Source: Oscillospiraceae bacterium (GTDB taxonomy: Bacteria > Bacillota > Clostridia > Oscillospirales > JAKOTC01). From it: 64,000 nt of DNA. The stretch lies in assembly GCA_035380125.1 (NCBI GenBank), contig DAOSWV010000009.1, positions 7,304-71,303 of the forward strand. The letters run 5' to 3'. The notes under the pieces are model-generated. The model ran no database searches. It was not told the origin of the DNA and was given only the letters and a program-made list of their open reading frames with translations. Positions 1-64,000 of the stretch are shown here, one piece after another. How positions within the stretch are numbered: the stretch's first letter is position 1; every line of letters starts with the position of its first letter. A program made the position numbers and the translations under genes.

Positions 1-539
1 TCATTTCGGCCAAACAGACCGATGTGTTGGCCTTTTGGAATCTGGCCAAAACCCTCGGCGTGACCAAGCTCAAAGCCGTCGTCACCGGTGGAGAGACCCG
101 TCAGCAGTCGGTCACCGCCGCGCTCGACCAGACCGATGCCGAAATCGAACTGATTGCGGTTCACGACGGCGCAAGACCGCTTGTAACAACCGAACTGATC
201 GACTCCGTCTGTGCCGACGCCGAAAAATACGGCGCCGCCGTTCCCGCGCTCGCCGTCACCGATTCATTAAAGGAAGCCTCCGACGGCTTCGTCGTGCGCA
301 CTGCCGACCGCGACCGCTTTTTCAGCGTCCAAACCCCGCAGGTCTTCGACGCGGGGCTTTATCGCGGGGCCATGTCGGTCGCCGCTTCCGCCGGAAAGGA
401 TTTCCGGGACGACTGTCAATTATTCGAATTCATGGGTCATTCGGTCTATTTAAGTGCCGGAGACCCCCGGAACATCAAACTCACCGGCCCGATTGACATC
501 GCGGTCGCCAAAATACTTGCGGAAGGGGAATTTTCATGA
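1..539 (+). CDS. ispD: 2-C-methyl-D-erythritol 4-phosphate cytidylyltransferase (IspD), 5' end cut by the window edge
   Basis: The reading frame is open from position 3. It carries IspD-like motifs VHDGARPLV and VQTPQVF. Its stop overlaps the ispF start (ATGA at 536-539). Confidence 0.85.
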
Positions 540-1012
540 GAATCGGCCACGGTTATGATCTCCACCGTCTCGAAGAAGAGCGAAAGCTTGTCCTCTGCGG
601 TGTGACGATCCCGTTTGAAAAGGGCTTGCTCGGCCATTCCGACGCCGATGTGGCCGTCCATGCATTGATTGATGCCCTGCTGGGCGCAGCGGCACTCGGC
701 GATATCGGCAAACATTTTCCCGATACCGACGAACAATACCGCGACGCAAACAGCATAGAGCTGCTCAAACACGTCGTGGGTCTGCTTGCGGAAAAAGGCT
801 ATTGGCTGGGCAACGCCGATGTCACCATCATTGCACAGGCGCCCAAACTGGCTCCGCATATTTTAAGAATGCGCAAAAATCTGGCCGAGGCCTGCGGTGT
901 GGAACTCGATCGCATCAGCGTCAAGGCCACAACCGAAGAAGGTCTCGGCGTCACGGGCGACCGCCGTGCCATCTGCGCCCATGCAGTTGTTTTATTGGAA
1001 GAAACAGAATAA
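536..1012 (+). CDS. ispF: 2-C-methyl-D-erythritol 2,4-cyclodiphosphate synthase (IspF)
   Basis: 158 aa with [19 protein letters not shown] and [10 protein letters not shown], the hallmark IspF metal and substrate motifs. It is translationally coupled to ispD. Confidence 0.95.
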
Positions 1013-1015
1013 GCA

Positions 1016-1147
1016 AAGTTAACAGTTCGCAGTTAGCAGTGAAAAGTGACATTCCCCACAGCCGCATGGCGACGGAATGTCACTTTCTGTTTTACGACGA
1101 TCCCCCGGATATGTCACTGTACACTGTCAACTGTTCATTATCAACTA
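1016..1147. repeat. Inverted pair of heptanucleotide-periodic arrays flanking a 13-bp-stem hairpin
   Basis: 1016-1050 reads AAGTTAA CAGTTCG CAGTTAG CAGTGAA AAGTGAC. 1113-1147 is the same type of array in reverse complement (GTCACTG TACACTG TCAACTG TTCATTA TCAACTA). The two arrays bracket the hairpin at 1043-1086. Confidence 0.6.
1043..1093 (+). terminator. Putative intrinsic terminator after ispF (convergent gene junction)
   Basis: Perfect 13-bp stem AAAGTGACATTCC / GGAATGTCACTTT (1043-1055 / 1074-1086) followed by CTGTTTT. Confidence 0.55.
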
Positions 1148-1165
1148 AAATATTATTTGGGATTA

Positions 1166-1828
1166 TTATCTATATTCCACCCACTTCGAACCCGGTGTGT
1201 CGCAGATCGGACACCGATCGGGCGGCGCACCCTCATATACATTGCCGCAAACCGGGCAGACAAAATAGACCACTGCATCCGTGGCACTACCCGTCTTTTC
1301 CAACTTGGTCAGCATCTCCCGGTAAAGCTGCTCGTGAACCGCCTCTGCTTTTCCGATCTCACCGAATGCATCGGCCGCCGTCGGATAATCTTCCGTTTCG
1401 GCGGTCCGGGCAAACTGCGGATACATCAACGCGGTCTCGTAGTTTTCATTCTTGATGCAGTCCTCGAGATTTTCCTCGGTATCCCCGATGATCACACTGC
1501 CGGACGGCGGCATCTCCAGCGGAGCCACGTCATTTGCCAGCTTATACTCCCGCTCAATATGTACCCGTTCTCCGGCCGCAATTGCCCGAAACAACAATGC
1601 AGCTTGGGTATTGCCCTCACTCTCGGCTTTTTCGGCGTACAGCAGATACTTTTTATTAGCGGTGTTCTCTCCGATCAGCGCCGTGACCAAATTGTCATAG
1701 GTCTTTGGCACCCGCGACAATTTCGGCGGCCTGTCTGCGGCGATCACCGCCCAGATAATTACCCCGCATACCGCCAATATGCCCACGATAAGCAGTATTC
1801 TCCAACTCTTTTGTGTGATTTTCGGCAT
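1166..1828 (-). CDS. Rubrerythrin-family protein with an N-terminal transmembrane anchor
   Basis: Ferritin-like diiron ExxH motifs (AAGERVH, KAEAVHE) plus a C-terminal rubredoxin-like CPVCG...CPICD. Start is set at MPKITQK (ATG 1828) behind the RBS AAAGGGGTGG. Hydrophobic helix WRILLIVGILAVCGVIIWAVIAA. Confidence 0.85.
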   Translation of the reverse strand: MPKITQKSWRILLIVGILAVCGVIIWAVIAADRPPKLSRVPKTYDNLVTALIGENTANKKYLLYAEKAESEGNTQAALLFRAIAAGERVHIEREYKLANDVAPLEMPPSGSVIIGDTEENLEDCIKNENYETALMYPQFARTAETEDYPTAADAFGEIGKAEAVHEQLYREMLTKLEKTGSATDAVVYFVCPVCGNVYEGAPPDRCPICDTPGSKWVEYR

Positions 1829-1902
1829 ACGCCCACCCCTTTGTATGTTCGGTTCATACAAAGCATACGGGGCGTTTTGCGCAAATATGCCTGAACAACC
1901 AA

Positions 1903-1928
1903 AAAGGAGCGGCTTTCACCGCTCCTTT
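1903..1928 (-). terminator. Putative intrinsic terminator after the surface-protein gene
   Basis: Stem AAAGGAGCGG / CCGCTCCTTT with loop CTTTCA. On the minus strand it is followed by TTTTTGG. Confidence 0.6.
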
Positions 1929-1950
1929 CCATTGTTCGGATTATTTTATC

Positions 1951-3768
1951 TTAGCTCATCAGCACATCGGAATCGTCGTCTTCATCCAAGTGCGGTTTTT
2001 TCGGGGTCTTTTTACGCGACAGCAGGATGATCACAATGCCGAACGCGGCCAAAACCGCCACGCCGATGCCGACCCAAACCAGCGGATTAAGACCGGTGTT
2101 TTCGGTACTGCCGGGCACTGCTGCCGAGTCATACAGCGCCGAGGTAATCACAAACTTGGACAGCGAGTCAAACGATACCGTGGTTCCGGTCAGGTTTGTA
2201 CCCGTTGTAGCAAGCTGAATGGTGAACACGGCAACCGTATCGGCCGAGAGCATAAACGCACCTTTGGTCGGGGCTGTCGCACCCAGTACTTTGGTAATGG
2301 TATAGCCGTCCAGCTCGTAATAGTTCGTCGCCATGATCGGATCGCCGGAGGTCTGTGCGGCATATTTACCGTCGGCATCCTTTTCAAACAACAGCGAAGA
2401 GCCGTTGTTCTGCGCTGCATACTGAGCGTACGGCATAATATGATAGGTGACCACAGCCGTGTCCTCGGTCAGCGTAATCGGTGTGAACGGGAAGAAGATA
2501 GAGCCGGAGAAACCGCTGAGTTCATCTGCATTGGTCAATGTGATGTCATAACCGGCCACGGCGTTACCGAGCAGTGCTTTAACATAGGCGTCGGTTTCGG
2601 TATCGGCGGAAAGGCGGTTGACGGTCAGGGTGGTATTATTCAGGAACGTACCGCTGACCATGATTCCGGTAGCCGGATCGGTGAGCGTCATGCTCTCATA
2701 AGCGGGTGTCGAAGCCACCGAAGAAGCTGCGGAACTGGTTTTTGAACTCACAGCGGAACTGGTTTTGGAGCTGGTCTTGGAACTGGTTGCGGAACTCTCC
2801 TGAGAACTCTCCTGAGAGCTGGGAACCGAACTCTCGACCGAACTGACAACCGAAGACTCCACCGAGCTGGTGATTTCTTCCCACTGCGCCGAAAGGAAGG
2901 TGTCTTCCGTGATTTTCAATGTCGGATACTGTTCGGTGAAACTGGTCGATTTATAGTTCCAGCAGACAAATTTCAATCCCGCAGGTGTAAACGGACAGGG
3001 GATCGAATAGATATTGAGTTCGGTGTTCGCGGCATAAGTGCCGTATTCGACCGGCTTAATCGGATTTTCGTCGGTGCTGGCGACGCCCGGGGTCAAATAC
3101 AGAATATATTCTTTGTTGGCGTTTTCGGTCCAGAATGCCTCGGCATTCAAATAGATATAGCCGTTGCTGTCCATGCTCGAAAGTGAGACGTCACTCAGCG
3201 TATAGGTCTCACCCGGCAGATAGACATGGCCGTTAAACAACCAACCCGCAAACGTATAGTTACGGCGTGCGAGGTCCGTCGTCGGGAATGTGAAGGTGCC
3301 GTTCGGCGTTGTGGTAATCGGGGTGGGAAGTGTGCCCGTGACCGTTGTGCTCAGATTGCTCGAGCCGGCAGTAAAACCGATCACCACTTTCGGTGTCTTA
3401 AAGACCGCATAAGCGATGTATCCGGACTTATAAACCGTCGGATTGAAACTGGCGCCCGCCGCATAAAACGTGCCGTCGATCGTCCAACCCGTGAACGTGT
3501 ATGTAGACGCAGCAGAAGCGCCTAACGTGTTTACAAGAATGGGATTGACCTGTTCAGCACCGTAAAGCGTGGTTGCAGTGCCGAAAACACCGGTGTCGGA
3601 CATGGTCTGAAGAACCGGCGGAATGGAGTCGGCGATTTGGACTGAATACGTCATGCTGTATGTAGTTCCTACATAGGTCGACGATGTGGCGGACACGGCC
3701 GTGCCGAACAGCGACACCGCCATCACCAGTGCCAACAGCAGTCCGGTAAACTTGGATATGGTTTTCAT
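1951..3768 (-). CDS. Cell-surface protein: signal peptide, Listeria/Bacteroides-type (Flg_new-like) repeats, Ser-rich linker, C-terminal TM anchor
   Basis: N-terminal signal MKTISKFTGLLLALVMAVSLFGTAVSA. Repeats of the form YTF(T/A)GW...G..Y. A low-complexity stretch SSVESSV...SSKTSSKTSS. C-terminal helix LVWVGIGVAVLAAFGIVIILL plus a charged tail. RBS AGGGGGA. Confidence 0.8.
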   Translation of the reverse strand: MKTISKFTGLLLALVMAVSLFGTAVSATSSTYVGTTYSMTYSVQIADSIPPVLQTMSDTGVFGTATTLYGAEQVNPILVNTLGASAASTYTFTGWTIDGTFYAAGASFNPTVYKSGYIAYAVFKTPKVVIGFTAGSSNLSTTVTGTLPTPITTTPNGTFTFPTTDLARRNYTFAGWLFNGHVYLPGETYTLSDVSLSSMDSNGYIYLNAEAFWTENANKEYILYLTPGVASTDENPIKPVEYGTYAANTELNIYSIPCPFTPAGLKFVCWNYKSTSFTEQYPTLKITEDTFLSAQWEEITSSVESSVVSSVESSVPSSQESSQESSATSSKTSSKTSSAVSSKTSSAASSVASTPAYESMTLTDPATGIMVSGTFLNNTTLTVNRLSADTETDAYVKALLGNAVAGYDITLTNADELSGFSGSIFFPFTPITLTEDTAVVTYHIMPYAQYAAQNNGSSLLFEKDADGKYAAQTSGDPIMATNYYELDGYTITKVLGATAPTKGAFMLSADTVAVFTIQLATTGTNLTGTTVSFDSLSKFVITSALYDSAAVPGSTENTGLNPLVWVGIGVAVLAAFGIVIILLSRKKTPKKPHLDEDDDSDVLMS

Positions 3769-3787
3769 TGTGTTTCCCCCTGTCTTT

Positions 3788-4123
3788 TTAGCGGTTTTTG
3801 GTGTCTAATTCCGCACGCAGCCGGTCATTTTCACGTTTTGCATCCTCAGCGGCACTGCGGTACTTGTTGACATCTTCCAAATAAGTCTTGAGCAGACCAC
3901 GCAGGTTGTCTGCGGCGTCATTCGCTTTTTTTACGCTGTCCATCGCATCGAGCGAAATCAATGCCATCGCCTGCGCCAAGGTCATGTTGGGATTGGAGTT
4001 CATCATGGCGGTCAGGCGGGAATCAAGCTCAGCCGCAAGCGTTTGGGCATATTGAGCCGTATCGTTTGTTGTCAAATTTAAAATCAGCGGTCCGATTTTC
4101 AGCGCAACCTTATTGTTCTCCAA
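3788..4123 (-). CDS. zapA: ZapA-like cell division protein
   Basis: 111 aa with a ZapA-like N-terminal fold pattern (V.L.I....L.L......Y...LA..LD..L) and a C-terminal coiled coil. TTG start behind the RBS GGAAGGTGG. Confidence 0.65.
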   Translation of the reverse strand: MENNKVALKIGPLILNLTTNDTAQYAQTLAAELDSRLTAMMNSNPNMTLAQAMALISLDAMDSVKKANDAADNLRGLLKTYLEDVNKYRSAAEDAKRENDRLRAELDTKNR

Positions 4124-4216
4124 AATAACACCACCTTCCTCAAAAACATATTATATCACAGCTTTTTCCCAAATACAACTCTTAAATTTTCCGTACACAG
4201 AGCGCTTTTAAGAGGC

Positions 4217-7200
4217 TTAACGTTTCGCGCGGACCTTCAGCGTGATGATCTGAAAATTACTGATTCCGAGCCTGACTTTTCCGTCTCTCACGGTCAGTTC
4301 TCTGATCTCGTTTTCAAGCAGATCGCACAGCGACACACGCTCAACCCCGAATCCGAATTTCACCGTCGTGTTGCAGCGTTTGCCGAAACTCTCATAAAGA
4401 CGCACAATCACGCCGTCCCCGTCCTCGGCCTTCTTGACTGTCTCTATAACGACGTTTTTACCGTCGCAGGAGGCCAATGAATAATCTTCCGCCAACTTGC
4501 CTTTCTGCTTTCCGAGTTTGACGGCTTCAAACGGGCAGTTGAGCAGATAGGCCTGTTTAATTGTGCCGGTATTGCGGAGATTGCTGACGTGCGGCAGCAG
4601 TGAATAGGTGAACTCATGATGTCCCTTATCGGCTTGCGGGTTCGGACTGGTGGCGCATTTCAACAGCGTCAGCTTGAGTGTGCTGCCCTCAGCGTTATAA
4701 CCATATTTGCAGTCGTTGAGCAGCGAGACGCCGTAACCCACCTCGGAGATGTCCGCCCACTTGTGCGCGCAAACCTCAAATCTGGCCTTATCCCAACTTG
4801 TGTTCTCATGGGTCGGACGCTGCAGATGGCCGAATTGGATCTCATAGGTCGCCTTGTCGGCCAGCACATCAATCGGAAAAGCCGCCTTAACCAACAGGTG
4901 TTCCTCGTTCCAATCCATCACAGTCTCAAAGTCGATGCGCGGGTTGTCGGAATACAGCCAGATGTTCTGCTCAATTGTCGAAGTCAAAATACGCTTTTTA
5001 ATTCTAAATCCGGCGCGGCAGCCATCGGTGATCTGCTTGATCTCAAGCACCTCGTCGGGCTTATACATCTTCTGCTTGTAATAATCACTGATCTCCCATG
5101 CGTCGTACTGGCGCGGCAGATCCTCAAAGATCTGAATTTCGTTGCCCACTTCGCTGCGCTTAAAGACCTCGCGTTTGTTTTTCTTATCATACAGCCGGGA
5201 GATATTTCCGTTGATGTCAATGATCATCTTATAATATTTATTATCGGCAGTCCGCCCGTCGAGTTTGACCTTGCAGTCAAAATCGGGCTCGGTCACCTTC
5301 CATCCGTGCGCGGGAATGCCCTTGACGCTGCCGGTCTTTCCGTCGACTTGAACTTCTCCGTCCGTCGTAAAGCCGGTCGGATTAAAGACCGCAACGCCGC
5401 CCTCGGTGCCGATGTTGGCCGCAATGTGCGCTTTGGCGTCTTCGGCTGCCTTTTCGCCGATTTTTTTAACCTCGGCATACTGTTTGTCGCTGTCCTCATA
5501 GACCTCAAAAATCGAAGAGCCGGGAATGATGTCATGGAACTGGTTCAGCAGAATCGTACGCCAGCCGTCCGCAAGTTTTTTCTGCGGATATTTGCCGCCC
5601 AAAAGCAATTCGTCTGTCACGGCAAGCGTCTCGGCTTTTTGATATAAAAACTCACTTTTTCGGTTGTTTTTCTTGTTTTTGGCGATGGAGGTATAGGTGC
5701 CGCGGTGGAATTCGAGGTAGAGCTCGCCCACCCACAGCGGAAATCGTTTGAGCTCTTTTGCCGTCTTGTCAAAATTCTTTCGGGCAGTCGCAATTGCCTC
5801 ACCGGCAAAACTCATTTCGGTCTTCGGGATGCCGGGCAGTCCGTAGGAGAGCCGCCGCTGTGTCTCGAGCATCTCCTTGGTTGGGCCGCCCCCGCCGTCA
5901 CCATAACCGAACGTGGTCATTGTGCGGTTGTTGAAAGCCTTCTGCTGATACCGCTCCCAGGTACCGAGAATCTGTCCTGCGGTCAAACGGCCGTTGTAAG
6001 TACAGGCGATCTCGTTTTTGCGCGGCTGCGGACGATCCTGCGTGGTTACGAAGAACGAGAACACCCGACTGCCGTCGATGCCTTCCCAATAAAAGGAATC
6101 ATAAGGCAGCATGTTGCGCTCATTCCAGGCGATCTTTGTCGTCATAAAGTTATCAACGCCGCTCTTTCTCATAATCTGAGGCAGTGCCGCGCTGTAACCG
6201 AAGACGTCGGGTAGCCACAAAATTTTGCTGTCAACCCCGAACTCCTCTTTCATAAACCGCTTGCCGTAGATCATCTGGCGCACCAGCGATTCGCCGCTGA
6301 CCAGATTGGTGTCCATCTCCAGCCAGGTCGCGCCCTCAACTTCCCAGCGTCCCTCTTTAACCAGCTTTTTGATCTCCTTATAAAGTTCCGGTGCCTGTTC
6401 TTTGACGAACTGATACAGCTGCGGTTGCGAGGACATAAACTTATATTCGGGGTATTGTTTCATCAGGTTGACGACGGTGGCAAAACTGCGCTGTGCCTTT
6501 TCGACAGTTTGGCGCAGCGGCCACAGCCAGGCCACGTCGATGTGGGTATGTCCGACGCAGGCGACAATCGCGTCTCCTTTGCCGCAAAGACCCTTGTAAA
6601 AAGTCTTTTCAAGCTGCCCGCGCGCAACCGTAATCGAGGCATAATATGTCGGGCTCTTGGGCTGATTCAAATCCAGCAGATTTACCGCCAGTTCCAATTG
6701 TTTAAGCGTATTGATGTGCCTCTCGCTTTTGGGATCAAAACAATCCAGCGAAGAATACGGCACATACAGATCGTAATACATGGCCTCGGACGTGAGATCG
6801 ATGCCCTTGTATTTGGCGGAAAAGTCGAATTTCGCCTCGTTCATGCTGGAATAAATGTAGAGCAGCAAATCGGCGGAAGTACCACCCTCAAGCAGCACTT
6901 CGGTGTGATTGACATCAACGCCCTGCACCATATGTCCGTCGAGATAGACAATCATCTGTGGATTGAGCGCGTCCCAACCGCTCGAACTCGTCAGAAGTTC
7001 CAGCGCAATCTGTTTTCCCTCGCCGACTTCGGGGACATGGAGTTTGGTACGCATCCACCAGTGTTTTTCGCGGCCGCCCAAACGGTCATTCTCCGGTGAA
7101 AACGGTTTCCATCCGGATTCCGGCGGCGTATTGCCGTCTTTATATTCGCTCTCAACGAATTCGAGATTCTCCACCGTCCCGAGGTCTTCATAGGCATATT

Positions 7201-7249
7201 TTTTCAGCTGTTCGCAGGTAACTCTGATCTTGTCCTTGATAAAATCCAT
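4217..7249 (-). CDS. Alpha-mannosidase, glycoside hydrolase family 38
   Basis: About 1010 aa with the GH38 N-terminal motif GHTHIDVAWLWP and a full-length GH38 layout. Start is set at MDFIKDKI (ATG 7249) behind AAGGGGTGG rather than the upstream in-frame ATG at 7351. Confidence 0.9.
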   Translation of the reverse strand: MDFIKDKIRVTCEQLKKYAYEDLGTVENLEFVESEYKDGNTPPESGWKPFSPENDRLGGREKHWWMRTKLHVPEVGEGKQIALELLTSSSGWDALNPQMIVYLDGHMVQGVDVNHTEVLLEGGTSADLLLYIYSSMNEAKFDFSAKYKGIDLTSEAMYYDLYVPYSSLDCFDPKSERHINTLKQLELAVNLLDLNQPKSPTYYASITVARGQLEKTFYKGLCGKGDAIVACVGHTHIDVAWLWPLRQTVEKAQRSFATVVNLMKQYPEYKFMSSQPQLYQFVKEQAPELYKEIKKLVKEGRWEVEGATWLEMDTNLVSGESLVRQMIYGKRFMKEEFGVDSKILWLPDVFGYSAALPQIMRKSGVDNFMTTKIAWNERNMLPYDSFYWEGIDGSRVFSFFVTTQDRPQPRKNEIACTYNGRLTAGQILGTWERYQQKAFNNRTMTTFGYGDGGGGPTKEMLETQRRLSYGLPGIPKTEMSFAGEAIATARKNFDKTAKELKRFPLWVGELYLEFHRGTYTSIAKNKKNNRKSEFLYQKAETLAVTDELLLGGKYPQKKLADGWRTILLNQFHDIIPGSSIFEVYEDSDKQYAEVKKIGEKAAEDAKAHIAANIGTEGGVAVFNPTGFTTDGEVQVDGKTGSVKGIPAHGWKVTEPDFDCKVKLDGRTADNKYYKMIIDINGNISRLYDKKNKREVFKRSEVGNEIQIFEDLPRQYDAWEISDYYKQKMYKPDEVLEIKQITDGCRAGFRIKKRILTSTIEQNIWLYSDNPRIDFETVMDWNEEHLLVKAAFPIDVLADKATYEIQFGHLQRPTHENTSWDKARFEVCAHKWADISEVGYGVSLLNDCKYGYNAEGSTLKLTLLKCATSPNPQADKGHHEFTYSLLPHVSNLRNTGTIKQAYLLNCPFEAVKLGKQKGKLAEDYSLASCDGKNVVIETVKKAEDGDGVIVRLYESFGKRCNTTVKFGFGVERVSLCDLLENEIRELTVRDGKVRLGISNFQIITLKVRAKR

Positions 7250-7483
7250 CGTTACGCCACCCCTTATAATTTTCACTTTATTATCACCGTCGACAGCAAA
7301 CAATTTACGGCGCGCAGCGACATGTTTCCGTCTTTTACGGCCACTGCTCACTTCTTTTGCACACTTTGTTCCCGAAAGTGACGGTTTTATTATATCAGCG
7401 GGTATTCAAAATCGCAATATAATTCGGATGAAAATTTACATGATATTTCGGCGAGTCACGGTGTTATTATTAAATATTGAATG

Positions 7484-7512
7484 TTGCGTCAAACCCGATG
7501 TTGTGCTATAAT
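7484..7512 (+). promoter_or_regulatory. Putative sigma-A promoter for tRNA-Arg
   Basis: TTGCGT (7484-7489), a 17-nt spacer, then TGcTATAAT (extended -10, TATAAT at 7507-7512). This sits about 12 nt upstream of the tRNA 5' end. Confidence 0.55.
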
Positions 7513-7523
7513 GACGCTTGTCT

Positions 7524-7600
7524 CTGCCCGTAGCTCAGCTGGATAGAGTGTTGGACTCCGACTCCAAAGGCCATGGGTTCGAATCCCATCGGGCAGGCCA
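7524..7600 (+). tRNA. tRNA-Arg (anticodon CCG) with encoded CCA
   Basis: Cloverleaf read by hand. Acceptor CTGCCCG/CGGGCAG. D arm GCTC-AGCTGGATA-GAGT. Anticodon stem TTGGA/TCCAA with loop CTCCGAC (CCG). T arm ATGGG-TTCGAAT-CCCAT. Discriminator G followed by CCA. Confidence 0.95.
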
Positions 7601-7608
7601 AGAAAAAG

Positions 7609-7635
7609 CATTCACTGTCTTGTGGGTGTTTTTTT
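7609..7635 (+). terminator. Putative intrinsic terminator after tRNA-Arg
   Basis: Stem CATTCAC / GTGGGTG (two G-U pairs on the plus-strand RNA), loop TGTCTT, then TTTTTTT. Confidence 0.5.
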
Positions 7636-7875
7636 ATTTAGGTGCTTTTTCTTCGAAGGGGGGATTCGGGACTATCCCCCCTTCGCGCTTCGCTAGCCCC
7701 CCTAACCAAGGTACGCCTGCAGGCGGAATTAGATTTTTCTTCTGAGGATAGGTGTAGAACAGTGCAAACCTAAAATATTAACTAGATGCCGCTCACAAAC
7801 GCGTCGGATGACGACGCGTTTCGAATAAAACGCCTCCGGTGTTGGCGTGGGATTGGCCTTTCGACCGTTTCCGCC

Positions 7876-7904
7876 TTGACTATTTGACGAAAATCCTGTA
7901 TAAA
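7876..7904 (+). promoter_or_regulatory. Putative sigma-A promoter upstream of the lipoprotein gene
   Basis: TTGACT (7876-7881), a 17-nt spacer, then TATAAA (7899-7904). Confidence 0.5.
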
Positions 7905-7945
7905 TATATTGTGGCTTTTTATGCAGAGCCGCAAGCGGAAGGGTT

Positions 7946-8869
7946 GTGATTTTTGTGGTCGAAAAGCGGATGTTGACCGTCGCCTTAACGGCGGCGTTTC
8001 TTGTCTGCTGCGCAATTTCCGGCACAGCCGGCTGCGCACCGCCGCCCGATCCCTACAGCGCACCCGCACCCATTGACAACTCCTCTCAAATCGACACAAC
8101 CGTCCGCAACGTCACGCTGACCGAGTCCGAATATAAAAAAGAAGCTCAAATTCTCGCAGTACGTCTGCCCGACCTCATCGGCTCCTCGGCAGAGATTACC
8201 GAACTTAACGAGATGTATGTCGGCCCTTACCGATACGCTCTCGCCCGCTGTCAAACCCTATCGCACGAAGATCAGTGGCTGCTTTTCTGTTTCGACACCG
8301 GGTCGCTCGAGCTGTTGGCGCAAAACGCGACGCTCGTCTCCCACGACGGCATCAACGAATTTTACTTCAACGTAACCGAGACCGAGAACGGCATTTTAAA
8401 ATTACCCCGCTCGGTGCAGTTTCTGCGTGTCTCAGATCATTTGCTTGAATATACTATGGACGACGGCTTCCTTTCAGCCGATATCGCAGGCCGAACCGGC
8501 CCGGTCGACGTCGACGGCAGCCCCGTCAATTACGATCCCCTGCCCTCACTCGACCTACTGACGGTTACCGCCTCCGGAATCGAGATGGGTTTTTCCCGCG
8601 CAAACGGCGACGGCCTGTTTTATCCGTTCACCGATATCGCCTATCACAACGGTGCTTTTACGATTTCACTCTCCGGGTGTCTGCTGTCGGGTTCTGTGTC
8701 CGAGACCTTCACGCCGTCCGATTTTTCGGCCATCGAATCCGTTGAAATTCAACAGATCGGTATCAACATCGAAATCACCGTCAAACTCTCTCTCAAGAAC
8801 CCGCATTATTCCTTCTCAGCCGCCGAACGCACGCAAAAGCATTCGGTAACCACTTTAAACTTTTCTTAA
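7946..8869 (+). CDS. Hypothetical lipoprotein
   Basis: The N-terminus ...EKRMLTVALTAAFLVCCAISGTAGC has a lipobox-like TAGC. The exact start is uncertain (GTG 7946 or 7955, or ATG 7970). I recognise no family for it. Confidence 0.6.
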   Translation: MIFVVEKRMLTVALTAAFLVCCAISGTAGCAPPPDPYSAPAPIDNSSQIDTTVRNVTLTESEYKKEAQILAVRLPDLIGSSAEITELNEMYVGPYRYALARCQTLSHEDQWLLFCFDTGSLELLAQNATLVSHDGINEFYFNVTETENGILKLPRSVQFLRVSDHLLEYTMDDGFLSADIAGRTGPVDVDGSPVNYDPLPSLDLLTVTASGIEMGFSRANGDGLFYPFTDIAYHNGAFTISLSGCLLSGSVSETFTPSDFSAIESVEIQQIGINIEITVKLSLKNPHYSFSAAERTQKHSVTTLNFS

Positions 8870-8905
8870 TCTTTGCGCCTTATTCGGCGCGGAACGGAGT
8901 TTTGC

Positions 8906-9724
8906 ATGCGCGTTGAAAACCCCATCGGCATTTTTGACTCGGGCCTCGGCGGGCTGACCGTTCTTCGGGAAGTGGTTCGATTGCTCCCCCATGAGAACAT
9001 TGTCTATTTCGGAGACACCGCGCGCGTGCCTTACGGTTCCCGACCCGAAACCACAATCAATAAATATGCCGCCCAGGACGCCGCCTTTTTAATGACCAAA
9101 AATATCAAAGCCATGGTCGTCGCCTGCGGAACCGTCAGCTCCGTCTCGGGGAAAGCGCTTCAAAGCAGCGTCGGCATTCCGTTTTTTGATGTCGTCTCGG
9201 CAGGTGCTGCGGAAGCCGTAAATTTTGCGGACAAAGGTGAAATCGCCGTACTCGGTACACTGGCAACCATCCGAAGCCATAGCCACCGCTCGCTGATCAC
9301 CGCCGCAAAACCCAACGCACAAATCGTCGAGCAGGCCTGCCCGCTGTTTGTTCCGCTGGTTGAAAACGGCCATACCGACCCGGACGACCCGATTGCCAAT
9401 GAAGCGGCGAACTTCTATCTCAAAAAAATCGCGGAACGCAGACCGGCGGCGGCGATACTGGCCTGTACCCATTATCCCCTGCTCCGGCAGACCATTCAAA
9501 ATCACCTGCCCGGCATCATATTGATTGATCCTGCAGTAGAAGCCGCCAAACGAATCGCCGCTTTCTTAGCGGGAGAACATCTGAATAATCAAAACGGCGG
9601 CGCGCTTGAATTTTACGTCTCAGACCGACCCGAAGCTTTCGAGCTCTTTGCCAAAGACACTTTAAATGATCTGCCTCACATGGGCAATCACTCCTGTACC
9701 TTGGTCGATATCGACCAATACTAA
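8906..9724 (+). CDS. murI: Glutamate racemase (MurI)
   Basis: IGIFDSGLGGLTV, VVACGTVS and ILACTHYPLL motifs, including the two catalytic Cys contexts. Start is taken at ATG 8906. Confidence 0.9.
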   Translation: MRVENPIGIFDSGLGGLTVLREVVRLLPHENIVYFGDTARVPYGSRPETTINKYAAQDAAFLMTKNIKAMVVACGTVSSVSGKALQSSVGIPFFDVVSAGAAEAVNFADKGEIAVLGTLATIRSHSHRSLITAAKPNAQIVEQACPLFVPLVENGHTDPDDPIANEAANFYLKKIAERRPAAAILACTHYPLLRQTIQNHLPGIILIDPAVEAAKRIAAFLAGEHLNNQNGGALEFYVSDRPEAFELFAKDTLNDLPHMGNHSCTLVDIDQY

Positions 9725-9764
9725 ATCCAAACACATTCTAAACTTCCGAAAAGGGGGTACTGTT

Positions 9765-10181
9765 ATGAAAAAACAACCCGTCAAACTGCATATCACCGGC
9801 ACCCAGTTCACCGATCCCGATCAGACGGTCAGCGACTTTTTCGTCGAGGGCAAGATGAAAAACGAAAACGGCGAGCTCTATCTGGAATATCCCGAACCCG
9901 TCGAACACGGGTTGGGTGAAGTCACCACCGTGCTGCGCTACGACGGCAAACTGCTCAAACTTGAACGCGACGGCGAGAGCGGCTTACTGATCGAAAAAGG
10001 GCGACGACATATCTGCCAGTATCATACGCCGCTCGGCGATGTCTACATAGGGGTTAACGGCGGCGATATCAAGATCACCGACAGCCCCGACCGGTTGGAC
10101 ATGGAGATTGACTACGCCATCGACATCAACACCTCTCTCGCCAGCCGCAACAACATCAAAATCAAGGCCCAGCGCCTTTAA
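9765..10181 (+). CDS. DUF1934 (YwiB-like) beta-barrel protein
   Basis: About 138 aa. Its size, sequence pattern and position directly upstream of argS are typical of Firmicute DUF1934. RBS AAAGGGGG. Confidence 0.7.
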   Translation: MKKQPVKLHITGTQFTDPDQTVSDFFVEGKMKNENGELYLEYPEPVEHGLGEVTTVLRYDGKLLKLERDGESGLLIEKGRRHICQYHTPLGDVYIGVNGGDIKITDSPDRLDMEIDYAIDINTSLASRNNIKIKAQRL

Positions 10182-10186
10182 TGTAG

Positions 10187-10241
10187 GGGCGGATATCATC
10201 CGCCCGCAACGCCTTTATTGTGGGGCGAATCGTATTCGCCC
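10187..10241. repeat. Two REP-type hairpins (GTAG-headed)
   Basis: GTAG GGGCGGAT-ATC-ATCCGCCC (10187-10205) and GGGCGAAT-CGT-ATTCGCCC (10223-10241), immediately after the DUF1934 stop codon. Confidence 0.7.
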
Positions 10242-10250
10242 GCCTTTTCT

Positions 10251-10349
10251 CAGTTAACAGTTGACAGTGAACAGTGACATACCCGTGAACAAAATCAATT
10301 GCAACGCAAAACACCTTAACTTTTCACTTTTAACTGCCAACCGTTAACT
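10251..10349. repeat. Inverted pair of heptanucleotide-periodic arrays
   Basis: 10251-10278 reads CAGTTAA CAGTTGA CAGTGAA CAGTGAC. 10315-10349 is the reverse-complement type (CTTAACT TTTCACT TTTAACT GCCAACC GTTAACT). Confidence 0.55.
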
Positions 10350-10392
10350 CTTTCTCCGAATCTCGAATTAAAACTTGAAGGATGTTTAAAAC

Positions 10393-12168
10393 ATGAATGA
10401 TTCCGTTTTCCTGACCGCAAAACAACAAGCCGACGAGTTGGTGAAAACCGCTCTTTATGCCCTGACCGCCGAAGGCACCCTGCCCGACTGTCCCGCGCCG
10501 CGTTATACCATCGAAGTCCCCGCAGACCGCAAAAACGGCGACTTCGCAGCCAACGCCGCAATGGCCGGCGCGAAGGCCTACCGGCTGCCGCCGCGAAAAC
10601 TGGCCGAACTGCTGGTCGGAAAATTTGATTTTGTCAATACTTTTTTTGCCCGCGCCGAGATCGCCGGCCCCGGTTTTATCAACTTCTTTTTGTCCGACGC
10701 GTTTTATGCCGCGGCGGTCAATGAGGTGTTGTCCCTCAGCAGCAAATTCGGCGGCACTTCCTTCGGTGGCGGCAAAAAAGTTCTCATTGAATTCGTCTCG
10801 GCCAACCCGACCGGCCCCGCGCATATGGGCAACGCCCGCGGCGGCGCTTTGGGCGACTGCCTCGCCGCGATCATGCAAACCGCCGGTTACGAGGTCGGCC
10901 GCGAGTTTTACGTCAACGACGCAGGCAACCAGATCGCCAAATTCGGCCTGTCGCTCGAGACCCGCTACTTGCAGCTTTTTGAGGGCGAGGACAAGCACCC
11001 CATGCCCGACGATTCCTATCACGGCGCAGATATCATTGAACACGCCAAGTCCTTCGCCGAACAAAACGGCGAAAAATACGTCAACGCAGATCCCGCCGAG
11101 CGTAAAAAGGCGCTGGTCGCGTTCGCGCTGCCCAAAAACGTCTCTTACCTGCGCGCCAATATGGACAAATACCGCATCCGTTACGATCTTTGGTTCTACG
11201 AGAGTTCCTTATATAAAATGGGCGAAGTCGAGCGCGTGATTGAACTGCTCAAAAACAGCGGTAAGACCTATACAAAAAACGACGCGCTTTGGTTTATGGT
11301 TGGGGACGAACCCGACTGTCCCGATTCAGACCCCAACGCCGAAGACGAGGAACTGCCTGCCGAAGAAACCTCCGGTGAAACCGGAAAAGTTTTTCATAAA
11401 GATTTTGTACTGGTGCGTTCCAACGGCTATCCGACCTATATCGTGCCGGATATCGCCTATCATTATAATAAACTGGTCACCCGGGGCTTCGATCTCGCCA
11501 TCGACGTGCTGGGCAGCGACCACCACGGCTATGTCAAACGCCTGAAGCAGATTCTGCCTGCCGTCGGCGTCGCAGAAGACCGGCTCGAGGCGATCTTGAT
11601 GCAGATGGTCAAGCTGACACGGGGCGGCGAACTCGTCAAGATGAGTAAACGCACCGGCAACGCCATCACCCTGACCGACCTGCTCGACGAAATTCCCACC
11701 GACGCGGTGCGTTTTCTGTTCAACATGCGCACCCCAGACAGCCAGATGGAATTCGATCTCGACCTTGCGTTGGAGCAAACCTCGCAAAACCCGGTATACT
11801 ATACCCAGTATGCCCACGCCCGTATCTGCAGCATCATCAAGAATCTGACCGCCGAAGGCATTACCCACCACGAGCCCACGGCTGCCGAACTCGCCCTGCT
11901 GATCACCGAAGAAGAGCGCAATCTGATTGCCTTTATGACCACACTGCCGTCGGTTGTCATCGATGCAGCCGTCACCCGTGACCCGTCCAAAGTTACGCGG
12001 TTTGCGGTCAGCCTTGCCACTTTGTTCCATAAATTCTACACCGAGTGCCGTGTCAACACCGAGGACAGAGCCCTGACCAACGCACGGTTGTCTTTGTGCC
12101 TCGCCGTCAAGACGGCGCTTTGCAACATTCTCGAAATGCTCAAAATCTCGACGCCCGAGTCGATGTAA
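10393..12168 (+). CDS. argS: Arginyl-tRNA synthetase
   Basis: 591 aa. Class I HIGH-type motif SANPTGPAHMGNARG and KMSKR-type MSKRTGN. It has a full ArgS layout, with an acidic insertion near residues 300-335. Confidence 0.95.
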   Translation: MNDSVFLTAKQQADELVKTALYALTAEGTLPDCPAPRYTIEVPADRKNGDFAANAAMAGAKAYRLPPRKLAELLVGKFDFVNTFFARAEIAGPGFINFFLSDAFYAAAVNEVLSLSSKFGGTSFGGGKKVLIEFVSANPTGPAHMGNARGGALGDCLAAIMQTAGYEVGREFYVNDAGNQIAKFGLSLETRYLQLFEGEDKHPMPDDSYHGADIIEHAKSFAEQNGEKYVNADPAERKKALVAFALPKNVSYLRANMDKYRIRYDLWFYESSLYKMGEVERVIELLKNSGKTYTKNDALWFMVGDEPDCPDSDPNAEDEELPAEETSGETGKVFHKDFVLVRSNGYPTYIVPDIAYHYNKLVTRGFDLAIDVLGSDHHGYVKRLKQILPAVGVAEDRLEAILMQMVKLTRGGELVKMSKRTGNAITLTDLLDEIPTDAVRFLFNMRTPDSQMEFDLDLALEQTSQNPVYYTQYAHARICSIIKNLTAEGITHHEPTAAELALLITEEERNLIAFMTTLPSVVIDAAVTRDPSKVTRFAVSLATLFHKFYTECRVNTEDRALTNARLSLCLAVKTALCNILEMLKISTPESM

Positions 12169-12290
12169 TCCCTTTTACCGCCGTCAATATAGACCAAATC
12201 ATTGACTTTTCGAACGCGGTTGTTATATAATTGTCGTCGACACATTTTGGTGTTGACCAAACAAATTTTCTGCAAAGGACTGTAAGAAGG

Positions 12291-13676
12291 ATGAAAAAAG
12301 CAAAAGGCCTTGTTTTTTTCGTGATCGCCCTGCTGATCCTCGGACTGGGCTACACGGCGTTTGCCGGTGTGTATACCTGGTATGGCGCGCGTGAAAACAC
12401 GATAATCAGAGGCACCAAGAGTTTATTAACCGGTATTGATCTGGGCAAAACGGCCCAAATTGTTTTGACTCCGGAAGAGGGTTCCGAAGTCACAGCCGAT
12501 GCACTGGAAGAAGCCAGAGATCTCATTGAAGGCCGGTTGAGTATTGCACAATACAACAGCGTAAGCCTCAATATCGACTATACCAACAATCAAATTGTTC
12601 TCACCATTCCCCTCACAGAGGATTATTCCGTATATCAAATCCAATCGCTGCTCGAAGATATCCGCGGTAAGGGTGTTCTGACTTTCCGCAACGGCGATGA
12701 TGTCGATGAGAATTACCTTCCCACCGGAGATATCATTCTCAGCAACGACGGCGTTTCCGGCGCTATTACCGGCAGAACCACCGACGAAAATCAGCCCGCT
12801 GTTCAGATTTATCTGAATGATGACGGCACGTCCGCACTGACCTCTGCCACCTATCAGATGTCCGGCGGCACGCTCTCGGTCTGGATGGACAGCACCATGT
12901 TGACCGCCTATACCATTGATTCCGCCATCACAAACGGCAAACTGGTCGTCACCAGCGACAGCATGACAATGGATTCAGCCAATGAGCTGGCCTATAAAAT
13001 CAATTTGGGACAAATGCCCTTCGGCTTCACCTATGAAAACATCATCGAGATGTCTCCGACCGAAACAAATACCTTGCAAAACATCCTCCTCTATACCGGT
13101 TGTTCCTTTGCCGTTATATGCATCCTGTTGATTGTTTTCTATCGTCTCACGGGCGTTGTCATTTCGCTGGGATTGATTCTGGAATCTACGCTCTCGGTTA
13201 TATTATTCACCCGTTATTTCCCGGCATTTGATCTCACTACGGTAACGGTCCCGGCCATTTTCACGATCATTCTGCTCGGCGTTATTACCGTTGCTTTGGG
13301 CGTTTGGCAGGCCGAACGCATCAAGAGCGGGTTCAATGAAAAAGCGTCGTTCGATATGACCGTCAGAGGCGGCTTAAAAGGCATGTCGGCTGCCACCGTC
13401 GACGGCGTCATCGTCGCCGGCATCACCGCGTTTTTCGCGATGGCCGCATTCGGCACTTCCAATTACCATCTCGCCTGGTTCACGAATTTCCTGTCCTGGA
13501 TGGGCGTAAATCCCGGCGGTTATACGATCTATCCGTTGGTTTCCTCATTATTGTATGGACTTATCCTCACGATGCTGGTTGTCCTTTTGGTCCAGCGCGT
13601 GATGATAAATATGCTCTCCGGAATCAATGCTTTCAAAAAACCCTTCTTATTTGGAGGAAAAAAAGATGTATTATAA
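12291..13676 (+). CDS. secD: Protein translocase subunit SecD-like
   Basis: N-terminal TM helix, a large extracytoplasmic domain, then a C-terminal multi-TM bundle. It lies directly before a SecF-like gene. Start is chosen at MKKAKG. Confidence 0.75.
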   Translation: MKKAKGLVFFVIALLILGLGYTAFAGVYTWYGARENTIIRGTKSLLTGIDLGKTAQIVLTPEEGSEVTADALEEARDLIEGRLSIAQYNSVSLNIDYTNNQIVLTIPLTEDYSVYQIQSLLEDIRGKGVLTFRNGDDVDENYLPTGDIILSNDGVSGAITGRTTDENQPAVQIYLNDDGTSALTSATYQMSGGTLSVWMDSTMLTAYTIDSAITNGKLVVTSDSMTMDSANELAYKINLGQMPFGFTYENIIEMSPTETNTLQNILLYTGCSFAVICILLIVFYRLTGVVISLGLILESTLSVILFTRYFPAFDLTTVTVPAIFTIILLGVITVALGVWQAERIKSGFNEKASFDMTVRGGLKGMSAATVDGVIVAGITAFFAMAAFGTSNYHLAWFTNFLSWMGVNPGGYTIYPLVSSLLYGLILTMLVVLLVQRVMINMLSGINAFKKPFLFGGKKDVL

Positions 13677-14658
13677 AAAAGCCAAGTTTTACGCCATCCT
13701 CTGTGCAGCGCTCGTCGTTGTTGCCGCTGCCCTTGTCGTTGGCATCGGGCTCCCTGAGAAAGCCCCGTTTTCCGACAGCACGGTTTTAACGGTTAAATGC
13801 GTGGATATCCCGCTGGATTATTCCAAGCTTGACACCGAATTGGCTGCGGCAACCGATCTGCCCTACACCGTTGTCACCGGCAATGAAATCTCGGGAAACT
13901 TTGAAGCCGCAAACGTCACCTTTGAAGGCACCGATTTCAATTCGGTCGATGCACAGACATTGGTCTCGACACTCGGCGCCAGCTACTCCGTGCTCTCACT
14001 CAATACAATCACCGGAAAAAGCACTTCGGGCATGACCATGTTCCTGATCTTTACCGGAGTGGCGACCCTGTTGGTTGCAGGCCTTTACCTCGCATTCCGT
14101 TACGGCCTCAAGACCGCGCTTTCCGCCTTTGTCCCGGCTTTTGCCGCAGTCGGCGGCGTGTTGATTGTCGCTGTTGTCATCGGCGCGGGATTCTCTTATC
14201 CGCTGGCTGTCGCTTCGGTTTGTTCCTTCGCAGTGGCTCTGTTCTTCTCGGCGATGGCATTCGGCCAGGCCCGCGAGATGCATGAATCCAAACATGTTCA
14301 TGATCACGACGATGTGGCGAACGAGACCGGCGCAGTCCTGATGTCCAGAAATATCAAGATCGCCGCCGCAGCCGTCATTATCTTAGGCACAGTCGCCGTC
14401 ACCGGTGTTCTTGTCAATATTACGGACCTGACCTATACGGCCATTCCGCTGCTGATCGGAACGCTCATCGGCCTGTTCGGCGCTCAATTCTGTGCAGTAC
14501 CGCTGTGCATGGCATGGCAGGACGCGGAAGACGCGACCGCCGCCAAAAAAGCACACGCGAAAAAGCCCGTTAAGAAGACGCCCGCCAAAACCGCTTCAAA
14601 GATCAGCGCGAAGTCGTCGGCGAAAAAAGCCCCTTCCAAATCGAAATCCAAGAAATAA
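13666..14658 (+). CDS. secF: Protein translocase subunit SecF-like with a Lys/Ala-rich C-terminal tail
   Basis: N-terminal TM helix, a periplasmic-type domain and a six-TM-like C-terminal region. RBS GGAGGA before ATG 13666. It overlaps the secD 3' end by 11 nt. Confidence 0.75.
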   Translation: MYYKKAKFYAILCAALVVVAAALVVGIGLPEKAPFSDSTVLTVKCVDIPLDYSKLDTELAAATDLPYTVVTGNEISGNFEAANVTFEGTDFNSVDAQTLVSTLGASYSVLSLNTITGKSTSGMTMFLIFTGVATLLVAGLYLAFRYGLKTALSAFVPAFAAVGGVLIVAVVIGAGFSYPLAVASVCSFAVALFFSAMAFGQAREMHESKHVHDHDDVANETGAVLMSRNIKIAAAAVIILGTVAVTGVLVNITDLTYTAIPLLIGTLIGLFGAQFCAVPLCMAWQDAEDATAAKKAHAKKPVKKTPAKTASKISAKSSAKKAPSKSKSKK

Positions 14659-14681
14659 AAAGCATTCATCTCATAAATAGC

Positions 14682-14719
14682 AAAAAACTCCGGCGAAATG
14701 ATTTTCACCGGAGTTTTTT
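14682..14719. terminator. Bidirectional intrinsic terminator between secF and the HTH-kinase gene
   Basis: AAAAAACTCCGG ... CCGGAGTTTTTT. The stem is perfect, with A-runs and T-runs on both sides. Confidence 0.7.
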
Positions 14720-14742
14720 CTTGCAATTAACCGTTAGAAAAT

Positions 14743-16098
14743 TTATTTCAATGAATCGGAAAGCACATATGTTTCATAGGCCCTGATCGCCTTGTCTCTC
14801 ATGGAAAAATCGTAAATCCCCCGGTTCATCAGCCGTATCGGGAAAAACATACTTTCGGCAACGGATAATTTCAAATCCCTGATAAACATCTCATATGAAT
14901 AGTTTTTTACAGTCCCGGACAATCTTTTGTAATACCGGTCAATAAGCGGTTTCGCAAGTTTTTGATCCGGCTCGATATGAAGCGCCAACAGCATTGCCAA
15001 ATCCTCGGTACACAATCCGATACGGATTGCCTGTAAATCGATAAATTTCACTGTCCTGTCGGGCGTTTTTGCAATGAAAACGTTCCCCGGATGTAAATCC
15101 CCGTGAATAATCGTCACATTGCTTCCGACTTGATATCTTTCAAGCGTGTTTTTATAATTCTTCTTTAAATAATGAACGGCATCCTGAAAATAATGAAGCT
15201 TCTTAATATCCAACTCATTGACAAAGCATTCCCATTGATGGGGTATTAGGTGTTTCTCCTCTTTTTCTTTGTATTTTATGAAATCCTTTTCCATCCCGAA
15301 CAGATGTGCCGCCAAATTTTCTGCGGACTGATAGCGCCAGTCAAGCCCGATTTGTTCAAAAGTAGCGAAGTCTTCCCAAAAAGCCGCATGAAAATCCGCC
15401 GTTGCATCTAACAGACGGTCGTAATGTCTCCTGATGATTGTTCCGTTTTCATTTTCCTCATCATAATAAAACCCCTGAATATAACCATCGCTTAAGTCTT
15501 CCATCAATATCGTTTTTGACGAATCGTCGATATGATAAAGATTGGGGATGGAAAAGGTGTGGTTCCCAACCAAGCGATATCCCGATAATTCTTTATCGTG
15601 ATCGGAATAAATTCTCTGGAGCAATTTATAATCTTTTTGCGGCGTGGAGACTTTTATATATGTATCCGTGTAGCGCGGTTTCTTTTCCTGCGGATTTCTG
15701 CTGATTGTATAATTACCGAGATTGGGATTGGATCTTGAAACCGCCTGAATGATCGTTTGATCATCCAAACCGGGCATTTGATCCGGCGTTTTGACCTTTT
15801 CAAGTTGTTGTAAGACGCATTTGGCTATATGCTCGGCCTGTTGCTGCAGAATGTTCGGCTTTTCGTCTTCGATTTTCGCATCCGACAGATAAGCCGGCAT
15901 AATCAGCTCGTCGATGGTACAGCTAAAAATTTGTCCTAACACCGGCAGCAGTGCGGTGTCCGGCAAGGAATGCCCGTTTTCCCATTTACTGATGGCCTGC
16001 GGCGAGATGTTTAACAATTCGGCCAGTCGTTCCTGCGATAATCCGTTCTTTTTTCGATATGAAGCGATGATCGACCCGGCTATTTTATAATCAAGCAT
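14743..16098 (-). CDS. XRE-family HTH domain fused to an APH/choline-kinase-like phosphotransferase domain
   Basis: N-terminal GLSQERLAELLNISPQAISKWENG (HTH_XRE). C-terminal kinase motifs IIHGDLHPGNVFI (HGDxxxxN) and KFIDLQ. The gene is visibly AT-rich (20/60 G+C at 15181-15240). Confidence 0.8.
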   Translation of the reverse strand: MLDYKIAGSIIASYRKKNGLSQERLAELLNISPQAISKWENGHSLPDTALLPVLGQIFSCTIDELIMPAYLSDAKIEDEKPNILQQQAEHIAKCVLQQLEKVKTPDQMPGLDDQTIIQAVSRSNPNLGNYTISRNPQEKKPRYTDTYIKVSTPQKDYKLLQRIYSDHDKELSGYRLVGNHTFSIPNLYHIDDSSKTILMEDLSDGYIQGFYYDEENENGTIIRRHYDRLLDATADFHAAFWEDFATFEQIGLDWRYQSAENLAAHLFGMEKDFIKYKEKEEKHLIPHQWECFVNELDIKKLHYFQDAVHYLKKNYKNTLERYQVGSNVTIIHGDLHPGNVFIAKTPDRTVKFIDLQAIRIGLCTEDLAMLLALHIEPDQKLAKPLIDRYYKRLSGTVKNYSYEMFIRDLKLSVAESMFFPIRLMNRGIYDFSMRDKAIRAYETYVLSDSLK

Positions 16099-16278
16099 AA
16101 CAATTCCCTCTCGTTTGTTTTATATATTTAATTATGGCATTATTAATAATCTTTTGACCATACGGAATACATCAAATCAACTCAACTTTTAGTTAACTTA
16201 AATGATATTTTCGCTCTTTTCGATTATTTTTATCCTCTGAAATACAAATAAACTGGTGGCATTTTCTCTGTGATTTAT

Positions 16279-16316
16279 AAAACGCACGCGGTTTTCATAA
16301 ATACCGTGTGCGTTTT
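16279..16316 (-). terminator. Putative intrinsic terminator after serS
   Basis: AAAACGCACGCGG / CCGTGTGCGTTTT stem with one G-T pair. It has T-runs on either strand and lies 27 nt past the serS stop. Confidence 0.65.
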
Positions 16317-16342
16317 AAATATCAGATCCTACAAAAATCCGA

Positions 16343-17626
16343 TTAACCCAACTTCGTCTTCCCGCCCATATAAGGTCTCAGCGGTTCCGGAATCACTACA
16401 CTGCCATCTTCCTGCAGATTGTTTTCCAAAAACGCGATCAGCATGCGCGGCGGGGCGACTACGGTGTTGTTCAGCGTGTGTGCGAAATAGTTGTTTCCGC
16501 TGGCCTTGTCGCGCACCCGGATTCCGAGCCGTCTGGCCTGCGCGTCGCCGAGGTTCGAACAGCTGCCGACCTCAAAATATTTCTGCTGACGGGGCGACCA
16601 CGCCTCGACGTCGATGCTCTTGACCTTTAAATCGGCCAGATCACCGGAGCAGCACTCCAGGGTGCGTACCGGAATGTCCAACGAACGGAAAAACTCTACC
16701 GTAAAGTTATACAGCTTTACAAACCAATCCGGACTCTGCTCGGGTTTGCAGACCACGATCATCTCCTGCTTTTCGAACTGATGAATGCGGTAGACGCCGC
16801 GTTCCTCAATGCCGTGCGCACCGACTTCCTTGCGGAAGCAAGGCGAATAGCTTGTCAGCGCCTGCGGCAACGAATCTTCGTCAAGCGTCGTGTCAATAAA
16901 CTTTCCGATCATCGAATGCTCGCTGGTTCCGATCAAATAAAGATCTTCACCCTCGATTTTATACATCATGCCTTCCATCTCGGCAAAGCTCATCACTCCA
17001 CTGACCACGTCGCTGCGGATCATAAACGGCGGGATGTAATAGGTGAAGCCCTTATCGATCATAAAATCGCGCGCATAGGACAAAATCGCCGATTCCAGCC
17101 GCGCGATGTCGCCGCACAGATAATAAAACCCGTTTCCGCTGGTCTTGCGGGCGCTGTCGAGGTCTATTCCGTTAAACCTTTCCATGATCTCGACGTGGTA
17201 CGGCACCTCAAATTCGGGTACCTTTGGCTCGCCAAACCTTTCGACCTCGACGTTTTCGCTGTCGTCATGCCCGATCGGCACCGACGGATCAATGATATTC
17301 GGAATCACCAGCATCCGTTTCCGGATTTCCTCCGAGAGTTCGGTTTCGGCGGTCTCGAGCGCGGCCAGTTCGTCCGCCATATCGCTGACTTGCTTTTTGG
17401 CTTTTTCGGCTTCGTCTTTTTCACCGCGCGCCATCATCCCGCCGATGGCCTTGCTGATGCTCTTACGCTGCGAACGCAGCCAGTCGCCGCGAGTCTTGGA
17501 TTCGCGGAATTTTTTATCCAGCTCCAGAACCTCATCCACCAATGGCAGCTTTTTGTCCTGGAATTTCTTTTTCATATTCTCCCGAACCAAATCGGGATCG
17601 TTTCTGAGCAGTTTAATATCAATCAT
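16343..17626 (-). CDS. serS: Seryl-tRNA synthetase
   Basis: 427 aa. N-terminal coiled-coil arm and class II core motifs (FRKE.G, GTSEH, and the TLNNTV..PR tail). Confidence 0.95.
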   Translation of the reverse strand: MIDIKLLRNDPDLVRENMKKKFQDKKLPLVDEVLELDKKFRESKTRGDWLRSQRKSISKAIGGMMARGEKDEAEKAKKQVSDMADELAALETAETELSEEIRKRMLVIPNIIDPSVPIGHDDSENVEVERFGEPKVPEFEVPYHVEIMERFNGIDLDSARKTSGNGFYYLCGDIARLESAILSYARDFMIDKGFTYYIPPFMIRSDVVSGVMSFAEMEGMMYKIEGEDLYLIGTSEHSMIGKFIDTTLDEDSLPQALTSYSPCFRKEVGAHGIEERGVYRIHQFEKQEMIVVCKPEQSPDWFVKLYNFTVEFFRSLDIPVRTLECCSGDLADLKVKSIDVEAWSPRQQKYFEVGSCSNLGDAQARRLGIRVRDKASGNNYFAHTLNNTVVAPPRMLIAFLENNLQEDGSVVIPEPLRPYMGGKTKLG

Positions 17627-17644
17627 TTTATAAAATCCTTTCGG

Positions 17645-18532
17645 TCATTCATCGTTTTCGCTGTTCTTATTTTGGGCGCGTTTTTCACCCGTTAGAACCA
17701 TCGCCAGATCCAATAAATCCTCTTTCGAGAAAAATTCGATCTCGATACAGCCGGGCTTGTCCCCCGCAGGCGCTTTCGCAACCCGAACCTTACGTCCCAT
17801 CTCTCCTTTGACGGCGATCTCAAATTCGTCGTAAAAGCTCTCGCGCGTTTTCGGAATTACTTGTTTTTTCGGTTTTTCCACCGCGACAGCGGCTTTTTCC
17901 AGGTCTCTGACGCTCATCTTTCCGTCGGCACTCTCTTTTGCCAATTCAACACAACGCTCGATATCGGAAATGCCGCCCAACACTTTTGCATGACCTGCCG
18001 AAAGTCGGCCTTCCCGCAGCAGCACCTGAACCGGATCGGGCAAAGTAAGCAGCCGCAGCGAGTTGGCCACACTAGATCGTGACTTCCCCACACGCTGCGC
18101 GGCGCTCTCCTGCGTAAATCCGAACTCCTCAATCAAATTGCGATAACCCGCCGCCTCCTCGATCGGATTCAGGTCGGCGCGCTGCAAATTCTCAATCAGC
18201 GAGACCTCGGCCACCGTCTGGTCGTCGTAATCCCGAACCAAAACCGGCACTTCGGTCAATCCGGCCATGCGTGCGGCCCGCCAACGGCGTTCACCCGCTA
18301 CAATAATATACCCGCCGTCTTTTTCACAGACCAAAAGCGGCTGTAAAACGCCGTGTTCTCTGATCGAATCGGACAGTTCCTGCAACTGCTGTTGGTCAAA
18401 ATCCTTACGCGGCTGTGCGCGGTTGGGTTCTATCTGAGAGATGCGCAGCGTGGTTACGCCGCTTTCTTCCGAAGTGTTGTCATCAAGTAATGCATCCAAT
18501 CCTCTGCCGAGGGATCTTTTCTTCGTACTCAT
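17645..18532 (-). CDS. parB: Chromosome partitioning protein ParB/Spo0J
   Basis: ParB box motifs LQPLLV and IVAGERRWRAA, plus an HTH region. The gene overlaps the soj stop by 4 nt. Confidence 0.9.
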   Translation of the reverse strand: MSTKKRSLGRGLDALLDDNTSEESGVTTLRISQIEPNRAQPRKDFDQQQLQELSDSIREHGVLQPLLVCEKDGGYIIVAGERRWRAARMAGLTEVPVLVRDYDDQTVAEVSLIENLQRADLNPIEEAAGYRNLIEEFGFTQESAAQRVGKSRSSVANSLRLLTLPDPVQVLLREGRLSAGHAKVLGGISDIERCVELAKESADGKMSVRDLEKAAVAVEKPKKQVIPKTRESFYDEFEIAVKGEMGRKVRVAKAPAGDKPGCIEIEFFSKEDLLDLAMVLTGEKRAQNKNSENDE

Positions 18533-19320
18533 TTTGCATCTCCGTTTCTTTTGTTATTCTTTATAAACTCCTTGCAAAACGCCTCATAGGCCATCGCTCC
18601 CCGTGAAAGCCGATCATAATACATAATCGGTTCACCGTAACTCGGCGCTTCCGAAACGCGGACGTTTCGCGGAATCGTGGTTGCATATACCTTTTTAGGA
18701 AAGTATTTCTTAATTTCCTCAACCACCTGCATGGTCAGATTCAACCGCCCGTCAAACATCGTCAGCAGAACGCCCTCGATATCAATGTTCTCGTTATAAC
18801 GGCGTTTGACCTGCCGAATCGTGTTCATCAGCTGCGAAAGACCTTCCAATGCAAAATATTCGCACTGAATCGGCACCAAAACGGTGTCTGCCGCACATAA
18901 ACCGTTCAGCGTCAGTAGTCCCAACGACGGCGGGCAATCAAAAAAGATATAATCAAAATTTTGGCGCTGCCCGGTGATCCCCAGTTTTAAACGACTCTCG
19001 CGGTTCTCGACCTCAACCAGTTCCACTTCCGCGCCCGCAAGCGCCATTCCCGCCGGAATCACACTGACACCCTTGAACTTCGTCTTAACGATGACGTCGG
19101 AAGCTGTACTCTCGCCGATGATCAAATCATACGAGCTGCCGGTCATATTTCTTTTTTCGATGCCGAATCCACTCGTCGAATTACCCTGTGGGTCAATGTC
19201 GCACAACAACACGCTGTATCCATGCGCCCCGAGCGCCGCCGCCAGGTTAACCGTAGTCGTCGTTTTACCCACGCCGCCCTTCTGGTTGGCGATTGCTATA
19301 ATTTTTCCCTTCTTTTCCAC
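18529..19320 (-). CDS. parA: Chromosome partitioning ATPase ParA/Soj
   Basis: Deviant Walker A motif IAIANQKGGVGKTTT. I prefer the GTG start at 19320 (RBS AAGAAGGA). ATG 19353 has no RBS, and the longest ORF (to 19446) would run through a parS site. Confidence 0.9.
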   Translation of the reverse strand: MEKKGKIIAIANQKGGVGKTTTTVNLAAALGAHGYSVLLCDIDPQGNSTSGFGIEKRNMTGSSYDLIIGESTASDVIVKTKFKGVSVIPAGMALAGAEVELVEVENRESRLKLGITGQRQNFDYIFFDCPPSLGLLTLNGLCAADTVLVPIQCEYFALEGLSQLMNTIRQVKRRYNENIDIEGVLLTMFDGRLNLTMQVVEEIKKYFPKKVYATTIPRNVRVSEAPSYGEPIMYYDRLSRGAMAYEAFCKEFIKNNKRNGDAK

Positions 19321-19419
19321 GCAGATACCGTCCTTCTTTTGGTATGGGGACATTTTATCATGTTTCGACAGTGTTTTCAATACGAAAACATATACTAATC
19401 TGTTTTGTCCATATAAAAA

Positions 19420-19435
19420 TGTTCCACGTGGAACA
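19420..19435. promoter_or_regulatory. parS site 1 (TGTTCCACGTGGAACA)
   Basis: Perfect 16-bp palindrome matching 15/16 of the Firmicute parS consensus TGTTNCACGTGAAACA. It sits about 100 nt upstream of soj. Confidence 0.85.
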
Positions 19436-19558
19436 ATTAAAAGCATACAACCAGCAGAAATAAAAAAACATGACGCTTCCTTTGTAAATCATATTAATAT
19501 AACCACCCCGCCCGCTGGTACCCGTCTACAGAGTGGAATTAAAGACCACACCCCGAAA

Positions 19559-19574
19559 TGTTCCACGTGGAACA
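19559..19574. promoter_or_regulatory. parS site 2, embedded in a 42-bp perfect palindrome (19546-19587)
   Basis: CCACACCCCGAAATGTTCCAC|GTGGAACATTTCGGGGTGTGG. Confidence 0.85.
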
Positions 19575-19654
19575 TTTCGGGGTGTGGCATACAGCAAAGA
19601 ACTCAATGGTTGATTATATCAATTGTCTTTGATTGAATAACTTTTCATTCAAAT

Positions 19655-19670
19655 TGTTCCACGTGGAACA
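19655..19670. promoter_or_regulatory. parS site 3 (TGTTCCACGTGGAACA)
   Basis: An identical 16-mer lying 1 nt beyond the noc stop codon. Confidence 0.85.
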
Positions 19671-19671
19671 T

Positions 19672-20436
19672 TTAACTCTTTTTTACCCAGATCATATATT
19701 CAACCCGGTCTTCGAATTCGTTCATCGAAAATCGGGATTCGATACCGCACTTATTCAGGGAACTCACCGCGCTCTTGATAGAATTGTTGAATAATCTTAA
19801 ATCTTTGGGCGCGCCTCGGATGATTCGTTTCGGGTGTTCGACATTTAACCGTTCGATCAGTTCTTCTGTTTGTGCCACATTAAGACCGTGTTCGATGATC
19901 TGGTTCAGAACTTTTTGTCTTAATTCCGGTTCGACGCATAACAGCGCACGCGCATGTCGTTCAGTCAACCCCGCAGATAGGATTCTTGAACGGATGCTCT
20001 CTTCCAACAACAACACCCGCATCTTATTTGCGATCGTTGGCTGGGTCTTCCCCAGCAGCCGTCCGGCGTCCGCTTGTGAGATACCGGCATGTTCGATCAG
20101 AGAACGAATTCCTTCGGCTTCTTCGAAAAAATTCAGATCTTCGCGCTGTAGGTTTTCCAGCATTGCCATCACGCCGCTGCCGACTTCGTCGGTGTCGACC
20201 AACATGCAGGGAATCTTTCCGATGCCCGCCAATTTTGAAGCACGCAGTCGGCGTTCTCCGGCAATCAATACATATCCCTGCTGTGTCTTTCGTACCGAGA
20301 TCGGTTGTATAACACCGTGTTGTGAGATACTCTCGGCTAAATTACGTAATTTTTCGGAATCAAATTTCCTTCTGGGTTGCAACGGATTCGGTGAAATCTT
20401 ATAGGTCTCGATCATCGCATATCTCTGTTTTTGCAT
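19672..20436 (-). CDS. noc: ParB-family nucleoid occlusion protein (Noc-like)
   Basis: ParB N-terminal motifs (NPLQPRR, IQPISV, LIAGERRLRAS). It holds the canonical Firmicute position between rsmG and soj. Start is ATG 20436 behind AAAAGGGGGA. Confidence 0.75.
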   Translation of the reverse strand: MQKQRYAMIETYKISPNPLQPRRKFDSEKLRNLAESISQHGVIQPISVRKTQQGYVLIAGERRLRASKLAGIGKIPCMLVDTDEVGSGVMAMLENLQREDLNFFEEAEGIRSLIEHAGISQADAGRLLGKTQPTIANKMRVLLLEESIRSRILSAGLTERHARALLCVEPELRQKVLNQIIEHGLNVAQTEELIERLNVEHPKRIIRGAPKDLRLFNNSIKSAVSSLNKCGIESRFSMNEFEDRVEYMIWVKKS

Positions 20437-20530
20437 AATAATCCCCCTTTTCAAGAATAAATCTTAAAAAGAGGGTTGTCCACTCATTTCATGCGACACT
20501 TTTCGTCCATTTCCGGTTTTGTTCGGGGTT

Positions 20531-21220
20531 TTAAAGCGGTTTTTTTGAAATCTTTGCGCCGATGCGGGGGTAATTTGTCGGTGTACGCGATATTTTCTCT
20601 AACAGAATAATACCGCGACGGCTCCCGTCGGGTAAAGCAAATTCTTTAGTTTCTTTAATTTTGCCGCCGAGAATTTTGATCGCGTTTTGTGCGCCGTTGA
20701 GTTCTTCCTGCCAATTTGAGCCCTTCATGGCCGCGAATGTGCCGCCCGTTTTGACGAACGGCATGCAGTATTCGCACAGGACGTTACATTCGGCGACCGC
20801 TCTTGCACAGACCAAATCATACTTTTCGCGGTATTCTTGTTTGTTGCCGAGATCCTCCGCCCGACCCAAAATGATATTTCCTTTTATTTCCATTTCTTGG
20901 CAAAGCAATTCAAGAAACTTCGCTTTCTTTCCGTTGCTGTCCATCAGTGAAAGTTCGATGTCCGGACGAAACAGTTTTAAGACCACACCCGGAAATCCCG
21001 CGCCGCTGCCGATGTCCAAAACGTTTCCTTTGACCTCGGTCGCCAATAATAATGTAATTGAATCGATAAAATGTTTGACCTCGATATCCTCCGGGGTCTT
21101 GATGGCCGTCAGGTTGACTTTTTGGTTGTAGTCGATCAGAAAATCCGCATAATGATGCAGTTTTTCGTCGATTTGCGGGGTGTATTCTATGCTGTGTTCG
21201 GCGCAATATTTTTCAATCAT
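20531..21220 (-). CDS. rsmG: 16S rRNA (guanine527-N7)-methyltransferase RsmG (GidB)
   Basis: SAM-binding motif DIGSGAGFPG. Size and position downstream of mnmG fit, with an 8-nt overlap. Confidence 0.9.
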   Translation of the reverse strand: MIEKYCAEHSIEYTPQIDEKLHHYADFLIDYNQKVNLTAIKTPEDIEVKHFIDSITLLLATEVKGNVLDIGSGAGFPGVVLKLFRPDIELSLMDSNGKKAKFLELLCQEMEIKGNIILGRAEDLGNKQEYREKYDLVCARAVAECNVLCEYCMPFVKTGGTFAAMKGSNWQEELNGAQNAIKILGGKIKETKEFALPDGSRRGIILLEKISRTPTNYPRIGAKISKKPL

Positions 21221-23108
21221 CCGCTTTTTCCTCCTTGCTGCGTTTGGTCAGCCAGACCGACAGCACCGCCAGATCGGCGGGTGTCACGCCGGAGATGCGC
21301 GAGGCCTGACCGAGGTCGCGGGGTCTGATTTTATTCAGCTTTTCGCGGGCTTCGAGCCGCAGCCCGTCGACTGTTTTATAATCGACATCGAGCGGCAGTT
21401 TTTTGACCGCGATGCGGCGCAGTTCGTCGATGCGCTCCTGCTGGATGCGGATATAGCCCTCATATTTATATTCAATATCGATTTCGGTTCCGATATCGGC
21501 GGGCAGATCGGGTCGGGTCGGGTCGAACGGCGCAAGGTCGGCATAGGAGATCTGCGGGCGTTTCAACATTTCCGACAGCCGGATTCCGCCCGTGAGCGGT
21601 AATGAACCGGTCTGTTCGAGCAAAGCGTTCAATTCGGGGCTGTTTTTGATCGTGGTCTCTTTAACCCGTTTTCTTTCGGCTTCGAGCTGCGCCTTTTTGG
21701 TTAAAAACCGCTCCCAGCGCCCATCATCGACTAAACCGAGTTCGCGGCCATGCGGCATCATACGCAGATCGGCGTTGTCCTGCCGCACCACAAGTCTGTA
21801 TTCGCAGCGCGAAGTCATCATGCGGTAGGGATCGACGACGCCTTTGGTCACGATGTCGTCGATCAATGTGCCGATATAACTGTTTTCGCGGGTCAGAATA
21901 AATTCGGGCCTGCCCAAAACTTTATGCGCCGCATTGACCCCTGCGACAAAGCCCTGCACCGCCGCTTCCTCGTAGCCGCTCGTGCCGTTAAACTGTCCCG
22001 CGCCGAAAATGCCGAGGAATTCTTTAAATTCCAGTGTCGGGGCCAGTTGAAGCGGATCGCAGCAATCGTATTCGATGGCATAAGCCGTTCGCATAATTTT
22101 AATATTTTCAAACCCTTTGATGGTTCGCAAAAATTCGAGTTGGACTTCTTCGGGCAGCGACGAGGACATGCCCTGAATATAGACCTCTTTGCTGTCGGCA
22201 CCGGTCGGCTCGATGAAAATTTGATGGCGGGTCTTGTCTGCAAATCGCACGACCTTGTCCTCGATGCTCGGGCAATAGCGCGGACCGATCCCCTCGATCA
22301 CACCTGCGAACAGCGGTGAGCGATCGAGGTTTTTGCGGATGACCTCATGCGTTTTTTCGTTTGTCCATGCGATATAACAGGGATAATCGTTTCGCAGGGT
22401 CGCGGGATCGGTGTCATAGGAAAAGGCCTCGGGCGGAATATCGCCCTGCTGCCGTTCCAAAACGCTGTAATCGATGCTGTTTCCGTCGGCTCTGGATGGC
22501 GTTCCCGTTTTAAAGCGCATCAGTTTAATGCCGAGGGCTTTCAAAGAATCGGAGAGTCCGTTGGCCGCGCGCGTGTTGTCCGGTCCGGCCTCGTAATTGA
22601 CCTCCCCGATGTGGATTTTTCCTTTTAAATAGGTGCCGGATGCAATGACGACCGATTTGGTATGATATCTCGCGCCGAGAGCGGTTTTGACGATAATATT
22701 GTTCTCTTCATCATATTCGACGGCGATAATTTCGGCTTGAACCAGCTGAAGGTGCGGTTGGTTCTCGATGATTTTCTTCATCACGGTTTTATAGCGCGGA
22801 CGGTCGCTCTGCATGCGCAAACTGCGCACCGCAGGCCCTTTTCCGAGATTCAGCATGCGGCTTTGCAAGCAGACCTCGTCGGCGGATTTGCCCATTTGGC
22901 CGCCCAAAGCGTCGAGTTCGCGCACCAGCTGGCCTTTGCCCGTGCCGCCGATCGACGGATTGCAGGGCATGTTGGCCACCGCGTCGAGATTCAGGGTGAA
23001 CAAAATCGTCTCGCAGCCGAGTCGTGCCGCCGCGAGCGCCGCTTCGATGCCGGCATGTCCCGCACCGACCACCGCAATATCAATTTTTCCGGCGTTGTAT
23101 TCGATCAT
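21213..23108 (-). CDS. mnmG: tRNA uridine 5-carboxymethylaminomethyl modification enzyme MnmG (GidA)
   Basis: FAD-binding motif DIAVVGAGHAGIEAA and a full-length GidA layout. Start is ATG 23108 behind GAAAGGA. Confidence 0.95.
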   Translation of the reverse strand: MIEYNAGKIDIAVVGAGHAGIEAALAAARLGCETILFTLNLDAVANMPCNPSIGGTGKGQLVRELDALGGQMGKSADEVCLQSRMLNLGKGPAVRSLRMQSDRPRYKTVMKKIIENQPHLQLVQAEIIAVEYDEENNIIVKTALGARYHTKSVVIASGTYLKGKIHIGEVNYEAGPDNTRAANGLSDSLKALGIKLMRFKTGTPSRADGNSIDYSVLERQQGDIPPEAFSYDTDPATLRNDYPCYIAWTNEKTHEVIRKNLDRSPLFAGVIEGIGPRYCPSIEDKVVRFADKTRHQIFIEPTGADSKEVYIQGMSSSLPEEVQLEFLRTIKGFENIKIMRTAYAIEYDCCDPLQLAPTLEFKEFLGIFGAGQFNGTSGYEEAAVQGFVAGVNAAHKVLGRPEFILTRENSYIGTLIDDIVTKGVVDPYRMMTSRCEYRLVVRQDNADLRMMPHGRELGLVDDGRWERFLTKKAQLEAERKRVKETTIKNSPELNALLEQTGSLPLTGGIRLSEMLKRPQISYADLAPFDPTRPDLPADIGTEIDIEYKYEGYIRIQQERIDELRRIAVKKLPLDVDYKTVDGLRLEAREKLNKIRPRDLGQASRISGVTPADLAVLSVWLTKRSKEEKADD

Positions 23109-23148
23109 GTAATGTCCTTTCGAGGTAAAACGTTTGTTATTTGGTGTA

Positions 23149-23600
23149 AGGGCGGATATCATCCGCTTCCTACAAGGAAAACGACCACCCCGTCACGGCT
23201 TCGCCGTGCCACCCCTCCACAGAGGGGAATTTTTGTTAATTCCATTGGGTTGCCTCTAAGGTTGAATCACGGGCGGATTATATCCGCCCCTACAAGGAAA
23301 TGACCACCCCGTCACGGCTCCTCCGTGCCACCCCAAAGGTGTCAAAGCCGCCCATAGGGCGGTATAGCGACACCATTATAGAGGGGAATTTATTGACGCG
23401 TGCTATCGGGTTTATGGTTCGCAGGTTCTATGACGCGTTTGAAACCGCCATCATGGCGGCGCGTATTGACAGCGGCGTCTCGCCGCCGGGCGGATATTAT
23501 CCGCCCCTACAGAAAAATACCGGGGTCGGAAGCGCGCGCTATGTGGCTTATGGGCAGATGATTCTATGACGCGTTTGACCGCGGGTTCTACCCGCCCCTA
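23149..23600. repeat. Mosaic REP/BIME-like repeat cluster filling the mnmG-mnmE spacer
   Basis: Hairpins at 23149-23167, 23271-23289, 23488-23506 and 23581-23595, each followed by CCTAC or CCCTAC. Short (23183-23235) and long (23302-23395) copies of the two-hairpin module. Two copies of a GCGCG.TAT.GG.TTA.G...TTCTATGACGCGTTTGA module. Confidence 0.75.
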
Positions 23601-23606
23601 CATTGT

Positions 23607-24959
23607 TTACTTTCCTAAACAGAAACGCGAAAAAATCTCGTCAATCAGCGTTTCGGGGACGTTTTCGCCGGTCAGTTCGCACAGCGCCGCAATTGCGGCT
23701 TCGATGCCGATTTGGGATGCGTCGGCGGTGATGCCCGCCTTGATATCCGATAAGGTGTTTTCGATTTCGGTTTTCGCCCGAATCAAACAGTCGCGCTGGC
23801 GCGTGTTGAAAATGCCGGTCTGCGGCTCCGATGCGCCGACAACGCTTTTGATCGCCTCTTCGAGCGTTTTGACCGCGTTTTCGTCGAATGCGCTGATATT
23901 GACAACCTTTTGAAAGGCATTTTCAAGCTGTTTTTGTTCGATGATCTGCGGAAGGTCGTTTTTATTGACCACACACAACACAGGCAGGTCTTTGCACAAT
24001 GCGATGACCTCGCGATCGCGGTCGTCCAGTTTTTGTGCGCCGTCGAAAACCGCCAATACCAACTGTGCTTCGGCAAGTTCCTGTTTGGTCTTTTCGATGC
24101 CGAGCTGTTCGATCTCATCGCCGCTCTCACGAATTCCCGCGGTATCAGCCAGATTCAATAAAACACTGCCGAGTCGTACGCTCTCTGTGATCACGTCGCG
24201 GGTCGTGCCCTCGGTCGCCGTTACCAGACAGCGCGGGCAGCCGGCCAGCAGATTCATAATGGCGGATTTGCCGACGTTGGGTTTTCCGGCGATGACGGTC
24301 TTCAAGCCCTCGCGCCAGACCCTGCCGTTATCGAAATTTTTGATTAGTTCATTGCATTTTGTGATTGCCGAAGCAAGTTTTTTATCGACGCCGTCCGGTT
24401 CCGGAACATCGTCGTCGGGATATTCTAAAAAAGCTGCGACATCCGCCGCCGCGCTGATGCAGTCGGCTTTGATCGCATCCAATTTCTTTGCCAGCATGCC
24501 GTCTTTGGCGGCTTTGGCTTCCTTTAAAGCCGATTCGCCCGCCGCATAGATCAAATTCATTACGCTTTCGGCCTGTGTGAGCGAGAGTTTTCCGTTTTCA
24601 AACGCCCTGCGGGTGAATTCGCCGGGCTGCGCGGGTTTTGCGCCCGCTTCAAGCGCGGATTTCAGCACTTTCTGCGCCAAAAACACGCCGCCGTGGCAGC
24701 AGAGTTCGGCCACGTCTTCACCCGTGTAACTATGGGGCTGTTTATAAATGATCGCTACGCCGTCATCGAAGGTTTCTCCGTTTTCGGTAAATCGGCCGTA
24801 AGCGGCGCTGTAACCGCTGAGTTCGTTCAACGGCTTTGCTGCGGACAAGAAAATTTTCTGAGCCATTTCGATAGCATTTTCGCCCGAAATTCGGATCATG
24901 GCTATGCCGCCGGCTGCGAGCGGTGTGGATATCGCCGCAATTGTGCTGTTTTTGCTCAC
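23607..24959 (-). CDS. mnmE: tRNA modification GTPase MnmE (TrmE)
   Basis: G1 motif GKPNVGKS, G3 motif DTAG, NKND, and the C-terminal ...FCLGK. GTG start behind AAGGAGG. Confidence 0.95.
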   Translation of the reverse strand: MSKNSTIAAISTPLAAGGIAMIRISGENAIEMAQKIFLSAAKPLNELSGYSAAYGRFTENGETFDDGVAIIYKQPHSYTGEDVAELCCHGGVFLAQKVLKSALEAGAKPAQPGEFTRRAFENGKLSLTQAESVMNLIYAAGESALKEAKAAKDGMLAKKLDAIKADCISAAADVAAFLEYPDDDVPEPDGVDKKLASAITKCNELIKNFDNGRVWREGLKTVIAGKPNVGKSAIMNLLAGCPRCLVTATEGTTRDVITESVRLGSVLLNLADTAGIRESGDEIEQLGIEKTKQELAEAQLVLAVFDGAQKLDDRDREVIALCKDLPVLCVVNKNDLPQIIEQKQLENAFQKVVNISAFDENAVKTLEEAIKSVVGASEPQTGIFNTRQRDCLIRAKTEIENTLSDIKAGITADASQIGIEAAIAALCELTGENVPETLIDEIFSRFCLGK

Positions 24960-25250
24960 CGTCCCGCCTCCTTGTCCGTTTTTGCGATCTTTGTGGGTGA
25001 TTCGGGGACGATTCGACCCCGAATCGTCTTGAATCGCTCAAAAATTATACCGTTTGTATTGCAGATTGTCAATTCCCCTGCCGTTTGGGAAATCGGTTTC
25101 CGTTTTACAAAGACCGCGTCTGTTAACACAACTCTTTCGCATTACCGATCTTAAACCGTTTGTTCTTGATTTTACCGCTCTTTTTGATTGCAATAGATAA
25201 TTTGCTGTGATAAAATAAAGATTGTCTAAAAATGTTCTTCGGAGGTATTC

Positions 25251-26729
25251 ATGTCCAAAAAAGTTCTCGCGTTCGATTTCGGCGCATCAAGCGGAAGGGC
25301 TGTCATCGGTTCTCTGGTCGACGGAAAAATTACGCTTGAAGAAATCCATCGGTTTTCGAATGACCCGGTCACCGTAAACGGCACGCTTTATTGGGATTTT
25401 TTGCGGCTCTATCACGAAATTCTGAAAGGGATTTCAAAGGCTGTCATCGGCGGTCACAACTTTGTCTCGCTCGGTATCGACACCTGGGGCGTCGATTTCG
25501 GTCTGCTTGACAAAGACGGAAAACTGCTTGAAAACGTGGTGCATTACCGCGACACCCGCACCGACGGCATTCCCGACCGGGTTTTTGCCGTTACCGGCAA
25601 AAAAGACCTCTATGACCGCACCGGTATCCAGTTTATGTGGTTCAACACGATCTTTCAGCTCTATTCGATTGCCAAAAAACGACCGGAACTGCTCAAACAC
25701 GCTAAAACGTTTTTATTGGTCCCCGATCTGCTGTGTTATTTCCTGACCGGAAACATGACCAACGAATTCACCATGGCGTCCACTTCGCAGCTGCTGAATT
25801 CTAAAACCGGCGACTGGGATAAGGAACTGATGAAAAAGCTGGGGATTCCGGCTGATATATTCGCGCCGCTGGTCGAACCCGGCACCTCGAAAGGCGTTTT
25901 GAATGAGGACGTCTGCGGTCAGACCGGCTGCAAACCCGTCAAGGTCTGCGCGGTGGCCGAACATGACACCGGTTCGGCAGTGCTTGCTGTCCCCGCCGCA
26001 AAGGACGAAAAATTCGCCTTTATCTCCTGCGGCACCTGGTCACTGCTCGGCGCCGAACTGCCCAAGCCGCTGATTTCCGACGACACCTATAAACTCAATT
26101 ATTCCAATGAGGGCGGCGTCAACCGCACCGCCCGTTTCCTGAAAAATATCATGGGCCTATGGCTGATGCAGGAATGCCGCAACCAATGGAACCGCGAAGG
26201 AAAGAATCTGTCATTTAAAGATATCGACACCTACACCGTCTTGGCAGAACCGCTGCGCCGCTTTGTCAACCCCGACGACGAGATGTTCAAGACCCCCGGT
26301 GATATGCCCGCCAGAATTAAACAATACTGCGAGCGTACCGGTCAGCCGTTGCCCGAGGGTATCGGTGACTATTCCCGCTGCATCACAGAATCGTTGGCTC
26401 TGGCTTACCGATATGCTATTACGAATCTCGAAAAACTGCTGGGATATAGGCTCGACGTGATTCACCTGGTCGGCGGCGGCGTCAAGGATAAGCTGCTGTG
26501 CCAGTTCGCCGCAAACGCCATCGGAAGACCCGTCGTCGCCGGCCCGATTGAGGCCACCGGCATCGGAAATGTCTGCATGCAGTTGATCGCCGAGGGCGAA
26601 TTCACAGACGTTCATGAAGCGCGCGAGTGCATCGCCCGCTCGTTCGACGTCACCACCTATGAACCTGCCGACACAGCCGTCTGGGATGAGGCCTACAATC
26701 GCTTTTTGGACGTCTGCGGATTGGAATAA
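25251..26729 (+). CDS. rhaB: Rhamnulokinase (FGGY family)
   Basis: N-terminal AFDFGASSGRA and an overall FGGY layout of 492 aa. It sits in an operon with rhaA and rhaEW. Confidence 0.88.
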   Translation: MSKKVLAFDFGASSGRAVIGSLVDGKITLEEIHRFSNDPVTVNGTLYWDFLRLYHEILKGISKAVIGGHNFVSLGIDTWGVDFGLLDKDGKLLENVVHYRDTRTDGIPDRVFAVTGKKDLYDRTGIQFMWFNTIFQLYSIAKKRPELLKHAKTFLLVPDLLCYFLTGNMTNEFTMASTSQLLNSKTGDWDKELMKKLGIPADIFAPLVEPGTSKGVLNEDVCGQTGCKPVKVCAVAEHDTGSAVLAVPAAKDEKFAFISCGTWSLLGAELPKPLISDDTYKLNYSNEGGVNRTARFLKNIMGLWLMQECRNQWNREGKNLSFKDIDTYTVLAEPLRRFVNPDDEMFKTPGDMPARIKQYCERTGQPLPEGIGDYSRCITESLALAYRYAITNLEKLLGYRLDVIHLVGGGVKDKLLCQFAANAIGRPVVAGPIEATGIGNVCMQLIAEGEFTDVHEARECIARSFDVTTYEPADTAVWDEAYNRFLDVCGLE

Positions 26730-26773
26730 AAAGCCCCATAAACTTTATCTGCTGCGAAAGGAAGACATTCTTC

Positions 26774-27790
26774 ATGAAAAAATTCACCGTCGCCCGTAAT
26801 GACAACTTCTATCAGGCGTTCCCGGACGTCACCCTTTTCGGCAACACGCTTTACTGCGTCTTTACCCGTACAACCCACCACGGCGACCGCACCGATTCCC
26901 GCATCATGCTGACCACGAGCGTTGACCGCGGTCAGAGCTGGAGCGAACCGGAAGTGTTGCTCGGTGAAGGCGATCATGAAATCAAAGATGGATTTTTTAA
27001 CTGCGCCCGTATCTCGATCGTCAACGGCGAACTGGCGGTCATTTCCGACCGGATCTATGGCCGCGAATCCGAAGATAAAGCGGAAAATTATATCCTGTTC
27101 TCCAAAGACGGCAAAAAATGGACCAAACCCCATAACACCGGCTGTCAAGGCATCGTGCCGGATAAACTGCTCGAATACAAAGGAACCGTTCTGCTTTCCG
27201 CTCAGCGCAAAATCGACGGGTATTCGCGCCAGTTTTTGTGGATCAGCAAAGACGGCTGTAAAACCTGGGGTGACCGCATTACGTTGGGCTGGGTTGACGG
27301 GCTGAATCTTTGTGAGGTCTCGATTCTGCCGTTGGGCGACGATCTCGTCGCCTTTATGCGCGAAAACTCCGGCCTCGGCTATGACTGTCAGAAAGCTGTC
27401 TCCCATGACGGCGGCAAGACCTGGGGTAAGGTCAGCTGCTTCCCGCTGCCCGGCTGCCACCGCCCCGTCAGCGGCGTTTTGAACAGCGGAAATATTTTGA
27501 TTACCCACCGCTTTATGCAGGGCGGCAAGGGTTGGGTCGGTTTCTGGACTCAAAACTTCTTCGCGGGCCTGACCAACAAAGAATCCGCGCTGGCCGAGGA
27601 ACGCAATCAATGCGCCACCCGCATTATGCCGATCGACTATGACCGCAGCGCGGTTGCCGACATCGGTTACTCGGGCTGGGTACAGTTCCCCGACGGCGAA
27701 ATCGTCATCATTTACTACCTCGTGGACGACGCGCCGAAAGGTCAGATCCGGGGCTGCTCGCTCTTTGAACACGAATTTTTGATCCAATAA
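26774..27790 (+). CDS. BNR/Asp-box six-bladed beta-propeller protein (sialidase-like fold), copy A, no signal peptide
   Basis: Asp-box repeats SVDRGQSW, SKDGKKW, SKDGCKTW and SHDGGKTW. 338 aa. Confidence 0.75.
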   Translation: MKKFTVARNDNFYQAFPDVTLFGNTLYCVFTRTTHHGDRTDSRIMLTTSVDRGQSWSEPEVLLGEGDHEIKDGFFNCARISIVNGELAVISDRIYGRESEDKAENYILFSKDGKKWTKPHNTGCQGIVPDKLLEYKGTVLLSAQRKIDGYSRQFLWISKDGCKTWGDRITLGWVDGLNLCEVSILPLGDDLVAFMRENSGLGYDCQKAVSHDGGKTWGKVSCFPLPGCHRPVSGVLNSGNILITHRFMQGGKGWVGFWTQNFFAGLTNKESALAEERNQCATRIMPIDYDRSAVADIGYSGWVQFPDGEIVIIYYLVDDAPKGQIRGCSLFEHEFLIQ

Positions 27791-27839
27791 CCGAACGATT
27801 AAGGATTAAAATAACAGCTGCGAAAGGAAGTCATTCACC

Positions 27840-28856
27840 ATGAAAAAATTCACTGTTGCCCGTAACGACAATTTCTATCAGGCGTTCCCCGATGTCACCC
27901 TCTTCGGACAGACGCTCTACTGCGTTTTTACCCGTACCACACACCATGGTGATCGCCTTGATTCGCGCATCATGCTGACCACCAGCGTTGACCGCGGTCA
28001 GAGCTGGAGCGAACCGGAAGTTTTGATGGGCGAAGGCGATCATGCCATTGAAGACGGTTATTTCAACTGCGCCCGTATTTCGATCGTCAACGGCGAACTG
28101 GCTGTCATCGCGGATCGGGTCTTCGGCGGCGAAGCGAAAGACATGGCGGATAACTATATTATGTTCTCCAAAGACGGCAAAAAATGGACCAAGCCCCACA
28201 ACACCGGCTGCAAAGGCATCGTACCGGATAAACTGCTTGAATACAAAGGAACCGTGCTGCTTTCCGCACACCGCAAAGTTGACGGTTATCTGCGCCAGTT
28301 TTTGTGGATCAGCGAAGACGGCTGCAAGACCTGGGGCGACCGTATTACATTGGGTTCGGTCGACGGTCTGAACCTGTGTGAAGTTTCGATTTTGCCGCTG
28401 GGCGATGACCTTGTCGCTTTTATGCGCGAAAATTCCGGCCTCGGTTACGATTGCCAGAAAACCGTCTCCCATGACGGCGGCAAAACCTGGGGCAAGGTCA
28501 GCTGCTTCCCGCTGCCCGGCTGCCACCGTCCCGTCAGCGGCGTTTTAAACAGCGGAAACATTCTGATCACCCACCGCTTTATGCAGGGTGGTAAGGGCTG
28601 GGTCGGTTTCTGGACTCAAAACTTCTTCGCGGGTCTGACCAACAAGGAATCCGCACTGGCCGAGGAACGTAATCAATGCTCCACCCGTATCATGCCGATC
28701 GATTATGACCGCAGCGCCGTCTCCGATATCGGTTACTCGGGTTGGGTACAGTTCCCCGACGGCGAAATTATCATTATCTACTACATTGTAGACGACGCGC
28801 CGAAAGGTCAGATTCGGGGTTGTTCGCTTCATGAACATGAATTTTTAATCAAATAA
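27840..28856 (+). CDS. BNR/Asp-box beta-propeller protein, copy B (tandem paralog of 26774-27790)
   Basis: Same length as copy A. I count about 28 substitutions and no indels against it. The leader and RBS are duplicated too (GCTGCGAAAGGAAG.CATTC..CATG). Confidence 0.75.
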   Translation: MKKFTVARNDNFYQAFPDVTLFGQTLYCVFTRTTHHGDRLDSRIMLTTSVDRGQSWSEPEVLMGEGDHAIEDGYFNCARISIVNGELAVIADRVFGGEAKDMADNYIMFSKDGKKWTKPHNTGCKGIVPDKLLEYKGTVLLSAHRKVDGYLRQFLWISEDGCKTWGDRITLGSVDGLNLCEVSILPLGDDLVAFMRENSGLGYDCQKTVSHDGGKTWGKVSCFPLPGCHRPVSGVLNSGNILITHRFMQGGKGWVGFWTQNFFAGLTNKESALAEERNQCSTRIMPIDYDRSAVSDIGYSGWVQFPDGEIIIIYYIVDDAPKGQIRGCSLHEHEFLIK

Positions 28857-28873
28857 TCAAGAAATTAAGGAGA

Positions 28874-30214
28874 ATGACAATGAATACTGACGAACTGGAA
28901 AAGAAACTGCGCGATGCGGCAAATGAGATCGCTGTTTTCGTCAAGGACGGCACCGCGGAAGCCAAAATTTACGGCGCATACAAACTGGCGAAGGATGCTT
29001 ACGCCGCCATCGGCGTCGATACCGACGCCGCCATCGCCAAAATCGATACCGTTGACCTGTCCCTGCACTGCTGGCAGGGCGACGACGTATCCGGTTTCGA
29101 ACACGAGGATACCGCGCTGACCGGCGGCATTATGGCCACCGGCAACTACCCCGGAAAAGCGCGCAACTCCGAACAGCTCTTCGCCGACCTCGAAAAGACC
29201 ATCTCGATGATCCCCGGCCCCAAAAAGGTCAATGTCCACGCCAACTACATCACCTCCAAAGAAAAACCCGACCGCGACGCCATTGAGCCGGAGAACTTTT
29301 CCGGCTGGGCCGACTGGGCTGTCGCCAACAAGGTCGGTCTCGACTTCAACTCGACGTTTTTTTCCCACCCCAACGCAGACAGCGGTTACACGCTGGCCTC
29401 GGCGGACGACAGCATCCGCAATTTCTGGATTGAACATGCCATCCGCAGCCGCCGCGTAGGTGAATATTTCGGGCGGAAAACCGGCAAACTCTGTATTGTA
29501 AACCACTGGATTCCCGACGGCAGCAAGGACAACCCCATCGACAAACTTTCTCCGCGCGAACGGTTGATCGACTCCTATGACCGCATTTTCCGCGAACATT
29601 TGAATCCGGCCTACACCAAGGACTCGGTCGAGTCGAAACTCTTCGGCATCGGCAGCGAGGCCTATGTCCCCGGGTCGCACGAGTTTTATATGGGCTATGC
29701 GCTCTCGCGCAAAAACACGATGGTCACGCTCGACACCGGACACTTCCATCCGACCGAATCGGTCGCGCAGAAGCTGTCTTCCCTGCTTTGCTTCCTGCCC
29801 GAAGTGCTGCTGCACGTCTCGCGCCCCATCCGCTGGGACTCCGACCACGTGGTCATCATGGACGACGAACTGCGCGCGCTGATGAGCGAAATCGTGCGCT
29901 GCAACGCGCTCTCCCGCACTTATATCGCAACCGATTATTTCGACGCCTCCATCAACCGGCTTGCCGCCTGGATTGTCGGCGCGCGCAACACCAAGAAGAT
30001 GCTGCTCAACGCACTGCTCGAACCGGTCGCCGATTTGAAAGCCGCCGAACTCGCCGGAGACAACACCGCGCGGCTGGCGCTGACCGAGGAATACAAATCC
30101 TATCCGCTCGGTGCCGTCTGGGATTACTATTGCCTGACCAAGAATGTGCCGGTGCGCGGCGCGTGGTTGGAAGAAGTCAAAAAATACGAGGCCGACGTGT
30201 TGGCGAAGAGATAA
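28874..30214 (+). CDS. rhaA: L-rhamnose isomerase
   Basis: 446 aa with LHCWQGDDVSGFE and WDSDHVV motifs typical of RhaA. The start may instead be the second ATG at 28880. Confidence 0.9.
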   Translation: MTMNTDELEKKLRDAANEIAVFVKDGTAEAKIYGAYKLAKDAYAAIGVDTDAAIAKIDTVDLSLHCWQGDDVSGFEHEDTALTGGIMATGNYPGKARNSEQLFADLEKTISMIPGPKKVNVHANYITSKEKPDRDAIEPENFSGWADWAVANKVGLDFNSTFFSHPNADSGYTLASADDSIRNFWIEHAIRSRRVGEYFGRKTGKLCIVNHWIPDGSKDNPIDKLSPRERLIDSYDRIFREHLNPAYTKDSVESKLFGIGSEAYVPGSHEFYMGYALSRKNTMVTLDTGHFHPTESVAQKLSSLLCFLPEVLLHVSRPIRWDSDHVVIMDDELRALMSEIVRCNALSRTYIATDYFDASINRLAAWIVGARNTKKMLLNALLEPVADLKAAELAGDNTARLALTEEYKSYPLGAVWDYYCLTKNVPVRGAWLEEVKKYEADVLAKR

Positions 30215-30271
30215 GTGCCATATCACAGGATTCATCGGTTGTATACCTGGGATGATTCCCGAATAATACGC

Positions 30272-30290
30272 GGGCGAACGCAGTTCGCCC
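30272..30290. repeat. REP-type hairpin inside the rha operon (rhaA-rhaEW spacer)
   Basis: GGGCGAAC-GCA-GTTCGCCC, the same hairpin type as 60239-60257. Confidence 0.6.
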
Positions 30291-30333
30291 CACGGTTTCC
30301 ATGAATTTTCACACATAAGAAAGGTCGAATATC

Positions 30334-32277
30334 ATGTCACTTGAGACCATTGCAAAGATTTCAAACAAATACGGGGCAAATCCCGAATATGTGCTGGCCG
30401 GCGGCGGCAACACGTCGTTTAAAGATGCCGACTTCCTCTATATCAAGGGGTCGGGCACTTCACTCGCCACGATTAAGCCCGAGGGTTTCGTCAAGCTCGA
30501 CCGCAAGGCGCTGGCGGCAATTTTTGAAAAGAAATACCCGACCGGTCGTGACGAGCGTGAAGCCGCGGTGCTGGCCGACATGATGGCAGCCCGTGTTCCC
30601 GGCGAGACCAAACGTCCCAGCGTTGAGACGCTGCTGCACGACGCGATTCCGTCCAAATATGTGCTGCATCTGCATCCCGCCGAAATCAACGGCATGACCT
30701 GCGGCAAAAACGGCAGCGCGATTTTTGAAAAGCTCTTCGGCGACCGGGGTATCTGGGTGCGTCCGATCATGCCCGGCTATATTCTCGCAACCGAGATTGC
30801 CGGGGAAATCAAGGCGTTTGCCGAGAAAAACGGTAAAAACCCTGATTACATCCTGCTTGAAAACCACGGGATTTTCCTCGGCGGTGAAAGCGAAGACGAA
30901 CTCGACCGCAAATTTTCCGACTTCCTCTCCGTGCTGCGTACCGCGATTGTGAAAAAGCCGGATTTCTCGAAAATTTCGTTTGATCTCGAGACGGCCGCCA
31001 TGTTGGGCGCGGCGATCCGCGGAATCACGGGCGGAGACGGTTTCGCGGTCTTCTGCACCGATTTCGAAATCGCAAAGTTTGTACAAAACAAAGCTGAATT
31101 TTCGAAAATTTATACCTCCTTTTCACCCGACCACATGGTCTATTGCAAGGGTGAAACCGTTTTCTGCGCGCCCGATGCCGATTCCCTTTCTAAAGCCATC
31201 GGCGATTATCAGAAGCGCACAAACGGTATGCCGAAAATCGTGGGCGTTGAGGGACTTGGATATTACGCGATCGGTCCGACCAAAAAAGAGGCCGACATTG
31301 CGGCGGCGGTCTTCAAAGACGCCATCAAGGTCGCGGTGTTCGCCGAGAATTTCGGCGGCGGAAAACCCCTGCCCGAGGAACTGATTCTCGCCATCAGCGG
31401 CTGGGAAGTCGAGCGTTACCGCAAGAGCGTGGCGTTTTCCGGAGCGCAGCAAAAACGCGCACAGAATAAAATCGTGCTCGTGACCGGCAGCGCGCAGGGA
31501 TTCGGCAAGGGTATCGCCGAGGATTTGGCCAAAGAAGGCGCGGTGATCGCGGTGGCCGACCTCAACTACGAGGGTGCCTGCGAAGTCGCGGAAGAACTCT
31601 GCCAAAATTACGGCGCGGGTACCGCCATCGGCATCTCGGCCAACGTCGGCGACGAGGACAGCGTGCGTGAGATGATTTACAAGACCGTGTGCGAATACGG
31701 CGGTCTCGATGCGCTGGTTTCTAACGCGGGCATCGTGCGGGCGGGTTCGCTCGACGAGATGACGCTGGCCAACTTTGAGCTCAGCACCAAAATCAACTAC
31801 ACGGCGTTTTTCCTGTGTTCCAAGTACGCTTCCAAGGTCATGAAAGCCACAAATAAATACGCATCGTATAAAATGGCAGATATTATACAAATTAACTCCA
31901 AATCCGGACTCACCGGCTCGAATAAAAACTTTGCTTACGCGGGTTCCAAGTTCGGCGGTCTCGGACTGGTGCAGAGCTTCGCGCTCGAACTTGCCCCCGA
32001 ACGCATCAAGGTCAACGCCATCTGCCCCGGCAACTTCCTCGACGGGCCGCTTTGGACCGATCCCGTTAAGGGGTTATTCGTGCAGTATCTGGCGGCGGGG
32101 AAAGTGCCCGGCGCGAAGACCGTGGAAGACGTGAAAAAGTCCTACGAATCTAAGGTACCGCTCGGACGCGGCTGTCTGGTGAAAGACGTCGTGCGCGCCA
32201 TCCTCTACATCATGGAACAGGAATACGAGACCGGTCAGGCCGTTCCCGTCACCGGCGGTCAGGAAATGCTGCATTAA
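30334..32277 (+). CDS. rhaEW: Bifunctional rhamnulose-1-phosphate aldolase / short-chain dehydrogenase (YuxG/RhaEW type)
   Basis: 647 aa. An N-terminal class II aldolase-like region joined to a C-terminal SDR (TGSAQGFGKGIA Rossmann motif, YAGSK catalytic motif). Confidence 0.88.
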   Translation: MSLETIAKISNKYGANPEYVLAGGGNTSFKDADFLYIKGSGTSLATIKPEGFVKLDRKALAAIFEKKYPTGRDEREAAVLADMMAARVPGETKRPSVETLLHDAIPSKYVLHLHPAEINGMTCGKNGSAIFEKLFGDRGIWVRPIMPGYILATEIAGEIKAFAEKNGKNPDYILLENHGIFLGGESEDELDRKFSDFLSVLRTAIVKKPDFSKISFDLETAAMLGAAIRGITGGDGFAVFCTDFEIAKFVQNKAEFSKIYTSFSPDHMVYCKGETVFCAPDADSLSKAIGDYQKRTNGMPKIVGVEGLGYYAIGPTKKEADIAAAVFKDAIKVAVFAENFGGGKPLPEELILAISGWEVERYRKSVAFSGAQQKRAQNKIVLVTGSAQGFGKGIAEDLAKEGAVIAVADLNYEGACEVAEELCQNYGAGTAIGISANVGDEDSVREMIYKTVCEYGGLDALVSNAGIVRAGSLDEMTLANFELSTKINYTAFFLCSKYASKVMKATNKYASYKMADIIQINSKSGLTGSNKNFAYAGSKFGGLGLVQSFALELAPERIKVNAICPGNFLDGPLWTDPVKGLFVQYLAAGKVPGAKTVEDVKKSYESKVPLGRGCLVKDVVRAILYIMEQEYETGQAVPVTGGQEMLH

Positions 32278-32355
32278 AAGCTCATGGTAAGACATTAGGC
32301 GTTGGAAGCTGTTCCAACCTTCGATCTCTTATCACCGATATCCCAAAAAATTTGT

Positions 32356-32416
32356 CCGCACCGTCGCGAACCTCGCCTGAAACTTCAAGGCAGGTCTTGC
32401 GTCGGTGCGGTTTTTT
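32356..32416 (+). terminator. Putative intrinsic terminator after rhaEW
   Basis: Outer stem CCGCACCG / CGGTGCGG enclosing a branched interior, followed by TTTTTT. Confidence 0.55.
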
Positions 32417-32426
32417 GTGTTATGAT
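32397..32426 (+). promoter_or_regulatory. Putative promoter of the lipoprotein triplet
   Basis: TTGCGT (32397-32402), an 18-nt spacer, then TGtTATGAT (extended -10, 32418-32426). It overlaps the 3' half of the terminator. Confidence 0.4.
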
Positions 32427-32489
32427 GGGAATATTAGGTTTACATTTGTCGGAAAACGGGAAATCGGTGATTGAAAGGGAACCATTGCT

Positions 32490-34202
32490 ATGGTTAAGGG
32501 GAAACGGATTGTTTCGCTGGTTTTGGCGCTCGCGTTGTTTGCCGGGCTGTCCGGGTGTGCGGAACAAATTCAGAGCAGTGAGATTGAATCGGCGGTTTCG
32601 GATGAGAGTTCGGCGGTAAGCTCAACGAACTCATCTGTTTTGAGTGCGGTTTCCTCAAGCGAACCGCTCTCGGAAACAAGCGAATCCGTTTCGGAGTCAT
32701 ATATCTCCGAAGACGGATTCGAGGACAGTCGAATTATCAATACCGTGTTTACCAGAGAAGCTCTTGCAAATAATCCTTTGACTTCAACGGAGGGCGGTAT
32801 GGAAGCATCGAAGAAATGGGCCGCTTTGTTTGTTGAAGAAAATTATAAGGATTTTGAACCGTACGATATCACAATCAAATACAGATTCTATTGGGATGAA
32901 ATTTATATTTTATACACCGTATCTGGAGATAAAAAATGCTTTGCAATTATTTATTATACTATCAATTTTAACACAAAATTGGATTTGAGAGAATCGGGTT
33001 TATCTTGGCCAAACCCTCATTTTCATTTACAAGTTGTGATGAAAAACGATAGCGATCAATATTCATTAATCGGGTTTGTGACCAACCAAGATAAAAGTGT
33101 TGAAAATTCTTCTGAGCTTGTCGATTTTATATCGGGAGTTCCGGGCTATGAGTCAACAGTATTTTCTTTTCTTGACTCGCCGGATCCGATTGATCTAAAT
33201 ACTCTCGGTACGGATTTTATTGAAAAGTCCATCGGCGAATCCGGCCTTTCGGTGATTAATTTATCCGCATTTGTCGGAGATTTGAAAATTCGCGATTTGC
33301 ATTATTTCCCCGACAACGTTTTAGCGGTTTTGGTTTCCGATGCAAATGAGCAAAAGAAAATCATGGTTTTCGCCGCAGAGGAAATGGAGTTTTTATACGA
33401 AATAGCGATTGAAGACTCTAATCCGAATTATTTATCGATACAAAAAATCAACCAAGAAACAATTTTACGGCTTGAAATCGATGGTGCCGATCATTATTAT
33501 ACGATTACGCAGTCAGGCCTATCGGAATTTGCACAGGATCGGTTTACCAGATATCGGTTGTCATATAATGCTTATATTATCGAAGAGAAAAACAATCTTG
33601 TTTTAGAACAAAACGGTAAAAGGGAAATCCTCCTTGAAGGCATTTATCCCGAAGATGACGACGATGATACGACATGGAATTGTTATTTTTATTATTGCCG
33701 GATTAATAACACGCGGTTCATCTATAAAAACAACGGTTATGAATGGTTCAATGAATGTGGAGTTTTTGACATCGCAACCGGAGAGGCCACTGTTTTTACG
33801 CATAAAGACGCCCCTCGCTTATATATAAAAGCTTATACAGACGGAAAAGCAATATTGATTCCCGATGACTGGAGCTATTTTCTCTCAATTGGGCCTTATT
33901 TGTATGATGAGTCCACAGGGGAATTAACCGACTTGCATTGGCTCGATGGAACTTATTCCGATGGCTATTATTCATCCTTTGCCCTTTCCGGAAATCTGCT
34001 TGCGGTTGTAATTGAGGATTATCCTCTGGATTCGTTTCGCATTTTTGATTTGACCACTCAAACAGAGATTCTGAATATTCCGTTTATACAAACCCAAAAC
34101 AATTACTTGGAAGCATATTCTTTTTGTGCAACCGAGAATTATTTTTGGTTTTCTTCGGAATATTCGAATTATTATCTTTTCCGTTTTCCGATTGAGAGGT
34201 GA
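32490..34202 (+). CDS. Paralogous lipoprotein 1 (uncharacterised family)
   Basis: Signal and lipobox VSLVLALALFAGLSGC, then a Ser-rich linker. The body is AT-rich. It shares C-terminal motifs with the next two genes. Confidence 0.8.
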   Translation: MVKGKRIVSLVLALALFAGLSGCAEQIQSSEIESAVSDESSAVSSTNSSVLSAVSSSEPLSETSESVSESYISEDGFEDSRIINTVFTREALANNPLTSTEGGMEASKKWAALFVEENYKDFEPYDITIKYRFYWDEIYILYTVSGDKKCFAIIYYTINFNTKLDLRESGLSWPNPHFHLQVVMKNDSDQYSLIGFVTNQDKSVENSSELVDFISGVPGYESTVFSFLDSPDPIDLNTLGTDFIEKSIGESGLSVINLSAFVGDLKIRDLHYFPDNVLAVLVSDANEQKKIMVFAAEEMEFLYEIAIEDSNPNYLSIQKINQETILRLEIDGADHYYTITQSGLSEFAQDRFTRYRLSYNAYIIEEKNNLVLEQNGKREILLEGIYPEDDDDDTTWNCYFYYCRINNTRFIYKNNGYEWFNECGVFDIATGEATVFTHKDAPRLYIKAYTDGKAILIPDDWSYFLSIGPYLYDESTGELTDLHWLDGTYSDGYYSSFALSGNLLAVVIEDYPLDSFRIFDLTTQTEILNIPFIQTQNNYLEAYSFCATENYFWFSSEYSNYYLFRFPIER

Positions 34203-34210
34203 CGTATTAT

Positions 34211-36382
34211 ATGTCGAATTTCAAAAAGATTGCTTCGGTGGTTTTGGCGCTCGCTTTGTTTGCCGGGTTATTCGGATGTGCGGAGCAAATTCAGAGTGGT
34301 GAGATTGAATCGGCGGTTTCAAGTGAAATTACATCCGGCGAATCAACCTCTTCGGTTGAATATGTCCCGCTGGATCGATTTGAGGACGAAAATATTATCA
34401 ATACCGAATGCACGCGGGAAAAACTTGCGCAAACTGTGGTTTCCGCAAAATCCGCCGAATCCGAGTATTGGACGATAAAATTTGTCAGCAGCAATTTTCA
34501 GGCCTATTCCCCTTATTCTATCACCGCAACATCTGCTTTCAATAAGGATAATCCCGTGCTCAAATTTTCATTTCTCAACGGTCGGGAATTACACCGATTT
34601 ATAACCGAAACTTATTCGGTTCGGTTTAAGACCTTAATTCCTTATGAAGGACTGCCCTTAGACGAAAAGGGTTATTACAGCTTTGAGATTCAGCTCGTTA
34701 TGGAACAAAGTGATGACTGTACAAAACTTTTAGGGTATGTCACCAGCCGGACAGATCAAATAAAAACCCCCTCGGATGCAGTGGATTTTCTGAGCATGAT
34801 ACCCGCATATCGGGAATTGCAGTATCCTCCGAAATCGTCCGGGCAGGAAAGCGGTTGGTTTGGAGAAGGGTCGATTATAAACACCGTATACACAAGGATG
34901 TCTCTTTCTGAAAATCCCGTGACTTCGTCTTATGGTTATAGTTCGACGATTTTAGATTGGATCGATTTGTTTATCATTGGGAACTACAATTCTTTTTCGT
35001 CACGTTGGGCTACCACTTTTTCAGAGCAATTTTTTACACTTGATACAATAACCGGCGAAAAAGAATATTTTACAACTTTGAATTGTGTCACCGAATTTAA
35101 ATCCGATATTGAACCGGTGGGGTTGGAATATGACGACGGCAGCTATGAGATCAGTTTTCAAATGGTGATAAAAACGAGCGAAATTTACTATAAAGGGCCT
35201 TTTACGCTGATCGGATTTGTGACCAATCAAGAACGACAGATCATCGAGCCGCTGGAATTGTACGATTTTATAAAAGATGTACCTCGTTATAAAGACACCG
35301 ACTTTATTGTTCCCGAACCGATGAAATTTGTTAAATTGGATTCTCTGGGCTATGACTTTACCGAAACCATTGTGGACGAAGCTACCGGACTTTCGGTTGT
35401 GAATTTACACTCGTTAACCGGCGGGTTGAAGGTTGATGATTTTACGTTCTTCCCCGGCGATTTATTGGCGGTTTTAGCAGTGGATCCCGAAGTTCAAAAT
35501 GAAAAAGTGTTGATGGTATTCAATGCTGATGATCTTCAGCTGCTTTACCAAAAGACCTTTTCTTATCCTTCTGGCACCTACCCGGCCGGCGGTCATGCGG
35601 AGTTTTATAAAATCAACGGAACGCTCGTTTTAGAGCAAAAACTTGGCAATGAGAATTATAAATATTTTATCCCTGAAAAGACCGGTGTTTCGGAAATACC
35701 GAAACCGATTGCAAGATATAGGCTGTCTGATTCCGCTTTTATCGTTGAGGAAAAGAATTGTCTCTATCTTGAACAAAACGGTAAACAAAAACTTCTTCTT
35801 GAAGGTATTGATGAAGATAGCGTTGACAGCGAGGGTTACAGATTTATACACCGAATCAGCGATACGCGGTTTATTTACGAATTAATGGGCTATGAGTGGC
35901 TCGTTGAATGCGGTATCTATGACATAGAAACCGGTGAAAAGACGGTTTTCACACACGAAAATGCCCCGTTGTTGGACATCGAGGCCTATAACGACGGTAA
36001 AGCGATTTTAGTTGCAGATACCTGGTGTGGTCCCGAATATGAGTCATACGGACCCTATTTATACGATGAGTTATCCGGGGAACTGATTGATTTGGCTTTG
36101 CTGAATATCCAGCCCGATGAGACCATGATAAACCCGCTTTTCTATGTTCTCGGAAATACTCTTGTGATTTTTATAAAGAATGATCCTGTTTCAACCCTTT
36201 GTTTTTACAATCTTTCTTTAAAAACACAGATCGTGCAATTCGGTATTTTCTCTAGCCAAGAATATGCATTGAATTATTCCCACTACAACAGCGGGTTATA
36301 TACCACTGAGAATTATATTTGGTTTAATTCGGTCTATGATTTCCCGGCGGATTATCTCCTGCGAATTCCGATAGAGAGGTAA
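34211..36382 (+). CDS. Paralogous lipoprotein 2 (N-domain duplicated)
   Basis: Signal and lipobox ASVVLALALFAGLFGC. It has two copies of the N-domain ending in ..G(Y/F)VT..(Q/R)......(V/Y)DF(L/I)...P.Y. Start is ATG 34211 behind GAGAGG. Confidence 0.8.
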   Translation: MSNFKKIASVVLALALFAGLFGCAEQIQSGEIESAVSSEITSGESTSSVEYVPLDRFEDENIINTECTREKLAQTVVSAKSAESEYWTIKFVSSNFQAYSPYSITATSAFNKDNPVLKFSFLNGRELHRFITETYSVRFKTLIPYEGLPLDEKGYYSFEIQLVMEQSDDCTKLLGYVTSRTDQIKTPSDAVDFLSMIPAYRELQYPPKSSGQESGWFGEGSIINTVYTRMSLSENPVTSSYGYSSTILDWIDLFIIGNYNSFSSRWATTFSEQFFTLDTITGEKEYFTTLNCVTEFKSDIEPVGLEYDDGSYEISFQMVIKTSEIYYKGPFTLIGFVTNQERQIIEPLELYDFIKDVPRYKDTDFIVPEPMKFVKLDSLGYDFTETIVDEATGLSVVNLHSLTGGLKVDDFTFFPGDLLAVLAVDPEVQNEKVLMVFNADDLQLLYQKTFSYPSGTYPAGGHAEFYKINGTLVLEQKLGNENYKYFIPEKTGVSEIPKPIARYRLSDSAFIVEEKNCLYLEQNGKQKLLLEGIDEDSVDSEGYRFIHRISDTRFIYELMGYEWLVECGIYDIETGEKTVFTHENAPLLDIEAYNDGKAILVADTWCGPEYESYGPYLYDELSGELIDLALLNIQPDETMINPLFYVLGNTLVIFIKNDPVSTLCFYNLSLKTQIVQFGIFSSQEYALNYSHYNSGLYTTENYIWFNSVYDFPADYLLRIPIER

Positions 36383-36391
36383 CGAATTAAT

Positions 36392-38005
36392 ATGATTAAA
36401 AGAAAAAAGGTTGTTTCGCTGGTTTTGGCGCTCGCGTTGTTTGCCGGGTTATTCGGGTGTGCGGGACAGGCGCAAAGCAACGAGGTTGAATCGGCGGTTT
36501 CGGAGGGAAGTTCGATGATATCGAGCGAATCAACCTCTTCGGTTGAATATGTCCCGCTGGATCGATTTGAGGATGCAAATATTATCAATATCGTTTATAC
36601 GAGAAAATATCTTAAGGAAAACGAGATGATAATAAATCATGATGCCGCATATGCCTCAAATGAATGGTCATTAATGTTTATTAAAGATAATTATAAGAAT
36701 TATTCTCCGTACAATATCAGCTGTGAATATAAAGCTTTGGAATCATATAGTCCATATGATTATAATAATTGTGACGCCGAATTTACACTCTTCGTCTACT
36801 ATATTGAGTTTCATACCAAAACAGCTCTTAAAGAGCTGTCACCGGATGAAAGCGGGGGTTATAGTTTTTATTTACAGGTTGTAATGAAAAAAATTGATTT
36901 CTATAAGCAATCACTTTTGGGCTTTGTCACCAGTCAAACGCGGCAAATTGACAATGCCAGGGATTTGGCAGAGTTTTTAAAGAAAATTTCAGGATATGAA
37001 TGCTTAGAGCTTAAAAGACCTGTAATACCGGAAACCTTACCAGAAAATATAGAAATTATTTATTCTGCCGATTTTACGAATCTCCATATTACAGATAAAT
37101 TTATCGTAAAGGATACCATTTACTTTTTTGGTATGGAACCCTGTTACTGGCTCACCGGCAAAACGGATTTGATTTTACAAACCTTTTCTTTGCCTGATTT
37201 TCGGTTTCTTTATGAATACCATTTTTCTTTTTACGATGACAGAATTAATTCAATGGATGATGAGGGTATCATTATTAAACGCAAGAATGAACAAGGAAAT
37301 ATCTATTTCCATGCTACTGAAACCGGAGTTTCGCAGCTACCACCTACGCCGGACAGTGAAAAGGACTTATACCGTCTCTCTGAAACTGCAGCAATTCGAG
37401 AAAATGATGATGGTGATCTTTTGCTTGAACAAAACGGAAAAACTGTTATTTTGTTCGATGGTACCCCCTATACAGAGAACGCTTCTTCGGATATCTGCAC
37501 TTATTATTTTTATTATCGCGTGAACGACTCCGCTTTTATTTATATGAGCTATGGTTACGAATGGTGGATAAATTGCGGTATTTATGATATAGCGACAAGA
37601 ACCAACACCGTCTTTTCTCACGAAAACGCGGCTGATATTTGGCCAATTGCAGTAGGAAATAATAAGGTTATACTTGCCGCAGACGCCTATGAGTGGTATA
37701 CTTCATATGGGCCGTATGTCTATGATGCGGTAACCGGAGAAATTTCCGATTTAAATTGGTTCTCAAAAAAATTTGAGGAGGATTACGAACCGGTCATTGA
37801 TCTTTTCGGCGATAAATTAATCGCATTTTCAGAGGAGAATTCAGAATATGTCATCCGGGTTTGTGATTTGAGCACCGATACAAAACCCACTGTTTATCGG
37901 TTTTCGAGAGAAAGGGTAGGTTTGCCCTTAGGGATATATCAAACCGAAGATTCGTTATGGTTTTTTATTCGTTCATGTATTTTCCGAATGAAATCAGAAA
38001 GGTAA
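36392..38005 (+). CDS. Paralogous lipoprotein 3
   Basis: Signal and lipobox VSLVLALALFAGLFGC. 5' DNA is nearly identical to the paralogs and the body is divergent and AT-rich. Confidence 0.8.
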   Translation: MIKRKKVVSLVLALALFAGLFGCAGQAQSNEVESAVSEGSSMISSESTSSVEYVPLDRFEDANIINIVYTRKYLKENEMIINHDAAYASNEWSLMFIKDNYKNYSPYNISCEYKALESYSPYDYNNCDAEFTLFVYYIEFHTKTALKELSPDESGGYSFYLQVVMKKIDFYKQSLLGFVTSQTRQIDNARDLAEFLKKISGYECLELKRPVIPETLPENIEIIYSADFTNLHITDKFIVKDTIYFFGMEPCYWLTGKTDLILQTFSLPDFRFLYEYHFSFYDDRINSMDDEGIIIKRKNEQGNIYFHATETGVSQLPPTPDSEKDLYRLSETAAIRENDDGDLLLEQNGKTVILFDGTPYTENASSDICTYYFYYRVNDSAFIYMSYGYEWWINCGIYDIATRTNTVFSHENAADIWPIAVGNNKVILAADAYEWYTSYGPYVYDAVTGEISDLNWFSKKFEEDYEPVIDLFGDKLIAFSEENSEYVIRVCDLSTDTKPTVYRFSRERVGLPLGIYQTEDSLWFFIRSCIFRMKSER

Positions 38006-38009
38006 TAAA

Positions 38010-39284
38010 ATGCTTCAACTCAAACAACTTTCCGATGAGAAACGGGTCGTGCGCCTGACCGCGCTGGCGACGCTTCTCGAACTGGAACGGTCCGGTGCGA
38101 TGAAAGCGCCGGAGACGGGACACTTTGTCAACAACCACATCCACACCAAATTCAGCTTTTCGCCCTACTACCCGACCGGGGCGATTTGGTACGCCCGGGC
38201 AGCCGGACTTCAGACCGCGGGCATTATGGATCACGACTCGGTCAGCGGTATTGACGAGTTTTATGTCGCCGGTGACCTGTGCAAAATGCCGGTTACGAGC
38301 GGCTTTGAGGTGCGTGTCAATCTGGCGGACTCCCCGTTCGGAGACCGCCGCGTCAACAACCCCGACCAAAACGGCGTCGCCTACGTCGCCTGCCACGGCA
38401 TTCCGAAAAACCGTACCGCTCAGGCCGAGGCGTTTTTGGGTCCGATCCGCGCCGCACGCAACATTCGCAATCAGGCTATGGTCGTACGGCTGAACGAACT
38501 GCTTGCGCCCGCCGACATCTTCATCGATTTCGATAAAGACGTCGCGCCGCTTTCCAGATTCAAAGAGGGCGGCAGCATCACCGAGCGCCATCTGCTGTTC
38601 GCGGTCTCCATGGCGCTTGTCGAGCGATTCGGCAAACGCGGCGACGTGGTTCCGTTTTTATCGGACAAACTGGGTGTGCAGTGCAGCGACAAGGTGAAAG
38701 CGCAGCTTTCCGACGTCGATAACCCCTTTTATGAATACGACCTGCTCGGACTTTTAAAGGCGTATCTGGTCAAAGATTTTTATATTCCGGCCAAAGCCGA
38801 ACTGCCCGAACCGCGCAAGTTTATCGAATTTGTCCGCTCCATCGGTGCGATTTCGGCCTACGCCTATCTCGGCGACGTCGGCAGCTCGGTTACGGGCGAC
38901 AAACAGACCGCCAAATACGAGGACGATTATCTCGACGATTTATTCGACTATCTGAAATACACGGGGTTTGACGCGATCACCTATATGCCGTCGCGCAACA
39001 CCTCCGAACAGCTTTCGCGCGTGATGGCGTTATGCGATAAGCACAACTTCTTCCAGATCAGCGGCGAGGACATCAACTCCCCGCGTCAAAGCTTTATCTG
39101 CCCCGCGCTCTCAAAACCCGAATACGCACATCTTTACGAGGCGACCTGGGCGCTGATCGGACATGAACGCGCCGCCGCCAAAAATCCGGCCGACTCGTTC
39201 ACCTCTCCGCAGACGGCGGAAAAATACCCGAAGATGGCGGAACGTGTAAAAGCGTTTGCGGCTATGTGTAGGGAACGGTCTTGA
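38010..39284 (+). CDS. PHP-domain metal-dependent phosphoesterase family protein
   Basis: N-terminal NNHIHTKFSFSP (HxH) and MDHDS motifs of the PHP fold. It starts 4 nt after lipoprotein 3. The last six codons and the stop lie inside a REP hairpin. Confidence 0.75.
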   Translation: MLQLKQLSDEKRVVRLTALATLLELERSGAMKAPETGHFVNNHIHTKFSFSPYYPTGAIWYARAAGLQTAGIMDHDSVSGIDEFYVAGDLCKMPVTSGFEVRVNLADSPFGDRRVNNPDQNGVAYVACHGIPKNRTAQAEAFLGPIRAARNIRNQAMVVRLNELLAPADIFIDFDKDVAPLSRFKEGGSITERHLLFAVSMALVERFGKRGDVVPFLSDKLGVQCSDKVKAQLSDVDNPFYEYDLLGLLKAYLVKDFYIPAKAELPEPRKFIEFVRSIGAISAYAYLGDVGSSVTGDKQTAKYEDDYLDDLFDYLKYTGFDAITYMPSRNTSEQLSRVMALCDKHNFFQISGEDINSPRQSFICPALSKPEYAHLYEATWALIGHERAAAKNPADSFTSPQTAEKYPKMAERVKAFAAMCRERS

Positions 39285-39373
39285 CCGTTCCGCATAAAAA
39301 AATCAACCGTTTCTTTAATCAATCTTCTAAGTCAAAAAATCCCGCGACGGAACGGTCAAGACCGTTCCCTACA
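39267..39373. repeat. Inverted pair of identical REP units
   Basis: TGTAGGGAACGGTCTTGACCGTTCCG at 39267-39292, and its reverse complement ending CCCTACA at 39373. The spacer is 57 bp. Confidence 0.75.
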
Positions 39374-39400
39374 TCACCATTATAAGGAGCGTAAATTACC

Positions 39401-40666
39401 ATGAAAACCAAAGCCATGCGCCTTTACGGCAAAAACGATCTGCGGGTCGAAGAATTCGAGCTTCCGCCGATCAAGGAAGACGAGATTTTAGCCAAAATCG
39501 TCTCCGACAGCGTCTGCATGTCGTCTTATAAGGCGGCTATGCAGGGCGCCGACCACAAGCGCGTCCCCAACGACGTCGACAAGAATCCGATCATCATCGG
39601 GCATGAATTCTGCGGCGAGTTGGTCGAGATCGGCAAGAAATGGGCCGGAAAATTCAAAGCCGGACAGAAATTTGTCCTTCAGCCCGCGCTGAATCTGCCG
39701 GAAAATCCCTATCTGGCACCCGGTTATTCGTTTCAATATATCGGCGGCGACGCGACCTACGTCGTCATTCCCGCCAGCGTGATGGAGCAGGACTGCCTGC
39801 TTTCTTACGGCGGTGAGGCGTTCTTTTTCGGCTCGCTTGCCGAGCCTGTCAGCTGCATCGTCGGCGGTTTCCATGTCAACTATCATACGCAGAACGGTGT
39901 GTACGAGCATAAAATGGGCATTATAAAGAACGGCAAGATGGCGCTGCTCGCCGGCGTCGGCCCGATGGGCCTCGGCGCGATCGACTATGCCCTGCACTGC
40001 GACCGCAAACCGTCTCTTTTGGTCGTCACCGACATCGACGACGCCCGCCTTGCGCGTGCAAAATCTTTGTACAGCGAAGAAGAAGCCGCGAAAAACGGTG
40101 TAAAGCTGATTTACCTGAATACCGGAAAAGTTGAGGACCCGGTCGCTGCTCTGCGCGAGCTCTCCGGCGGCACCGGATATAACGACGTATACGTCTACGC
40201 GCCGGTGGCCTCGGTCGTCGAACAGGCCGATAAAATCCTCGGACACGATGGCTGCCTGAACTTTTTCGCGGGCCCGACCAATCCCGAGTTCCGCGCGCAG
40301 TTCAATTTCTACAATGTCCATTATCTTTATACCCACGTCGCAGGCAACAGCGGCGGCAACACCGACGACATGCGTGAAGCTCTTGCGATGATGGAAAAAG
40401 GTCTGTTGAATCCGTCGGCTATGATCACTCATTTCGGCGGTCTGAATGCGGCGCCCGAAACCACACTGCACCTGCCCGAAATCAAGGGCGGCAAGAAACT
40501 GATCTACACCCACATCAGCTACCCGCTGACCGCGATTGCCGATCTGCCCGAGTTGGGCAAAACCGATCCGCTGAGCAAGAAACTCGCCGACATCGTGGCA
40601 AAAAACAACGGACTGTGGTGCGCCGAAGCCGAAAAGGTGTTGTTGGCGGAGGCGCCTGAGATTTAA
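39401..40666 (+). CDS. Zinc-type MDR-superfamily dehydrogenase (sugar/sugar-phosphate reductase-like, SorE-like)
   Basis: 421 aa. GHEFCGE zinc-ligand motif and the nucleotide-binding glycine motif LAGVGPMGLG. Confidence 0.75.
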   Translation: MKTKAMRLYGKNDLRVEEFELPPIKEDEILAKIVSDSVCMSSYKAAMQGADHKRVPNDVDKNPIIIGHEFCGELVEIGKKWAGKFKAGQKFVLQPALNLPENPYLAPGYSFQYIGGDATYVVIPASVMEQDCLLSYGGEAFFFGSLAEPVSCIVGGFHVNYHTQNGVYEHKMGIIKNGKMALLAGVGPMGLGAIDYALHCDRKPSLLVVTDIDDARLARAKSLYSEEEAAKNGVKLIYLNTGKVEDPVAALRELSGGTGYNDVYVYAPVASVVEQADKILGHDGCLNFFAGPTNPEFRAQFNFYNVHYLYTHVAGNSGGNTDDMREALAMMEKGLLNPSAMITHFGGLNAAPETTLHLPEIKGGKKLIYTHISYPLTAIADLPELGKTDPLSKKLADIVAKNNGLWCAEAEKVLLAEAPEI

Positions 40667-40673
40667 ATTGGCT

Positions 40674-40800
40674 GGGGAAGACTTTCACGTAAGGGAAATT
40701 CTTCGGGAGAACTGCGTTGCGTTTCTCTGTAGGGGCGGATATCATCCGCCCGTTGCGGTAGTATCGATTTATTCGGGCGGATATTATCCGCCCCTACATT
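40674..40800. repeat. Repeat cluster upstream of E2
   Basis: GGGGAAGACTTTCACGTAAGGGAAATTCTTC is an inverted copy of the module at 46369-46400. It is followed by two GTAG/CTAC hairpins at 40733-40751 and 40775-40793. Confidence 0.7.
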
Positions 40801-40827
40801 GTGAGAATATTGAAAAGAGGTTATTAC

Positions 40828-42099
40828 ATGGCAATCGGAATTTTGATGCCCAAGCAGGGCATTACGGTGGAATCGTGCATTCTCACCGAGTGGAAAAAGA
40901 AAGTCGGCGACGAGGTTAAGGTCGGTGACGTGCTGTTTGCGTACGAGACCGACAAGGCATCGTTCGAGTGCGAATCCACCGAATCCGGCACGATGCTTGC
41001 GCAGTTTTTTGCGGACGGAGATGAAGTCGCCGTTTTGACCAATGTCTGTGCGATCGGCAAACCCGGTGAGGATTTTGCGGCTTTGGCGCCCCAAAAAGAG
41101 GGGGAAACCGCAGCAACGGCAACTGTTGTTGCTACCTCGACTCCCGAGACGGCGACGGTTCAGGTGTCCGACGTGAAACCCGAACCGGTTCAGACCGTTG
41201 CTGCGGCAGGCGGCGAACTCAAGGTCTCTCCGCGCGCAAAAGCGGCTGCGGAACGGTTGGGCATTGATCTCGGAACCGTGACCCCGTCGGGTCCGGAAGG
41301 CAGAATTATCGAGCGTGATCTGGCTTCGGTCAATACGTTTGCGAAAGAAACTGCGACAACTGCACCGGCTGCTGCGCCGACTCCTGCTGCATCTGCTCCT
41401 GCTGCGGAATTTGAAGACGTCAAGCTCTCCGGCGTACGCCGTTCGATTGCCAAGGCCATGGTCAACTCGCTGTCTTCGATGGCACAGCTGACCCACCATT
41501 TCAGCTTCGACGCGACCGAGATCATGGCGCTGCGCGCCAAGCTCAAGGCCTCGGCCGAAACACTGGGCCTGCCGAATATCACCCTGAACGACATCGTGAT
41601 GTATGCGGTTTCGCGCACGGTCAAAAACCATCCCTACTGCAACGCACACATGATGGGTGACTCGATTCGCCTGTTCAAACACGTCAATCTCGGCATGGCG
41701 GTCGACACCGAACGCGGTCTGCTGGTGCCGACGATTTTTAACGCCGACACCCTGTCGCTTGCCGATATTGCAAAGCAGTCCAAAGCACTGGCCAAAGAGG
41801 CGCAGGGCGGCAGCATCAGCCCGGACAAACTCTCGGGCGGCACCTTCACCGTCTCCAACCTCGGTTCGTTAGGCGTGGAGATGTTCACCCCGATCATCAA
41901 CCCGCCGCAGACCTGCATCATCGGCGTCTGCAACCTCCAGACCAAGGTAAAACTGGTCAACGGCCAACCGGTCTATTATCAGGCGATGGGGCTTTCGCTG
42001 ACCTACGACCACAGAGCGGTCGACGGCGCGCCGGCATCGAGATTTATGCAGGAACTGTGCAGGAATTTGGAGAATTTCAACGCGCTGCTGGCGATGTAA
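40828..42099 (+). CDS. Dihydrolipoamide acyltransferase (E2) of a 2-oxoacid dehydrogenase complex
   Basis: Lipoyl domain with ETDKA, an Ala/Pro linker, a subunit-binding domain (SPRAKAAAERLGIDL) and a catalytic domain with DHRAVDG. Confidence 0.9.
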   Translation: MAIGILMPKQGITVESCILTEWKKKVGDEVKVGDVLFAYETDKASFECESTESGTMLAQFFADGDEVAVLTNVCAIGKPGEDFAALAPQKEGETAATATVVATSTPETATVQVSDVKPEPVQTVAAAGGELKVSPRAKAAAERLGIDLGTVTPSGPEGRIIERDLASVNTFAKETATTAPAAAPTPAASAPAAEFEDVKLSGVRRSIAKAMVNSLSSMAQLTHHFSFDATEIMALRAKLKASAETLGLPNITLNDIVMYAVSRTVKNHPYCNAHMMGDSIRLFKHVNLGMAVDTERGLLVPTIFNADTLSLADIAKQSKALAKEAQGGSISPDKLSGGTFTVSNLGSLGVEMFTPIINPPQTCIIGVCNLQTKVKLVNGQPVYYQAMGLSLTYDHRAVDGAPASRFMQELCRNLENFNALLAM

Positions 42100-42124
42100 G
42101 CGTTTTTCGGAGGCTCAGTGGTAC

Positions 42125-42294
42125 CGAGATCCTTCGACTACGCGCGTCCCGCGCTGCGCTCAGGATGACATAGCGGGCGACCACATGGGGTCGCCCCTAC
42201 GATGAACCACCCTGTCCGCTTCGCGGCCAACCCCTAAGGCGTCAAAGCCGTCCACAGAGCAGCATAGCGACGCCATGCAGAGGGGAATTTATTG
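42125..42294. repeat. Three-module repeat cluster in the E2-E3 spacer
   Basis: The CGAGATCCTTCGACT...GCGCTCAGGATGACA module is also at 60714-60783. The REP hairpin is at 42175-42196 plus CCTAC. The two-hairpin module is at 42204-42294. Confidence 0.75.
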
Positions 42295-42308
42295 AAGAAG
42301 GTTTTTAA

Positions 42309-43676
42309 ATGGATTTATTTGATCTGATTGTCATCGGCGGAGGTCCGGGCGGCTATTTGGCCGCTGAACGGGCCGGACATGCCGGTTTAAAAGTGGCGCT
42401 GTTTGAAAAACGCTCCTTGGGCGGCGTGTGCCTGAACGAGGGCTGCATCCCGTCGAAAGCGTTATTGTATTCGGCGAAGGTCTTCGACTACGCAAACCAC
42501 GCGTCGGCCTACGGTGTGACCGTAAAAGGCGCAACGATTGACCAAAACACCGTGATTGACCGCAAAGACGGCGTTGTCAAGACGCTTGTTTCCGGCGTCG
42601 GCGCAACCATGAAGAAAAATCACGTCACCGTGGTAAATGCGGCTGCCGTCATCAAAGGCAAAACCGCCGACGGGTTTGAAGTTGAAGCGGACGGGAAATC
42701 CTATACCGGTAAAAAGCTGATTATCGCGGCGGGTTCGGAGGCCGTTGTGCCGCCGATTCCGGGTGCAAAAGAGGGTCTTGCCGCCGGGTACGTGATGACC
42801 AACCGTGAGATTTTGGCACTGCGCGAAATACCGAAGGCGCTGGCCATTATCGGCGGAGGGGTCATCGGGCTTGAGATGGCGAGTTATTTCTGCTCGGTCG
42901 GCTCCAAAGTCACCGTGATTGAGATGCTCAACAAGATCGCGGGTCCGACCGACGACGAAATCTCGACGATTTTACAGAAAAACTACGCCAAAAAGGGCGT
43001 GGACTTTAAACTGGGCTGCAAGGTTACAGGTTTTGAAAAAGGCAGCGTCTCTTATACCGACCCAGAGGGTAAAGCCCAAACGCTTGCCTGCGATTATGCG
43101 CTGATGTCGATCGGCAGACGGCCTTCGAGCGCCGGTTTGGGGCTTGAAGCCATCGGCGTTTATATGGAACGCGGCGCGGTCAAGACCGACGACCATCTGC
43201 TGACCAACGTCCCGGATGTGTATGCGGTCGGCGATATCAACGGAAAACTGATGCTGGCGCACACGGCTTACCGTGAGGCTGAAGTCGCCGTCAACCACAT
43301 TCTCGGCAAAAAAGACACCATGCGTTACGGCGCGATTGCGTCGGTCATTTACACCAATCCCGAGGTCGGCTGTGTCGGCGAGACCGAAGAGAGTGCAAAG
43401 CAAAAGGGCTTTACGGTCAAAACCGCCAAACTGCCGATGATCTACAGCGGCCGGTATCTGGCCGAAGGCGGCGGAGACGGTATTTGCAAAATCATCGCCG
43501 ACGCCAAAACCAATAAACTGCTCGGTGTGCATATGATCGGCAGCTACTGCTCCGAAATTATCTACGGCGCGGCTCAGATGATCGAGTCGGGTATGAAAAT
43601 CGAAACCCTTAAGGAGCTGGTTTTTCCGCACCCCACGGTCAGCGAGATCGTGCGTGAAGTCCTGTTTGAGCTTTAA
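42309..43676 (+). CDS. lpdA: Dihydrolipoyl dehydrogenase (E3)
   Basis: GGGPGGY FAD motif, redox-active CLNEGCIPSK, and the C-terminal HPT.SE interface motif. Confidence 0.92.
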   Translation: MDLFDLIVIGGGPGGYLAAERAGHAGLKVALFEKRSLGGVCLNEGCIPSKALLYSAKVFDYANHASAYGVTVKGATIDQNTVIDRKDGVVKTLVSGVGATMKKNHVTVVNAAAVIKGKTADGFEVEADGKSYTGKKLIIAAGSEAVVPPIPGAKEGLAAGYVMTNREILALREIPKALAIIGGGVIGLEMASYFCSVGSKVTVIEMLNKIAGPTDDEISTILQKNYAKKGVDFKLGCKVTGFEKGSVSYTDPEGKAQTLACDYALMSIGRRPSSAGLGLEAIGVYMERGAVKTDDHLLTNVPDVYAVGDINGKLMLAHTAYREAEVAVNHILGKKDTMRYGAIASVIYTNPEVGCVGETEESAKQKGFTVKTAKLPMIYSGRYLAEGGGDGICKIIADAKTNKLLGVHMIGSYCSEIIYGAAQMIESGMKIETLKELVFPHPTVSEIVREVLFEL

Positions 43677-43680
43677 GACC

Positions 43681-43792
43681 ACAGAAGTGAGAAGTTAGAA
43701 GACAGAAAGGATACGGTTCTAATTATTTCGCTTTATTCCGCTGCCTTTTCGTAGAACGCTTTTCATACGGGCGATTACGAATCGCCCCTACT
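43681..43792. repeat. Heptamer-periodic array plus REP hairpin after lpd
   Basis: ACAGAAG TGAGAAG TTAGAAG ACAGAAA (43681-43708). Hairpin GGGCGAT-TACGA-ATCGCCC plus CTAC (43769-43791). Confidence 0.55.
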
Positions 43793-43874
43793 GTTTATTT
43801 TTGACGATTTTAAAAGAAAATGGTATAATACGATATACCCTTACCGCAACCATAAGAAAGAAGGATAACACCCC

Positions 43875-46343
43875 ATGCCGAAATGCGAATTCATCGACCC
43901 CAAATTCATCCGCAAGCCCGGAAAGATCACCTTTACCGATATCCCGGTGAACGCCTATAAGAAAACCGTTTCCGAGGAACGCAAGAACTTCTCGGACAAA
44001 AAGCTGATGCAGATTTATACCGACATCTGCACCCTGCGCGAATTCGAGAGCATGCTGTTTTCGATTAAAACGCAGGGCGAATACAACGGCTTCAAGCAGT
44101 CCTACCCCGGTCCGGCGCATCTGTCGCTCGGACAGGAAGCCGCCGCTGTCGGACAGGCCTATCTGCTGACCACGGACGACTACGCCTTCGGTTCCCACCG
44201 CTCCCACTCTGAGATTTTGGCTAAAGGCCTTTCGTCGATTCACCAACTCTCCGACGACGAGCTGATGGAGATTATGGAAAACTTCCTCGGCGGCAAGACG
44301 CTGAAAGCGATTCAGGGTCATCAGAAGACCAAATCCGTCAAGGAACTGGCCACCGACTTTTTGATCTACGGCGCACTGGCTGAGATTTTTGCCCGCCAAA
44401 ACGGCTTCCATCACGGTCTCGGCGGCTCGATGCACGCGTTCTTCCTGCCGTTCGGCATCTACCCGAACAACGCCATTGTCGGCGGCTCGGGCCCCATCGC
44501 ACTCGGTTCGGCTCTTTATAAAAAATGCAACGATAAAAAAGGCATCGTCGTTGCCAACATCGGCGACGGATCACTCGGCTGCGGTCCGGTGCTCGAATCG
44601 CTGAACTTTGCGGCGATGGATCAGTTCACCCAACTCTGGGAGAAAAAAGGCGGCCTGCCGATTCTGTTTAACATCTTCGACAACGGCTACGGCATGGGCG
44701 GTCAGACCCGCGGCGAGACAATGGCGTATGACTTCGTCGCAAGAGTCGGCGCAGGGGTTTCCCCGACACAGCTCTATTCCGAGCGTGTGGACGGCTACAA
44801 TCCGCTGGCCGTGATCGACGCGATGAAGCGCAAACTGAAGCTTTTACACGAGGGCAAGGGTCCGGTTATGCTCGACGTGATCACCTACCGCACCAGCGGC
44901 CATTCGCCGTCCGACAGCGGCTCCTACCGCACCAAAGAAGAACTCGACTGCTGGGTCGCCGAAGACCCCTGCGTGACCTGGCGCAAAGACCTGGTTGACG
45001 CCGGCGTCGCGCCCGACAGCGCGTTCGACGAGATCTGGGCCGACATCAAAGAGCGCACGATGAAAATCTGCAAGCTCGCCGCCGATCCCGCCGTCAGCCC
45101 GTATATCGACATGGCAAATCAACCTGACACCATCGAAAAACTGATGTTCTCGAACCTGCACGTCCCGTCGATGGACACCACCCGCAAACCCGACGTGCTG
45201 CTGCCCAAAGAGGAAAACCCGCGCGTTAAGTCGCTGGCGACCAAAGAGCGTTTCTACCTCGACGCCAACGGCCAGCCGGTCTCCAAGACCAAACAGTTCG
45301 GTCTGCGCGACGGTCTGTTCGAGGCGATTTTGGACAAGTATTACGAAGACCCGACCCTGATTTCCTACGGTGAGGACGTCCGCGACTGGGGCGGTGCGTT
45401 TGCCGTCTACCGCGGTCTGACCGAGGCCCTGCCCTATCACCGCTTATTCAACTCCCCGATCTCCGAAGCCGCAATCGTCGGCTCGGCGGTGGGTTATGCC
45501 CTGTCCGGCGGCCGCGTAATCGTCGAATTGATGTACGCCGACTTTATGGGCCGCGCCGGAGACGAAATTTTCAACCAACTGGCCAAATGGCAGGCGATGA
45601 GCGCGGGCATTTTGAAGATGCCGGTCGTGCTGCGCGTGTCCATCGGCAGCAAATACGGCGCACAGCACTCCCAGGACTGGGTGGCGCTGGCCGCGCACAT
45701 CCCCGGCCTCAAAGTCGTGTTCCCGGCGACCCCGTACGACGCAAAAGGCCTGATGGCCGCTGCGCTGAACGGCACCGATCCGGTTGTCTTCTTCGAGAGC
45801 CAGCGCATCTATGACATGCCCGAAAAGTTCCACGCCGGCGGCGTTCCCAAGGAGAGTTATGAAATCGAACTCGGAAAACCGGATATCAAAAAGGCCGGTT
45901 CCGACATCACGATTTTGTCCATCGGCGCGACATTATACCGCGTGATGGATGCCGCGAAAGAACTTGAAGAGAAATACGGCATCTCGGCGGAAGTCATCGA
46001 CGCGCGTTCGATCGTACCGTTCGACTACGAGCCGGTGCTGGAATCGGTCAAGAAGACCGGCAAGCTCGTACTCTCGTCCGATGCCTGCGCACGCGGCAGT
46101 TTCCTCAACGACCTGGCACGCAACATCAGCGAGATGGCGTTCGATTACCTCGATGCGCCGCCGGTCGTCGTAGGCGCACGCAATTGGATTACCCCGCCGT
46201 TCGAATTCGACGCGGACTTCTTCCCGCAGGCCGATTGGATCATCGATGCGATTCACGAAAAGATTATGCCGATCGCTGGCTATACCCCGAAGACCAACCT
46301 GACTACGGGTGAGGAAATCCGCAGGGCAAAGAAAGGGGTCTAA
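43875..46343 (+). CDS. Fused E1 alpha-beta subunit of a TPP-dependent 2-oxoacid (acetoin/pyruvate-type) dehydrogenase
   Basis: 822 aa. The N-terminal half has the TPP motif IGDGS...N. The C-terminal half resembles an E1-beta transketolase-like pyrimidine-binding and C-terminal domain. Confidence 0.85.
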
Positions 46344-46345
46344 AA

Positions 46346-46462
46346 GCGTTTACTGCGGTAACCGCTCAAGAAGAATTTCTCTTACGTAAAATTCTTCCCC
46401 TCCTATTTTGCACTCTGCAAGAGCGTTCGGTAAGCGGACGCAATGCGTTTACTGCGGTAACC
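46346..46462. repeat. Direct repeat GCGTTTACTGCGGTAACCGC (x2) flanking a GAAGAATTTCTCTTACGTAAAATTCTTCCCC module
   Basis: Identical 20-mers at 46346-46365 and 46443-46462, each containing the palindrome GCGGTAACCGC. Confidence 0.7.
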
Positions 46463-46510
46463 GCATTCTCAAAAACGTCGGTTTAAAGCGACGCCACACA
46501 AGTATATATC

Positions 46511-46549
46511 CCAAAAGCGCGAGTAAAGATTCTTTATTCGCGCTTTTGG
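46511..46549 (+). terminator. Putative intrinsic terminator downstream of the E1 gene
   Basis: CCAAAAGCGCGA ... TCGCGCTTTTGG. The core stem is GCGCGA/TCGCGC, followed by TTTT. Confidence 0.6.
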
Positions 46550-46592
46550 CTGAAATCAGGGATACTATATTCTGGGTGTGATATTAAGGAAA

Positions 46593-47597
46593 ATGCCATT
46601 AATTGAAAGGAGCACCAACACCGTGAAACTGATTGTCAACCGAAACACCGACCCCGCCTATAACCTCGCGTTTGAGGAGTATTTTCTCACCGAGATGCAA
46701 GGAGAGTTTGTGCTGCTGTGGCAAAACCGCCCCACCGTTGTCGTCGGCTGCAACCAGAATGTCTACAAGGAGATTAACTTTACGGCCCTTGAGCAACGGG
46801 ATATTAGTCTTGTGCGGCGGCAAACCGGCGGAGGCGCGGTTTACCACGACCTGGGCAACGTCAACTTCTCGTTCATCACCCCCTATCATGACGGCGACTT
46901 GTCGGATATGAAAAAATTCTGTGAGCCCGTTGTCGGTTATCTGGCCACCCTCGGCGTCAAGGCCGAAGTCGGCGGCCGCAACGACATCCTTGTCGACGGC
47001 ATGAAGTTCTCGGGCAATGCGCAGGCCGTGCGTAAAAACCGCATTCTGCACCACGGCACACTTTTGTTCGACACCGATCTCTCGGTGCTCTCGAATGTTT
47101 TGTCGCCCGACCCGAAAAAATTCACCGGAAAAGGGATTGACTCGGTTCGCAGCCGGGTGACCAATCTGCGTCCTCTGCTCAAAACCGATATGACCACAGA
47201 CCAATTTTTTGAGGGTCTTTCATCGTTTTTCATTCAATCGGGCTGTGAGACGGGTGTTCTCGGAAAATCGGCGCCCGGGTACATTTCGGCGCTTCGCCGC
47301 GAAAAATATTCCGCCCGTCTTTGGACCTACGGTGAAAATCCCGCCTATAAGTTCTTTAACGAAGGGCGGTTTTCCTGCGGGGAAGTTACGGTCGGTTTCG
47401 ACTGCGACGACGGACGCATTTCGAGTTTGAAAATCGGCGGTGACTTTTTGCTCAAATGCCCGACAAGTGAACTCTGCACTGCAATCAACGGAACGCTGCA
47501 CGAGCGGAAAGCCCTTCTTGAACGCATTTCGGCGCTTCGTTTGGACGATTATATCACAGGCATTACGCCCGAGGAACTGTGCTCTCTGTTTTTTTAG
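46593..47597 (+). CDS. lplA: Lipoate-protein ligase A
   Basis: RRQTGGGAVYHDLGNVNFSF and the GRNDI...G.K.SG motifs of LplA. An alternative GTG start at 46623 lies behind AAAGGAG. Confidence 0.88.
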   Translation: MPLIERSTNTVKLIVNRNTDPAYNLAFEEYFLTEMQGEFVLLWQNRPTVVVGCNQNVYKEINFTALEQRDISLVRRQTGGGAVYHDLGNVNFSFITPYHDGDLSDMKKFCEPVVGYLATLGVKAEVGGRNDILVDGMKFSGNAQAVRKNRILHHGTLLFDTDLSVLSNVLSPDPKKFTGKGIDSVRSRVTNLRPLLKTDMTTDQFFEGLSSFFIQSGCETGVLGKSAPGYISALRREKYSARLWTYGENPAYKFFNEGRFSCGEVTVGFDCDDGRISSLKIGGDFLLKCPTSELCTAINGTLHERKALLERISALRLDDYITGITPEELCSLFF

Positions 47598-47605
47598 GAG
47601 ATCGA

Positions 47606-48184
47606 ATGAACTTAACGGGAACAAAGCGACTTGAGACCGAGAGATTGATCTTACGGCAAATTTTGAAGGACGATACCGCTCCTTATTATAAAGAGATTTT
47701 GAGTGACGCGCAACGCCTTTACTATTTGGATCGGGACTGTGTCGCAAATATCCGGGAAGCGGAGGTTTTTGTCGAAAACATCCTTTCACGCTATCGGGAA
47801 GGAGATTATTTCTTTTGGGTGATTGAAGAGAAAAGCACCTCGGAAACGGTCGGATATGTTTGGATCAGTCACACGGAGAACTTCAGGCGATTGGCAGAGA
47901 TTGAATATGTGACCTGTAAAAGCGCCGAGGGACACGGTTATATGACGGAAGCGGTGAAACGGGTATTTGATTATCTGCTTTCGGAGGTCGGTTACTTTCG
48001 CGTCGAGGCCGTTTGCAATGTTGAAAACACTGCTTCCGCCAGGGTGATGGAGAAAGCCGGAATGGTCTTCGAGGGTGTTTTGAGAGGTCGGGCGAAAATT
48101 AAAAACGCAGACGGAAACCCCGGCGATCTGCGTCTTTATTCTGTTTTGCCCACCGATTTGAAACAGAAAAAACAGAATTTTTGA
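47606..48184 (+). CDS. GNAT-family N-acetyltransferase (RimJ/RimL-like)
   Basis: The N-terminus LETERLILRQ is typical of RimJ-like GNATs, and NTASARVMEKAGM is the acetyl-CoA region. RBS AGGAG. Confidence 0.85.
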   Translation: MNLTGTKRLETERLILRQILKDDTAPYYKEILSDAQRLYYLDRDCVANIREAEVFVENILSRYREGDYFFWVIEEKSTSETVGYVWISHTENFRRLAEIEYVTCKSAEGHGYMTEAVKRVFDYLLSEVGYFRVEAVCNVENTASARVMEKAGMVFEGVLRGRAKIKNADGNPGDLRLYSVLPTDLKQKKQNF

Positions 48185-48230
48185 AAACAACACAAAAGAT
48201 CAAAAAAACAATAAACAGATGTGGAAAAAA

Positions 48231-48261
48231 CCCCGTGAAAACTTGATTTTCACGGGGTTTT
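48231..48261. terminator. Intrinsic terminator after the GNAT gene
   Basis: Perfect 11-bp stem CCCCGTGAAAA / TTTTCACGGGG, loop CTTGA, flanked by AAAAAA and TTTT. Confidence 0.7.
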
Positions 48262-48271
48262 GTGGTATAAT
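48243..48271 (+). promoter_or_regulatory. Putative dnaA promoter
   Basis: TTGATT (48243-48248), a 17-nt spacer, then TGgTATAAT (TATAAT at 48266-48271). The -35 lies in the loop and 3' arm of the terminator hairpin. Confidence 0.6.
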
Positions 48272-48296
48272 TTTCGTTAGGAAAGGTTGTGATTTT

Positions 48297-49592
48297 GTGG
48301 AGAGTTTGCAGCAGGTTTGGGACGCCGTCTGTAACATGATCAAACAGAAAATTTCCACCGTCGCTTTCAACTCCTGGATCGGAATTATCAAACCGATCTT
48401 TCTCGAGGAAGACCGTCTTCATCTGTCGGTACCCTCCACTTTCCAAAAGAATATCATCGAGACCAACTACACCAAACTGATTGAATCCACCTGCGAAGAA
48501 GTGATGGGTTTTAAACTCCATGTCGTGTTGCGCTCCGAACAGGGCGAGCCCGAAGCCGCCAGCGTTAAGAGCGCCCTCGATACACAATATACGTTTGAAA
48601 ATTTTGTTGTCGCTGCCTCGAATAAGTTCGCCTTTGCCGCTGCACAGGCCGTGGCCAAAGCGCCGGGCAGAACCTATAATCCGCTGTTAATTTACGGCGA
48701 ATCGGGTTTGGGTAAAACCCATTTGCTGACTGCGATTAAAAATACGATTGCAGAGAATTTTCCGTCCTATAACATCGTAGCGGTTCAGGGCGAGGACTTC
48801 ATTAACGACTTTATCGAGTCCATCACCCACAATTCCCAGCCCGACTTCCGCAAAAAATACCGCTCCTGCGATGTGCTGCTGGTCGACGACATTCAATTTA
48901 TCGCCAACAAGACCGCCGTGCAGGACGAGTTTTATTCCACCTTCGACAATCTGCACCGCGCCGGAAAACAGATCGTACTCTCCTCCGACCGGCCGCCGAA
49001 AGACATTTTATCACTCGACTCCCGTTTGCGCTCACGACTCGAACTCGGCCTTGCCGACATCGGTGCGCCGGATTACGAGACCCGTGTGGCCATCATCCGT
49101 AAAAAAGCCGAACTGGCCAGTTTGGAACTTTCGGATGACGTGGTCGACTATATTGCCGACAAAATTAAAGTCAATATCCGTCAGATTCAGGCGGTGATCA
49201 CAAAACTCTCGGCAAAATACATTATGAACGGGCAGGTTCCGACCCTCTCATTGACCATCGAGACCTGCCACGACATCATCAGCGACATCAGCCGCCCTGC
49301 GATTACGGTTGATATTATCAAGGAAGAAGTCAGCCGCGTCTACCAAATTCCGCCCGAAGACATCTCCTCCGAAAAACAGAGCGCCCAGATTTCGCTGGTG
49401 CGCCAAATCGCCATGTACGTTACCCGCGAACTCACCGGTCTTTCGCTCAAAGAAATCGGCGCAGAATTCGGCGACCGACATTATTCAACGGTCAATTATG
49501 CCATTGCCCGTACCGCCAAAGAAATCCGCAAGAACCAGAAACTCTCAGAGACCATTGAAGATATTATTAAAAATATCAAAAGCAAACAGTGA
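48297..49592 (+). CDS. dnaA: Chromosomal replication initiator DnaA
   Basis: Walker A motif GESGLGKTHL, the AAA+ motifs, and a C-terminal DNA-binding domain (DHSTV...). I prefer the GTG start at 48297 behind AGGAAAGG, because the upstream in-frame ATG at 48219 would run through the terminator and promoter. Confidence 0.93.
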   Translation: MESLQQVWDAVCNMIKQKISTVAFNSWIGIIKPIFLEEDRLHLSVPSTFQKNIIETNYTKLIESTCEEVMGFKLHVVLRSEQGEPEAASVKSALDTQYTFENFVVAASNKFAFAAAQAVAKAPGRTYNPLLIYGESGLGKTHLLTAIKNTIAENFPSYNIVAVQGEDFINDFIESITHNSQPDFRKKYRSCDVLLVDDIQFIANKTAVQDEFYSTFDNLHRAGKQIVLSSDRPPKDILSLDSRLRSRLELGLADIGAPDYETRVAIIRKKAELASLELSDDVVDYIADKIKVNIRQIQAVITKLSAKYIMNGQVPTLSLTIETCHDIISDISRPAITVDIIKEEVSRVYQIPPEDISSEKQSAQISLVRQIAMYVTRELTGLSLKEIGAEFGDRHYSTVNYAIARTAKEIRKNQKLSETIEDIIKNIKSKQ

Positions 49593-49868
49593 GGAAAATC
49601 GAAGTTTCAAAAGTGCGGTTTCATAAAATTAAAAAGATTGTGGAAAGTTTTTTTCTGTATTAAAAAATGCGAAAAAAATTCCAAAGTCGGATGAGGACGG
49701 AAAAAGGGCTGAACGATCAAGCAAAAACGGAATTTCATAAAGATAATAACCCCTACTGCTACTACTAAAAATATAAACATACATTTAAGTAAATTAATTC
49801 AGTTTTTTTAAGATGGCACGTTTGAAAGATAAATTTTTTAAATTAACTGCGGAAGGGCGGTCATAAAA
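49593..49868. promoter_or_regulatory. dnaA-dnaN spacer: candidate oriC segment / DNA unwinding element
   Basis: A 276-bp AT-rich spacer, especially at 49741-49850. It holds one DnaA-box-like 9-mer, TGTGGAAAG, at 49639-49647. Confidence 0.45.
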
Positions 49869-50984
49869 ATGAAAATTATCTGCAGCAAGGAAGTATTGTT
49901 GGAAGCCTTGTCTAAGGTCTCAAGAGCCGTTCCGGCACAGTCGCCGATCAAAGAGACGACCGGTGTGCTGGTCTGCGGTAAAAAAGGCACCGTCACGCTG
50001 ACAGGATATGACCTTTCAATCGGAATTGTCTGTGACGTCGAGGGAGATATTGTCGAAGAAGGCAGTGTAATTATTCCGCCGCCGTTTTTGGAGATTGTCC
50101 GCCGTTCGAGCGGAGAAGAGATTACAATCTCAGTCGGCGAAGACAATATGATTTTAATAGAGAGCGGATTTACTAAGTTTGATCTGTTCGGACTCCCTTC
50201 CGATGGGTATCCCGAACTTCCGATTTTCTCTGATGAATTTGCGTTTGAGCTGCCGCAGTCGGTGTTGCGCCGTCTGATTCGTCAAACCGTGTATGCGGTT
50301 TCCCAGACCGAGGCCAGACCCGTTCAGCAGGGTGTTTTATTTGAGATTGAAAACGGGATTTTGACGCTGGTAGCGCTGGACGGTTTCCGTATGGCGGTCA
50401 GTAAGGAGAACATCGGATATGATAAAAACGGAAAATTCATCATTCCGGGTAAGACGTTAAACGAAATTTTACGGCTGCTCGGTGATAATGATGTGGTTTC
50501 TCTTTCAATTGGTAAAACACATGCCTCGTTTATTATCAACGGCTGCAAGATCTATACCCGCCTGATCACGCAGGGTGAATTTATCAATTATAAATCGATC
50601 ATTCCGACCACTTACAACACCGCGGTCAAAATCAATACCCGCGCGCTGATTGACAGCGTTGAAAAAGTCTCACTGCTCGTCGAGACACAAGCGACAAAAA
50701 GGGCGAAGAATTCCATCGTCGTTCGGTTCGCCGATAACATCACAGCACTTGGGTGCGTGACGATGGCCGGTAAGGCGCAGGATCGGATTCCCTGTGAGAT
50801 CACCGGCAATGACATTGAGGTCGGAATCAATAACAGTTATATTCTCGACGCGCTGAGGGCTGCCGAATGTGATGAGGTGGTTTTGCGGATGACAACGACT
50901 TTTGCGGCCATCAAAGTGGTTCCGCCCGCGGACGACAGTTTTACTTTCCTTGTGATGCCCGTGAGAACTAAAAATGAGGACTGA
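49869..50984 (+). CDS. dnaN: DNA polymerase III beta sliding clamp
   Basis: 371 aa with a three-domain DnaN layout, directly after dnaA. Confidence 0.95.
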   Translation: MKIICSKEVLLEALSKVSRAVPAQSPIKETTGVLVCGKKGTVTLTGYDLSIGIVCDVEGDIVEEGSVIIPPPFLEIVRRSSGEEITISVGEDNMILIESGFTKFDLFGLPSDGYPELPIFSDEFAFELPQSVLRRLIRQTVYAVSQTEARPVQQGVLFEIENGILTLVALDGFRMAVSKENIGYDKNGKFIIPGKTLNEILRLLGDNDVVSLSIGKTHASFIINGCKIYTRLITQGEFINYKSIIPTTYNTAVKINTRALIDSVEKVSLLVETQATKRAKNSIVVRFADNITALGCVTMAGKAQDRIPCEITGNDIEVGINNSYILDALRAAECDEVVLRMTTTFAAIKVVPPADDSFTFLVMPVRTKNED

Positions 50985-51198
50985 ACAGGTAAAAATCCGA
51001 GGTGATTTCATCCGGCTTTGCGATTTGCTGAAATTTGACGGCGTCTGTCCCACCGGCGGAGAAGCCAAAAACGCGGTCGAGAGCGGGAAAGTTACGGTGA
51101 ATGGGGAAGTTTGCCTGATCAAGGGCAAAAAGATCCGTCCCGGCGATACCGTCGTTTTCGGCGGCGATTCTATCGAGGTGGTCGGCGGTGCGGATTGA
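50974..51198 (+). CDS. yaaA: S4-domain RNA-binding protein YaaA-like
   Basis: 74 aa. IRLCDLLKF.G...TGGEAK..V..G.V.VNGE matches the S4 pattern. It holds the canonical position between dnaN and recF. Confidence 0.8.
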   Translation: MRTEQVKIRGDFIRLCDLLKFDGVCPTGGEAKNAVESGKVTVNGEVCLIKGKKIRPGDTVVFGGDSIEVVGGAD

Positions 51199-52363
51199 GC
51201 GGATCGCATTCACAGACTTTCGAAACCTTGAAAACACCGAAGTTTTTCCCCATCCGGGGACGAATCTGATTGTCGGCGCAAACGGCCAGGGCAAGACCAA
51301 CATTTTAGAGGGTATCTGGCTACTGTGCGGACAGCGCAGTTTTCGACAGGCCAAAGAGATCGAGACCGTGGCCTTCGGCAAAAAACACGCGGTGCTCGAA
51401 GCCGATATTTTTTCCGGTGAACGGACTAATTTATTTTCGTTGACGCTGACTTCACGGCGCAGTGCTTTTCTGAACGGGATTCACGTCGATAAAATCTCGA
51501 ATTTGGGTGAAAAATTCGCGGCGGTAGTCTTTTCGCCGGTTCATATAGAACTGATCCGGGAGGCGCCCGAGGCAAGGCGGGCGTTTTTGGATAGTGCCGT
51601 TATCTCAACCAAACCGGCGTTTGCCGCCGTGTTGAGGGAATATGACGGAGTGTTGTATCAGCGCAATTTTTTGCTCAAGCGGCTGCAGGCCGGATACAGT
51701 TCCGAATTGGCCGACACGCTTGAGGCCTATACCAAACGCCTTGCACAGATCGGCGCAAGGGTCTATACCGCACGGAGCCGCTACACCGCCCGGCTCTCGG
51801 AAGAAGCGCCTCAGATTTACCGCAGCATCTCGGGCGGGGAGGAACTCGACATCGTCTATAAAAGTTCGGTCGAAAGCGGCGAGAATTATGGCGCGGCGCT
51901 GTATGAAACGCTCTGTCGGAGCGTTGACGACGACATTCGAAACGGATTTACCGGCGCAGGTCCGCATCGGGAGGATATGGAGCTTACGATTAACGGACAA
52001 AAAGCCCGGCAGTTTGCTTCGCAGGGGCAGTCAAAGAGCGCGGCGTTATGCCTGAAACTGGCCGAGGGACGGATTTTAGAACGGGCCATCGGACAGAAAC
52101 CGGTGTTTTTGCTCGACGACGTGATGTCGGAGCTGGACAAAAACCGTCAAAACTATATTTTGTCAAACCTCGGTGAGAATCAGCTCTTTATCACCGGATG
52201 CGACTGCGCTTCACTTTCGAGGCGGCTGCCGAAAGGAGCGGTTTTTACGGTGAAGGAAGGATCTGTTCGCAAGAGAGCGGCCAAAGGAGTTAAGAAATGT
52301 TCATGCACATCGGAAACGACGTCAACGTCAAAACCAGCCGGATCATCGGGGTCTTCGACATAG
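51188..52363 (+). CDS. recF: DNA replication and repair protein RecF
   Basis: Walker A motif GANGQGKTNILE, a signature-like SQGQSKS, and Walker B motif FLLDDVMSELD. GTG start. The 3' end overlaps the next gene by 67 nt. Confidence 0.9.
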   Translation: MRIERIAFTDFRNLENTEVFPHPGTNLIVGANGQGKTNILEGIWLLCGQRSFRQAKEIETVAFGKKHAVLEADIFSGERTNLFSLTLTSRRSAFLNGIHVDKISNLGEKFAAVVFSPVHIELIREAPEARRAFLDSAVISTKPAFAAVLREYDGVLYQRNFLLKRLQAGYSSELADTLEAYTKRLAQIGARVYTARSRYTARLSEEAPQIYRSISGGEELDIVYKSSVESGENYGAALYETLCRSVDDDIRNGFTGAGPHREDMELTINGQKARQFASQGQSKSAALCLKLAEGRILERAIGQKPVFLLDDVMSELDKNRQNYILSNLGENQLFITGCDCASLSRRLPKGAVFTVKEGSVRKRAAKGVKKCSCTSETTSTSKPAGSSGSST

Positions 52364-52563
52364 ACACGGCGTCGTATGGAAAAGGAACGAAATTATTCCT
52401 TGAAAAAATGCAAAAAAGCGGGCGGGTGCTGACCATCAGCCCCGACTTGCCGCGGTCGGTGATTCTGGCCGACGACGAGAGCGGAACCGACGTACAGTTG
52501 TTCGTCTCACCCATCTCATCGGCTACGATCTATAAACGCGGCGAGACCGTTTTCGGATATTGA
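52297..52563 (+). CDS. DUF370 (RemB/YaaB-like) protein
   Basis: 88 aa with N-terminal MHIGNDV.V....IIG(V/I)FD. It holds the canonical recF-gyrB position in Firmicutes. RBS AAGGAG. Confidence 0.75.
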   Translation: MFMHIGNDVNVKTSRIIGVFDIDTASYGKGTKLFLEKMQKSGRVLTISPDLPRSVILADDESGTDVQLFVSPISSATIYKRGETVFGY

Positions 52564-52583
52564 ATTTGTTTGGGAGAAGTTAA

Positions 52584-54536
<1,953 letters not shown>

Positions 54537-54550
54537 GGAAAGGAGCGTAA

Positions 54551-57148
54551 ATGGCAATGGATGAAAATAACGAAAACAAGCCCCTGAACGAGCAGGATGA
54601 GATTATTACCGCCAACGGTGAAATTATGCCTGCGGCGAAAACAATACCGGTCGAACTCCAATCCGAGATGAAACAGTCCTTTTTGGACTATTCGATGTCG
54701 GTCATTGTGGCGCGTGCGCTCCCGGATGTGCGCGACGGTCTGAAACCGGTGCACAGACGCGTGCTTTATGCGATGTACGATACCCATCTGACCTCTGACC
54801 ATCCCTATTCCAAGTCGGTCGCGACGGTCGGCGAAGTCATGAAATATTACCATCCGCACGGCGACGCCGCGATTTACGACACGCTGGTGCGAATGGCGCA
54901 GGACTTTTCGCTGCGCTACCCTCTGATCGACGGACACGGCAACTTCGGCTCGGTCGACGGAGACCCGCCTGCGGCGATGCGTTACACGGAAGCCAGAATG
55001 GCCAAGCTGTCGAACCAGATGCTTGAAAACATCGAGAAAGAGACCGTTGATTTCGTGCCGAACTTCGACGGCTCCAAGGACGAACCCTCCTGCCTGCCCT
55101 CCAGGTTCCCGAATCTGCTGGTCAACGGCTCAGTCGGCATCGCGGTCGGTATGGCAACTAATATTCCGCCGCACAACCTCATAGAGGTCATTGACGCCAT
55201 CGATTATCTGATCGACAATCCCGAGGCCGAGATGGGCGATCTGATGCAGTATATCAAGGGTCCGGATTTCCCGACCGGCGGTATTATCATGGGTCGTTCG
55301 GGCATTCGAGAGGCCTATGCGACCGGACGCGGTAAAATCACCCTGCGCGGCAAGGCCGAGATCGTCGAAAAGGGCAACAAGAGCCAGATCATCATCAGCG
55401 AAATTCCCTATATGGTCAACAAGAGCCGCCTGGTCGAGAGCATCGCCGAACTGCACAAATCAAAGCGCATCGAAGGGCTTTCGGGTCTTGTCGACGCCTC
55501 GGACAAAAAGGGCATGAAGATTATCATCGACGTCAAACGTGACGCCTCGCCCGAGATCGTGCTGAACAGATTGTATTCCTACAGCCAGCTGCAAGACACG
55601 GTCGGCGTGATTATGCTGGCGCTTGTCAACGGCGTTCCGCGGATTCTGACGTTGAAAGAGATGCTGCAAAATTACCTCGATTTCCAGATTGAGATCATCA
55701 CTCGCCGCACGCGGTATGACCTGCGCAAAGCCGAAGAGCGTATTCATATCCTCGAAGCACTGCTGACCGCACTCGGCAACATCGATGAGGTCATCGCCAT
55801 TTTAAAGAGCTCTCCGAACGTCGCAGAGGGTAAACAGCGGCTGATGGAGCGGTTTAACTTTGATGATGCTCAGGCAGATGCCATTGTGGCAATGCGCCTG
55901 GGACAGCTGACCGGACTTGAACGGAGCAAGATTGAAGCGGAGACGGCGGAATTGGAAGCTAAAATCGCCGATTATAAAGATATTCTGGCCAACCGCGACC
56001 GCGTGACGGCCATTGTCAAGGAAGAACTGGGCGCCATTAAAGCCAAATACGGCGATGAGCGCCGAACCGCTATTGAGAACGTCTCCGGTGAGGTCGACGT
56101 AGAGGCGTTGATTCCGGTCGAGGACTGTATCGTCACCCGTACGATGTTCGGTTATGTCAAGCGGCTGCCGGTCGACACCTACCGCAGCCAGAACCGCGGC
56201 GGACGCGGCGTATCGGGCATGACGCGGCGTGAGGAGGACTATGCAAACGAGTTGTTTGTGGCCTCGAGCCACGATAGGCTGGCGTTTGTCACCGACAGCG
56301 GCCGCATTTTCAAGCTGAAATGCTATGAGATTCCCGAGACCTCGCGCAATTCCAAGGGGATGAATGCGATTAACCTCTTGCAGCTGCAGGATGAGGAAAA
56401 AGTGGCCGCCATGATGATGATGCCCGAACTGGAAGAGGGGCTTCACTTTGTCTTTGTCACACGTAAGGGCATTATCAAACGTACCGCGCTGACTGAATTC
56501 GCCAATGTCCGGCGAAGCGGCATTATTGCGCTCTCCATTGATGAGGGCGACGAGTTGGCCTGGGCCTCGGTGAGCAGTGGAAACGATGAATTCATCCTCG
56601 CGACCCGCAAAGGCATGGCGATCCGCTTCAAAGAGACTGATGTGCGTGCGATGGGCAGAAATGCCCGCGGTGTCAAAGCGATGACGCTGGATGAGGACGA
56701 TGAGATTATCGGACTTGAAAAAATCCGTGAAGGCGCAACGTTGCTGACCGTCTCTGAAAAGGGCTTTGGGCGCAGAACCGATCCGGATGAATACCGCCTG
56801 ATTCACCGCGGCGGCAAGGGCGTGACCAACTATAAGCAAATTGAAAAAAGAGGACTCGTGGCCGGCATTAAAATGGTGACCGACGAGGACGACGTAATTA
56901 TGATAACCGACAGCGGCATTATTCTGCGCACTTCGGCCAATCAGATCAGCGAACAAAGCCGTTACGGCGGCGGCGTCACGGTGATGCGGGTCGACGACGG
57001 CTGTAAGGTCGTTACGATTACTTCCGCGCCCAAGGAAGAAGCCGAAGAACCGGAAACGACGGATGAGGAAAATACATCCCAAGAAAACACGGTCGACAAC
57101 AAGGAGAGAAGTGAGGCGAATGAAGAAAACGAGGAAACCCGGGAATAA
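54551..57148 (+). CDS. gyrA: DNA gyrase subunit A
   Basis: The active-site region AAMRYTE, the QRDR-like YHPHGD, C-terminal beta-pinwheel repeats and an acidic tail. Confidence 0.97.
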
Positions 57149-58322
57149 GGGGTTATTTGCAGTCCTTCTTGCGGTTCTGATACTCGGCGGCTGCGGCGTG
57201 TCGGTTCCTCAGGAGATCACAGACCTTTCCCTGCCCTATGTCGACGAGAACATCGTCACGACATTTGACGTTGTCTTGCCTCAGCGCAAGTATGAAGCGC
57301 TTTCAAGTGAGAGCCAATGTCTGATGTATAAGGCTATGGTGCTTGCGATCAGAGATCATGCCGCAGAGACGCTTGCGATTCCCGGTGATCTGACCGACGA
57401 GGAGATTACCGCGGTCTATGACGCAGTAACCGATGATTATCCGCAGTTTTTCGAGCCCTCGCTGACCTACAGCATTCAACGCGAACAAGCCAAGAACGGC
57501 GACGTCATAAGCGTTTCGTGCAAGCTCAACTATATCGAAAATGATCCCGAAAAAGCGACCGTCCGGCGACAGGCACTGTATGACAAGGTCAATGCCGTTC
57601 TGGCCGAGGCCGCTTCAATCGCTGATCCGCTTCAGAGAGAGAAGTTTTTCTATGAGACCGTGATCTTTTCGGCGCAATATGACAGCAGTCAGGCCGAACT
57701 TTTTAACATCGACCTTAACACGCACACGTCTTATGGGTGCCTGATCAACGGAAAGGCCGTCTGTGACGGATATGCCAAAGCATTTGCCCTGCTGTGCAAC
57801 TACGGCGGGATCGAGGCCTGGACGGAGAGCGGATATCTGGAAGGGACTTCCCATGCATGGAACGGCGTTAAAATAGATGGGCAGATATTTTACTGCGACG
57901 CGACCGTAGACGATGCCGAGAACCGGTATTACGGCGATGATCATATCGTGTTGATCAGACCGGAAAATCCCGAAACCCTTACCGCGCTTCCCGAAGCGAA
58001 CACGATGATGTATTTTAACCTGACCCGTACCGAAATGAGCGCCAACCATGTTTTTAAATCGCCGATTTATGAGGAGGACGCATCAGACAGCACGGCTGTC
58101 ACACAGGGCGTTATCACGCGGTTTTCGAACCGCAGTGAACTGGCCGACTGGATGTCGGGAACGCTTTCAACGGCGCAGAACGGCGCGGGATTTGCGGTTG
58201 CGGTGGATTTTTCGATTTCAAAAGATAATTTCGGCGAATTGATTTCGAGTGCCGGAGTGACGAATACCTGTTTGTTCACGCAAAATGACGCGGGTACAAG
58301 ATTCTATATCTACGTGATATAA
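57120..58322 (+). CDS. Lipoprotein with a transglutaminase-like cysteine protease core
   Basis: Signal and lipobox LFAVLLAVLILGGCG. Cys-His-Asp core GKAVCDGYAKAF...SHAWN...YCDAT. ATG 57120 overlaps the gyrA 3' end by 29 nt. Confidence 0.75.
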   Translation: MKKTRKPGNKGLFAVLLAVLILGGCGVSVPQEITDLSLPYVDENIVTTFDVVLPQRKYEALSSESQCLMYKAMVLAIRDHAAETLAIPGDLTDEEITAVYDAVTDDYPQFFEPSLTYSIQREQAKNGDVISVSCKLNYIENDPEKATVRRQALYDKVNAVLAEAASIADPLQREKFFYETVIFSAQYDSSQAELFNIDLNTHTSYGCLINGKAVCDGYAKAFALLCNYGGIEAWTESGYLEGTSHAWNGVKIDGQIFYCDATVDDAENRYYGDDHIVLIRPENPETLTALPEANTMMYFNLTRTEMSANHVFKSPIYEEDASDSTAVTQGVITRFSNRSELADWMSGTLSTAQNGAGFAVAVDFSISKDNFGELISSAGVTNTCLFTQNDAGTRFYIYVI

Positions 58323-58343
58323 CTGAAAGGAAAGATTAGAAAT

Positions 58344-59717
58344 ATGAACAACACGGAAAAAACCATGGACAAAATCGTCGCCCTATGCAAAGGACGCGGA
58401 TTTGTCTACGCGGGCTCGGAGATTTACGGCGGACTGTCGAATACCTGGGACTACGGCCCCTTGGGCGTCGAGTTGAAAAACAACATCAAAAACGCCTGGT
58501 GGAAGAAATTCGTCAGCCGCAGCGAATATAACGTCGGTCTGGACAGCGCCATTTTGATGAATCCGCAGGTTTGGGTCGCCACCGGACATGTCGGCGGATT
58601 CTCCGATCCGCTGATCGACTGCAAGGCCTGCAAGACCCGCCACCGCGCCGATAAGCTGATCGAGGACACCGGCGTCAATCCCGCGGGATGGGACGACGCG
58701 CAGATCATGGCGTATATCCGTGAGCAAAAAATCCCCTGCCCCGAATGCGGCGCGTGTGATTTTACCGATATCCGTAAGTTCAACTTGATGTTCAAGACCT
58801 TTCAGGGCGTCACCGAGGACAGCAAGAGCGAGATTTACCTGCGCCCCGAGACCGCGCAGGGCATTTTCGTCAACTTTGCCAACATCGCCCGCACCTGCCG
58901 CAAAAAGCTGCCGTTCGGCGTTGGGCAGATCGGAAAATCGTTCCGAAACGAGATCACGCCGGGTAACTTCATCTTCCGCGTGCGTGAGTTTGAGCAGATG
59001 GAACTCGAATTCTTTTGCAAGCCGGGTACCGATTTGGAGTGGTTCGATTATTGGCGGGCGTTCTGCCGCGACTGGCTGCTGGCCATCGGTCTGAAGGCCG
59101 ACAGTTTAAAGCTGCGCGACCACGACCCGAAGGAACTTTGCTTCTATTCCAAGGCGACCACCGACATCGAGTTTTTATACCCGTTTGGCTGGGGCGAGCT
59201 GTGGGGCATCGCCGACCGTACCGACTACGACCTTTCGCGCCATTCCGAACACAGTGGGAAGACGCTGGAATATTTCGATACCGAGACCAACGAAAAGCTC
59301 GTACCCTATGTTATCGAGCCGTCGCTGGGCGTCGAGCGCACCTTCCTTGCGGTGGTGTGCGATGCCTATGACGAAGAAGTGGACGAAAAGGGCGAAACCC
59401 GCGTGGTTATGCGGCTTGCACCCGCACTTGCGCCGTTTAAAGCCGCGATTCTGCCGCTTTCCAAGAAACTGGCCGAACCTGCCGGAAAGATCTTTGCTGA
59501 ATTGCGCGAAGAATTCAACTGTGACTACGACGACGCCGGTTCCATCGGCAAGCGCTACCGCCGTCAGGACGAGATCGGCACCCCGGTCTGCGTGACCTAC
59601 GACTTCGAGAGCGAGACCGACGGCTGCGTGACCGTGCGCGACCGCGACACGATGGTGCAGAAGCGCATCCCGATTGCGGAGTTGGCGGGGTATGTAAGGG
59701 AGCAGGTTAAGTTTTGA
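58344..59717 (+). CDS. glyQS: Glycyl-tRNA synthetase (dimeric class II GlyQS type)
   Basis: 457 aa with class II motifs ([24 protein letters not shown]) and an anticodon-binding C-terminal domain. Confidence 0.95.
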
Positions 59718-59730
59718 ATTAAAAATGAAT

Positions 59731-60262
59731 GTAGGGCGGGATTAGTAATCCCGCCGAAAAAAAGCGCCGAATGATCGGCGCTTTTTTATGTTTAACCACC
59801 CCGCCCGCTTCGCGTCCAACCTCTAAGGCGTCAAAGCCGTCCACAGGGCGGCATAGCGATGCCATGCAGAGGGGAATAAAGGTTTTCAACACGTTGCTGG
59901 CGATGTGAGGAAAAAATCGATAAATCTGTAGGGCGCGGCATCTCTGACGCGCCGCACGGATTATGATCACCCCACCGAAAAACGACATGTTATCCGCGCC
60001 ACGGGGGAATCCGCACGGCAGGAACGGGGTTGTCACGTCTGACAATGATGAAATTCGGAAAAAGATTACGGCGCGTCAGGGATGCCGCGCCCTACAACGA
60101 AAAAAGTTCACTGAGATGCGGCGGAGCGACGAGGGCGTCGCTCCCTACGACGAACCCCCGGCGCGCTGCGCCAACCCCTAAGGTGTCAAAGCCGCCCACA
60201 GGGCGGTATAACGACGCCATGAAGAGGGGAATATAAGCGGGCGAACGAAGTTCGCCCTTACA
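59731..60262. repeat. Dense mosaic repeat cluster (REP hairpins, two copies of the two-hairpin module, a TIR-bounded unit)
   Basis: Hairpins at 59735-59755, 59932-59953, 60070-60091, 60123-60144 and 60239-60257, with GTAG or CTAC flanks. Two-hairpin modules at 59794-59882 and 60154-60236. Confidence 0.75.
59764..59787 (+). terminator. Intrinsic terminator after glyQS
   Basis: GCGCCGA-ATGA-TCGGCGC followed by TTTTTT. Confidence 0.7.
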
Positions 60263-60304
60263 GTTTCGTTATGGACAACCGACCGTTGCGGACAACAAAG
60301 AAAA

Positions 60305-60336
60305 GCCCCCGACAGGTCATGCTGCCGAGGGTTTTT
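60305..60336 (-). terminator. Putative terminator after the small membrane-protein gene
   Basis: On the minus strand: CCCTCGGCAG-CATGAC-CTGTCGGGGG followed by CTTTTCTTT. The stem is imperfect. Confidence 0.45.
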
Positions 60337-60347
60337 GGGTTTTATTT

Positions 60348-60563
60348 TCAGTTGTCGGAGTCGGGAGAAGACAGGTCCTCGTTCAGGTCGATGTCGAACG
60401 AATCCTCGTCACTCCAGTCCGGGATGTAGGAATCGCCTTCGGTGGTGTTGAGCTTTGCCGAGAAATCCCGGATCACTTTTGCCATCAGCGCAATGATGCC
60501 GATTGCGGCCAAAAGTGCCGTGACAAGACCGAAAACAAGTCCGGAACGATTTCTTTCTTTCAT
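60348..60563 (-). CDS. Small membrane-anchored acidic protein (hypothetical)
   Basis: 71 aa starting at MKERNRS behind AAGGAGGGG. One TM helix (LVFGLVTALLAAIGIIALMA) followed by an Asp/Glu/Ser-rich tail. Confidence 0.6.
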   Translation of the reverse strand: MKERNRSGLVFGLVTALLAAIGIIALMAKVIRDFSAKLNTTEGDSYIPDWSDEDSFDIDLNEDLSSPDSDN

Positions 60564-60713
60564 GAACAACCCCTCCTTATAAAAGTATTCTACCATAGTG
60601 TTGTCATAAATTCAAGCATTTTTACAAATTGTGAAATTTCTTTTGTAATAAATAGAAAACCCGTTCTGAACACGGTTGTTTTTTACAGTAGATAGATTTA
60701 ATGGCATTATCGG

Positions 60714-61046
60714 TTCGAGATCCTTCAGACTTCAAAGAACATTCGCAAACGTTCTTCGGCAAAGCGCTCCGCTCAGGATGACATGTTCTATCGTCGGGTT
60801 GTCGATTAGGACAGCCGATATCCCATATAATTAGATTACGGGCGGATAATATCCGCCCCTACGGAGAAACATCGGGGATGATGGCATGGCTACTAGGCGA
60901 AGCCCCTGCGAAGATTACGGCGCGTCAGGGATGCCGCGCCCTACAGAGAAACACAGGGCATGGCAGCGCGCGTTATCGGGTTTACGTACAACAGATTCTA
61001 TTTCGCGTATAAGAGCGGCGTTTCGCCGCCGCGGGTTCTCACCCGC
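60714..61046. repeat. Mosaic repeat cluster downstream of mntP
   Basis: The TCGAGATCCTTCAGACT...CGCTCAGGATGACA module. Hairpins at 60840-60858 and 60919-60940, the latter inside a 35-nt exact copy of 60062-60096. The GCGCGTTATCGGGTTTACG...TTCTAT module. Hairpins at 61015-61029 and 61030-61045. Confidence 0.7.
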
Positions 61047-61593
61047 AGAAAACGTGTTCCACAAAAATTTTGACGCCGATGCCGATTAAAATCAGGCCGC
61101 CGAGTACCCGTGCGCCCCGGCAGAGGCGTATGCCCACTAATTTTCCGCCGAATGCGCCCGCCAGCGACAGCAAAAACGTCACGGCTCCGATGGTCAGCAC
61201 GGTCAGCGGGATATTATCTGTCATCGCCGCAAGCCCGACGCCCACGACCAATGCGTCAATCGCCGTCGCCACCGCTTGGATCAAAATCATTTTCGCCGTC
61301 AGCCGGACTTCGCAGGTGTCCGGATTTTTCTTGGCATCGATCAGCATTTTGGCACCGAGTGCGGCCAGAAGCCCCAGCGCGATCCAATGATCGATGTTGT
61401 TGATGAGATTATAAAACGCCGATCCGAGCAGCAGACCGATCAGCGGAAAAACCATCTGGGCGACGCCGAACGAACCCGCCATCGCAAAATTCTGTTTGAC
61501 CGACGGCTTGGCGGTCAATCCATTCAAAATCGATACCGCGAACGCGTCCATCGCAAGGCCGACGGCAAGGATGAGTACTTCCCAATACTGCAA
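61039..61593 (-). CDS. mntP: Manganese efflux pump MntP
   Basis: MntP/DUF204 repeats (GLAMDAFAVS and ATAIDALVVG). About 185 aa from the TTG start at 61593 behind GGAGG. Confidence 0.85.
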   Translation of the reverse strand: MQYWEVLILAVGLAMDAFAVSILNGLTAKPSVKQNFAMAGSFGVAQMVFPLIGLLLGSAFYNLINNIDHWIALGLLAALGAKMLIDAKKNPDTCEVRLTAKMILIQAVATAIDALVVGVGLAAMTDNIPLTVLTIGAVTFLLSLAGAFGGKLVGIRLCRGARVLGGLILIGIGVKIFVEHVFCG

Positions 61594-61721
61594 AACAAAA
61601 CCTCCGAAAAAGTGTCTCGTTATTGTAACACAAATACCGCAAATGCACAAGTACTCTTGAGCCGAATGTGTCATATACTGTGGCAAACCGGTTCGGGGGA
61701 AGGTTTCTTCTCTTCGAAAGA

Positions 61722-61985
61722 ATGGACAGAAATATGAGAAAACAGGCAAGCGGAATCATCCTGTCGTCTGTGACGTATGCGTTCAGAGCCAAGGAGATTC
61801 TTTTACGATATAACATTAAATCACAATGTGAAAAATTGCCCGCCAGCGTCACCGGCTGCGGGTGTGGATACGGTCTGCGGGTCTACAGCGATGAACAGAC
61901 CGCCCGTGCGCTGCTCGAAACCGAGGGCATACAGGTGAAAGGGAGTTATCTGCCCCCGGAGGGAGGCGGACAGCCGTGCGATTGA
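61722..61985 (+). CDS. DUF3343-like small protein (putative S/Se carrier-associated)
   Basis: About 85 aa. Its pattern (F.....A..AE..L....I...L.P.P....) and its position next to a class V aminotransferase fit DUF3343. The start is uncertain (ATG 61722 or 61734). Confidence 0.6.
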   Translation: MDRNMRKQASGIILSSVTYAFRAKEILLRYNIKSQCEKLPASVTGCGCGYGLRVYSDEQTARALLETEGIQVKGSYLPPEGGGQPCD

Positions 61986-62038
61986 CAAAACAACGGTTTA
62001 TTTAATGCCAAAACGAAAGAAGGGGAGAAATTTACGAT

Positions 62039-63172
62039 ATGATCTATCTTGACAATGCGGCTACGTCTTTTCCCAAGCCCTACTGTGTGGTCAATGCGGT
62101 GCGGGAGGCGTTTTTACAATACGGCGCAAATCCCGGCAGAGGCGGTTATCAGATGTCGCTGGATACCGCAGAGAGGATTTTTCGGGTACGGGAAAATTTC
62201 GCCAAGACCTTTCATTCCGGGTCGCCCGAACGGGTGGTGTTCACCCAGAACTGTACCCATGCGCTCAACCTGGCTTTAAAATGCTTTTTGCCCAAAGGGG
62301 CGCACATTGTGGTATCAGACCGGGAACACAATTCGGTGATGCGCCCGCTCGAGGCGATGGCGGCAGAGGGTCTGATTACCTACAGCGTGGCCGAAATCGG
62401 GCGGGACGTCGTGAACACGGCGGCGTATTTTGCACGGAAAATCAACCAGAATACCGCCGCCCTGCTGTGCGTACATACCTCGAACGTCGACGGTCAGGTG
62501 ATGCCGGTTGCGGAACTGGGACGGCTGGCCGCCAAATTCGGCATGCTGTTTATTGTCGACGCCGCACAGGCCGCCGGAAGCGCTGTGATCGATATGGCCG
62601 CCGACGGAATCGATCTGCTGTGTATGCCGGGGCACAAGGGGCTTTTCGGCCCATCCGGAAGCGGGGTGCTTTTGATAAGGGACCATGCGCCGCTGCGCAC
62701 ATTGATTGAGGGCGGCACCGGCAGCGATTCGATGTTGAAAAAACAACCGCTGAATCTGCCCGAGGCGCTGGAAAGCGGCACACAGGCGGTGAACGCTATT
62801 ATCGGACTCGGCGAAGGACTGCGGTTTGTCAACGAACTGGGCGCCGGAAACATAGGAGAACACGAGCGGCAGCTGCGTGAAGTGCTTGTCGAGCGGACGG
62901 AGGGGCTTTCGGGGCTTCGGATTTATGAGCCGACCAAGGCCTCGGGAATCTACTTGTTTAATTTCGATGGGATGTGCTGTGAGCGGACGGCCTCGGAACT
63001 CGAAAATGAGGGGATTGCCGTGCGGGCGGGGCTGCACTGCGCGCCGAGTGCGCATGAAGTGCTCGGGACCCTGCCGGATGGCGCCGTGCGGATCAGCTTC
63101 GGGATTTTCAACGACTGTGAACAGGTGGAACGGACGGCTTCGGCGCTTTGGAAAATTTCAAAAGCTGTGTAA
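62039..63172 (+). CDS. Class V aminotransferase-fold PLP enzyme (cysteine desulfurase / selenocysteine lyase-like)
   Basis: N-terminal IYLDNAATSFPKP, a PLP-lysine context CMPGHKGL, and C-terminal RAGLHCAP. Confidence 0.88.
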   Translation: MIYLDNAATSFPKPYCVVNAVREAFLQYGANPGRGGYQMSLDTAERIFRVRENFAKTFHSGSPERVVFTQNCTHALNLALKCFLPKGAHIVVSDREHNSVMRPLEAMAAEGLITYSVAEIGRDVVNTAAYFARKINQNTAALLCVHTSNVDGQVMPVAELGRLAAKFGMLFIVDAAQAAGSAVIDMAADGIDLLCMPGHKGLFGPSGSGVLLIRDHAPLRTLIEGGTGSDSMLKKQPLNLPEALESGTQAVNAIIGLGEGLRFVNELGAGNIGEHERQLREVLVERTEGLSGLRIYEPTKASGIYLFNFDGMCCERTASELENEGIAVRAGLHCAPSAHEVLGTLPDGAVRISFGIFNDCEQVERTASALWKISKAV

Positions 63173-63255
63173 AAGGACGCCGGCGGGGACACAAATGTGC
63201 TGTAAAGCGAATAATACTTTCCGTATGAAATATTTCAAAGGGTTTACATAATAAA

Positions 63256-63522
63256 TGTGGAAAACTTTTTGAATGTTTTGAAAATTGCCCTCGGAAGGAC
63301 GGAAAGATGCGGTTTTTTGAGATTGTAAAATAATTATGTAAACCGGAAAAATAATTATGTAAACCGATGAATAATACAAAACGGAAAAAGTGAAAAAAAT
63401 GGCTTTATTATGCGCCGCTTATATAAGCGAATATTCATGAATCGAATATCCCGCAATGATCAAAGAATCCCGAAAACCGCATAAAAAAGCCAAAAAAATT
63501 TTCCACACGGGGATGTGGAAAG
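63256..63522. promoter_or_regulatory. Cluster of DnaA-box-like 9-mers in an AT-rich convergent spacer
   Basis: TGTGGAAAA at 63256-63264. An inverted pair TTTTCCACA (63499-63507) and TGTGGAAAG (63514-63522), 6 bp apart. Each matches 7-8 of 9 positions of TTATCCACA. Confidence 0.45.
63327..63366. repeat. Tandem direct repeat, 19-nt core with 21-bp period
   Basis: AAAATAATTATGTAAACCG occurs at 63327-63345 and again at 63348-63366. Confidence 0.85.
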
Positions 63523-63589
63523 TTTTTAATATTCATTTATCGGTGACATTTATGCATCGAAAAATGTCGAATCGCCCTGTCGTAGGATG

Positions 63590-64000
63590 TCATTTTTTGG
63601 GGAGTTTGCATTGCAGGGGTCCGCCGTGCAAAAATCCGTCGACGCGTTCCAACACATCGGCGCAAGTCCCGAAATTCTTATCCGCCCCGGTGATGCGGTA
63701 ATCGAAACGGCTGACGTAGAACTTGGTCTCGTCGGCCAGCGCGTCGAGGGTCTTGCGGACGTTTTGAAACATCACTTCGCTCATCTCGCGGTAGGTGTTA
63801 TTGTCCAGCTCCTTTTCGCAGGCGGCCAGCTGTCGGGCATAGTGGTGTATACACAAGTTACCCTTTTTCTCAAACAGCTCGCGGAAGTCCTCGCGCCGTT
63901 TCCACAGCACCGCGACACCGGCTTCGAACATCTCCATATGCCCCGACATGCGGCGGCAGATATAGCAGTCGCGGTCGAGTTCGTTCAGCTTGACACCGAG
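63590..64000 (-). CDS. Hypothetical protein, 5' end beyond the window
   Basis: The frame is open to position 64000 (…LDRDCYICRRMSGHMEMFEAG…). GC-rich coding-like composition. I recognise no family for it. Confidence 0.55.
   Translation of the reverse strand, partial: LGVKLNELDRDCYICRRMSGHMEMFEAGVAVLWKRREDFRELFEKKGNLCIHHYARQLAACEKELDNNTYREMSEVMFQNVRKTLDALADETKFYVSRFDYRITGADKNFGTCADVLERVDGFLHGGPLQCKLPKK

What the first reader, a model, noticed from the sequence alone, without database searches (positions are those of the whole stretch)
42204..42294. About 90-nt two-hairpin repeat module with compensatory and plus-strand-specific wobble changes (candidate structured RNA or mobile module)
Copies lie at 23302-23395, 42204-42294, 59794-59882 and 60154-60236. 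A short form lacking the inner hairpin is at 23183-23235, and degenerate copies are at 19501-19544 and about 7681-7735. All are in the same (plus) orientation. The consensus layout has four parts. First, (G)AACCACCCC. Second, hairpin 1 with a TTC-type loop and covarying stems: CACGGC/GCCGTG, CCGC/GCGG, CGC/GCG, GGCGC/GCGCC. Third, CCAACCCCTAAGG. Fourth, a nested hairpin GGYGTC-AAAG-CCGYCC-ACA-GGGCGG-…-GAYRCC followed by …AGAGGGGAAT. In the outer nested stem, the pair at position 3 is T-A in copy 23302 and C-G in copy 42204, a double compensatory change. Copies 59794 (GGCGTC/GATGCC) and 60154 (GGTGTC/GACGCC) each carry a G-T pair. That pair is acceptable only as G-U on a plus-strand transcript and would be C-A on the other strand. 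CCCCT…AGGGG can close the whole element. This looks like selection on structure rather than simple sequence drift.
Basis: seen in the sequence. Interest (0 to 1): 0.55.

Follow-up and report, generated by a model that had tools for sequence, protein, structure and literature searches.

The report
Mobile hairpin repeat linked to DUF559
The 90-base repeat is real, but it is most likely a local, enlarged version of a small palindromic DNA element rather than a structured RNA; that element is scattered through many bacterial phyla and phages and elsewhere flanks a small nuclease gene of unknown function (DUF559).

Summary
The window holds four long copies (about 23302, 42204, 59794, 60152), one short copy (23183-23231) and one degenerate copy (19499-19543). 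A seventh candidate (7671-7733) is doubtful. All lie on the + strand.

The short copy is a canonical member of a previously unlisted family: R-ACCACCCCG-[variable hairpin P1]-CCACCCCTC-[4-5 nt]-GAGGGGAATT. This exact pattern occurs in at least 120 stretches of GTDB genomes from many phyla and in 26 viral contigs. P1 covaries strongly (201 double changes, 98% paired) but has no G-U intermediates. Copies show no sense-strand bias, often form inverted doublets, and can sit in frame inside genes. That is the signature of a DNA palindrome, not an RNA.

In 9 loci found through the module, and in 5 of 5 loci found independently through the protein, modules lie next to a DUF559 (Vsr-like) gene, mostly as inverted ends. 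Presence/absence differences occur at orthologous sites.

The window's long form is the short form plus a roughly 45-nt nested hairpin in the P2 loop, and it is restricted to this digester Clostridia lineage. With only seven copies, its covariation and "plus-strand wobble" are not significant. Rfam and the literature searched have no match.

The parts
42204..42289 (+). Long-form module (the finding). It has five parts: a 5' box GAACCACCCT; hairpin P1 at 42214-42228; a closing helix CCCCT (42231-42235) with AGGGG (42281-42285); a nested outer stem GGCGTC (42238-42243) with GACGCC (42269-42274); and an inner stem GCCGTCC (42247-42253) with GAGCAGC (42257-42263), which carries two C-A mismatches. 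It ends in AATT. It lies between the E2 (40801-42099) and lpd (42309-43676) genes, in sense orientation.
   Evidence: (17.5 bits for the 5' half); genes
23183..23231 (+). Canonical short-form module: GACCACCCCG-TCACGGCTTCGCCGTG-CCACCCCTC-CACA-GAGGGGAATT. It lies between mnmG and mnmE, both on the minus strand, so it is antisense to them.
   Evidence: (53.3 bits, E=1e-12); genes
23302..23390 (+). Long-form module with the T-A variant of the nested outer stem.
   Evidence: (21.5 bits)
59794..59877 (+). Long-form module directly after the terminator-like hairpin of the glycyl-tRNA synthetase gene. It has a G-T pair in the nested outer stem.
   Evidence: (14.9 bits)
60152..60232 (+). Long-form module with a diverged 5' box (GAACCCCC).
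19499..19543 (+). Degenerate short-form copy between parA and parB, both on the minus strand.
   Evidence: 18.2 bits, E=0.004; genes
7671..7733 (+). Doubtful remnant downstream of a tRNA gene.
   Evidence: 8.6 bits, E=1.5
42175..42200 (+). REP-like hairpin ending in CCCTAC, immediately 5' of the module. It belongs to a separate repeat family that is the module's usual neighbour in this lineage.
23271..23293 (+). REP-like hairpin GGGCGGATTATATCCGCCC-CTAC, immediately 5' of module 23302.
60123..60148 (+). REP-like hairpin GGAGCGACGAGGGCGTCGCTCC-CTAC, immediately 5' of module 60152.

Best explanation
The window's modules are copies of a small palindromic, selfish DNA repeat, comparable to a MITE or a REP element.

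**Basic unit.** It is 45-75 nt long: R-ACCACCCCG, a hairpin P1 of free sequence, CCACCCCTC, a 4-5 nt loop, GAGGGGAATT. CCCCTC and GAGGGG form hairpin P2.

**Long form.** In this digester Clostridia lineage most copies carry a second palindromic piece of about 45 nt nested in the P2 loop. Most also sit directly 3' of a REP-type hairpin.

**Shown here.**
- The window copies belong to the family.
- The family occurs across phyla and in phages.
- Selection acts on the P1 palindrome but not on its sequence.
- There is no transcript-strand bias.
- Copies form inverted doublets.
- Presence and absence differ at orthologous sites.
- Modules are tightly adjacent, mostly as inverted pairs, to one subfamily of DUF559 (Vsr-like PD-(D/E)XK) nuclease genes, with the GGGGAATT ends pointing outward.

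**Inferred.**
- The two boxes and P2 are contacted by a protein, most likely the DUF559 nuclease acting in trans. P1 need only form a hairpin or cruciform in DNA.
- The nuclease nicks or cuts at or beside the module, and copying by repair or recombination spreads both cassettes and gene-less modules.
- Phages carry the element between hosts.
- The window copies are probably old, immobile relics. No DUF559 gene of this subfamily was seen in the 82 kb examined. They may incidentally affect transcripts that cross them.
For: **Family membership.** The copy at 23181-23234 matches the exact pattern and scores 53.3 bits with model R1, which was built from foreign copies. The long forms match through the 5' box and P1 and share the 3' AGAGGGGAAT.

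**Distribution.** The hosts include Chryseobacterium, Oscillospiraceae, Planctomycetota, Rickettsiales, Propionibacteriaceae, Cloacimonadales, Chlorobiaceae, cyanobacteria and proteobacteria. That gives 199 matches with 126 distinct P1 inserts. Model R1 finds 195 hits in 737 kb of these loci.

**Sharp ends.** Conservation falls to background at -2 and at +3/+4.

**Palindrome selection.** 98.1% of cells are paired against 85% in shuffles. There are 201 double-change cells, 5 of 6 P1 pairs covary, and there are 0 one-sided changes. G-U pairs make up 1.4% on the + strand and 2.7% on the minus strand in free folds.

**Orientation.** In co-directional gene contexts there are 36 sense and 55 antisense copies. 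Inverted neighbour pairs number 82 against 44 direct pairs, mostly 5-90 nt apart.

**Insertion and polymorphism.** The E2-lpd spacer is 209 nt with REP plus module in the window. It carries a module in L013, only a decayed remnant in L022, and is 15 and 51 nt long in L024 and L025. Chryseobacterium L109 has a module where the orthologous spacer of L077 has none.

**DUF559 link.**
- Nine loci found through the module have a DUF559 gene within about 25-90 nt.
- Eight inverted module pairs with 353-641 nt between them have the '< gene >' polarity, against one of the opposite polarity.
- These proteins are 56-68% identical across phyla.
- Five loci found through the protein (viral L172; L180, L190, L193, L195) all have modules beside the gene.
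- More distant DUF559 genes are flanked by other GC-rich hairpin repeats with the same TTCCCC...GGGGAA theme.

**Nuclease class.** DUF559 is grouped with Vsr and with the homing endonuclease I-Bth0305I (PMC3424549). The closest solved structure is 3HRL.
Against: - No target-site duplication or base-exact empty site was recovered. The filled/empty comparisons lie in diverged spacers.
- A PD-(D/E)XK nuclease alone has no known strand-transfer activity, so the copying step is entirely inferred.
- Most copies are single modules: 98 of the clusters away from locus ends. A cut-and-paste model with two ends does not explain these.
- No DUF559 gene of this subfamily lies in the window or its 18 kb of flanks.
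- All same-species contigs are identical at the module sites, so there is no evidence of current mobility here.
- DUF559 genes commonly sit in restriction-modification neighbourhoods. The flanking hairpins could therefore have another role there.
- In two phage fragments all copies lie in sense orientation downstream of structural genes, which leaves room for an RNA-level role.
- P1 loops are asymmetric: TNC on the + strand, which is GNA on the other strand. The model does not explain this.
Confidence: 0.6

Rival explanations
1. The module is a structured RNA read from the plus strand, either a small RNA or a cis-acting element. Its hairpins are kept by selection on the transcript.
For: - Every copy folds into the proposed shape on the + strand, with z-scores down to -4.3. 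The minus strand folds less consistently.
- P1 covaries strongly in the wider family.
- In the seven long copies, G-U cells on the + strand outnumber C-A cells 9 to 3.
- All window copies are on one strand.
- In phage fragments L034 and L037, copies lie in sense orientation after structural genes.
Against: - No Rfam family matches, at gathering or at permissive thresholds.
- Across 146 members there are no G-U intermediates in P1. That is unusual for a variable RNA helix and is expected for a DNA palindrome.
- There is no sense bias: 36 sense against 55 antisense.
- Three window copies are antisense to the genes around them.
- No neighbouring gene family recurs apart from DUF559.
- Copies occur in frame inside hsdR and a methylase gene.
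- The long-form covariation is not significant: 73 of 500 shuffles do as well.
- Copy 42204 has two mismatches that are wobble pairs only on the minus strand.
Confidence: 0.1
2. In this lineage the module is part of a REP/BIME-type mosaic, spread or homogenised by the REP-associated tyrosine transposase (RAYT) encoded about 8 kb beyond the right end of the window. DUF559 would not be involved.
For: - Six of the nine copies from this lineage follow directly after a GC-rich hairpin ending in CCCTAC.
- Such hairpins occur in both orientations and as inverted doublets in the window.
- A Y1 transposase gene passes the Pfam cut-off (PF01797, 27.5 bits, cut-off 23). Its best NCBIfam hit is REP_Tyr_transpos, at 65.8 bits. 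It is followed by three tandem REPs at L014 19825-20020.
- The REP plus P1 part of L013 is closer to window copy 60152 (84%) than to its positional counterpart 42204 (74%).
Against: - The module itself has no GTAG/CTAC head.
- The same module occurs in many phyla and in phages where a CCCTAC hairpin lies upstream in only 7 of 281 copies.
- Two copies from this lineage follow a terminator-like hairpin instead of a REP.
- The NCBIfam score is below the curated cut-off of 80.
- Most REPs in the window have no module beside them.
Confidence: 0.12
3. The module is kept because it works as a transcription terminator or as a 3' hairpin that protects mRNA, as some REP and ERIC elements do. Its spread would be secondary.
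For: - P2 is a 6-7 bp G+C-rich hairpin followed by AATT, with T at +3/+4 in about half of the copies.
- The short form at 23212-23227 passes the terminator-like scan.
- Copies are commoner between convergent genes (41) than between divergent genes (24).
- Copies follow the major head, tail and sheath genes in two phage fragments.
Against: - None of the long forms passes the terminator scan.
- The one that passes is on the strand opposite to both flanking genes.
- Two A residues separate the stem from the T run.
- Antisense copies are at least as common as sense copies.
- A terminator role does not explain two invariant 9-nt boxes, or their conservation across phyla.
Confidence: 0.1

Closest known systems
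REP/REPIN elements with their RAYT (REP-associated tyrosine transposase) genes
   Same: - Short G+C-rich palindromic repeats lying in spacers.
- They occur as singlets and as inverted doublets.
- The presumed enzyme gene is itself flanked by inverted copies.
- Different enzyme subfamilies go with different repeat sequences.
   Different: - The associated gene is a DUF559/Vsr-like PD-(D/E)XK nuclease, not a Y1 HUH transposase.
- There is no GTAG head.
- Two invariant 9-nt boxes are conserved across phyla and phages, whereas REPs are specific to a species or genus.
- True REPs with a RAYT coexist in this genome as a separate family.
MITEs (miniature inverted-repeat transposable elements) and their parent insertion sequences
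   Same: - Small non-coding units.
- Inverted pairs with a short interior look like gene-less versions of the '< DUF559 >' cassette.
- Presence and absence differ between related genomes.
   Different: - No DDE or other known transposase is present.
- No target-site duplication was demonstrated.
- Most copies are single ends.
- Each end is itself a two-hairpin palindrome.
Rickettsia palindromic elements (RPEs)
   Same: Palindromic repeats that can sit in frame inside protein-coding genes without breaking them. Here this is seen in an hsdR gene and a DNA methylase gene.
   Different: RPEs are confined to Rickettsia, are 100-150 bp long and are unrelated in sequence (my own knowledge, not tested here). 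In-frame insertion is not seen in the window.
Free-standing and intron-borne homing endonucleases of the Vsr-like class (I-Bth0305I)
   Same: The nuclease fold class is the same: DUF559 is grouped with Vsr and I-Bth0305I (PMC3424549). A small nuclease gene moves between unrelated hosts and phages, and its cassette can lie inside conserved genes.
   Different: Homing endonuclease genes are not known to carry conserved inverted terminal hairpin modules, or to leave gene-less copies. No intron or intein surrounds these cassettes.
ERIC/IRU and BOX-type mosaic repeats
   Same: Modular build, with short and long forms that differ by an internal insertion at a fixed point.
   Different: Those families are restricted to one lineage and have no associated gene. 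Here only the long-form insert is restricted to one lineage: the genome scan with a pattern specific to the nested piece found nothing.

Membership tests
ACCACCCCG-P1-CCACCCCTC-loop-GAGGGGAATT module family (defined here; model R1) | 5' box (R)ACCACCCCG | tested here: met
   The box is exact in copies 23183, 23302 and 59794. It has one mismatch in 42204 (ACCACCCTG) and is diverged in 60152 (ACCCCCGG).
ACCACCCCG-P1-CCACCCCTC-loop-GAGGGGAATT module family (defined here; model R1) | Hairpin P1 of free sequence between the boxes | tested here: met
   The window copies show CACGGC/GCCGTG, CCGC/GCGG, CGC/GCG and GGCGC/GCGCC. Across the family, 5 of 6 pairs covary.
ACCACCCCG-P1-CCACCCCTC-loop-GAGGGGAATT module family (defined here; model R1) | 3' box CCACCCCTC pairing with GAGGGG across a 4-5 nt loop, ending in AATT | tested here: met
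   This is met in full by the short form 23183-23231 (53.3 bits). In the long forms the helix CCCCT/AGGGG and the end AGAGGGGAAT are kept, but the loop is replaced by a nested hairpin of about 45 nt.
REP/REPIN-RAYT | Conserved GTAG (CTAC) head next to a G+C-rich palindrome | tested here: not met
   The module has no such head. The neighbouring hairpins at 23271, 42175 and 60123 do have it, and they form a separate family.
REP/REPIN-RAYT | Y1 transposase (RAYT) gene flanked by the repeats | tested here: not met
   The RAYT-like gene at L014:19187-19795 is followed by three CCCTAC-type REPs and not by modules.
MITE | Terminal inverted repeats bounding a short non-coding unit | tested here: inconclusive
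   Inverted doublets are common in other genomes. In the window, all copies are single or direct and lie on one strand.
MITE | Target-site duplication | tested here: inconclusive
   The flanks show only A at -1 and TT at +1/+2, which may belong to the element itself. No base-exact empty site was found.
MITE | A related gene-carrying (autonomous) element with the same ends | tested here: met
   '< DUF559 >' cassettes were found in 9 loci ascertained through the module, and modules lie beside the gene in 5 of 5 loci ascertained through the protein. Whether DUF559 drives movement cannot be tested with these tools.
Any Rfam 15 RNA family (including twister, hammerhead, pistol, hatchet, HDV-like and the pnuC/NAD+-II motif) | A score at or near the family's gathering threshold | tested here: not met
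   In the window, only a tRNA reaches a gathering score. Permissive scans of window copies and of canonical foreign copies give only chance-level hits.
Intrinsic terminator | G+C-rich stem directly followed by a T run, on the strand of the upstream gene | tested here: not met
   Only 23212-23227 fits the pattern, and it is antisense to both neighbouring genes. The long forms do not fit.
Cis-regulatory RNA or riboswitch | Fixed sense orientation upstream of a recurring class of genes | tested here: not met
   Copies are 36 sense against 55 antisense. No neighbouring gene family recurs apart from DUF559.

The most novel reading that the evidence does not exclude
The module family is the cis-acting end of a so far unrecognised class of mobile element whose enzyme is a DUF559/Vsr-like PD-(D/E)XK nuclease. 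This would be a counterpart of the REP-RAYT partnership built on a different nuclease fold. On this reading the cassettes and their gene-less copies move between phyla on phages. Each DUF559 subfamily keeps its own cognate hairpin repeat. The cassettes can settle in frame inside restriction-modification genes. This would give the large DUF559/COG2852 family its first concrete function.
Probability: 0.4. Interest if true: 0.8.

Novelty: new variant of a known kind. Interest (0 to 1): 0.62.

Why it matters
DUF559 (COG2852) is a very large family with no established role. More than 5,700 protein clusters matched this one subfamily alone before the candidate cap. A conserved, easily recognised DNA module that flanks these genes and also occurs as gene-less copies gives a direct test: does the nuclease bind or cut its own flanking module?

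If it does, this is a second kind of partnership between a palindromic repeat and its enzyme, alongside REP-RAYT. It would be carried by phages across phyla and able to sit inside restriction-modification genes.

There are two practical consequences. The module is a source of spurious ORFs and of N-terminal extensions in DUF559 annotations. It can also be mistaken for a structured RNA because its hairpin covaries.

For this window the consequence is modest. The repeats are inserted selfish DNA in spacers, including one inside the E2-lpd operon.

Tried and rejected
- **Scans for the nested piece.** A pattern specific to the long form's nested piece found nothing in the GTDB genome collection or in viral contigs. 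The metagenome scan gave 5 hits, of which 3 were real (L011-L013) and 2 were chance.
- **Walking beyond the window.** Going 8-10 kb out from each end added no further long copy.
- **Translated search.** The two open frames of the module were translated and searched as a profile against 5.8 billion proteins, hoping that spurious ORFs would reveal more copies. Only the window's own 89-aa ORF came back.
- **Sequence strings in the literature.** Only unrelated primer hits were found. Searches for DUF559, COG2852 and YcjD found no paper on flanking repeats.
- **Public annotated collections.** BLAST against GenBank phages gave only a few unannotated faecal 'Bacteriophage sp.' records. PLSDB plasmids and complete E. 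coli genomes gave nothing.
- **Recurrent neighbour genes.** Clustering all neighbouring ORFs across 146 loci found no recurrent partner except DUF559.
- **Base-exact filled/empty pairs.** An automated search found none. Manual comparison found one presence/absence case in a diverged spacer.
- **Ideas considered and dropped.**
  - Self-cleaving ribozymes and the NAD+-II (pnuC) motif: the resemblance was recalled from memory (two C-rich boxes around a hairpin), but there is no Rfam hit and the gene context is wrong.
  - A CRISPR repeat mimic: there is no array structure.
  - ssDNA microvirus origins: the small viral contigs turned out to be fragments of tailed phages.
  - A link between orientation and the replication strand: copies on both sides of dnaA share one orientation.
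Full report
**1. What is in the window**

The repeat is real. Four long copies lie at 23302-23390, 42204-42289, 59794-59877 and 60152-60232. They are 83-91% identical over a 47-nt core. The 17-nt core pattern matches 4 times with no mismatch, against 0.6 expected by chance with up to 3 mismatches allowed.

A short form without the inner hairpin lies at 23183-23231. A degenerate short form lies at 19499-19543. A doubtful remnant lies at 7671-7733. All are on the + strand.

The minus strand folds less consistently.

However, copy 42204 also has two C-A mismatches in its inner stem, and these would be wobble pairs only on the minus strand.

**2. Surroundings**

The window is the origin-proximal region of a Clostridia-type genome. 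The relevant genes are:
- parA, parB, mnmG and mnmE on the minus strand;
- an E2-lpd-E1 2-oxoacid dehydrogenase operon;
- dnaA, dnaN, recF, gyrB, gyrA;
- the glycyl-tRNA synthetase gene and mntP.

The same species occurs in anaerobic-digester metagenomes and in two NCBI MAGs. All of those contigs are about 99-100% identical to the window, with no length differences at the module sites. The closest named relatives of Lpd are Oscillospiraceae and Clostridia MAGs at 66-69% identity.

Copies 19499, 23183 and 23302 are antisense to both flanking genes. Copy 42204 is in sense orientation inside the operon. Copies 59794 and 60152 lie in a 1.3-kb spacer full of other repeats.

Most copies from this lineage directly follow a different repeat: a G+C-rich hairpin ending in CCCTAC. 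This second repeat occurs in both orientations and as inverted doublets. About 8 kb beyond the right end of the window there is a Y1 transposase gene. It scores 27.5 bits against PF01797 (cut-off 23). Its best NCBIfam hit is REP-associated tyrosine transposase, at 65.8 bits and below the cut-off of 80. Three tandem CCCTAC hairpins follow it. The genome therefore has an ordinary REP/RAYT system as well, and the module is its frequent neighbour.

**3. The module is an insertion**

The spacer between E2 and lpd is 209 nt in the window. Related contigs compare as follows:

| Contig | Relationship to the window | E2-lpd spacer |
|---|---|---|
| L013 | about 83% nucleotide identity in the genes | carries a REP plus a module, with different REP and P1 sequences |
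| L022 | Lpd 97% aa identity | only a decayed piece resembling the nested hairpin |
| L024 | Lpd 79% aa identity | 15 nt |
| L025 | Lpd 74% aa identity | 51 nt |

**4. The long form is local**

A pattern specific to the nested hairpin found nothing in 185,579 species-representative genomes and nothing in IMG/VR. It found three real extra copies, all in digester metagenomes. One of these (L011) lacks P1. Another contig (L012) has a short form 30 nt after its long form.

**5. The short form is a cross-phylum family**

The 3' half of the short form occurs in viral contigs. The fuller pattern ACCACCCCG-N8-38-CCACCCCTC-N3-6-GAGGGGAA has 26 specified bases, so essentially no chance matches are expected. 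It hit 26 viral loci. The hosts include many Chryseobacterium species, Oscillospiraceae, Planctomycetota, Rickettsiales, Propionibacteriaceae, Cloacimonadales, Chlorobiaceae, cyanobacteria, Deinococcales and several proteobacterial classes.

That gives 199 matches with 126 different P1 inserts of 8-37 nt. The element has sharp ends: purine at -1, then the 5' box, and AATT at the 3' end. Conservation falls to background beyond these.

A covariance model built from 12 foreign copies scores the window's short form at 53.3 bits (E=1e-12). It also picks up the 5' halves of three long forms and the degenerate copy, all on the + strand. The same model finds 195 copies in 737 kb of the fetched loci.

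Rfam 15 has no matching family, whether tested on the window copies or on canonical foreign copies. PLSDB plasmids and complete E. coli genomes have none. GenBank phages have only a few unannotated faecal contigs.

**6. RNA or DNA?**

P1 covaries very strongly. 98.1% of cells are paired against 85% in shuffles. There are 201 double-change cells, and 5 of 6 modelled pairs covary. P2 is invariant. One caveat applies: the alignment was fitted to the model. An independent free fold of each insert gives the same picture, with 97% having at least 3 pairs and a mean of -6.3 kcal/mol against -2.6 for shuffles.

Four observations point away from an RNA.
- There is not one one-sided (G-U) change in the modelled P1 pairs of 146 distinct sequences. 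G-U pairs are 1.4% and 2.7% of pairs in free folds of the two strands. A variable RNA helix normally shows wobble intermediates; a DNA palindrome does not.
- Orientation relative to co-directional flanking genes is 36 sense to 55 antisense.
- Neighbouring copies are more often inverted (82 pairs, mostly 5-90 nt apart) than direct (44 pairs).
- No neighbouring gene family recurs except one, treated in section 7.

For the window's nested hairpin, seven copies give 96.8% paired against 95.8% in shuffles, and 73 of 500 shuffles do as well. There are two double changes. Nine G-U cells stand against three C-A cells, several shared by descent.

One asymmetry remains unexplained. P1 loops are mostly TTC, TGC, TAC or TCC on the + strand. 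On the other strand these read GNA. From my own knowledge, GNA is a very stable triloop type in DNA hairpins.

**7. The DUF559 link**

In L092 (Propionibacteriaceae) and L093 (Cloacimonadales), arrays of modules in opposite orientation bracket a small gene. That gene is DUF559, PF04480, at 89-96 bits.

tblastn found such a gene within about 25-90 nt of modules in 9 of 146 loci. Among inverted module pairs, the eight with 353-641 nt between them all have the polarity '< gene >'. The ACCACCCC ends face the gene and the GGGGAATT ends face outward. Only one pair has the opposite polarity.

The eight intact proteins are 56-68% identical, although the hosts span several phyla. The closest solved structure is 3HRL, an 'endonuclease-like protein'. 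A survey of PD-(D/E)XK nucleases groups DUF559 with Vsr and with the homing endonuclease I-Bth0305I (PMC3424549).

I then ascertained loci through the protein rather than through the module.
- The one close viral relative (L172, 58% identity) has modules on both sides.
- Four genome or metagenome contexts of proteins from a 5,746-cluster subfamily (L180, L190, L193, L195) all have modules beside the gene. Three of the four have the '< gene >' arrangement.
- In these annotations the called ORF often starts upstream and reads through the left module.
- Three of the seven more distant DUF559 genes in viral contigs are flanked or preceded by other G+C-rich hairpin repeats with the same TTCCCC...GGGGAA theme. 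This suggests that enzyme and repeat change together.

Two cassettes sit in frame inside larger genes. One is an HsdR, with the cassette between the HSDR_N and SWI2/SNF2 domains. The other is an N6/N4 DNA methylase. Other cassettes lie beside hsdS genes.

**8. Mobility evidence beyond the window**

In Chryseobacterium, L109 has a module at 7360-7418. The orthologous spacer of L077 is about 55 nt shorter and lacks it. Another module is shared at an orthologous site by L067 and L131.

Identical P1 variants occur in a Cloacimonadales chromosome and in phage contigs. The viral contigs that were checked are fragments of tailed phages.

**9. Best explanation and rivals**

*Shown.* The window's modules belong to a cross-phylum family of discrete palindromic units. 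Selection keeps the P1 palindrome and the two boxes. The units are not tied to a transcript strand. They come and go at orthologous sites. They form the inverted borders of DUF559 mini-cassettes.

*Inferred.* The DUF559 nuclease recognises the boxes and P2 and requires P1 only as a hairpin or cruciform. It nicks or cuts there. Repair or recombination then copies cassettes and gene-less modules. Phages move them between hosts.

I put this at about 0.6 overall. Family membership is near certain, a DNA-level selfish element is about 0.7, and DUF559 as the enzyme is about 0.4-0.45.

The weak points are these:
- no target duplication or base-exact empty site was found;
- a lone PD-(D/E)XK nuclease has no known joining activity;
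- most copies are single;
- no DUF559 gene of this subfamily was seen near the window.

The rivals are a plus-strand structured RNA (0.1), a REP/RAYT-driven mosaic in this lineage (0.12) and a terminator or mRNA-stabiliser role (0.1). For the last, only the short form passes a terminator scan, and it lies on the wrong strand.

**10. Novelty and verdict**

The kind of thing is known: palindromic selfish repeats with an associated enzyme gene, as with REP-RAYT and with MITE-IS pairs. This module, its conservation across phyla and its partner, a DUF559 nuclease, appear in neither Rfam nor the papers I could search. I rate it a new variant of a known kind.

For the window itself the repeats are ordinary inserted selfish DNA. 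The interest lies in the family they led to.

Noticed in passing
window 10182-10206, 23145-23169, 23271-23293, 23488-23512, 39268-39373, 40728-40799, 43769-43793, 59731-59755, 59927-60096, 60840-60944: A separate REP-type repeat family: CGG, a G+C-rich palindrome, then CCCTAC. It occurs in several sequence subtypes and both orientations. Some copies form inverted doublets, for example 39291(-)/39349(+), 40751(-)/40775(+) and 59953(-)/60070(+).
   Followed up: partly
L014:19187-19795 (about 8 kb beyond the right end of the window) and L014:19825-20020: A RAYT-like Y1 transposase gene followed by three tandem REP hairpins about 62 nt apart. A REP-like sequence (GTAGGGGCGGCACCATGTGGCCGCCC, L014 19313-19340) also lies inside the gene's reading frame.
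   Followed up: partly
window 19545-19587 and about 19650-19672: Two parS-like sites (TGTTCCACGTGGAACA) lie between parA and parB. The first sits inside a 42-nt perfect palindrome (CCACACCCCGAAATGTTCCACGTGGAACATTTCGGGGTGTGG).
   Followed up: no
window 23397-23442, 23533-23578, 60967-61012: A third spacer repeat of about 46 nt (CGCGYGCTATSGGGYTTAYGG...TTCTATGACGCGTTTGA), 72-78% identical between copies. Each copy lies just after a module or a REP hairpin. Its nature is unknown.
   Followed up: no
window 26774-27790 and 27840-28856: Two adjacent paralogous genes of 338 aa each, with BNR-repeat-like domains. They share a 300-nt stretch at 86% identity.
   Followed up: partly
window 32490-38005: Three consecutive paralogous genes (570, 727 and 537 aa) that share repeated segments (families D2, D6, D10). 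They lie in a stretch of lower G+C (0.42-0.47, against about 0.53 elsewhere), so the block may have been acquired. None was annotated here.
   Followed up: no
L093:1010-4921 and L142:1856-4384: A complete DUF559 cassette with its flanking modules is in frame inside a type I restriction HsdR gene, between the HSDR_N and SWI2/SNF2 domains. Another is in frame inside an N6/N4 DNA methylase gene, which also carries an extra single module in frame.
   Followed up: partly
L176:1238-2156, L177:1445-2091, L173:1-153: More distant DUF559 genes in viral contigs are flanked or preceded by their own G+C-rich hairpin repeats: TTCCCCTCTCCCCGCGTGCGGGGAGAGG, CCTTCCCCTTGAGGGGAAGG and CCCCCCTTTAGAAAAGGGGGG. Nuclease subfamily and repeat may change together.
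   Followed up: partly
family-wide (alignment A6): P1 loops are strongly biased to TNC triloops on the module's + strand (TTC 26, TGC 10, TAC 8, TCC 6 of 126). On the other strand these read GNA. This strand asymmetry is not explained by a plain double-stranded palindrome.
   Followed up: no
window 23300-23569 (+) and 59719-60045 (-): Spurious ORFs run through the modules, and gene callers predict them on some public contigs (89 aa in L015 and L016). The module is open in one frame on each strand, reading TTPS..ATP..G(N/I) on the + strand and (I/F)P..GGV..GVV on the minus strand.
   Followed up: yes

Follow-up and report, generated by a model that had tools for sequence, protein, structure and literature searches.

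A conserved non-coding module downstream of DUF6062 genes in uncultured Clostridia, a candidate DnaA-binding regulatory cluster

The oriC-proximal DnaA-box clusters (DBCs) of Bacillus subtilis (PMC3245932) and the datA locus of Escherichia coli are intergenic multi-box clusters lying close to but outside oriC. Some DBCs adjoin promoters, and titration of DnaA or a regulatory role has been proposed for them. No structural feature common to the DBCs was found by Okumura et al. (PMC3245932). The core of E. coli DARS1 and DARS2 has boxes I and II in opposite orientation across a conserved gap of 5 bp, with box III in tandem with box II, and in DARS2 the sites of accessory proteins lie at fixed distances (PMC6868365).

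The locus described here lies in the 64-kb window (the whole stretch of DNA analysed, to which all coordinates refer), in a spacer between two convergent genes. Like the DBCs and datA it is an intergenic multi-box cluster close to but outside the origin. It differs from the DBCs in that its boxes are non-canonical and predicted, and in that other motifs (M1, M3 and the tail of block B4) at fixed distances, which are not described for DBCs, make up the larger part of its conserved sequence. In partial likeness to the DARS core, two opposed 9-mers are separated by a short conserved gap, with a candidate tandem third box, and as in DARS2 putative accessory sites stand at fixed distances. The gap is 6 bp here and 5 bp in DARS, the comparison covering opposed orientation and gap. 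A layout of one opposed and two tandem boxes was present in lineages L016, L010 and L018, while the window has only a degenerate third box, TTTTTAATA. To our knowledge no DARS or DnaA-recycling locus is known in Firmicutes. Judged from sequence, the best reading of the module is a DNA-level candidate DnaA-binding regulatory cluster with accessory sites, and it is put forward tentatively.

Spacer, blocks and conservation

The spacer is 417 bp long (63173-63589) with a GC content of 35.3%, compared to 51.4% for the window. Its left neighbour is a class-V aminotransferase/cysteine-desulfurase-like gene on the plus strand (62039-63172). Its right neighbour is a DUF6062 gene on the minus strand, with its stop at 63590, which reads toward the module. 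The initial annotation had singled out this spacer as AT-rich and flanked by convergent genes; its coordinates and AT-richness were borne out and all of the motifs listed for it were found in place.

Inside the spacer is one ordered non-coding module of ~350 bases (63201-63556) built from three repeated motifs, M1, M2 and M3, of which M2 is similar to the DnaA boxes at the origin of this clade. The module was present downstream of every DUF6062 homologue recovered, in 13 lineages of a small clade of uncultured Clostridia. A search for the spacer in relatives had been suggested, and the 63201-63556 module was found to be kept across the 13 lineages with rigid spacing. The linkage to DUF6062 is partly ascertainment, because nearly all relatives were retrieved via DUF6062. 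The neighbour on the other side varies and is an aminotransferase, OsmC, or one of three different co-directional genes. Identity was 0.64-0.83 in the conserved blocks and 0.34-0.39 (saturated) in the alternating inter-block segments, the lengths of which are kept. The distances B1-B2 (42-43 nt), B2-B4 (122-125 nt) and B4-B6 (129-132 nt) were fixed in 11 of the 13 lineages. The B3-to-B6 distance was 234-244 bp across lineages and about 307 bp in L013, and as it is variable long-range helical phasing is not strict.

Peptide matches fell in all six frames. A small protein or type I toxin was rejected: a 73-codon minus-strand frame has stops in 8/13 lineages, close relatives lack the ATG of the MALLC... 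frame, and a 1-nt indel disrupts the MNIKNF... frame. Direct reading of the sequences shows ACG or ACC in place of the ATG at 63398 in L011, L020, L025 and L026. Far from being filler, the spacer contains a conserved non-coding module with fixed spacing, boxes like those of the origin and no coding potential, for which DNA-level and RNA-level action are both candidates.

Block B1 (63201-63231) reads TGTAAAG-N4-ATAATACT-N4-GTA and was found in all 10 lineages with the 5' side available, each time 42-43 nt from B2. It resembles block B4b (TGTAAACCGATGAATAATAC). B2 is the plus-strand copy of M1, GGTTTACATAAT (63241-63252), the reverse complement of the repeat core described below and of the dif XerD arm; it reads TTGACA in L013, L016 and L017 and is lost in L011. 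Block B3 (63255-63286, plus strand) consists of three tandem M2 boxes in the same orientation, TGTGGAAAA (63256-64), TTTTGAATG (63267-75) and TTTTGAAAA (63276-84), with start-to-start spacings of 11 and 9. It could be aligned in all lineages with a mean pairwise identity of 0.76. A conserved GATGCGG plus T-run follows on the plus strand (63306-63319, identity 0.65); no conserved hairpin precedes this T-run, and the segment can pair with 63473-82. The repeat with a period of 21 bp (63327-63366) consists of two minus-strand M1 copies, ATTATGTAAACC, at 63333-44 and 63354-65.

The tail of B4, GATGAATAATACAAAACGGAAAAAG (63366-63390, plus strand), is the most conserved block (identity 0.83). It contains a -10-like nATAAT in which A2 and T6 are invariant, and TGnATAnTAC was present in 13/13 lineages. 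No conserved -35 was found with it and a promoter scan of it was negative. The 5' arm of M3, TGGCTTTATTATGCG (63400-63414, plus strand), can pair with its inverted partner, the 3' arm CGCATAAAAAAGCCA (63478-63492, minus strand); 13/15 positions pair in register, and the arms contain 15 nt at 93% complementarity. Between the arms is a variable segment (63415-63477; identity 0.37 over 63415-63470) of kept length. The 14-bp palindrome CGCTTATATAAGCG (63416-29) and the CGAATAT(T/C)C pair (63428-36 and 63443-51), both reported in the initial annotation, are present here; they are lineage-specific and lie within this non-conserved segment. In L016 the palindrome aligns with a fourth M1-like copy, GGTTTACATAAGCGG. 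Block B6 (63494-63527) is a face-to-face M2 pair, TTTTCCACA (63499-507) and TGTGGAAAG (63514-22), with a 6-nt gap and with an A-run and a T-run at its flanks. Block B7 (63528-63556), AATATTCAT ... GGTGAC-N-TTTATGCA, is conserved in most lineages; in several relatives the stretch from B7 to the DUF6062 stop codon has a GC-rich terminator as well.

It had been argued that no promoter is needed between two convergent genes. This holds in the present genome and fails in three lineages (L016, L017 and L022), where the neighbour is co-directional and starts roughly 20-70 nt beyond B1, so that a promoter must lie in the module there. The module might then be an operator and promoter region for a regulator unrelated to DnaA (for example of the Spo0A, CodY or another global-regulator type). 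It would control local promoters, directed leftward at B1 or outward at B4 and B7, and the likeness to DnaA boxes would be an incidental similarity of AT-rich DNA. The best sigma-70-like match of the region does overlap B1 on the minus strand (TTGAAA-16-TATTAT, 10/12, with a -35 that is not conserved), and B1, B4 and B7 contain -10-like hexamers. The boxes are one base off the 0A box, TGTCGAA, a perfect copy of which is found at 63565-71. The absence of M1, M3 and the B4 tail from the origin loci also speaks for such a regulator. However, the window-like lineages and L013 have no gene to drive because their flanking genes are convergent, and the blocks are equally conserved there. The downstream genes vary among lineages, a conserved -35/-10 pair is absent, and the box variants track the degeneracy of origin boxes in the same clade. 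On balance an operator of this kind is unlikely. Among specific candidates, a conserved sigma-A promoter was rejected as none occurred at a common aligned position. A sigma-54 promoter in M3 was rejected on a GG-to-GC spacing one base short (read from the sequence). Comparison by eye with the consensus sequences of CcpA cre, parS and Noc sites gave no fit.

Likeness to the origin boxes of the clade

DnaA-trios were defined as in PMC8287927. The dnaA-dnaN spacer contains an origin module, CCCC-CTACTGCTACTACTA-AT-rich (49750-49815), which is conserved in L031, L027 and L029 and has CTA trios at 49750-67. The non-coding spacer is 13.5 kb from this unwinding module with 10 genes between them. As an exact string in the whole window the trio run CTACTGCTACTACTA occurred only at 49753-67, and none was found in the spacer. 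The DnaA of the clade (gene at 48288-49592 in the window) has HYS at the positions of E. coli D433-H434-T435, which are base-contacting residues (PMC13451751), and Q and L at R399 and R405. No perfect TTATCCACA was found anywhere in the 64 kb, an absence which the altered recognition helix fits.

The initial annotation had reported a stretch common to this locus and the dnaA-dnaN spacer. The stretch is shared (TGTGGAAAGTTTTT, 49639-52) and is 14 nt long rather than 15. This 14-mer is not conserved in the dnaA-dnaN spacer of the 95%-identical relative L031, which counts against the DnaA reading. Three of five box-like sites in the window had been placed in the spacer. The three were present, while the total was too low, as TGTGGAAA occurs six times in the window: at 48220, 49639, 63256, 63500 (minus strand), 63514 and 63899. 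Its only occurrences beyond the spacer are on the two sides of dnaA and at one coding site (63899). The E. coli consensus TT[A/T]TNCACA, which may not be that of the host, gave nine matches in the window compared to 4.4 expected, three of them at 63166-63507. Three sites in the spacer fit this consensus and two more do so at one mismatch, the host DnaA being divergent.

A de novo search of four dnaA-dnaN spacers gave 14 sites for TTTCCTAA with at most one mismatch, compared to 1.0 in shuffles. Of the sites matching TTTCCTAA or TTTCATAA, 17/21 were oriented toward the trios. A matrix was built from the origin boxes of the clade only and then run on the 13 modules. Each of the 13 modules had 3-10 matches, located at the B3 and B6 positions, while shuffles had 0.7-2.1. 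Among AT-rich segments of the window the spacer ranked third in match density at 8 bits, behind the two flanks of dnaA. The excess in the window alone is modest at this threshold (3 matches compared to about 1 expected), and at 6 bits two coding bins equal the count. There are two mismatches between the commonest box of the module, TTTTCCACA, and that of the origin, TTTCCTAA, which again counts against the DnaA reading. Among the roles proposed earlier a DnaA-box cluster is the best supported, as box position and orientation are conserved in 13 lineages and the origin matrix picks the boxes; binding by DnaA is predicted.

A role as part of a split origin had also been proposed. The module would be the distal DnaA-box half of a bipartite origin, looping to the unwinding site between dnaA and dnaN and replacing the box cluster usually found upstream of dnaA in Firmicutes. 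Upstream of dnaA there are indeed only about 100 bp, holding two or three boxes, and the flanking genes are lplA or GNAT rather than rpmH; the spacer has five boxes. Against this stand the 13.5 kb and 10 genes between the halves and a spacer with neither trios nor an unwinding element, the conserved unwinding module being at 49750-49815. GC skew, another suggested check, showed no switch at the spacer. It was positive throughout 61-64 kb (+0.12 and +0.08 in the last two kb), with the cumulative minimum near 30 kb. The split origin has little support and is very unlikely, and the origin proper was rejected on the trios elsewhere and the missing skew switch.

The face-to-face pair and RNA folding

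The head-to-head pair TTTTCCACA-N6-TGTGGAAAG (63499-63522) and the box TGTGGAAAA (63256-64) were both confirmed. An ungapped alignment runs across the pair in 12 lineages and L013 has the same gap, so that the 6-nt gap is kept in 13/13. A regular expression for a pair of the B6 type found no other match in 272 kb of loci. In a terminator scan B6 was terminator-like on both strands, with a fold energy of -14.7 kcal/mol on the plus strand (z -4.1) and -11.5 on the minus strand (z -3.0). The terminator-like hairpin had not been considered in the initial annotation. In this genome B6 also resembles a terminator that would act in both directions, on the two convergent operons. Like an intrinsic terminator of this kind it has a 14-bp hairpin with an A-run and a T-run, and it is the only terminator-like site for both operons in the window. 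It differs in that the stem is AT-rich and its sequence is conserved beyond pairing. On the plus strand a T-run follows B6 in the window-like group alone, and the distant lineages L016, L010 and L018 have one on neither strand. Several relatives have a separate GC-rich terminator, and five relatives have their own terminator after DUF6062; B6 is still kept. The right half of B6 is TTAGGAAAC in L017 and TTTGGAAAC in L022; both are valid origin-type boxes, and the hairpin complementarity is broken or weakened.

A small RNA had been listed among the candidate roles. The module could be a gene for one or two structured non-coding RNAs, of ~150 nt (from the -10-like element of B4 to the B6 hairpin) or ~290 nt (from B2). 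The motif families would be helix strands (H1, B2 with B4; H2, the M3 arms; H3, B6), and duplicated copies would be alternative pairings. Covariation between the inverted copies of M1, M2 and M3 is of the kind expected for base pairs, and an RNA would explain it by one principle, which counts against the DnaA reading. The plus strand of 63378-63532 folds to -38.6 kcal/mol (z -3.96), and a 283-nt version has z -2.6 on the plus strand and -3.4 on the minus strand. Across 12 lineages the three helices were 79.1% paired compared to 74.6% in shuffles, of which 0/500 reached 79.1%. The covariation score was 0.166 compared to 0.112 (0/500), two-side changes were seen at 15 pairs compared to 8.8, and slid controls were 36-46% paired. 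H2 is kept in L010 with four compensated pairs. The T-to-G change of B2 in L016 and L017 is compensated in exactly one B4 copy. A series of G-C, G-U and A-U pairs occurs in L020 and L025, the closing stem is at the same place in most lineages, and the wobble pairs of H3 favour the plus strand (11 compared to 3).

Other results did not fit such an RNA. RNAalifold retained nothing beyond the 8-bp core of B6 (covariation term -0.04), and the H2 duplex energy beat shuffles in just 7/13 lineages. Total wobbles were 29 on the plus strand and 20 on the minus strand, leaving the strand unclear, and neither fold energies nor wobble pairs assign one. No sigma-A promoter was conserved at one aligned position, and the T-run after B6 is limited as described above. 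The candidate RNA had no Rfam match even at E <= 10. The only Rfam 15 match in the window was a tRNA at 7524-97, with nothing below E 1.4 in 63000-63800. Structured RNAs of a 51% GC genome do not usually have a GC content of 35% and AT-rich helices, and the tandem boxes and the stem-breaking box changes of L017 and L022 fit sites better than stems. Of the small RNA proposal, then, the co-variation of inverted repeats stood, while a wider consensus fold, a strand asymmetry and a database match were not found. A structured RNA is the chief alternative to the DnaA reading, and it is rather unlikely.

The M1 repeat and the proposed role of the module

The 19-nt repeat reported earlier was confirmed at 63327-45 and 63348-66 with a period of 21. 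The inverted third copy of its core, GGTTTACATAAT at 63241-52, had been overlooked. An 18-mer of the core gave three matches compared to 0.05 expected, a number reached in 0/100 shuffles. In relatives, where conservation of the repeat was to be checked, the period is 21-22 nt, and only a single copy is present in L010, L013 and L018. M1 was absent elsewhere in 26 loci. M1, M3 and the B4 tail were not found in the origin loci, so that DnaA leaves the greater part of the conserved sequence unexplained, which counts against the DnaA reading.

M1 (TTATGTAAACC) matched the XerD arm of the Syntrophus dif site at 11/11 positions, and it shares 11-12 nt without mismatch with the XerD arm in published dif sites (PMC2731167, PMC3025954). 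The 12-mer is the end of the Syntrophus dif site TTGTCCTATAAGATATATTATGTAAACC (PMC2731167). At a distance of 6 bp from M1, an XerC arm was matched at 1-8/11 positions, on average ~5 compared to 5.3 by chance. A dif site was rejected as the XerC arm is absent and three copies lie 13.5 kb from oriC, unlike dif, which is a single copy near the terminus. A site for a tyrosine recombinase (Xer-type or other) would have M1 as XerD-type arms and B6 as an inverted-arm core with a 6-bp overlap region, and would serve recombination or XerD-dependent handling of SMC. The conservation of three M1 copies and the core-like geometry of B6 with its variable 6-nt spacer are in keeping with this, as are the isolated XerD sites (XDS) known to act on SMC (cited in PMC11840125). 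Besides the missing XerC arm and the multiple copies beside oriC, the B6 arms were unlike any Xer arm compared and no recombinase gene was found adjacent. A recombinase site is therefore highly improbable.

Iteron-type plasmid origins (pSC101-like) have DnaA boxes, an AT-rich stretch, direct repeats and inverted repeats. The module has counterparts of all four, its direct repeats having a period of 21-22 bp. It differs in being chromosomal and syntenic across the clade, in having one or two repeats and in that DUF6062 reads toward it. An iteron-like binding site had been suggested for the 21-bp repeat; the fit is loose, with two copies at most (one in some lineages) and a core that is the XerD arm. 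An iteron replication origin was rejected, at least three repeats of about 20 bp beside a rep gene being required and the neighbouring DUF6062 having no fold match. The AlphaFold model of DUF6062 has a pLDDT of 83.6, and its best Foldseek E-value against the PDB was 1.5, so that no solved fold was matched. No mention of the DUF6062 family was found in the literature. A mobile element, plasmid or phage origin was also rejected, with no match in PLSDB (blastn) and none in viral contigs (pattern).

We return to the candidate DnaA-binding cluster. No single hairpin can account for the tandem copies spaced at 11, 9 and 21-22 bp, which favours protein sites. The module at 63201-63556 would be a cis-acting element that assembles proteins on double-stranded DNA. 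The DnaA of the clade may bind the three same-oriented boxes at 63256-84 and, about 240 bp away, the face-to-face pair at 63499-63522 with its fixed 6-bp gap. One or more accessory proteins may bind M1 (two tandem copies two helical turns apart and an inverted copy) and the M3 pair. The assembled module could titrate or remodel DnaA and so tune initiation, like the DBCs of B. subtilis and datA and DARS of E. coli. B6, with its A-run and T-run, would double as the sole intrinsic terminator of the two convergent operons in this genome. That DnaA binds here, that accessory factors take part and that initiation is affected are inferred.

By analogy the module could go further and be a Gram-positive counterpart of DARS or datA, in which DnaA molecules with a rewired helix would stand face to face together with accessory proteins, or else it could be a new ornate non-coding RNA of ~300 nt; neither is probable. 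In such a counterpart one accessory protein would use the sites like XerD arms, and the nucleotide state or availability of DnaA would be changed.

If the boxes bind DnaA, the module would be a compact, sequence-defined locus for the control of initiation in a clade with changed DNA-reading residues. Together with the unusual origin boxes of this clade it would make the co-evolution of the initiator and its sites testable with one protein and two short DNAs. If the DnaA reading is true, Clostridia would gain a first candidate device of the datA or DARS kind. Should the module instead act as an RNA, a new RNA family would be linked to the uncharacterised gene DUF6062. In both cases the locus shows that sequence-specific selection can act on a palindrome that looks like a terminator and lies between convergent genes.

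The spacer and its conserved module

The spacer (63173-63589) is 417 bp long with a GC content of 35.3%, compared to 51.4% in the window. On one side is a + strand class-V aminotransferase/cysteine-desulfurase-like gene (62039-63172), which is TIGR01977-like but scores under the TIGR01977 cut-off. On the other is the - strand DUF6062 gene (63590-64000; 11552-12265 in locus L001), with its stop at 63590. It is the last gene of an operon that also holds a Na+-decarboxylase beta subunit and an OadG-like peptide, and these two are usually found 5' of DUF6062. The DUF6062 product is 237 aa long with conserved CxxC motifs. Its AlphaFold model was confident and all-helical (pLDDT 83.6), and the family was not mentioned in the literature found. 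A small protein encoded in the spacer and a plasmid or phage relic were rejected. An iteron origin was also rejected, as the repeats were too few and the DUF6062 model had no fold match in the PDB (Foldseek, best E-value 1.5).

All spacer motifs listed in the initial annotation were located at the positions it gave. The sequence it described as common to this spacer and the dnaA-dnaN spacer exists, with its length corrected to 14 nt. Its count for TGTGGAAA was corrected to six occurrences in the window. Perfect TTATCCACA was absent from all 64 kb. A further copy of the 21-bp repeat core, its third and in inverted orientation, is at 63241-52 (three matches, 0.05 expected). The 14-bp palindrome and CGAATAT motifs lie within a saturated segment, are not conserved and were classed as noise. 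The observation as a whole was confirmed, although the actual structure is bigger and better ordered than first described.

An identical spacer was found on eight contigs, all of the same species as the window. Twelve further lineages were recovered through DUF6062 homologues (57-89% identity) and one DNA-pattern scan. All twelve carried the same blocks in the same order directly beyond the DUF6062 3' end. In the window these are the conserved blocks B1 (63201-31), B2 (63241-52), B3 (63255-86), a GATGCGG followed by a T-run (63306-19), B4 (63327-90), an inverted pair of M3 arms (63400-14 and 63478-92), B6 (63494-63527) and B7 (63528-56). Mean pairwise identity was 0.64-0.83 in the blocks and 0.34-0.39, near random, in the stretches between them. 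Distances were nevertheless kept (B1-B2 42-43 nt, B2-B4 122-125 nt, and B4-B6 129-132 nt in 11 of the 13 lineages). The far-side neighbor varied by lineage, being a convergent aminotransferase or OsmC gene or else one of three unrelated co-directional genes, which start roughly 20-70 nt past B1. That the module is the site of another regulator or a promoter region was considered unlikely. Between B7 and the DUF6062 stop, TGTCGAA (63565-63571) matches the Spo0A 0A-box consensus; it is kept in two relatives' loci (L009 and L026) and not in a third (L011).

Three motif families were repeated in the module. M1, GGTT(T/G)ACATAAT, occurs once on the + strand, in B2, and twice on the - strand with a period of 21-22 bp, the latter being the repeat first noticed; a degenerate copy is at the position of the palindrome. 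M2 is a DnaA-like 9-mer, of which B3 contains three in tandem, spaced 11 and 9, and B6 two that face each other. M3 is TGGCTTTnTTATGCG. No other copy of M1, M3 or the B4 tail was found in the window or in relatives' origin loci. The M1 sequence ATTATGTAAACC has full identity with the XerD end of dif sites from the literature (PMC2731167). A Xer-type site was nevertheless judged most improbable, as the expected XerC-arm position fits the consensus only at chance level. A dif site was rejected on this and because the M1 sites are multiple and origin-proximal. The XerD-end identity is a lead to an accessory factor and does not mark a dif site.

The origin and its DnaA

The window contains dnaA, dnaN, recF, gyrB and gyrA. 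CCCC-CTACTGCTACTACTA and then an AT-rich stretch are located in the dnaA-dnaN spacer (49750-49815), and the arrangement is kept across the clade, in relatives with DnaA identities of 95% and 65% (loci L031 3794-4086, L027 8035-8259 and L029 3362-3580). This is the unwinding module of box, spacer and trios known from Firmicutes (PMC8287927). Ahead of it (49590-49750 in the window) are non-canonical boxes, TTTC(C/A)TAA, all in one orientation, which replace TTATCCACA. Four dnaA-dnaN spacers were searched enumeratively. TTTCCTAA with up to one mismatch occurred 14 times compared to 1.0 in shuffles, and 17 of the 21 sites matching TTTCCTAA or TTTCATAA were oriented toward the DnaA-trios.

DnaA (48288-49592) has an altered C-terminal domain. 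The clade recognition helix is G(D/G)RHYSTV compared to GGRDHTTV in E. coli (GDRHYSTVNYA in the window, GGRDHTTVLHA in E. coli). Q and L occupy the R399 and R405 positions of the basic loop. RHYS is common to relatives' DnaA down to about 48% identity. The base-contacting residues of E. coli DnaA are D433, H434, T435 and R399 (PMC13451751), and the numbering of the E. coli sequence used here agrees with that source. The changed recognition residues are consistent with the absence of canonical boxes.

The initial annotation had also suggested a split origin. This is very unlikely, as no trios were seen in the spacer, no GC-skew switch occurs there, and the location of the unwinding module puts 13.5 kb between it and the spacer. 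Cumulative GC skew reaches its minimum near 30 kb and not at dnaA.

Several other features of the window were recorded. Upstream of dnaA (48231-48271) a terminator hairpin, CCCCGTGAAAACTTGATTTTCACGGGG, is directly followed by an extended -10 promoter, TGTGGTATAAT. The ATG listed as the dnaA start, at 48219, is therefore probably incorrect, with the real one likely near 48288. The rsmG, mnmG and mnmE genes (20531-25251) are on the - strand, and about 23 kb of + strand genes (25251-48200) precede dnaA, including an FGGY kinase, a 2-oxoacid dehydrogenase complex, a lipoate ligase and a GNAT. A low-GC island (32500-38000; 38-41% compared to about 54% in the flanks) with four long + strand ORFs was probably horizontally acquired. 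In a long non-coding stretch (59718-61038), a GC-rich hairpin repeat, CGGCGCGTCAGGGATGCCGCGCCCTACA, occurs at 60069-96 and 60918-47 and, inverted, at 59925-54. The same stretch has a direct repeat of 63 nt, with copies at 59816-78 and 60171-233 that are 89% identical, and its pattern resembles REP or MITE elements.

Module boxes compared with origin boxes

A matrix built from origin sites only gave 3-10 matches per module in 13/13 lineages compared to 0.7-2.1 in shuffles. The matches always fell on the three B3 boxes, in one orientation, and the two opposed B6 boxes. Among AT-rich segments of the window at 8 bits, the dnaA-dnaN spacer ranked first, the dnaA upstream region second and the studied spacer third (0.69 per 100 bp, background 0.23). 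At 6 bits two coding bins equaled the spacer's count, so support from the window alone is only modest. TTTTCCACA also matches the full E. coli consensus TT[A/T]TNCACA (PMC6868365).

Boxes of origin and module vary in the same direction, and pairs from the same sample support the link. TTTCGAAAA and TTTCAAAA are each present in both L027 (origin) and L013 (module). In the L029 origin TTTCCTAA and TTTTCCACA are present, and the L017 module has the reverse-complement forms TAGGAAAA and TGTGGAAA. A weakness of the link is that the 14-mer common to origin and spacer in the window is not kept in the 95% relative.

Two box-like features lie at the aminotransferase end. An inverted 9-mer pair, TTTGGAAAA / TTTCAAAAG (63147-63163), is in the last codons and partly kept in relatives. 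A further TT[A/T]TNCACA match (63166-74) overlaps the stop codon.

RNA, terminator or DNA site

Inverted copies of M1, M2 and M3 can pair as three helices. Across 12 lineages the helices were 79.1% paired compared to 74.6% in shuffles, and the covariation score was 0.166 compared to 0.112 (0/500 shuffles reaching either value). Slid controls gave 36-46% paired. Clear compensatory changes were present in five lineages (L010, L016, L017, L020 and L025). A structured RNA is still rather doubtful. RNAalifold kept only eight pairs, the M3 helix was better than shuffles in just 7/13 lineages, and wobble-pair counts (29 and 20) did not indicate a strand. No conserved promoter or Rfam match was found, and the element is AT-rich within a moderately GC-rich genome. 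When inverted copies of a protein site change together, their pair statistics look just like those of a helix. A DNA scaffold is the better fit for fixed spacing over saturated sequence and for tandem copies placed one and two helical turns apart, which puts the DNA reading slightly ahead.

B6 is the only terminator-like feature serving both convergent operons in the window (-14.7 kcal/mol on the + strand, -11.5 on the - strand). B6 is kept even in five relatives whose DUF6062 gene is followed by a GC-rich terminator of its own, and B6 lacks a T-run on either strand in L016, L010 and L018. Its gap is always 6 nt with variable sequence, and its arm sequence is itself conserved. The right arm turned into another valid origin-type box in L017 and L022, which reduced complementarity. 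These features argue that a fixed-geometry recognition site is ancestral and termination a local add-on. One module box would double as a terminator in the window genome.

Of the roles first suggested, the DnaA-box cluster is best supported, by the box positions and origin-matrix matches; the DnaA link is unproven and the sites are candidates. The module is tentatively proposed as a candidate DnaA-related regulatory module acting at the DNA level.
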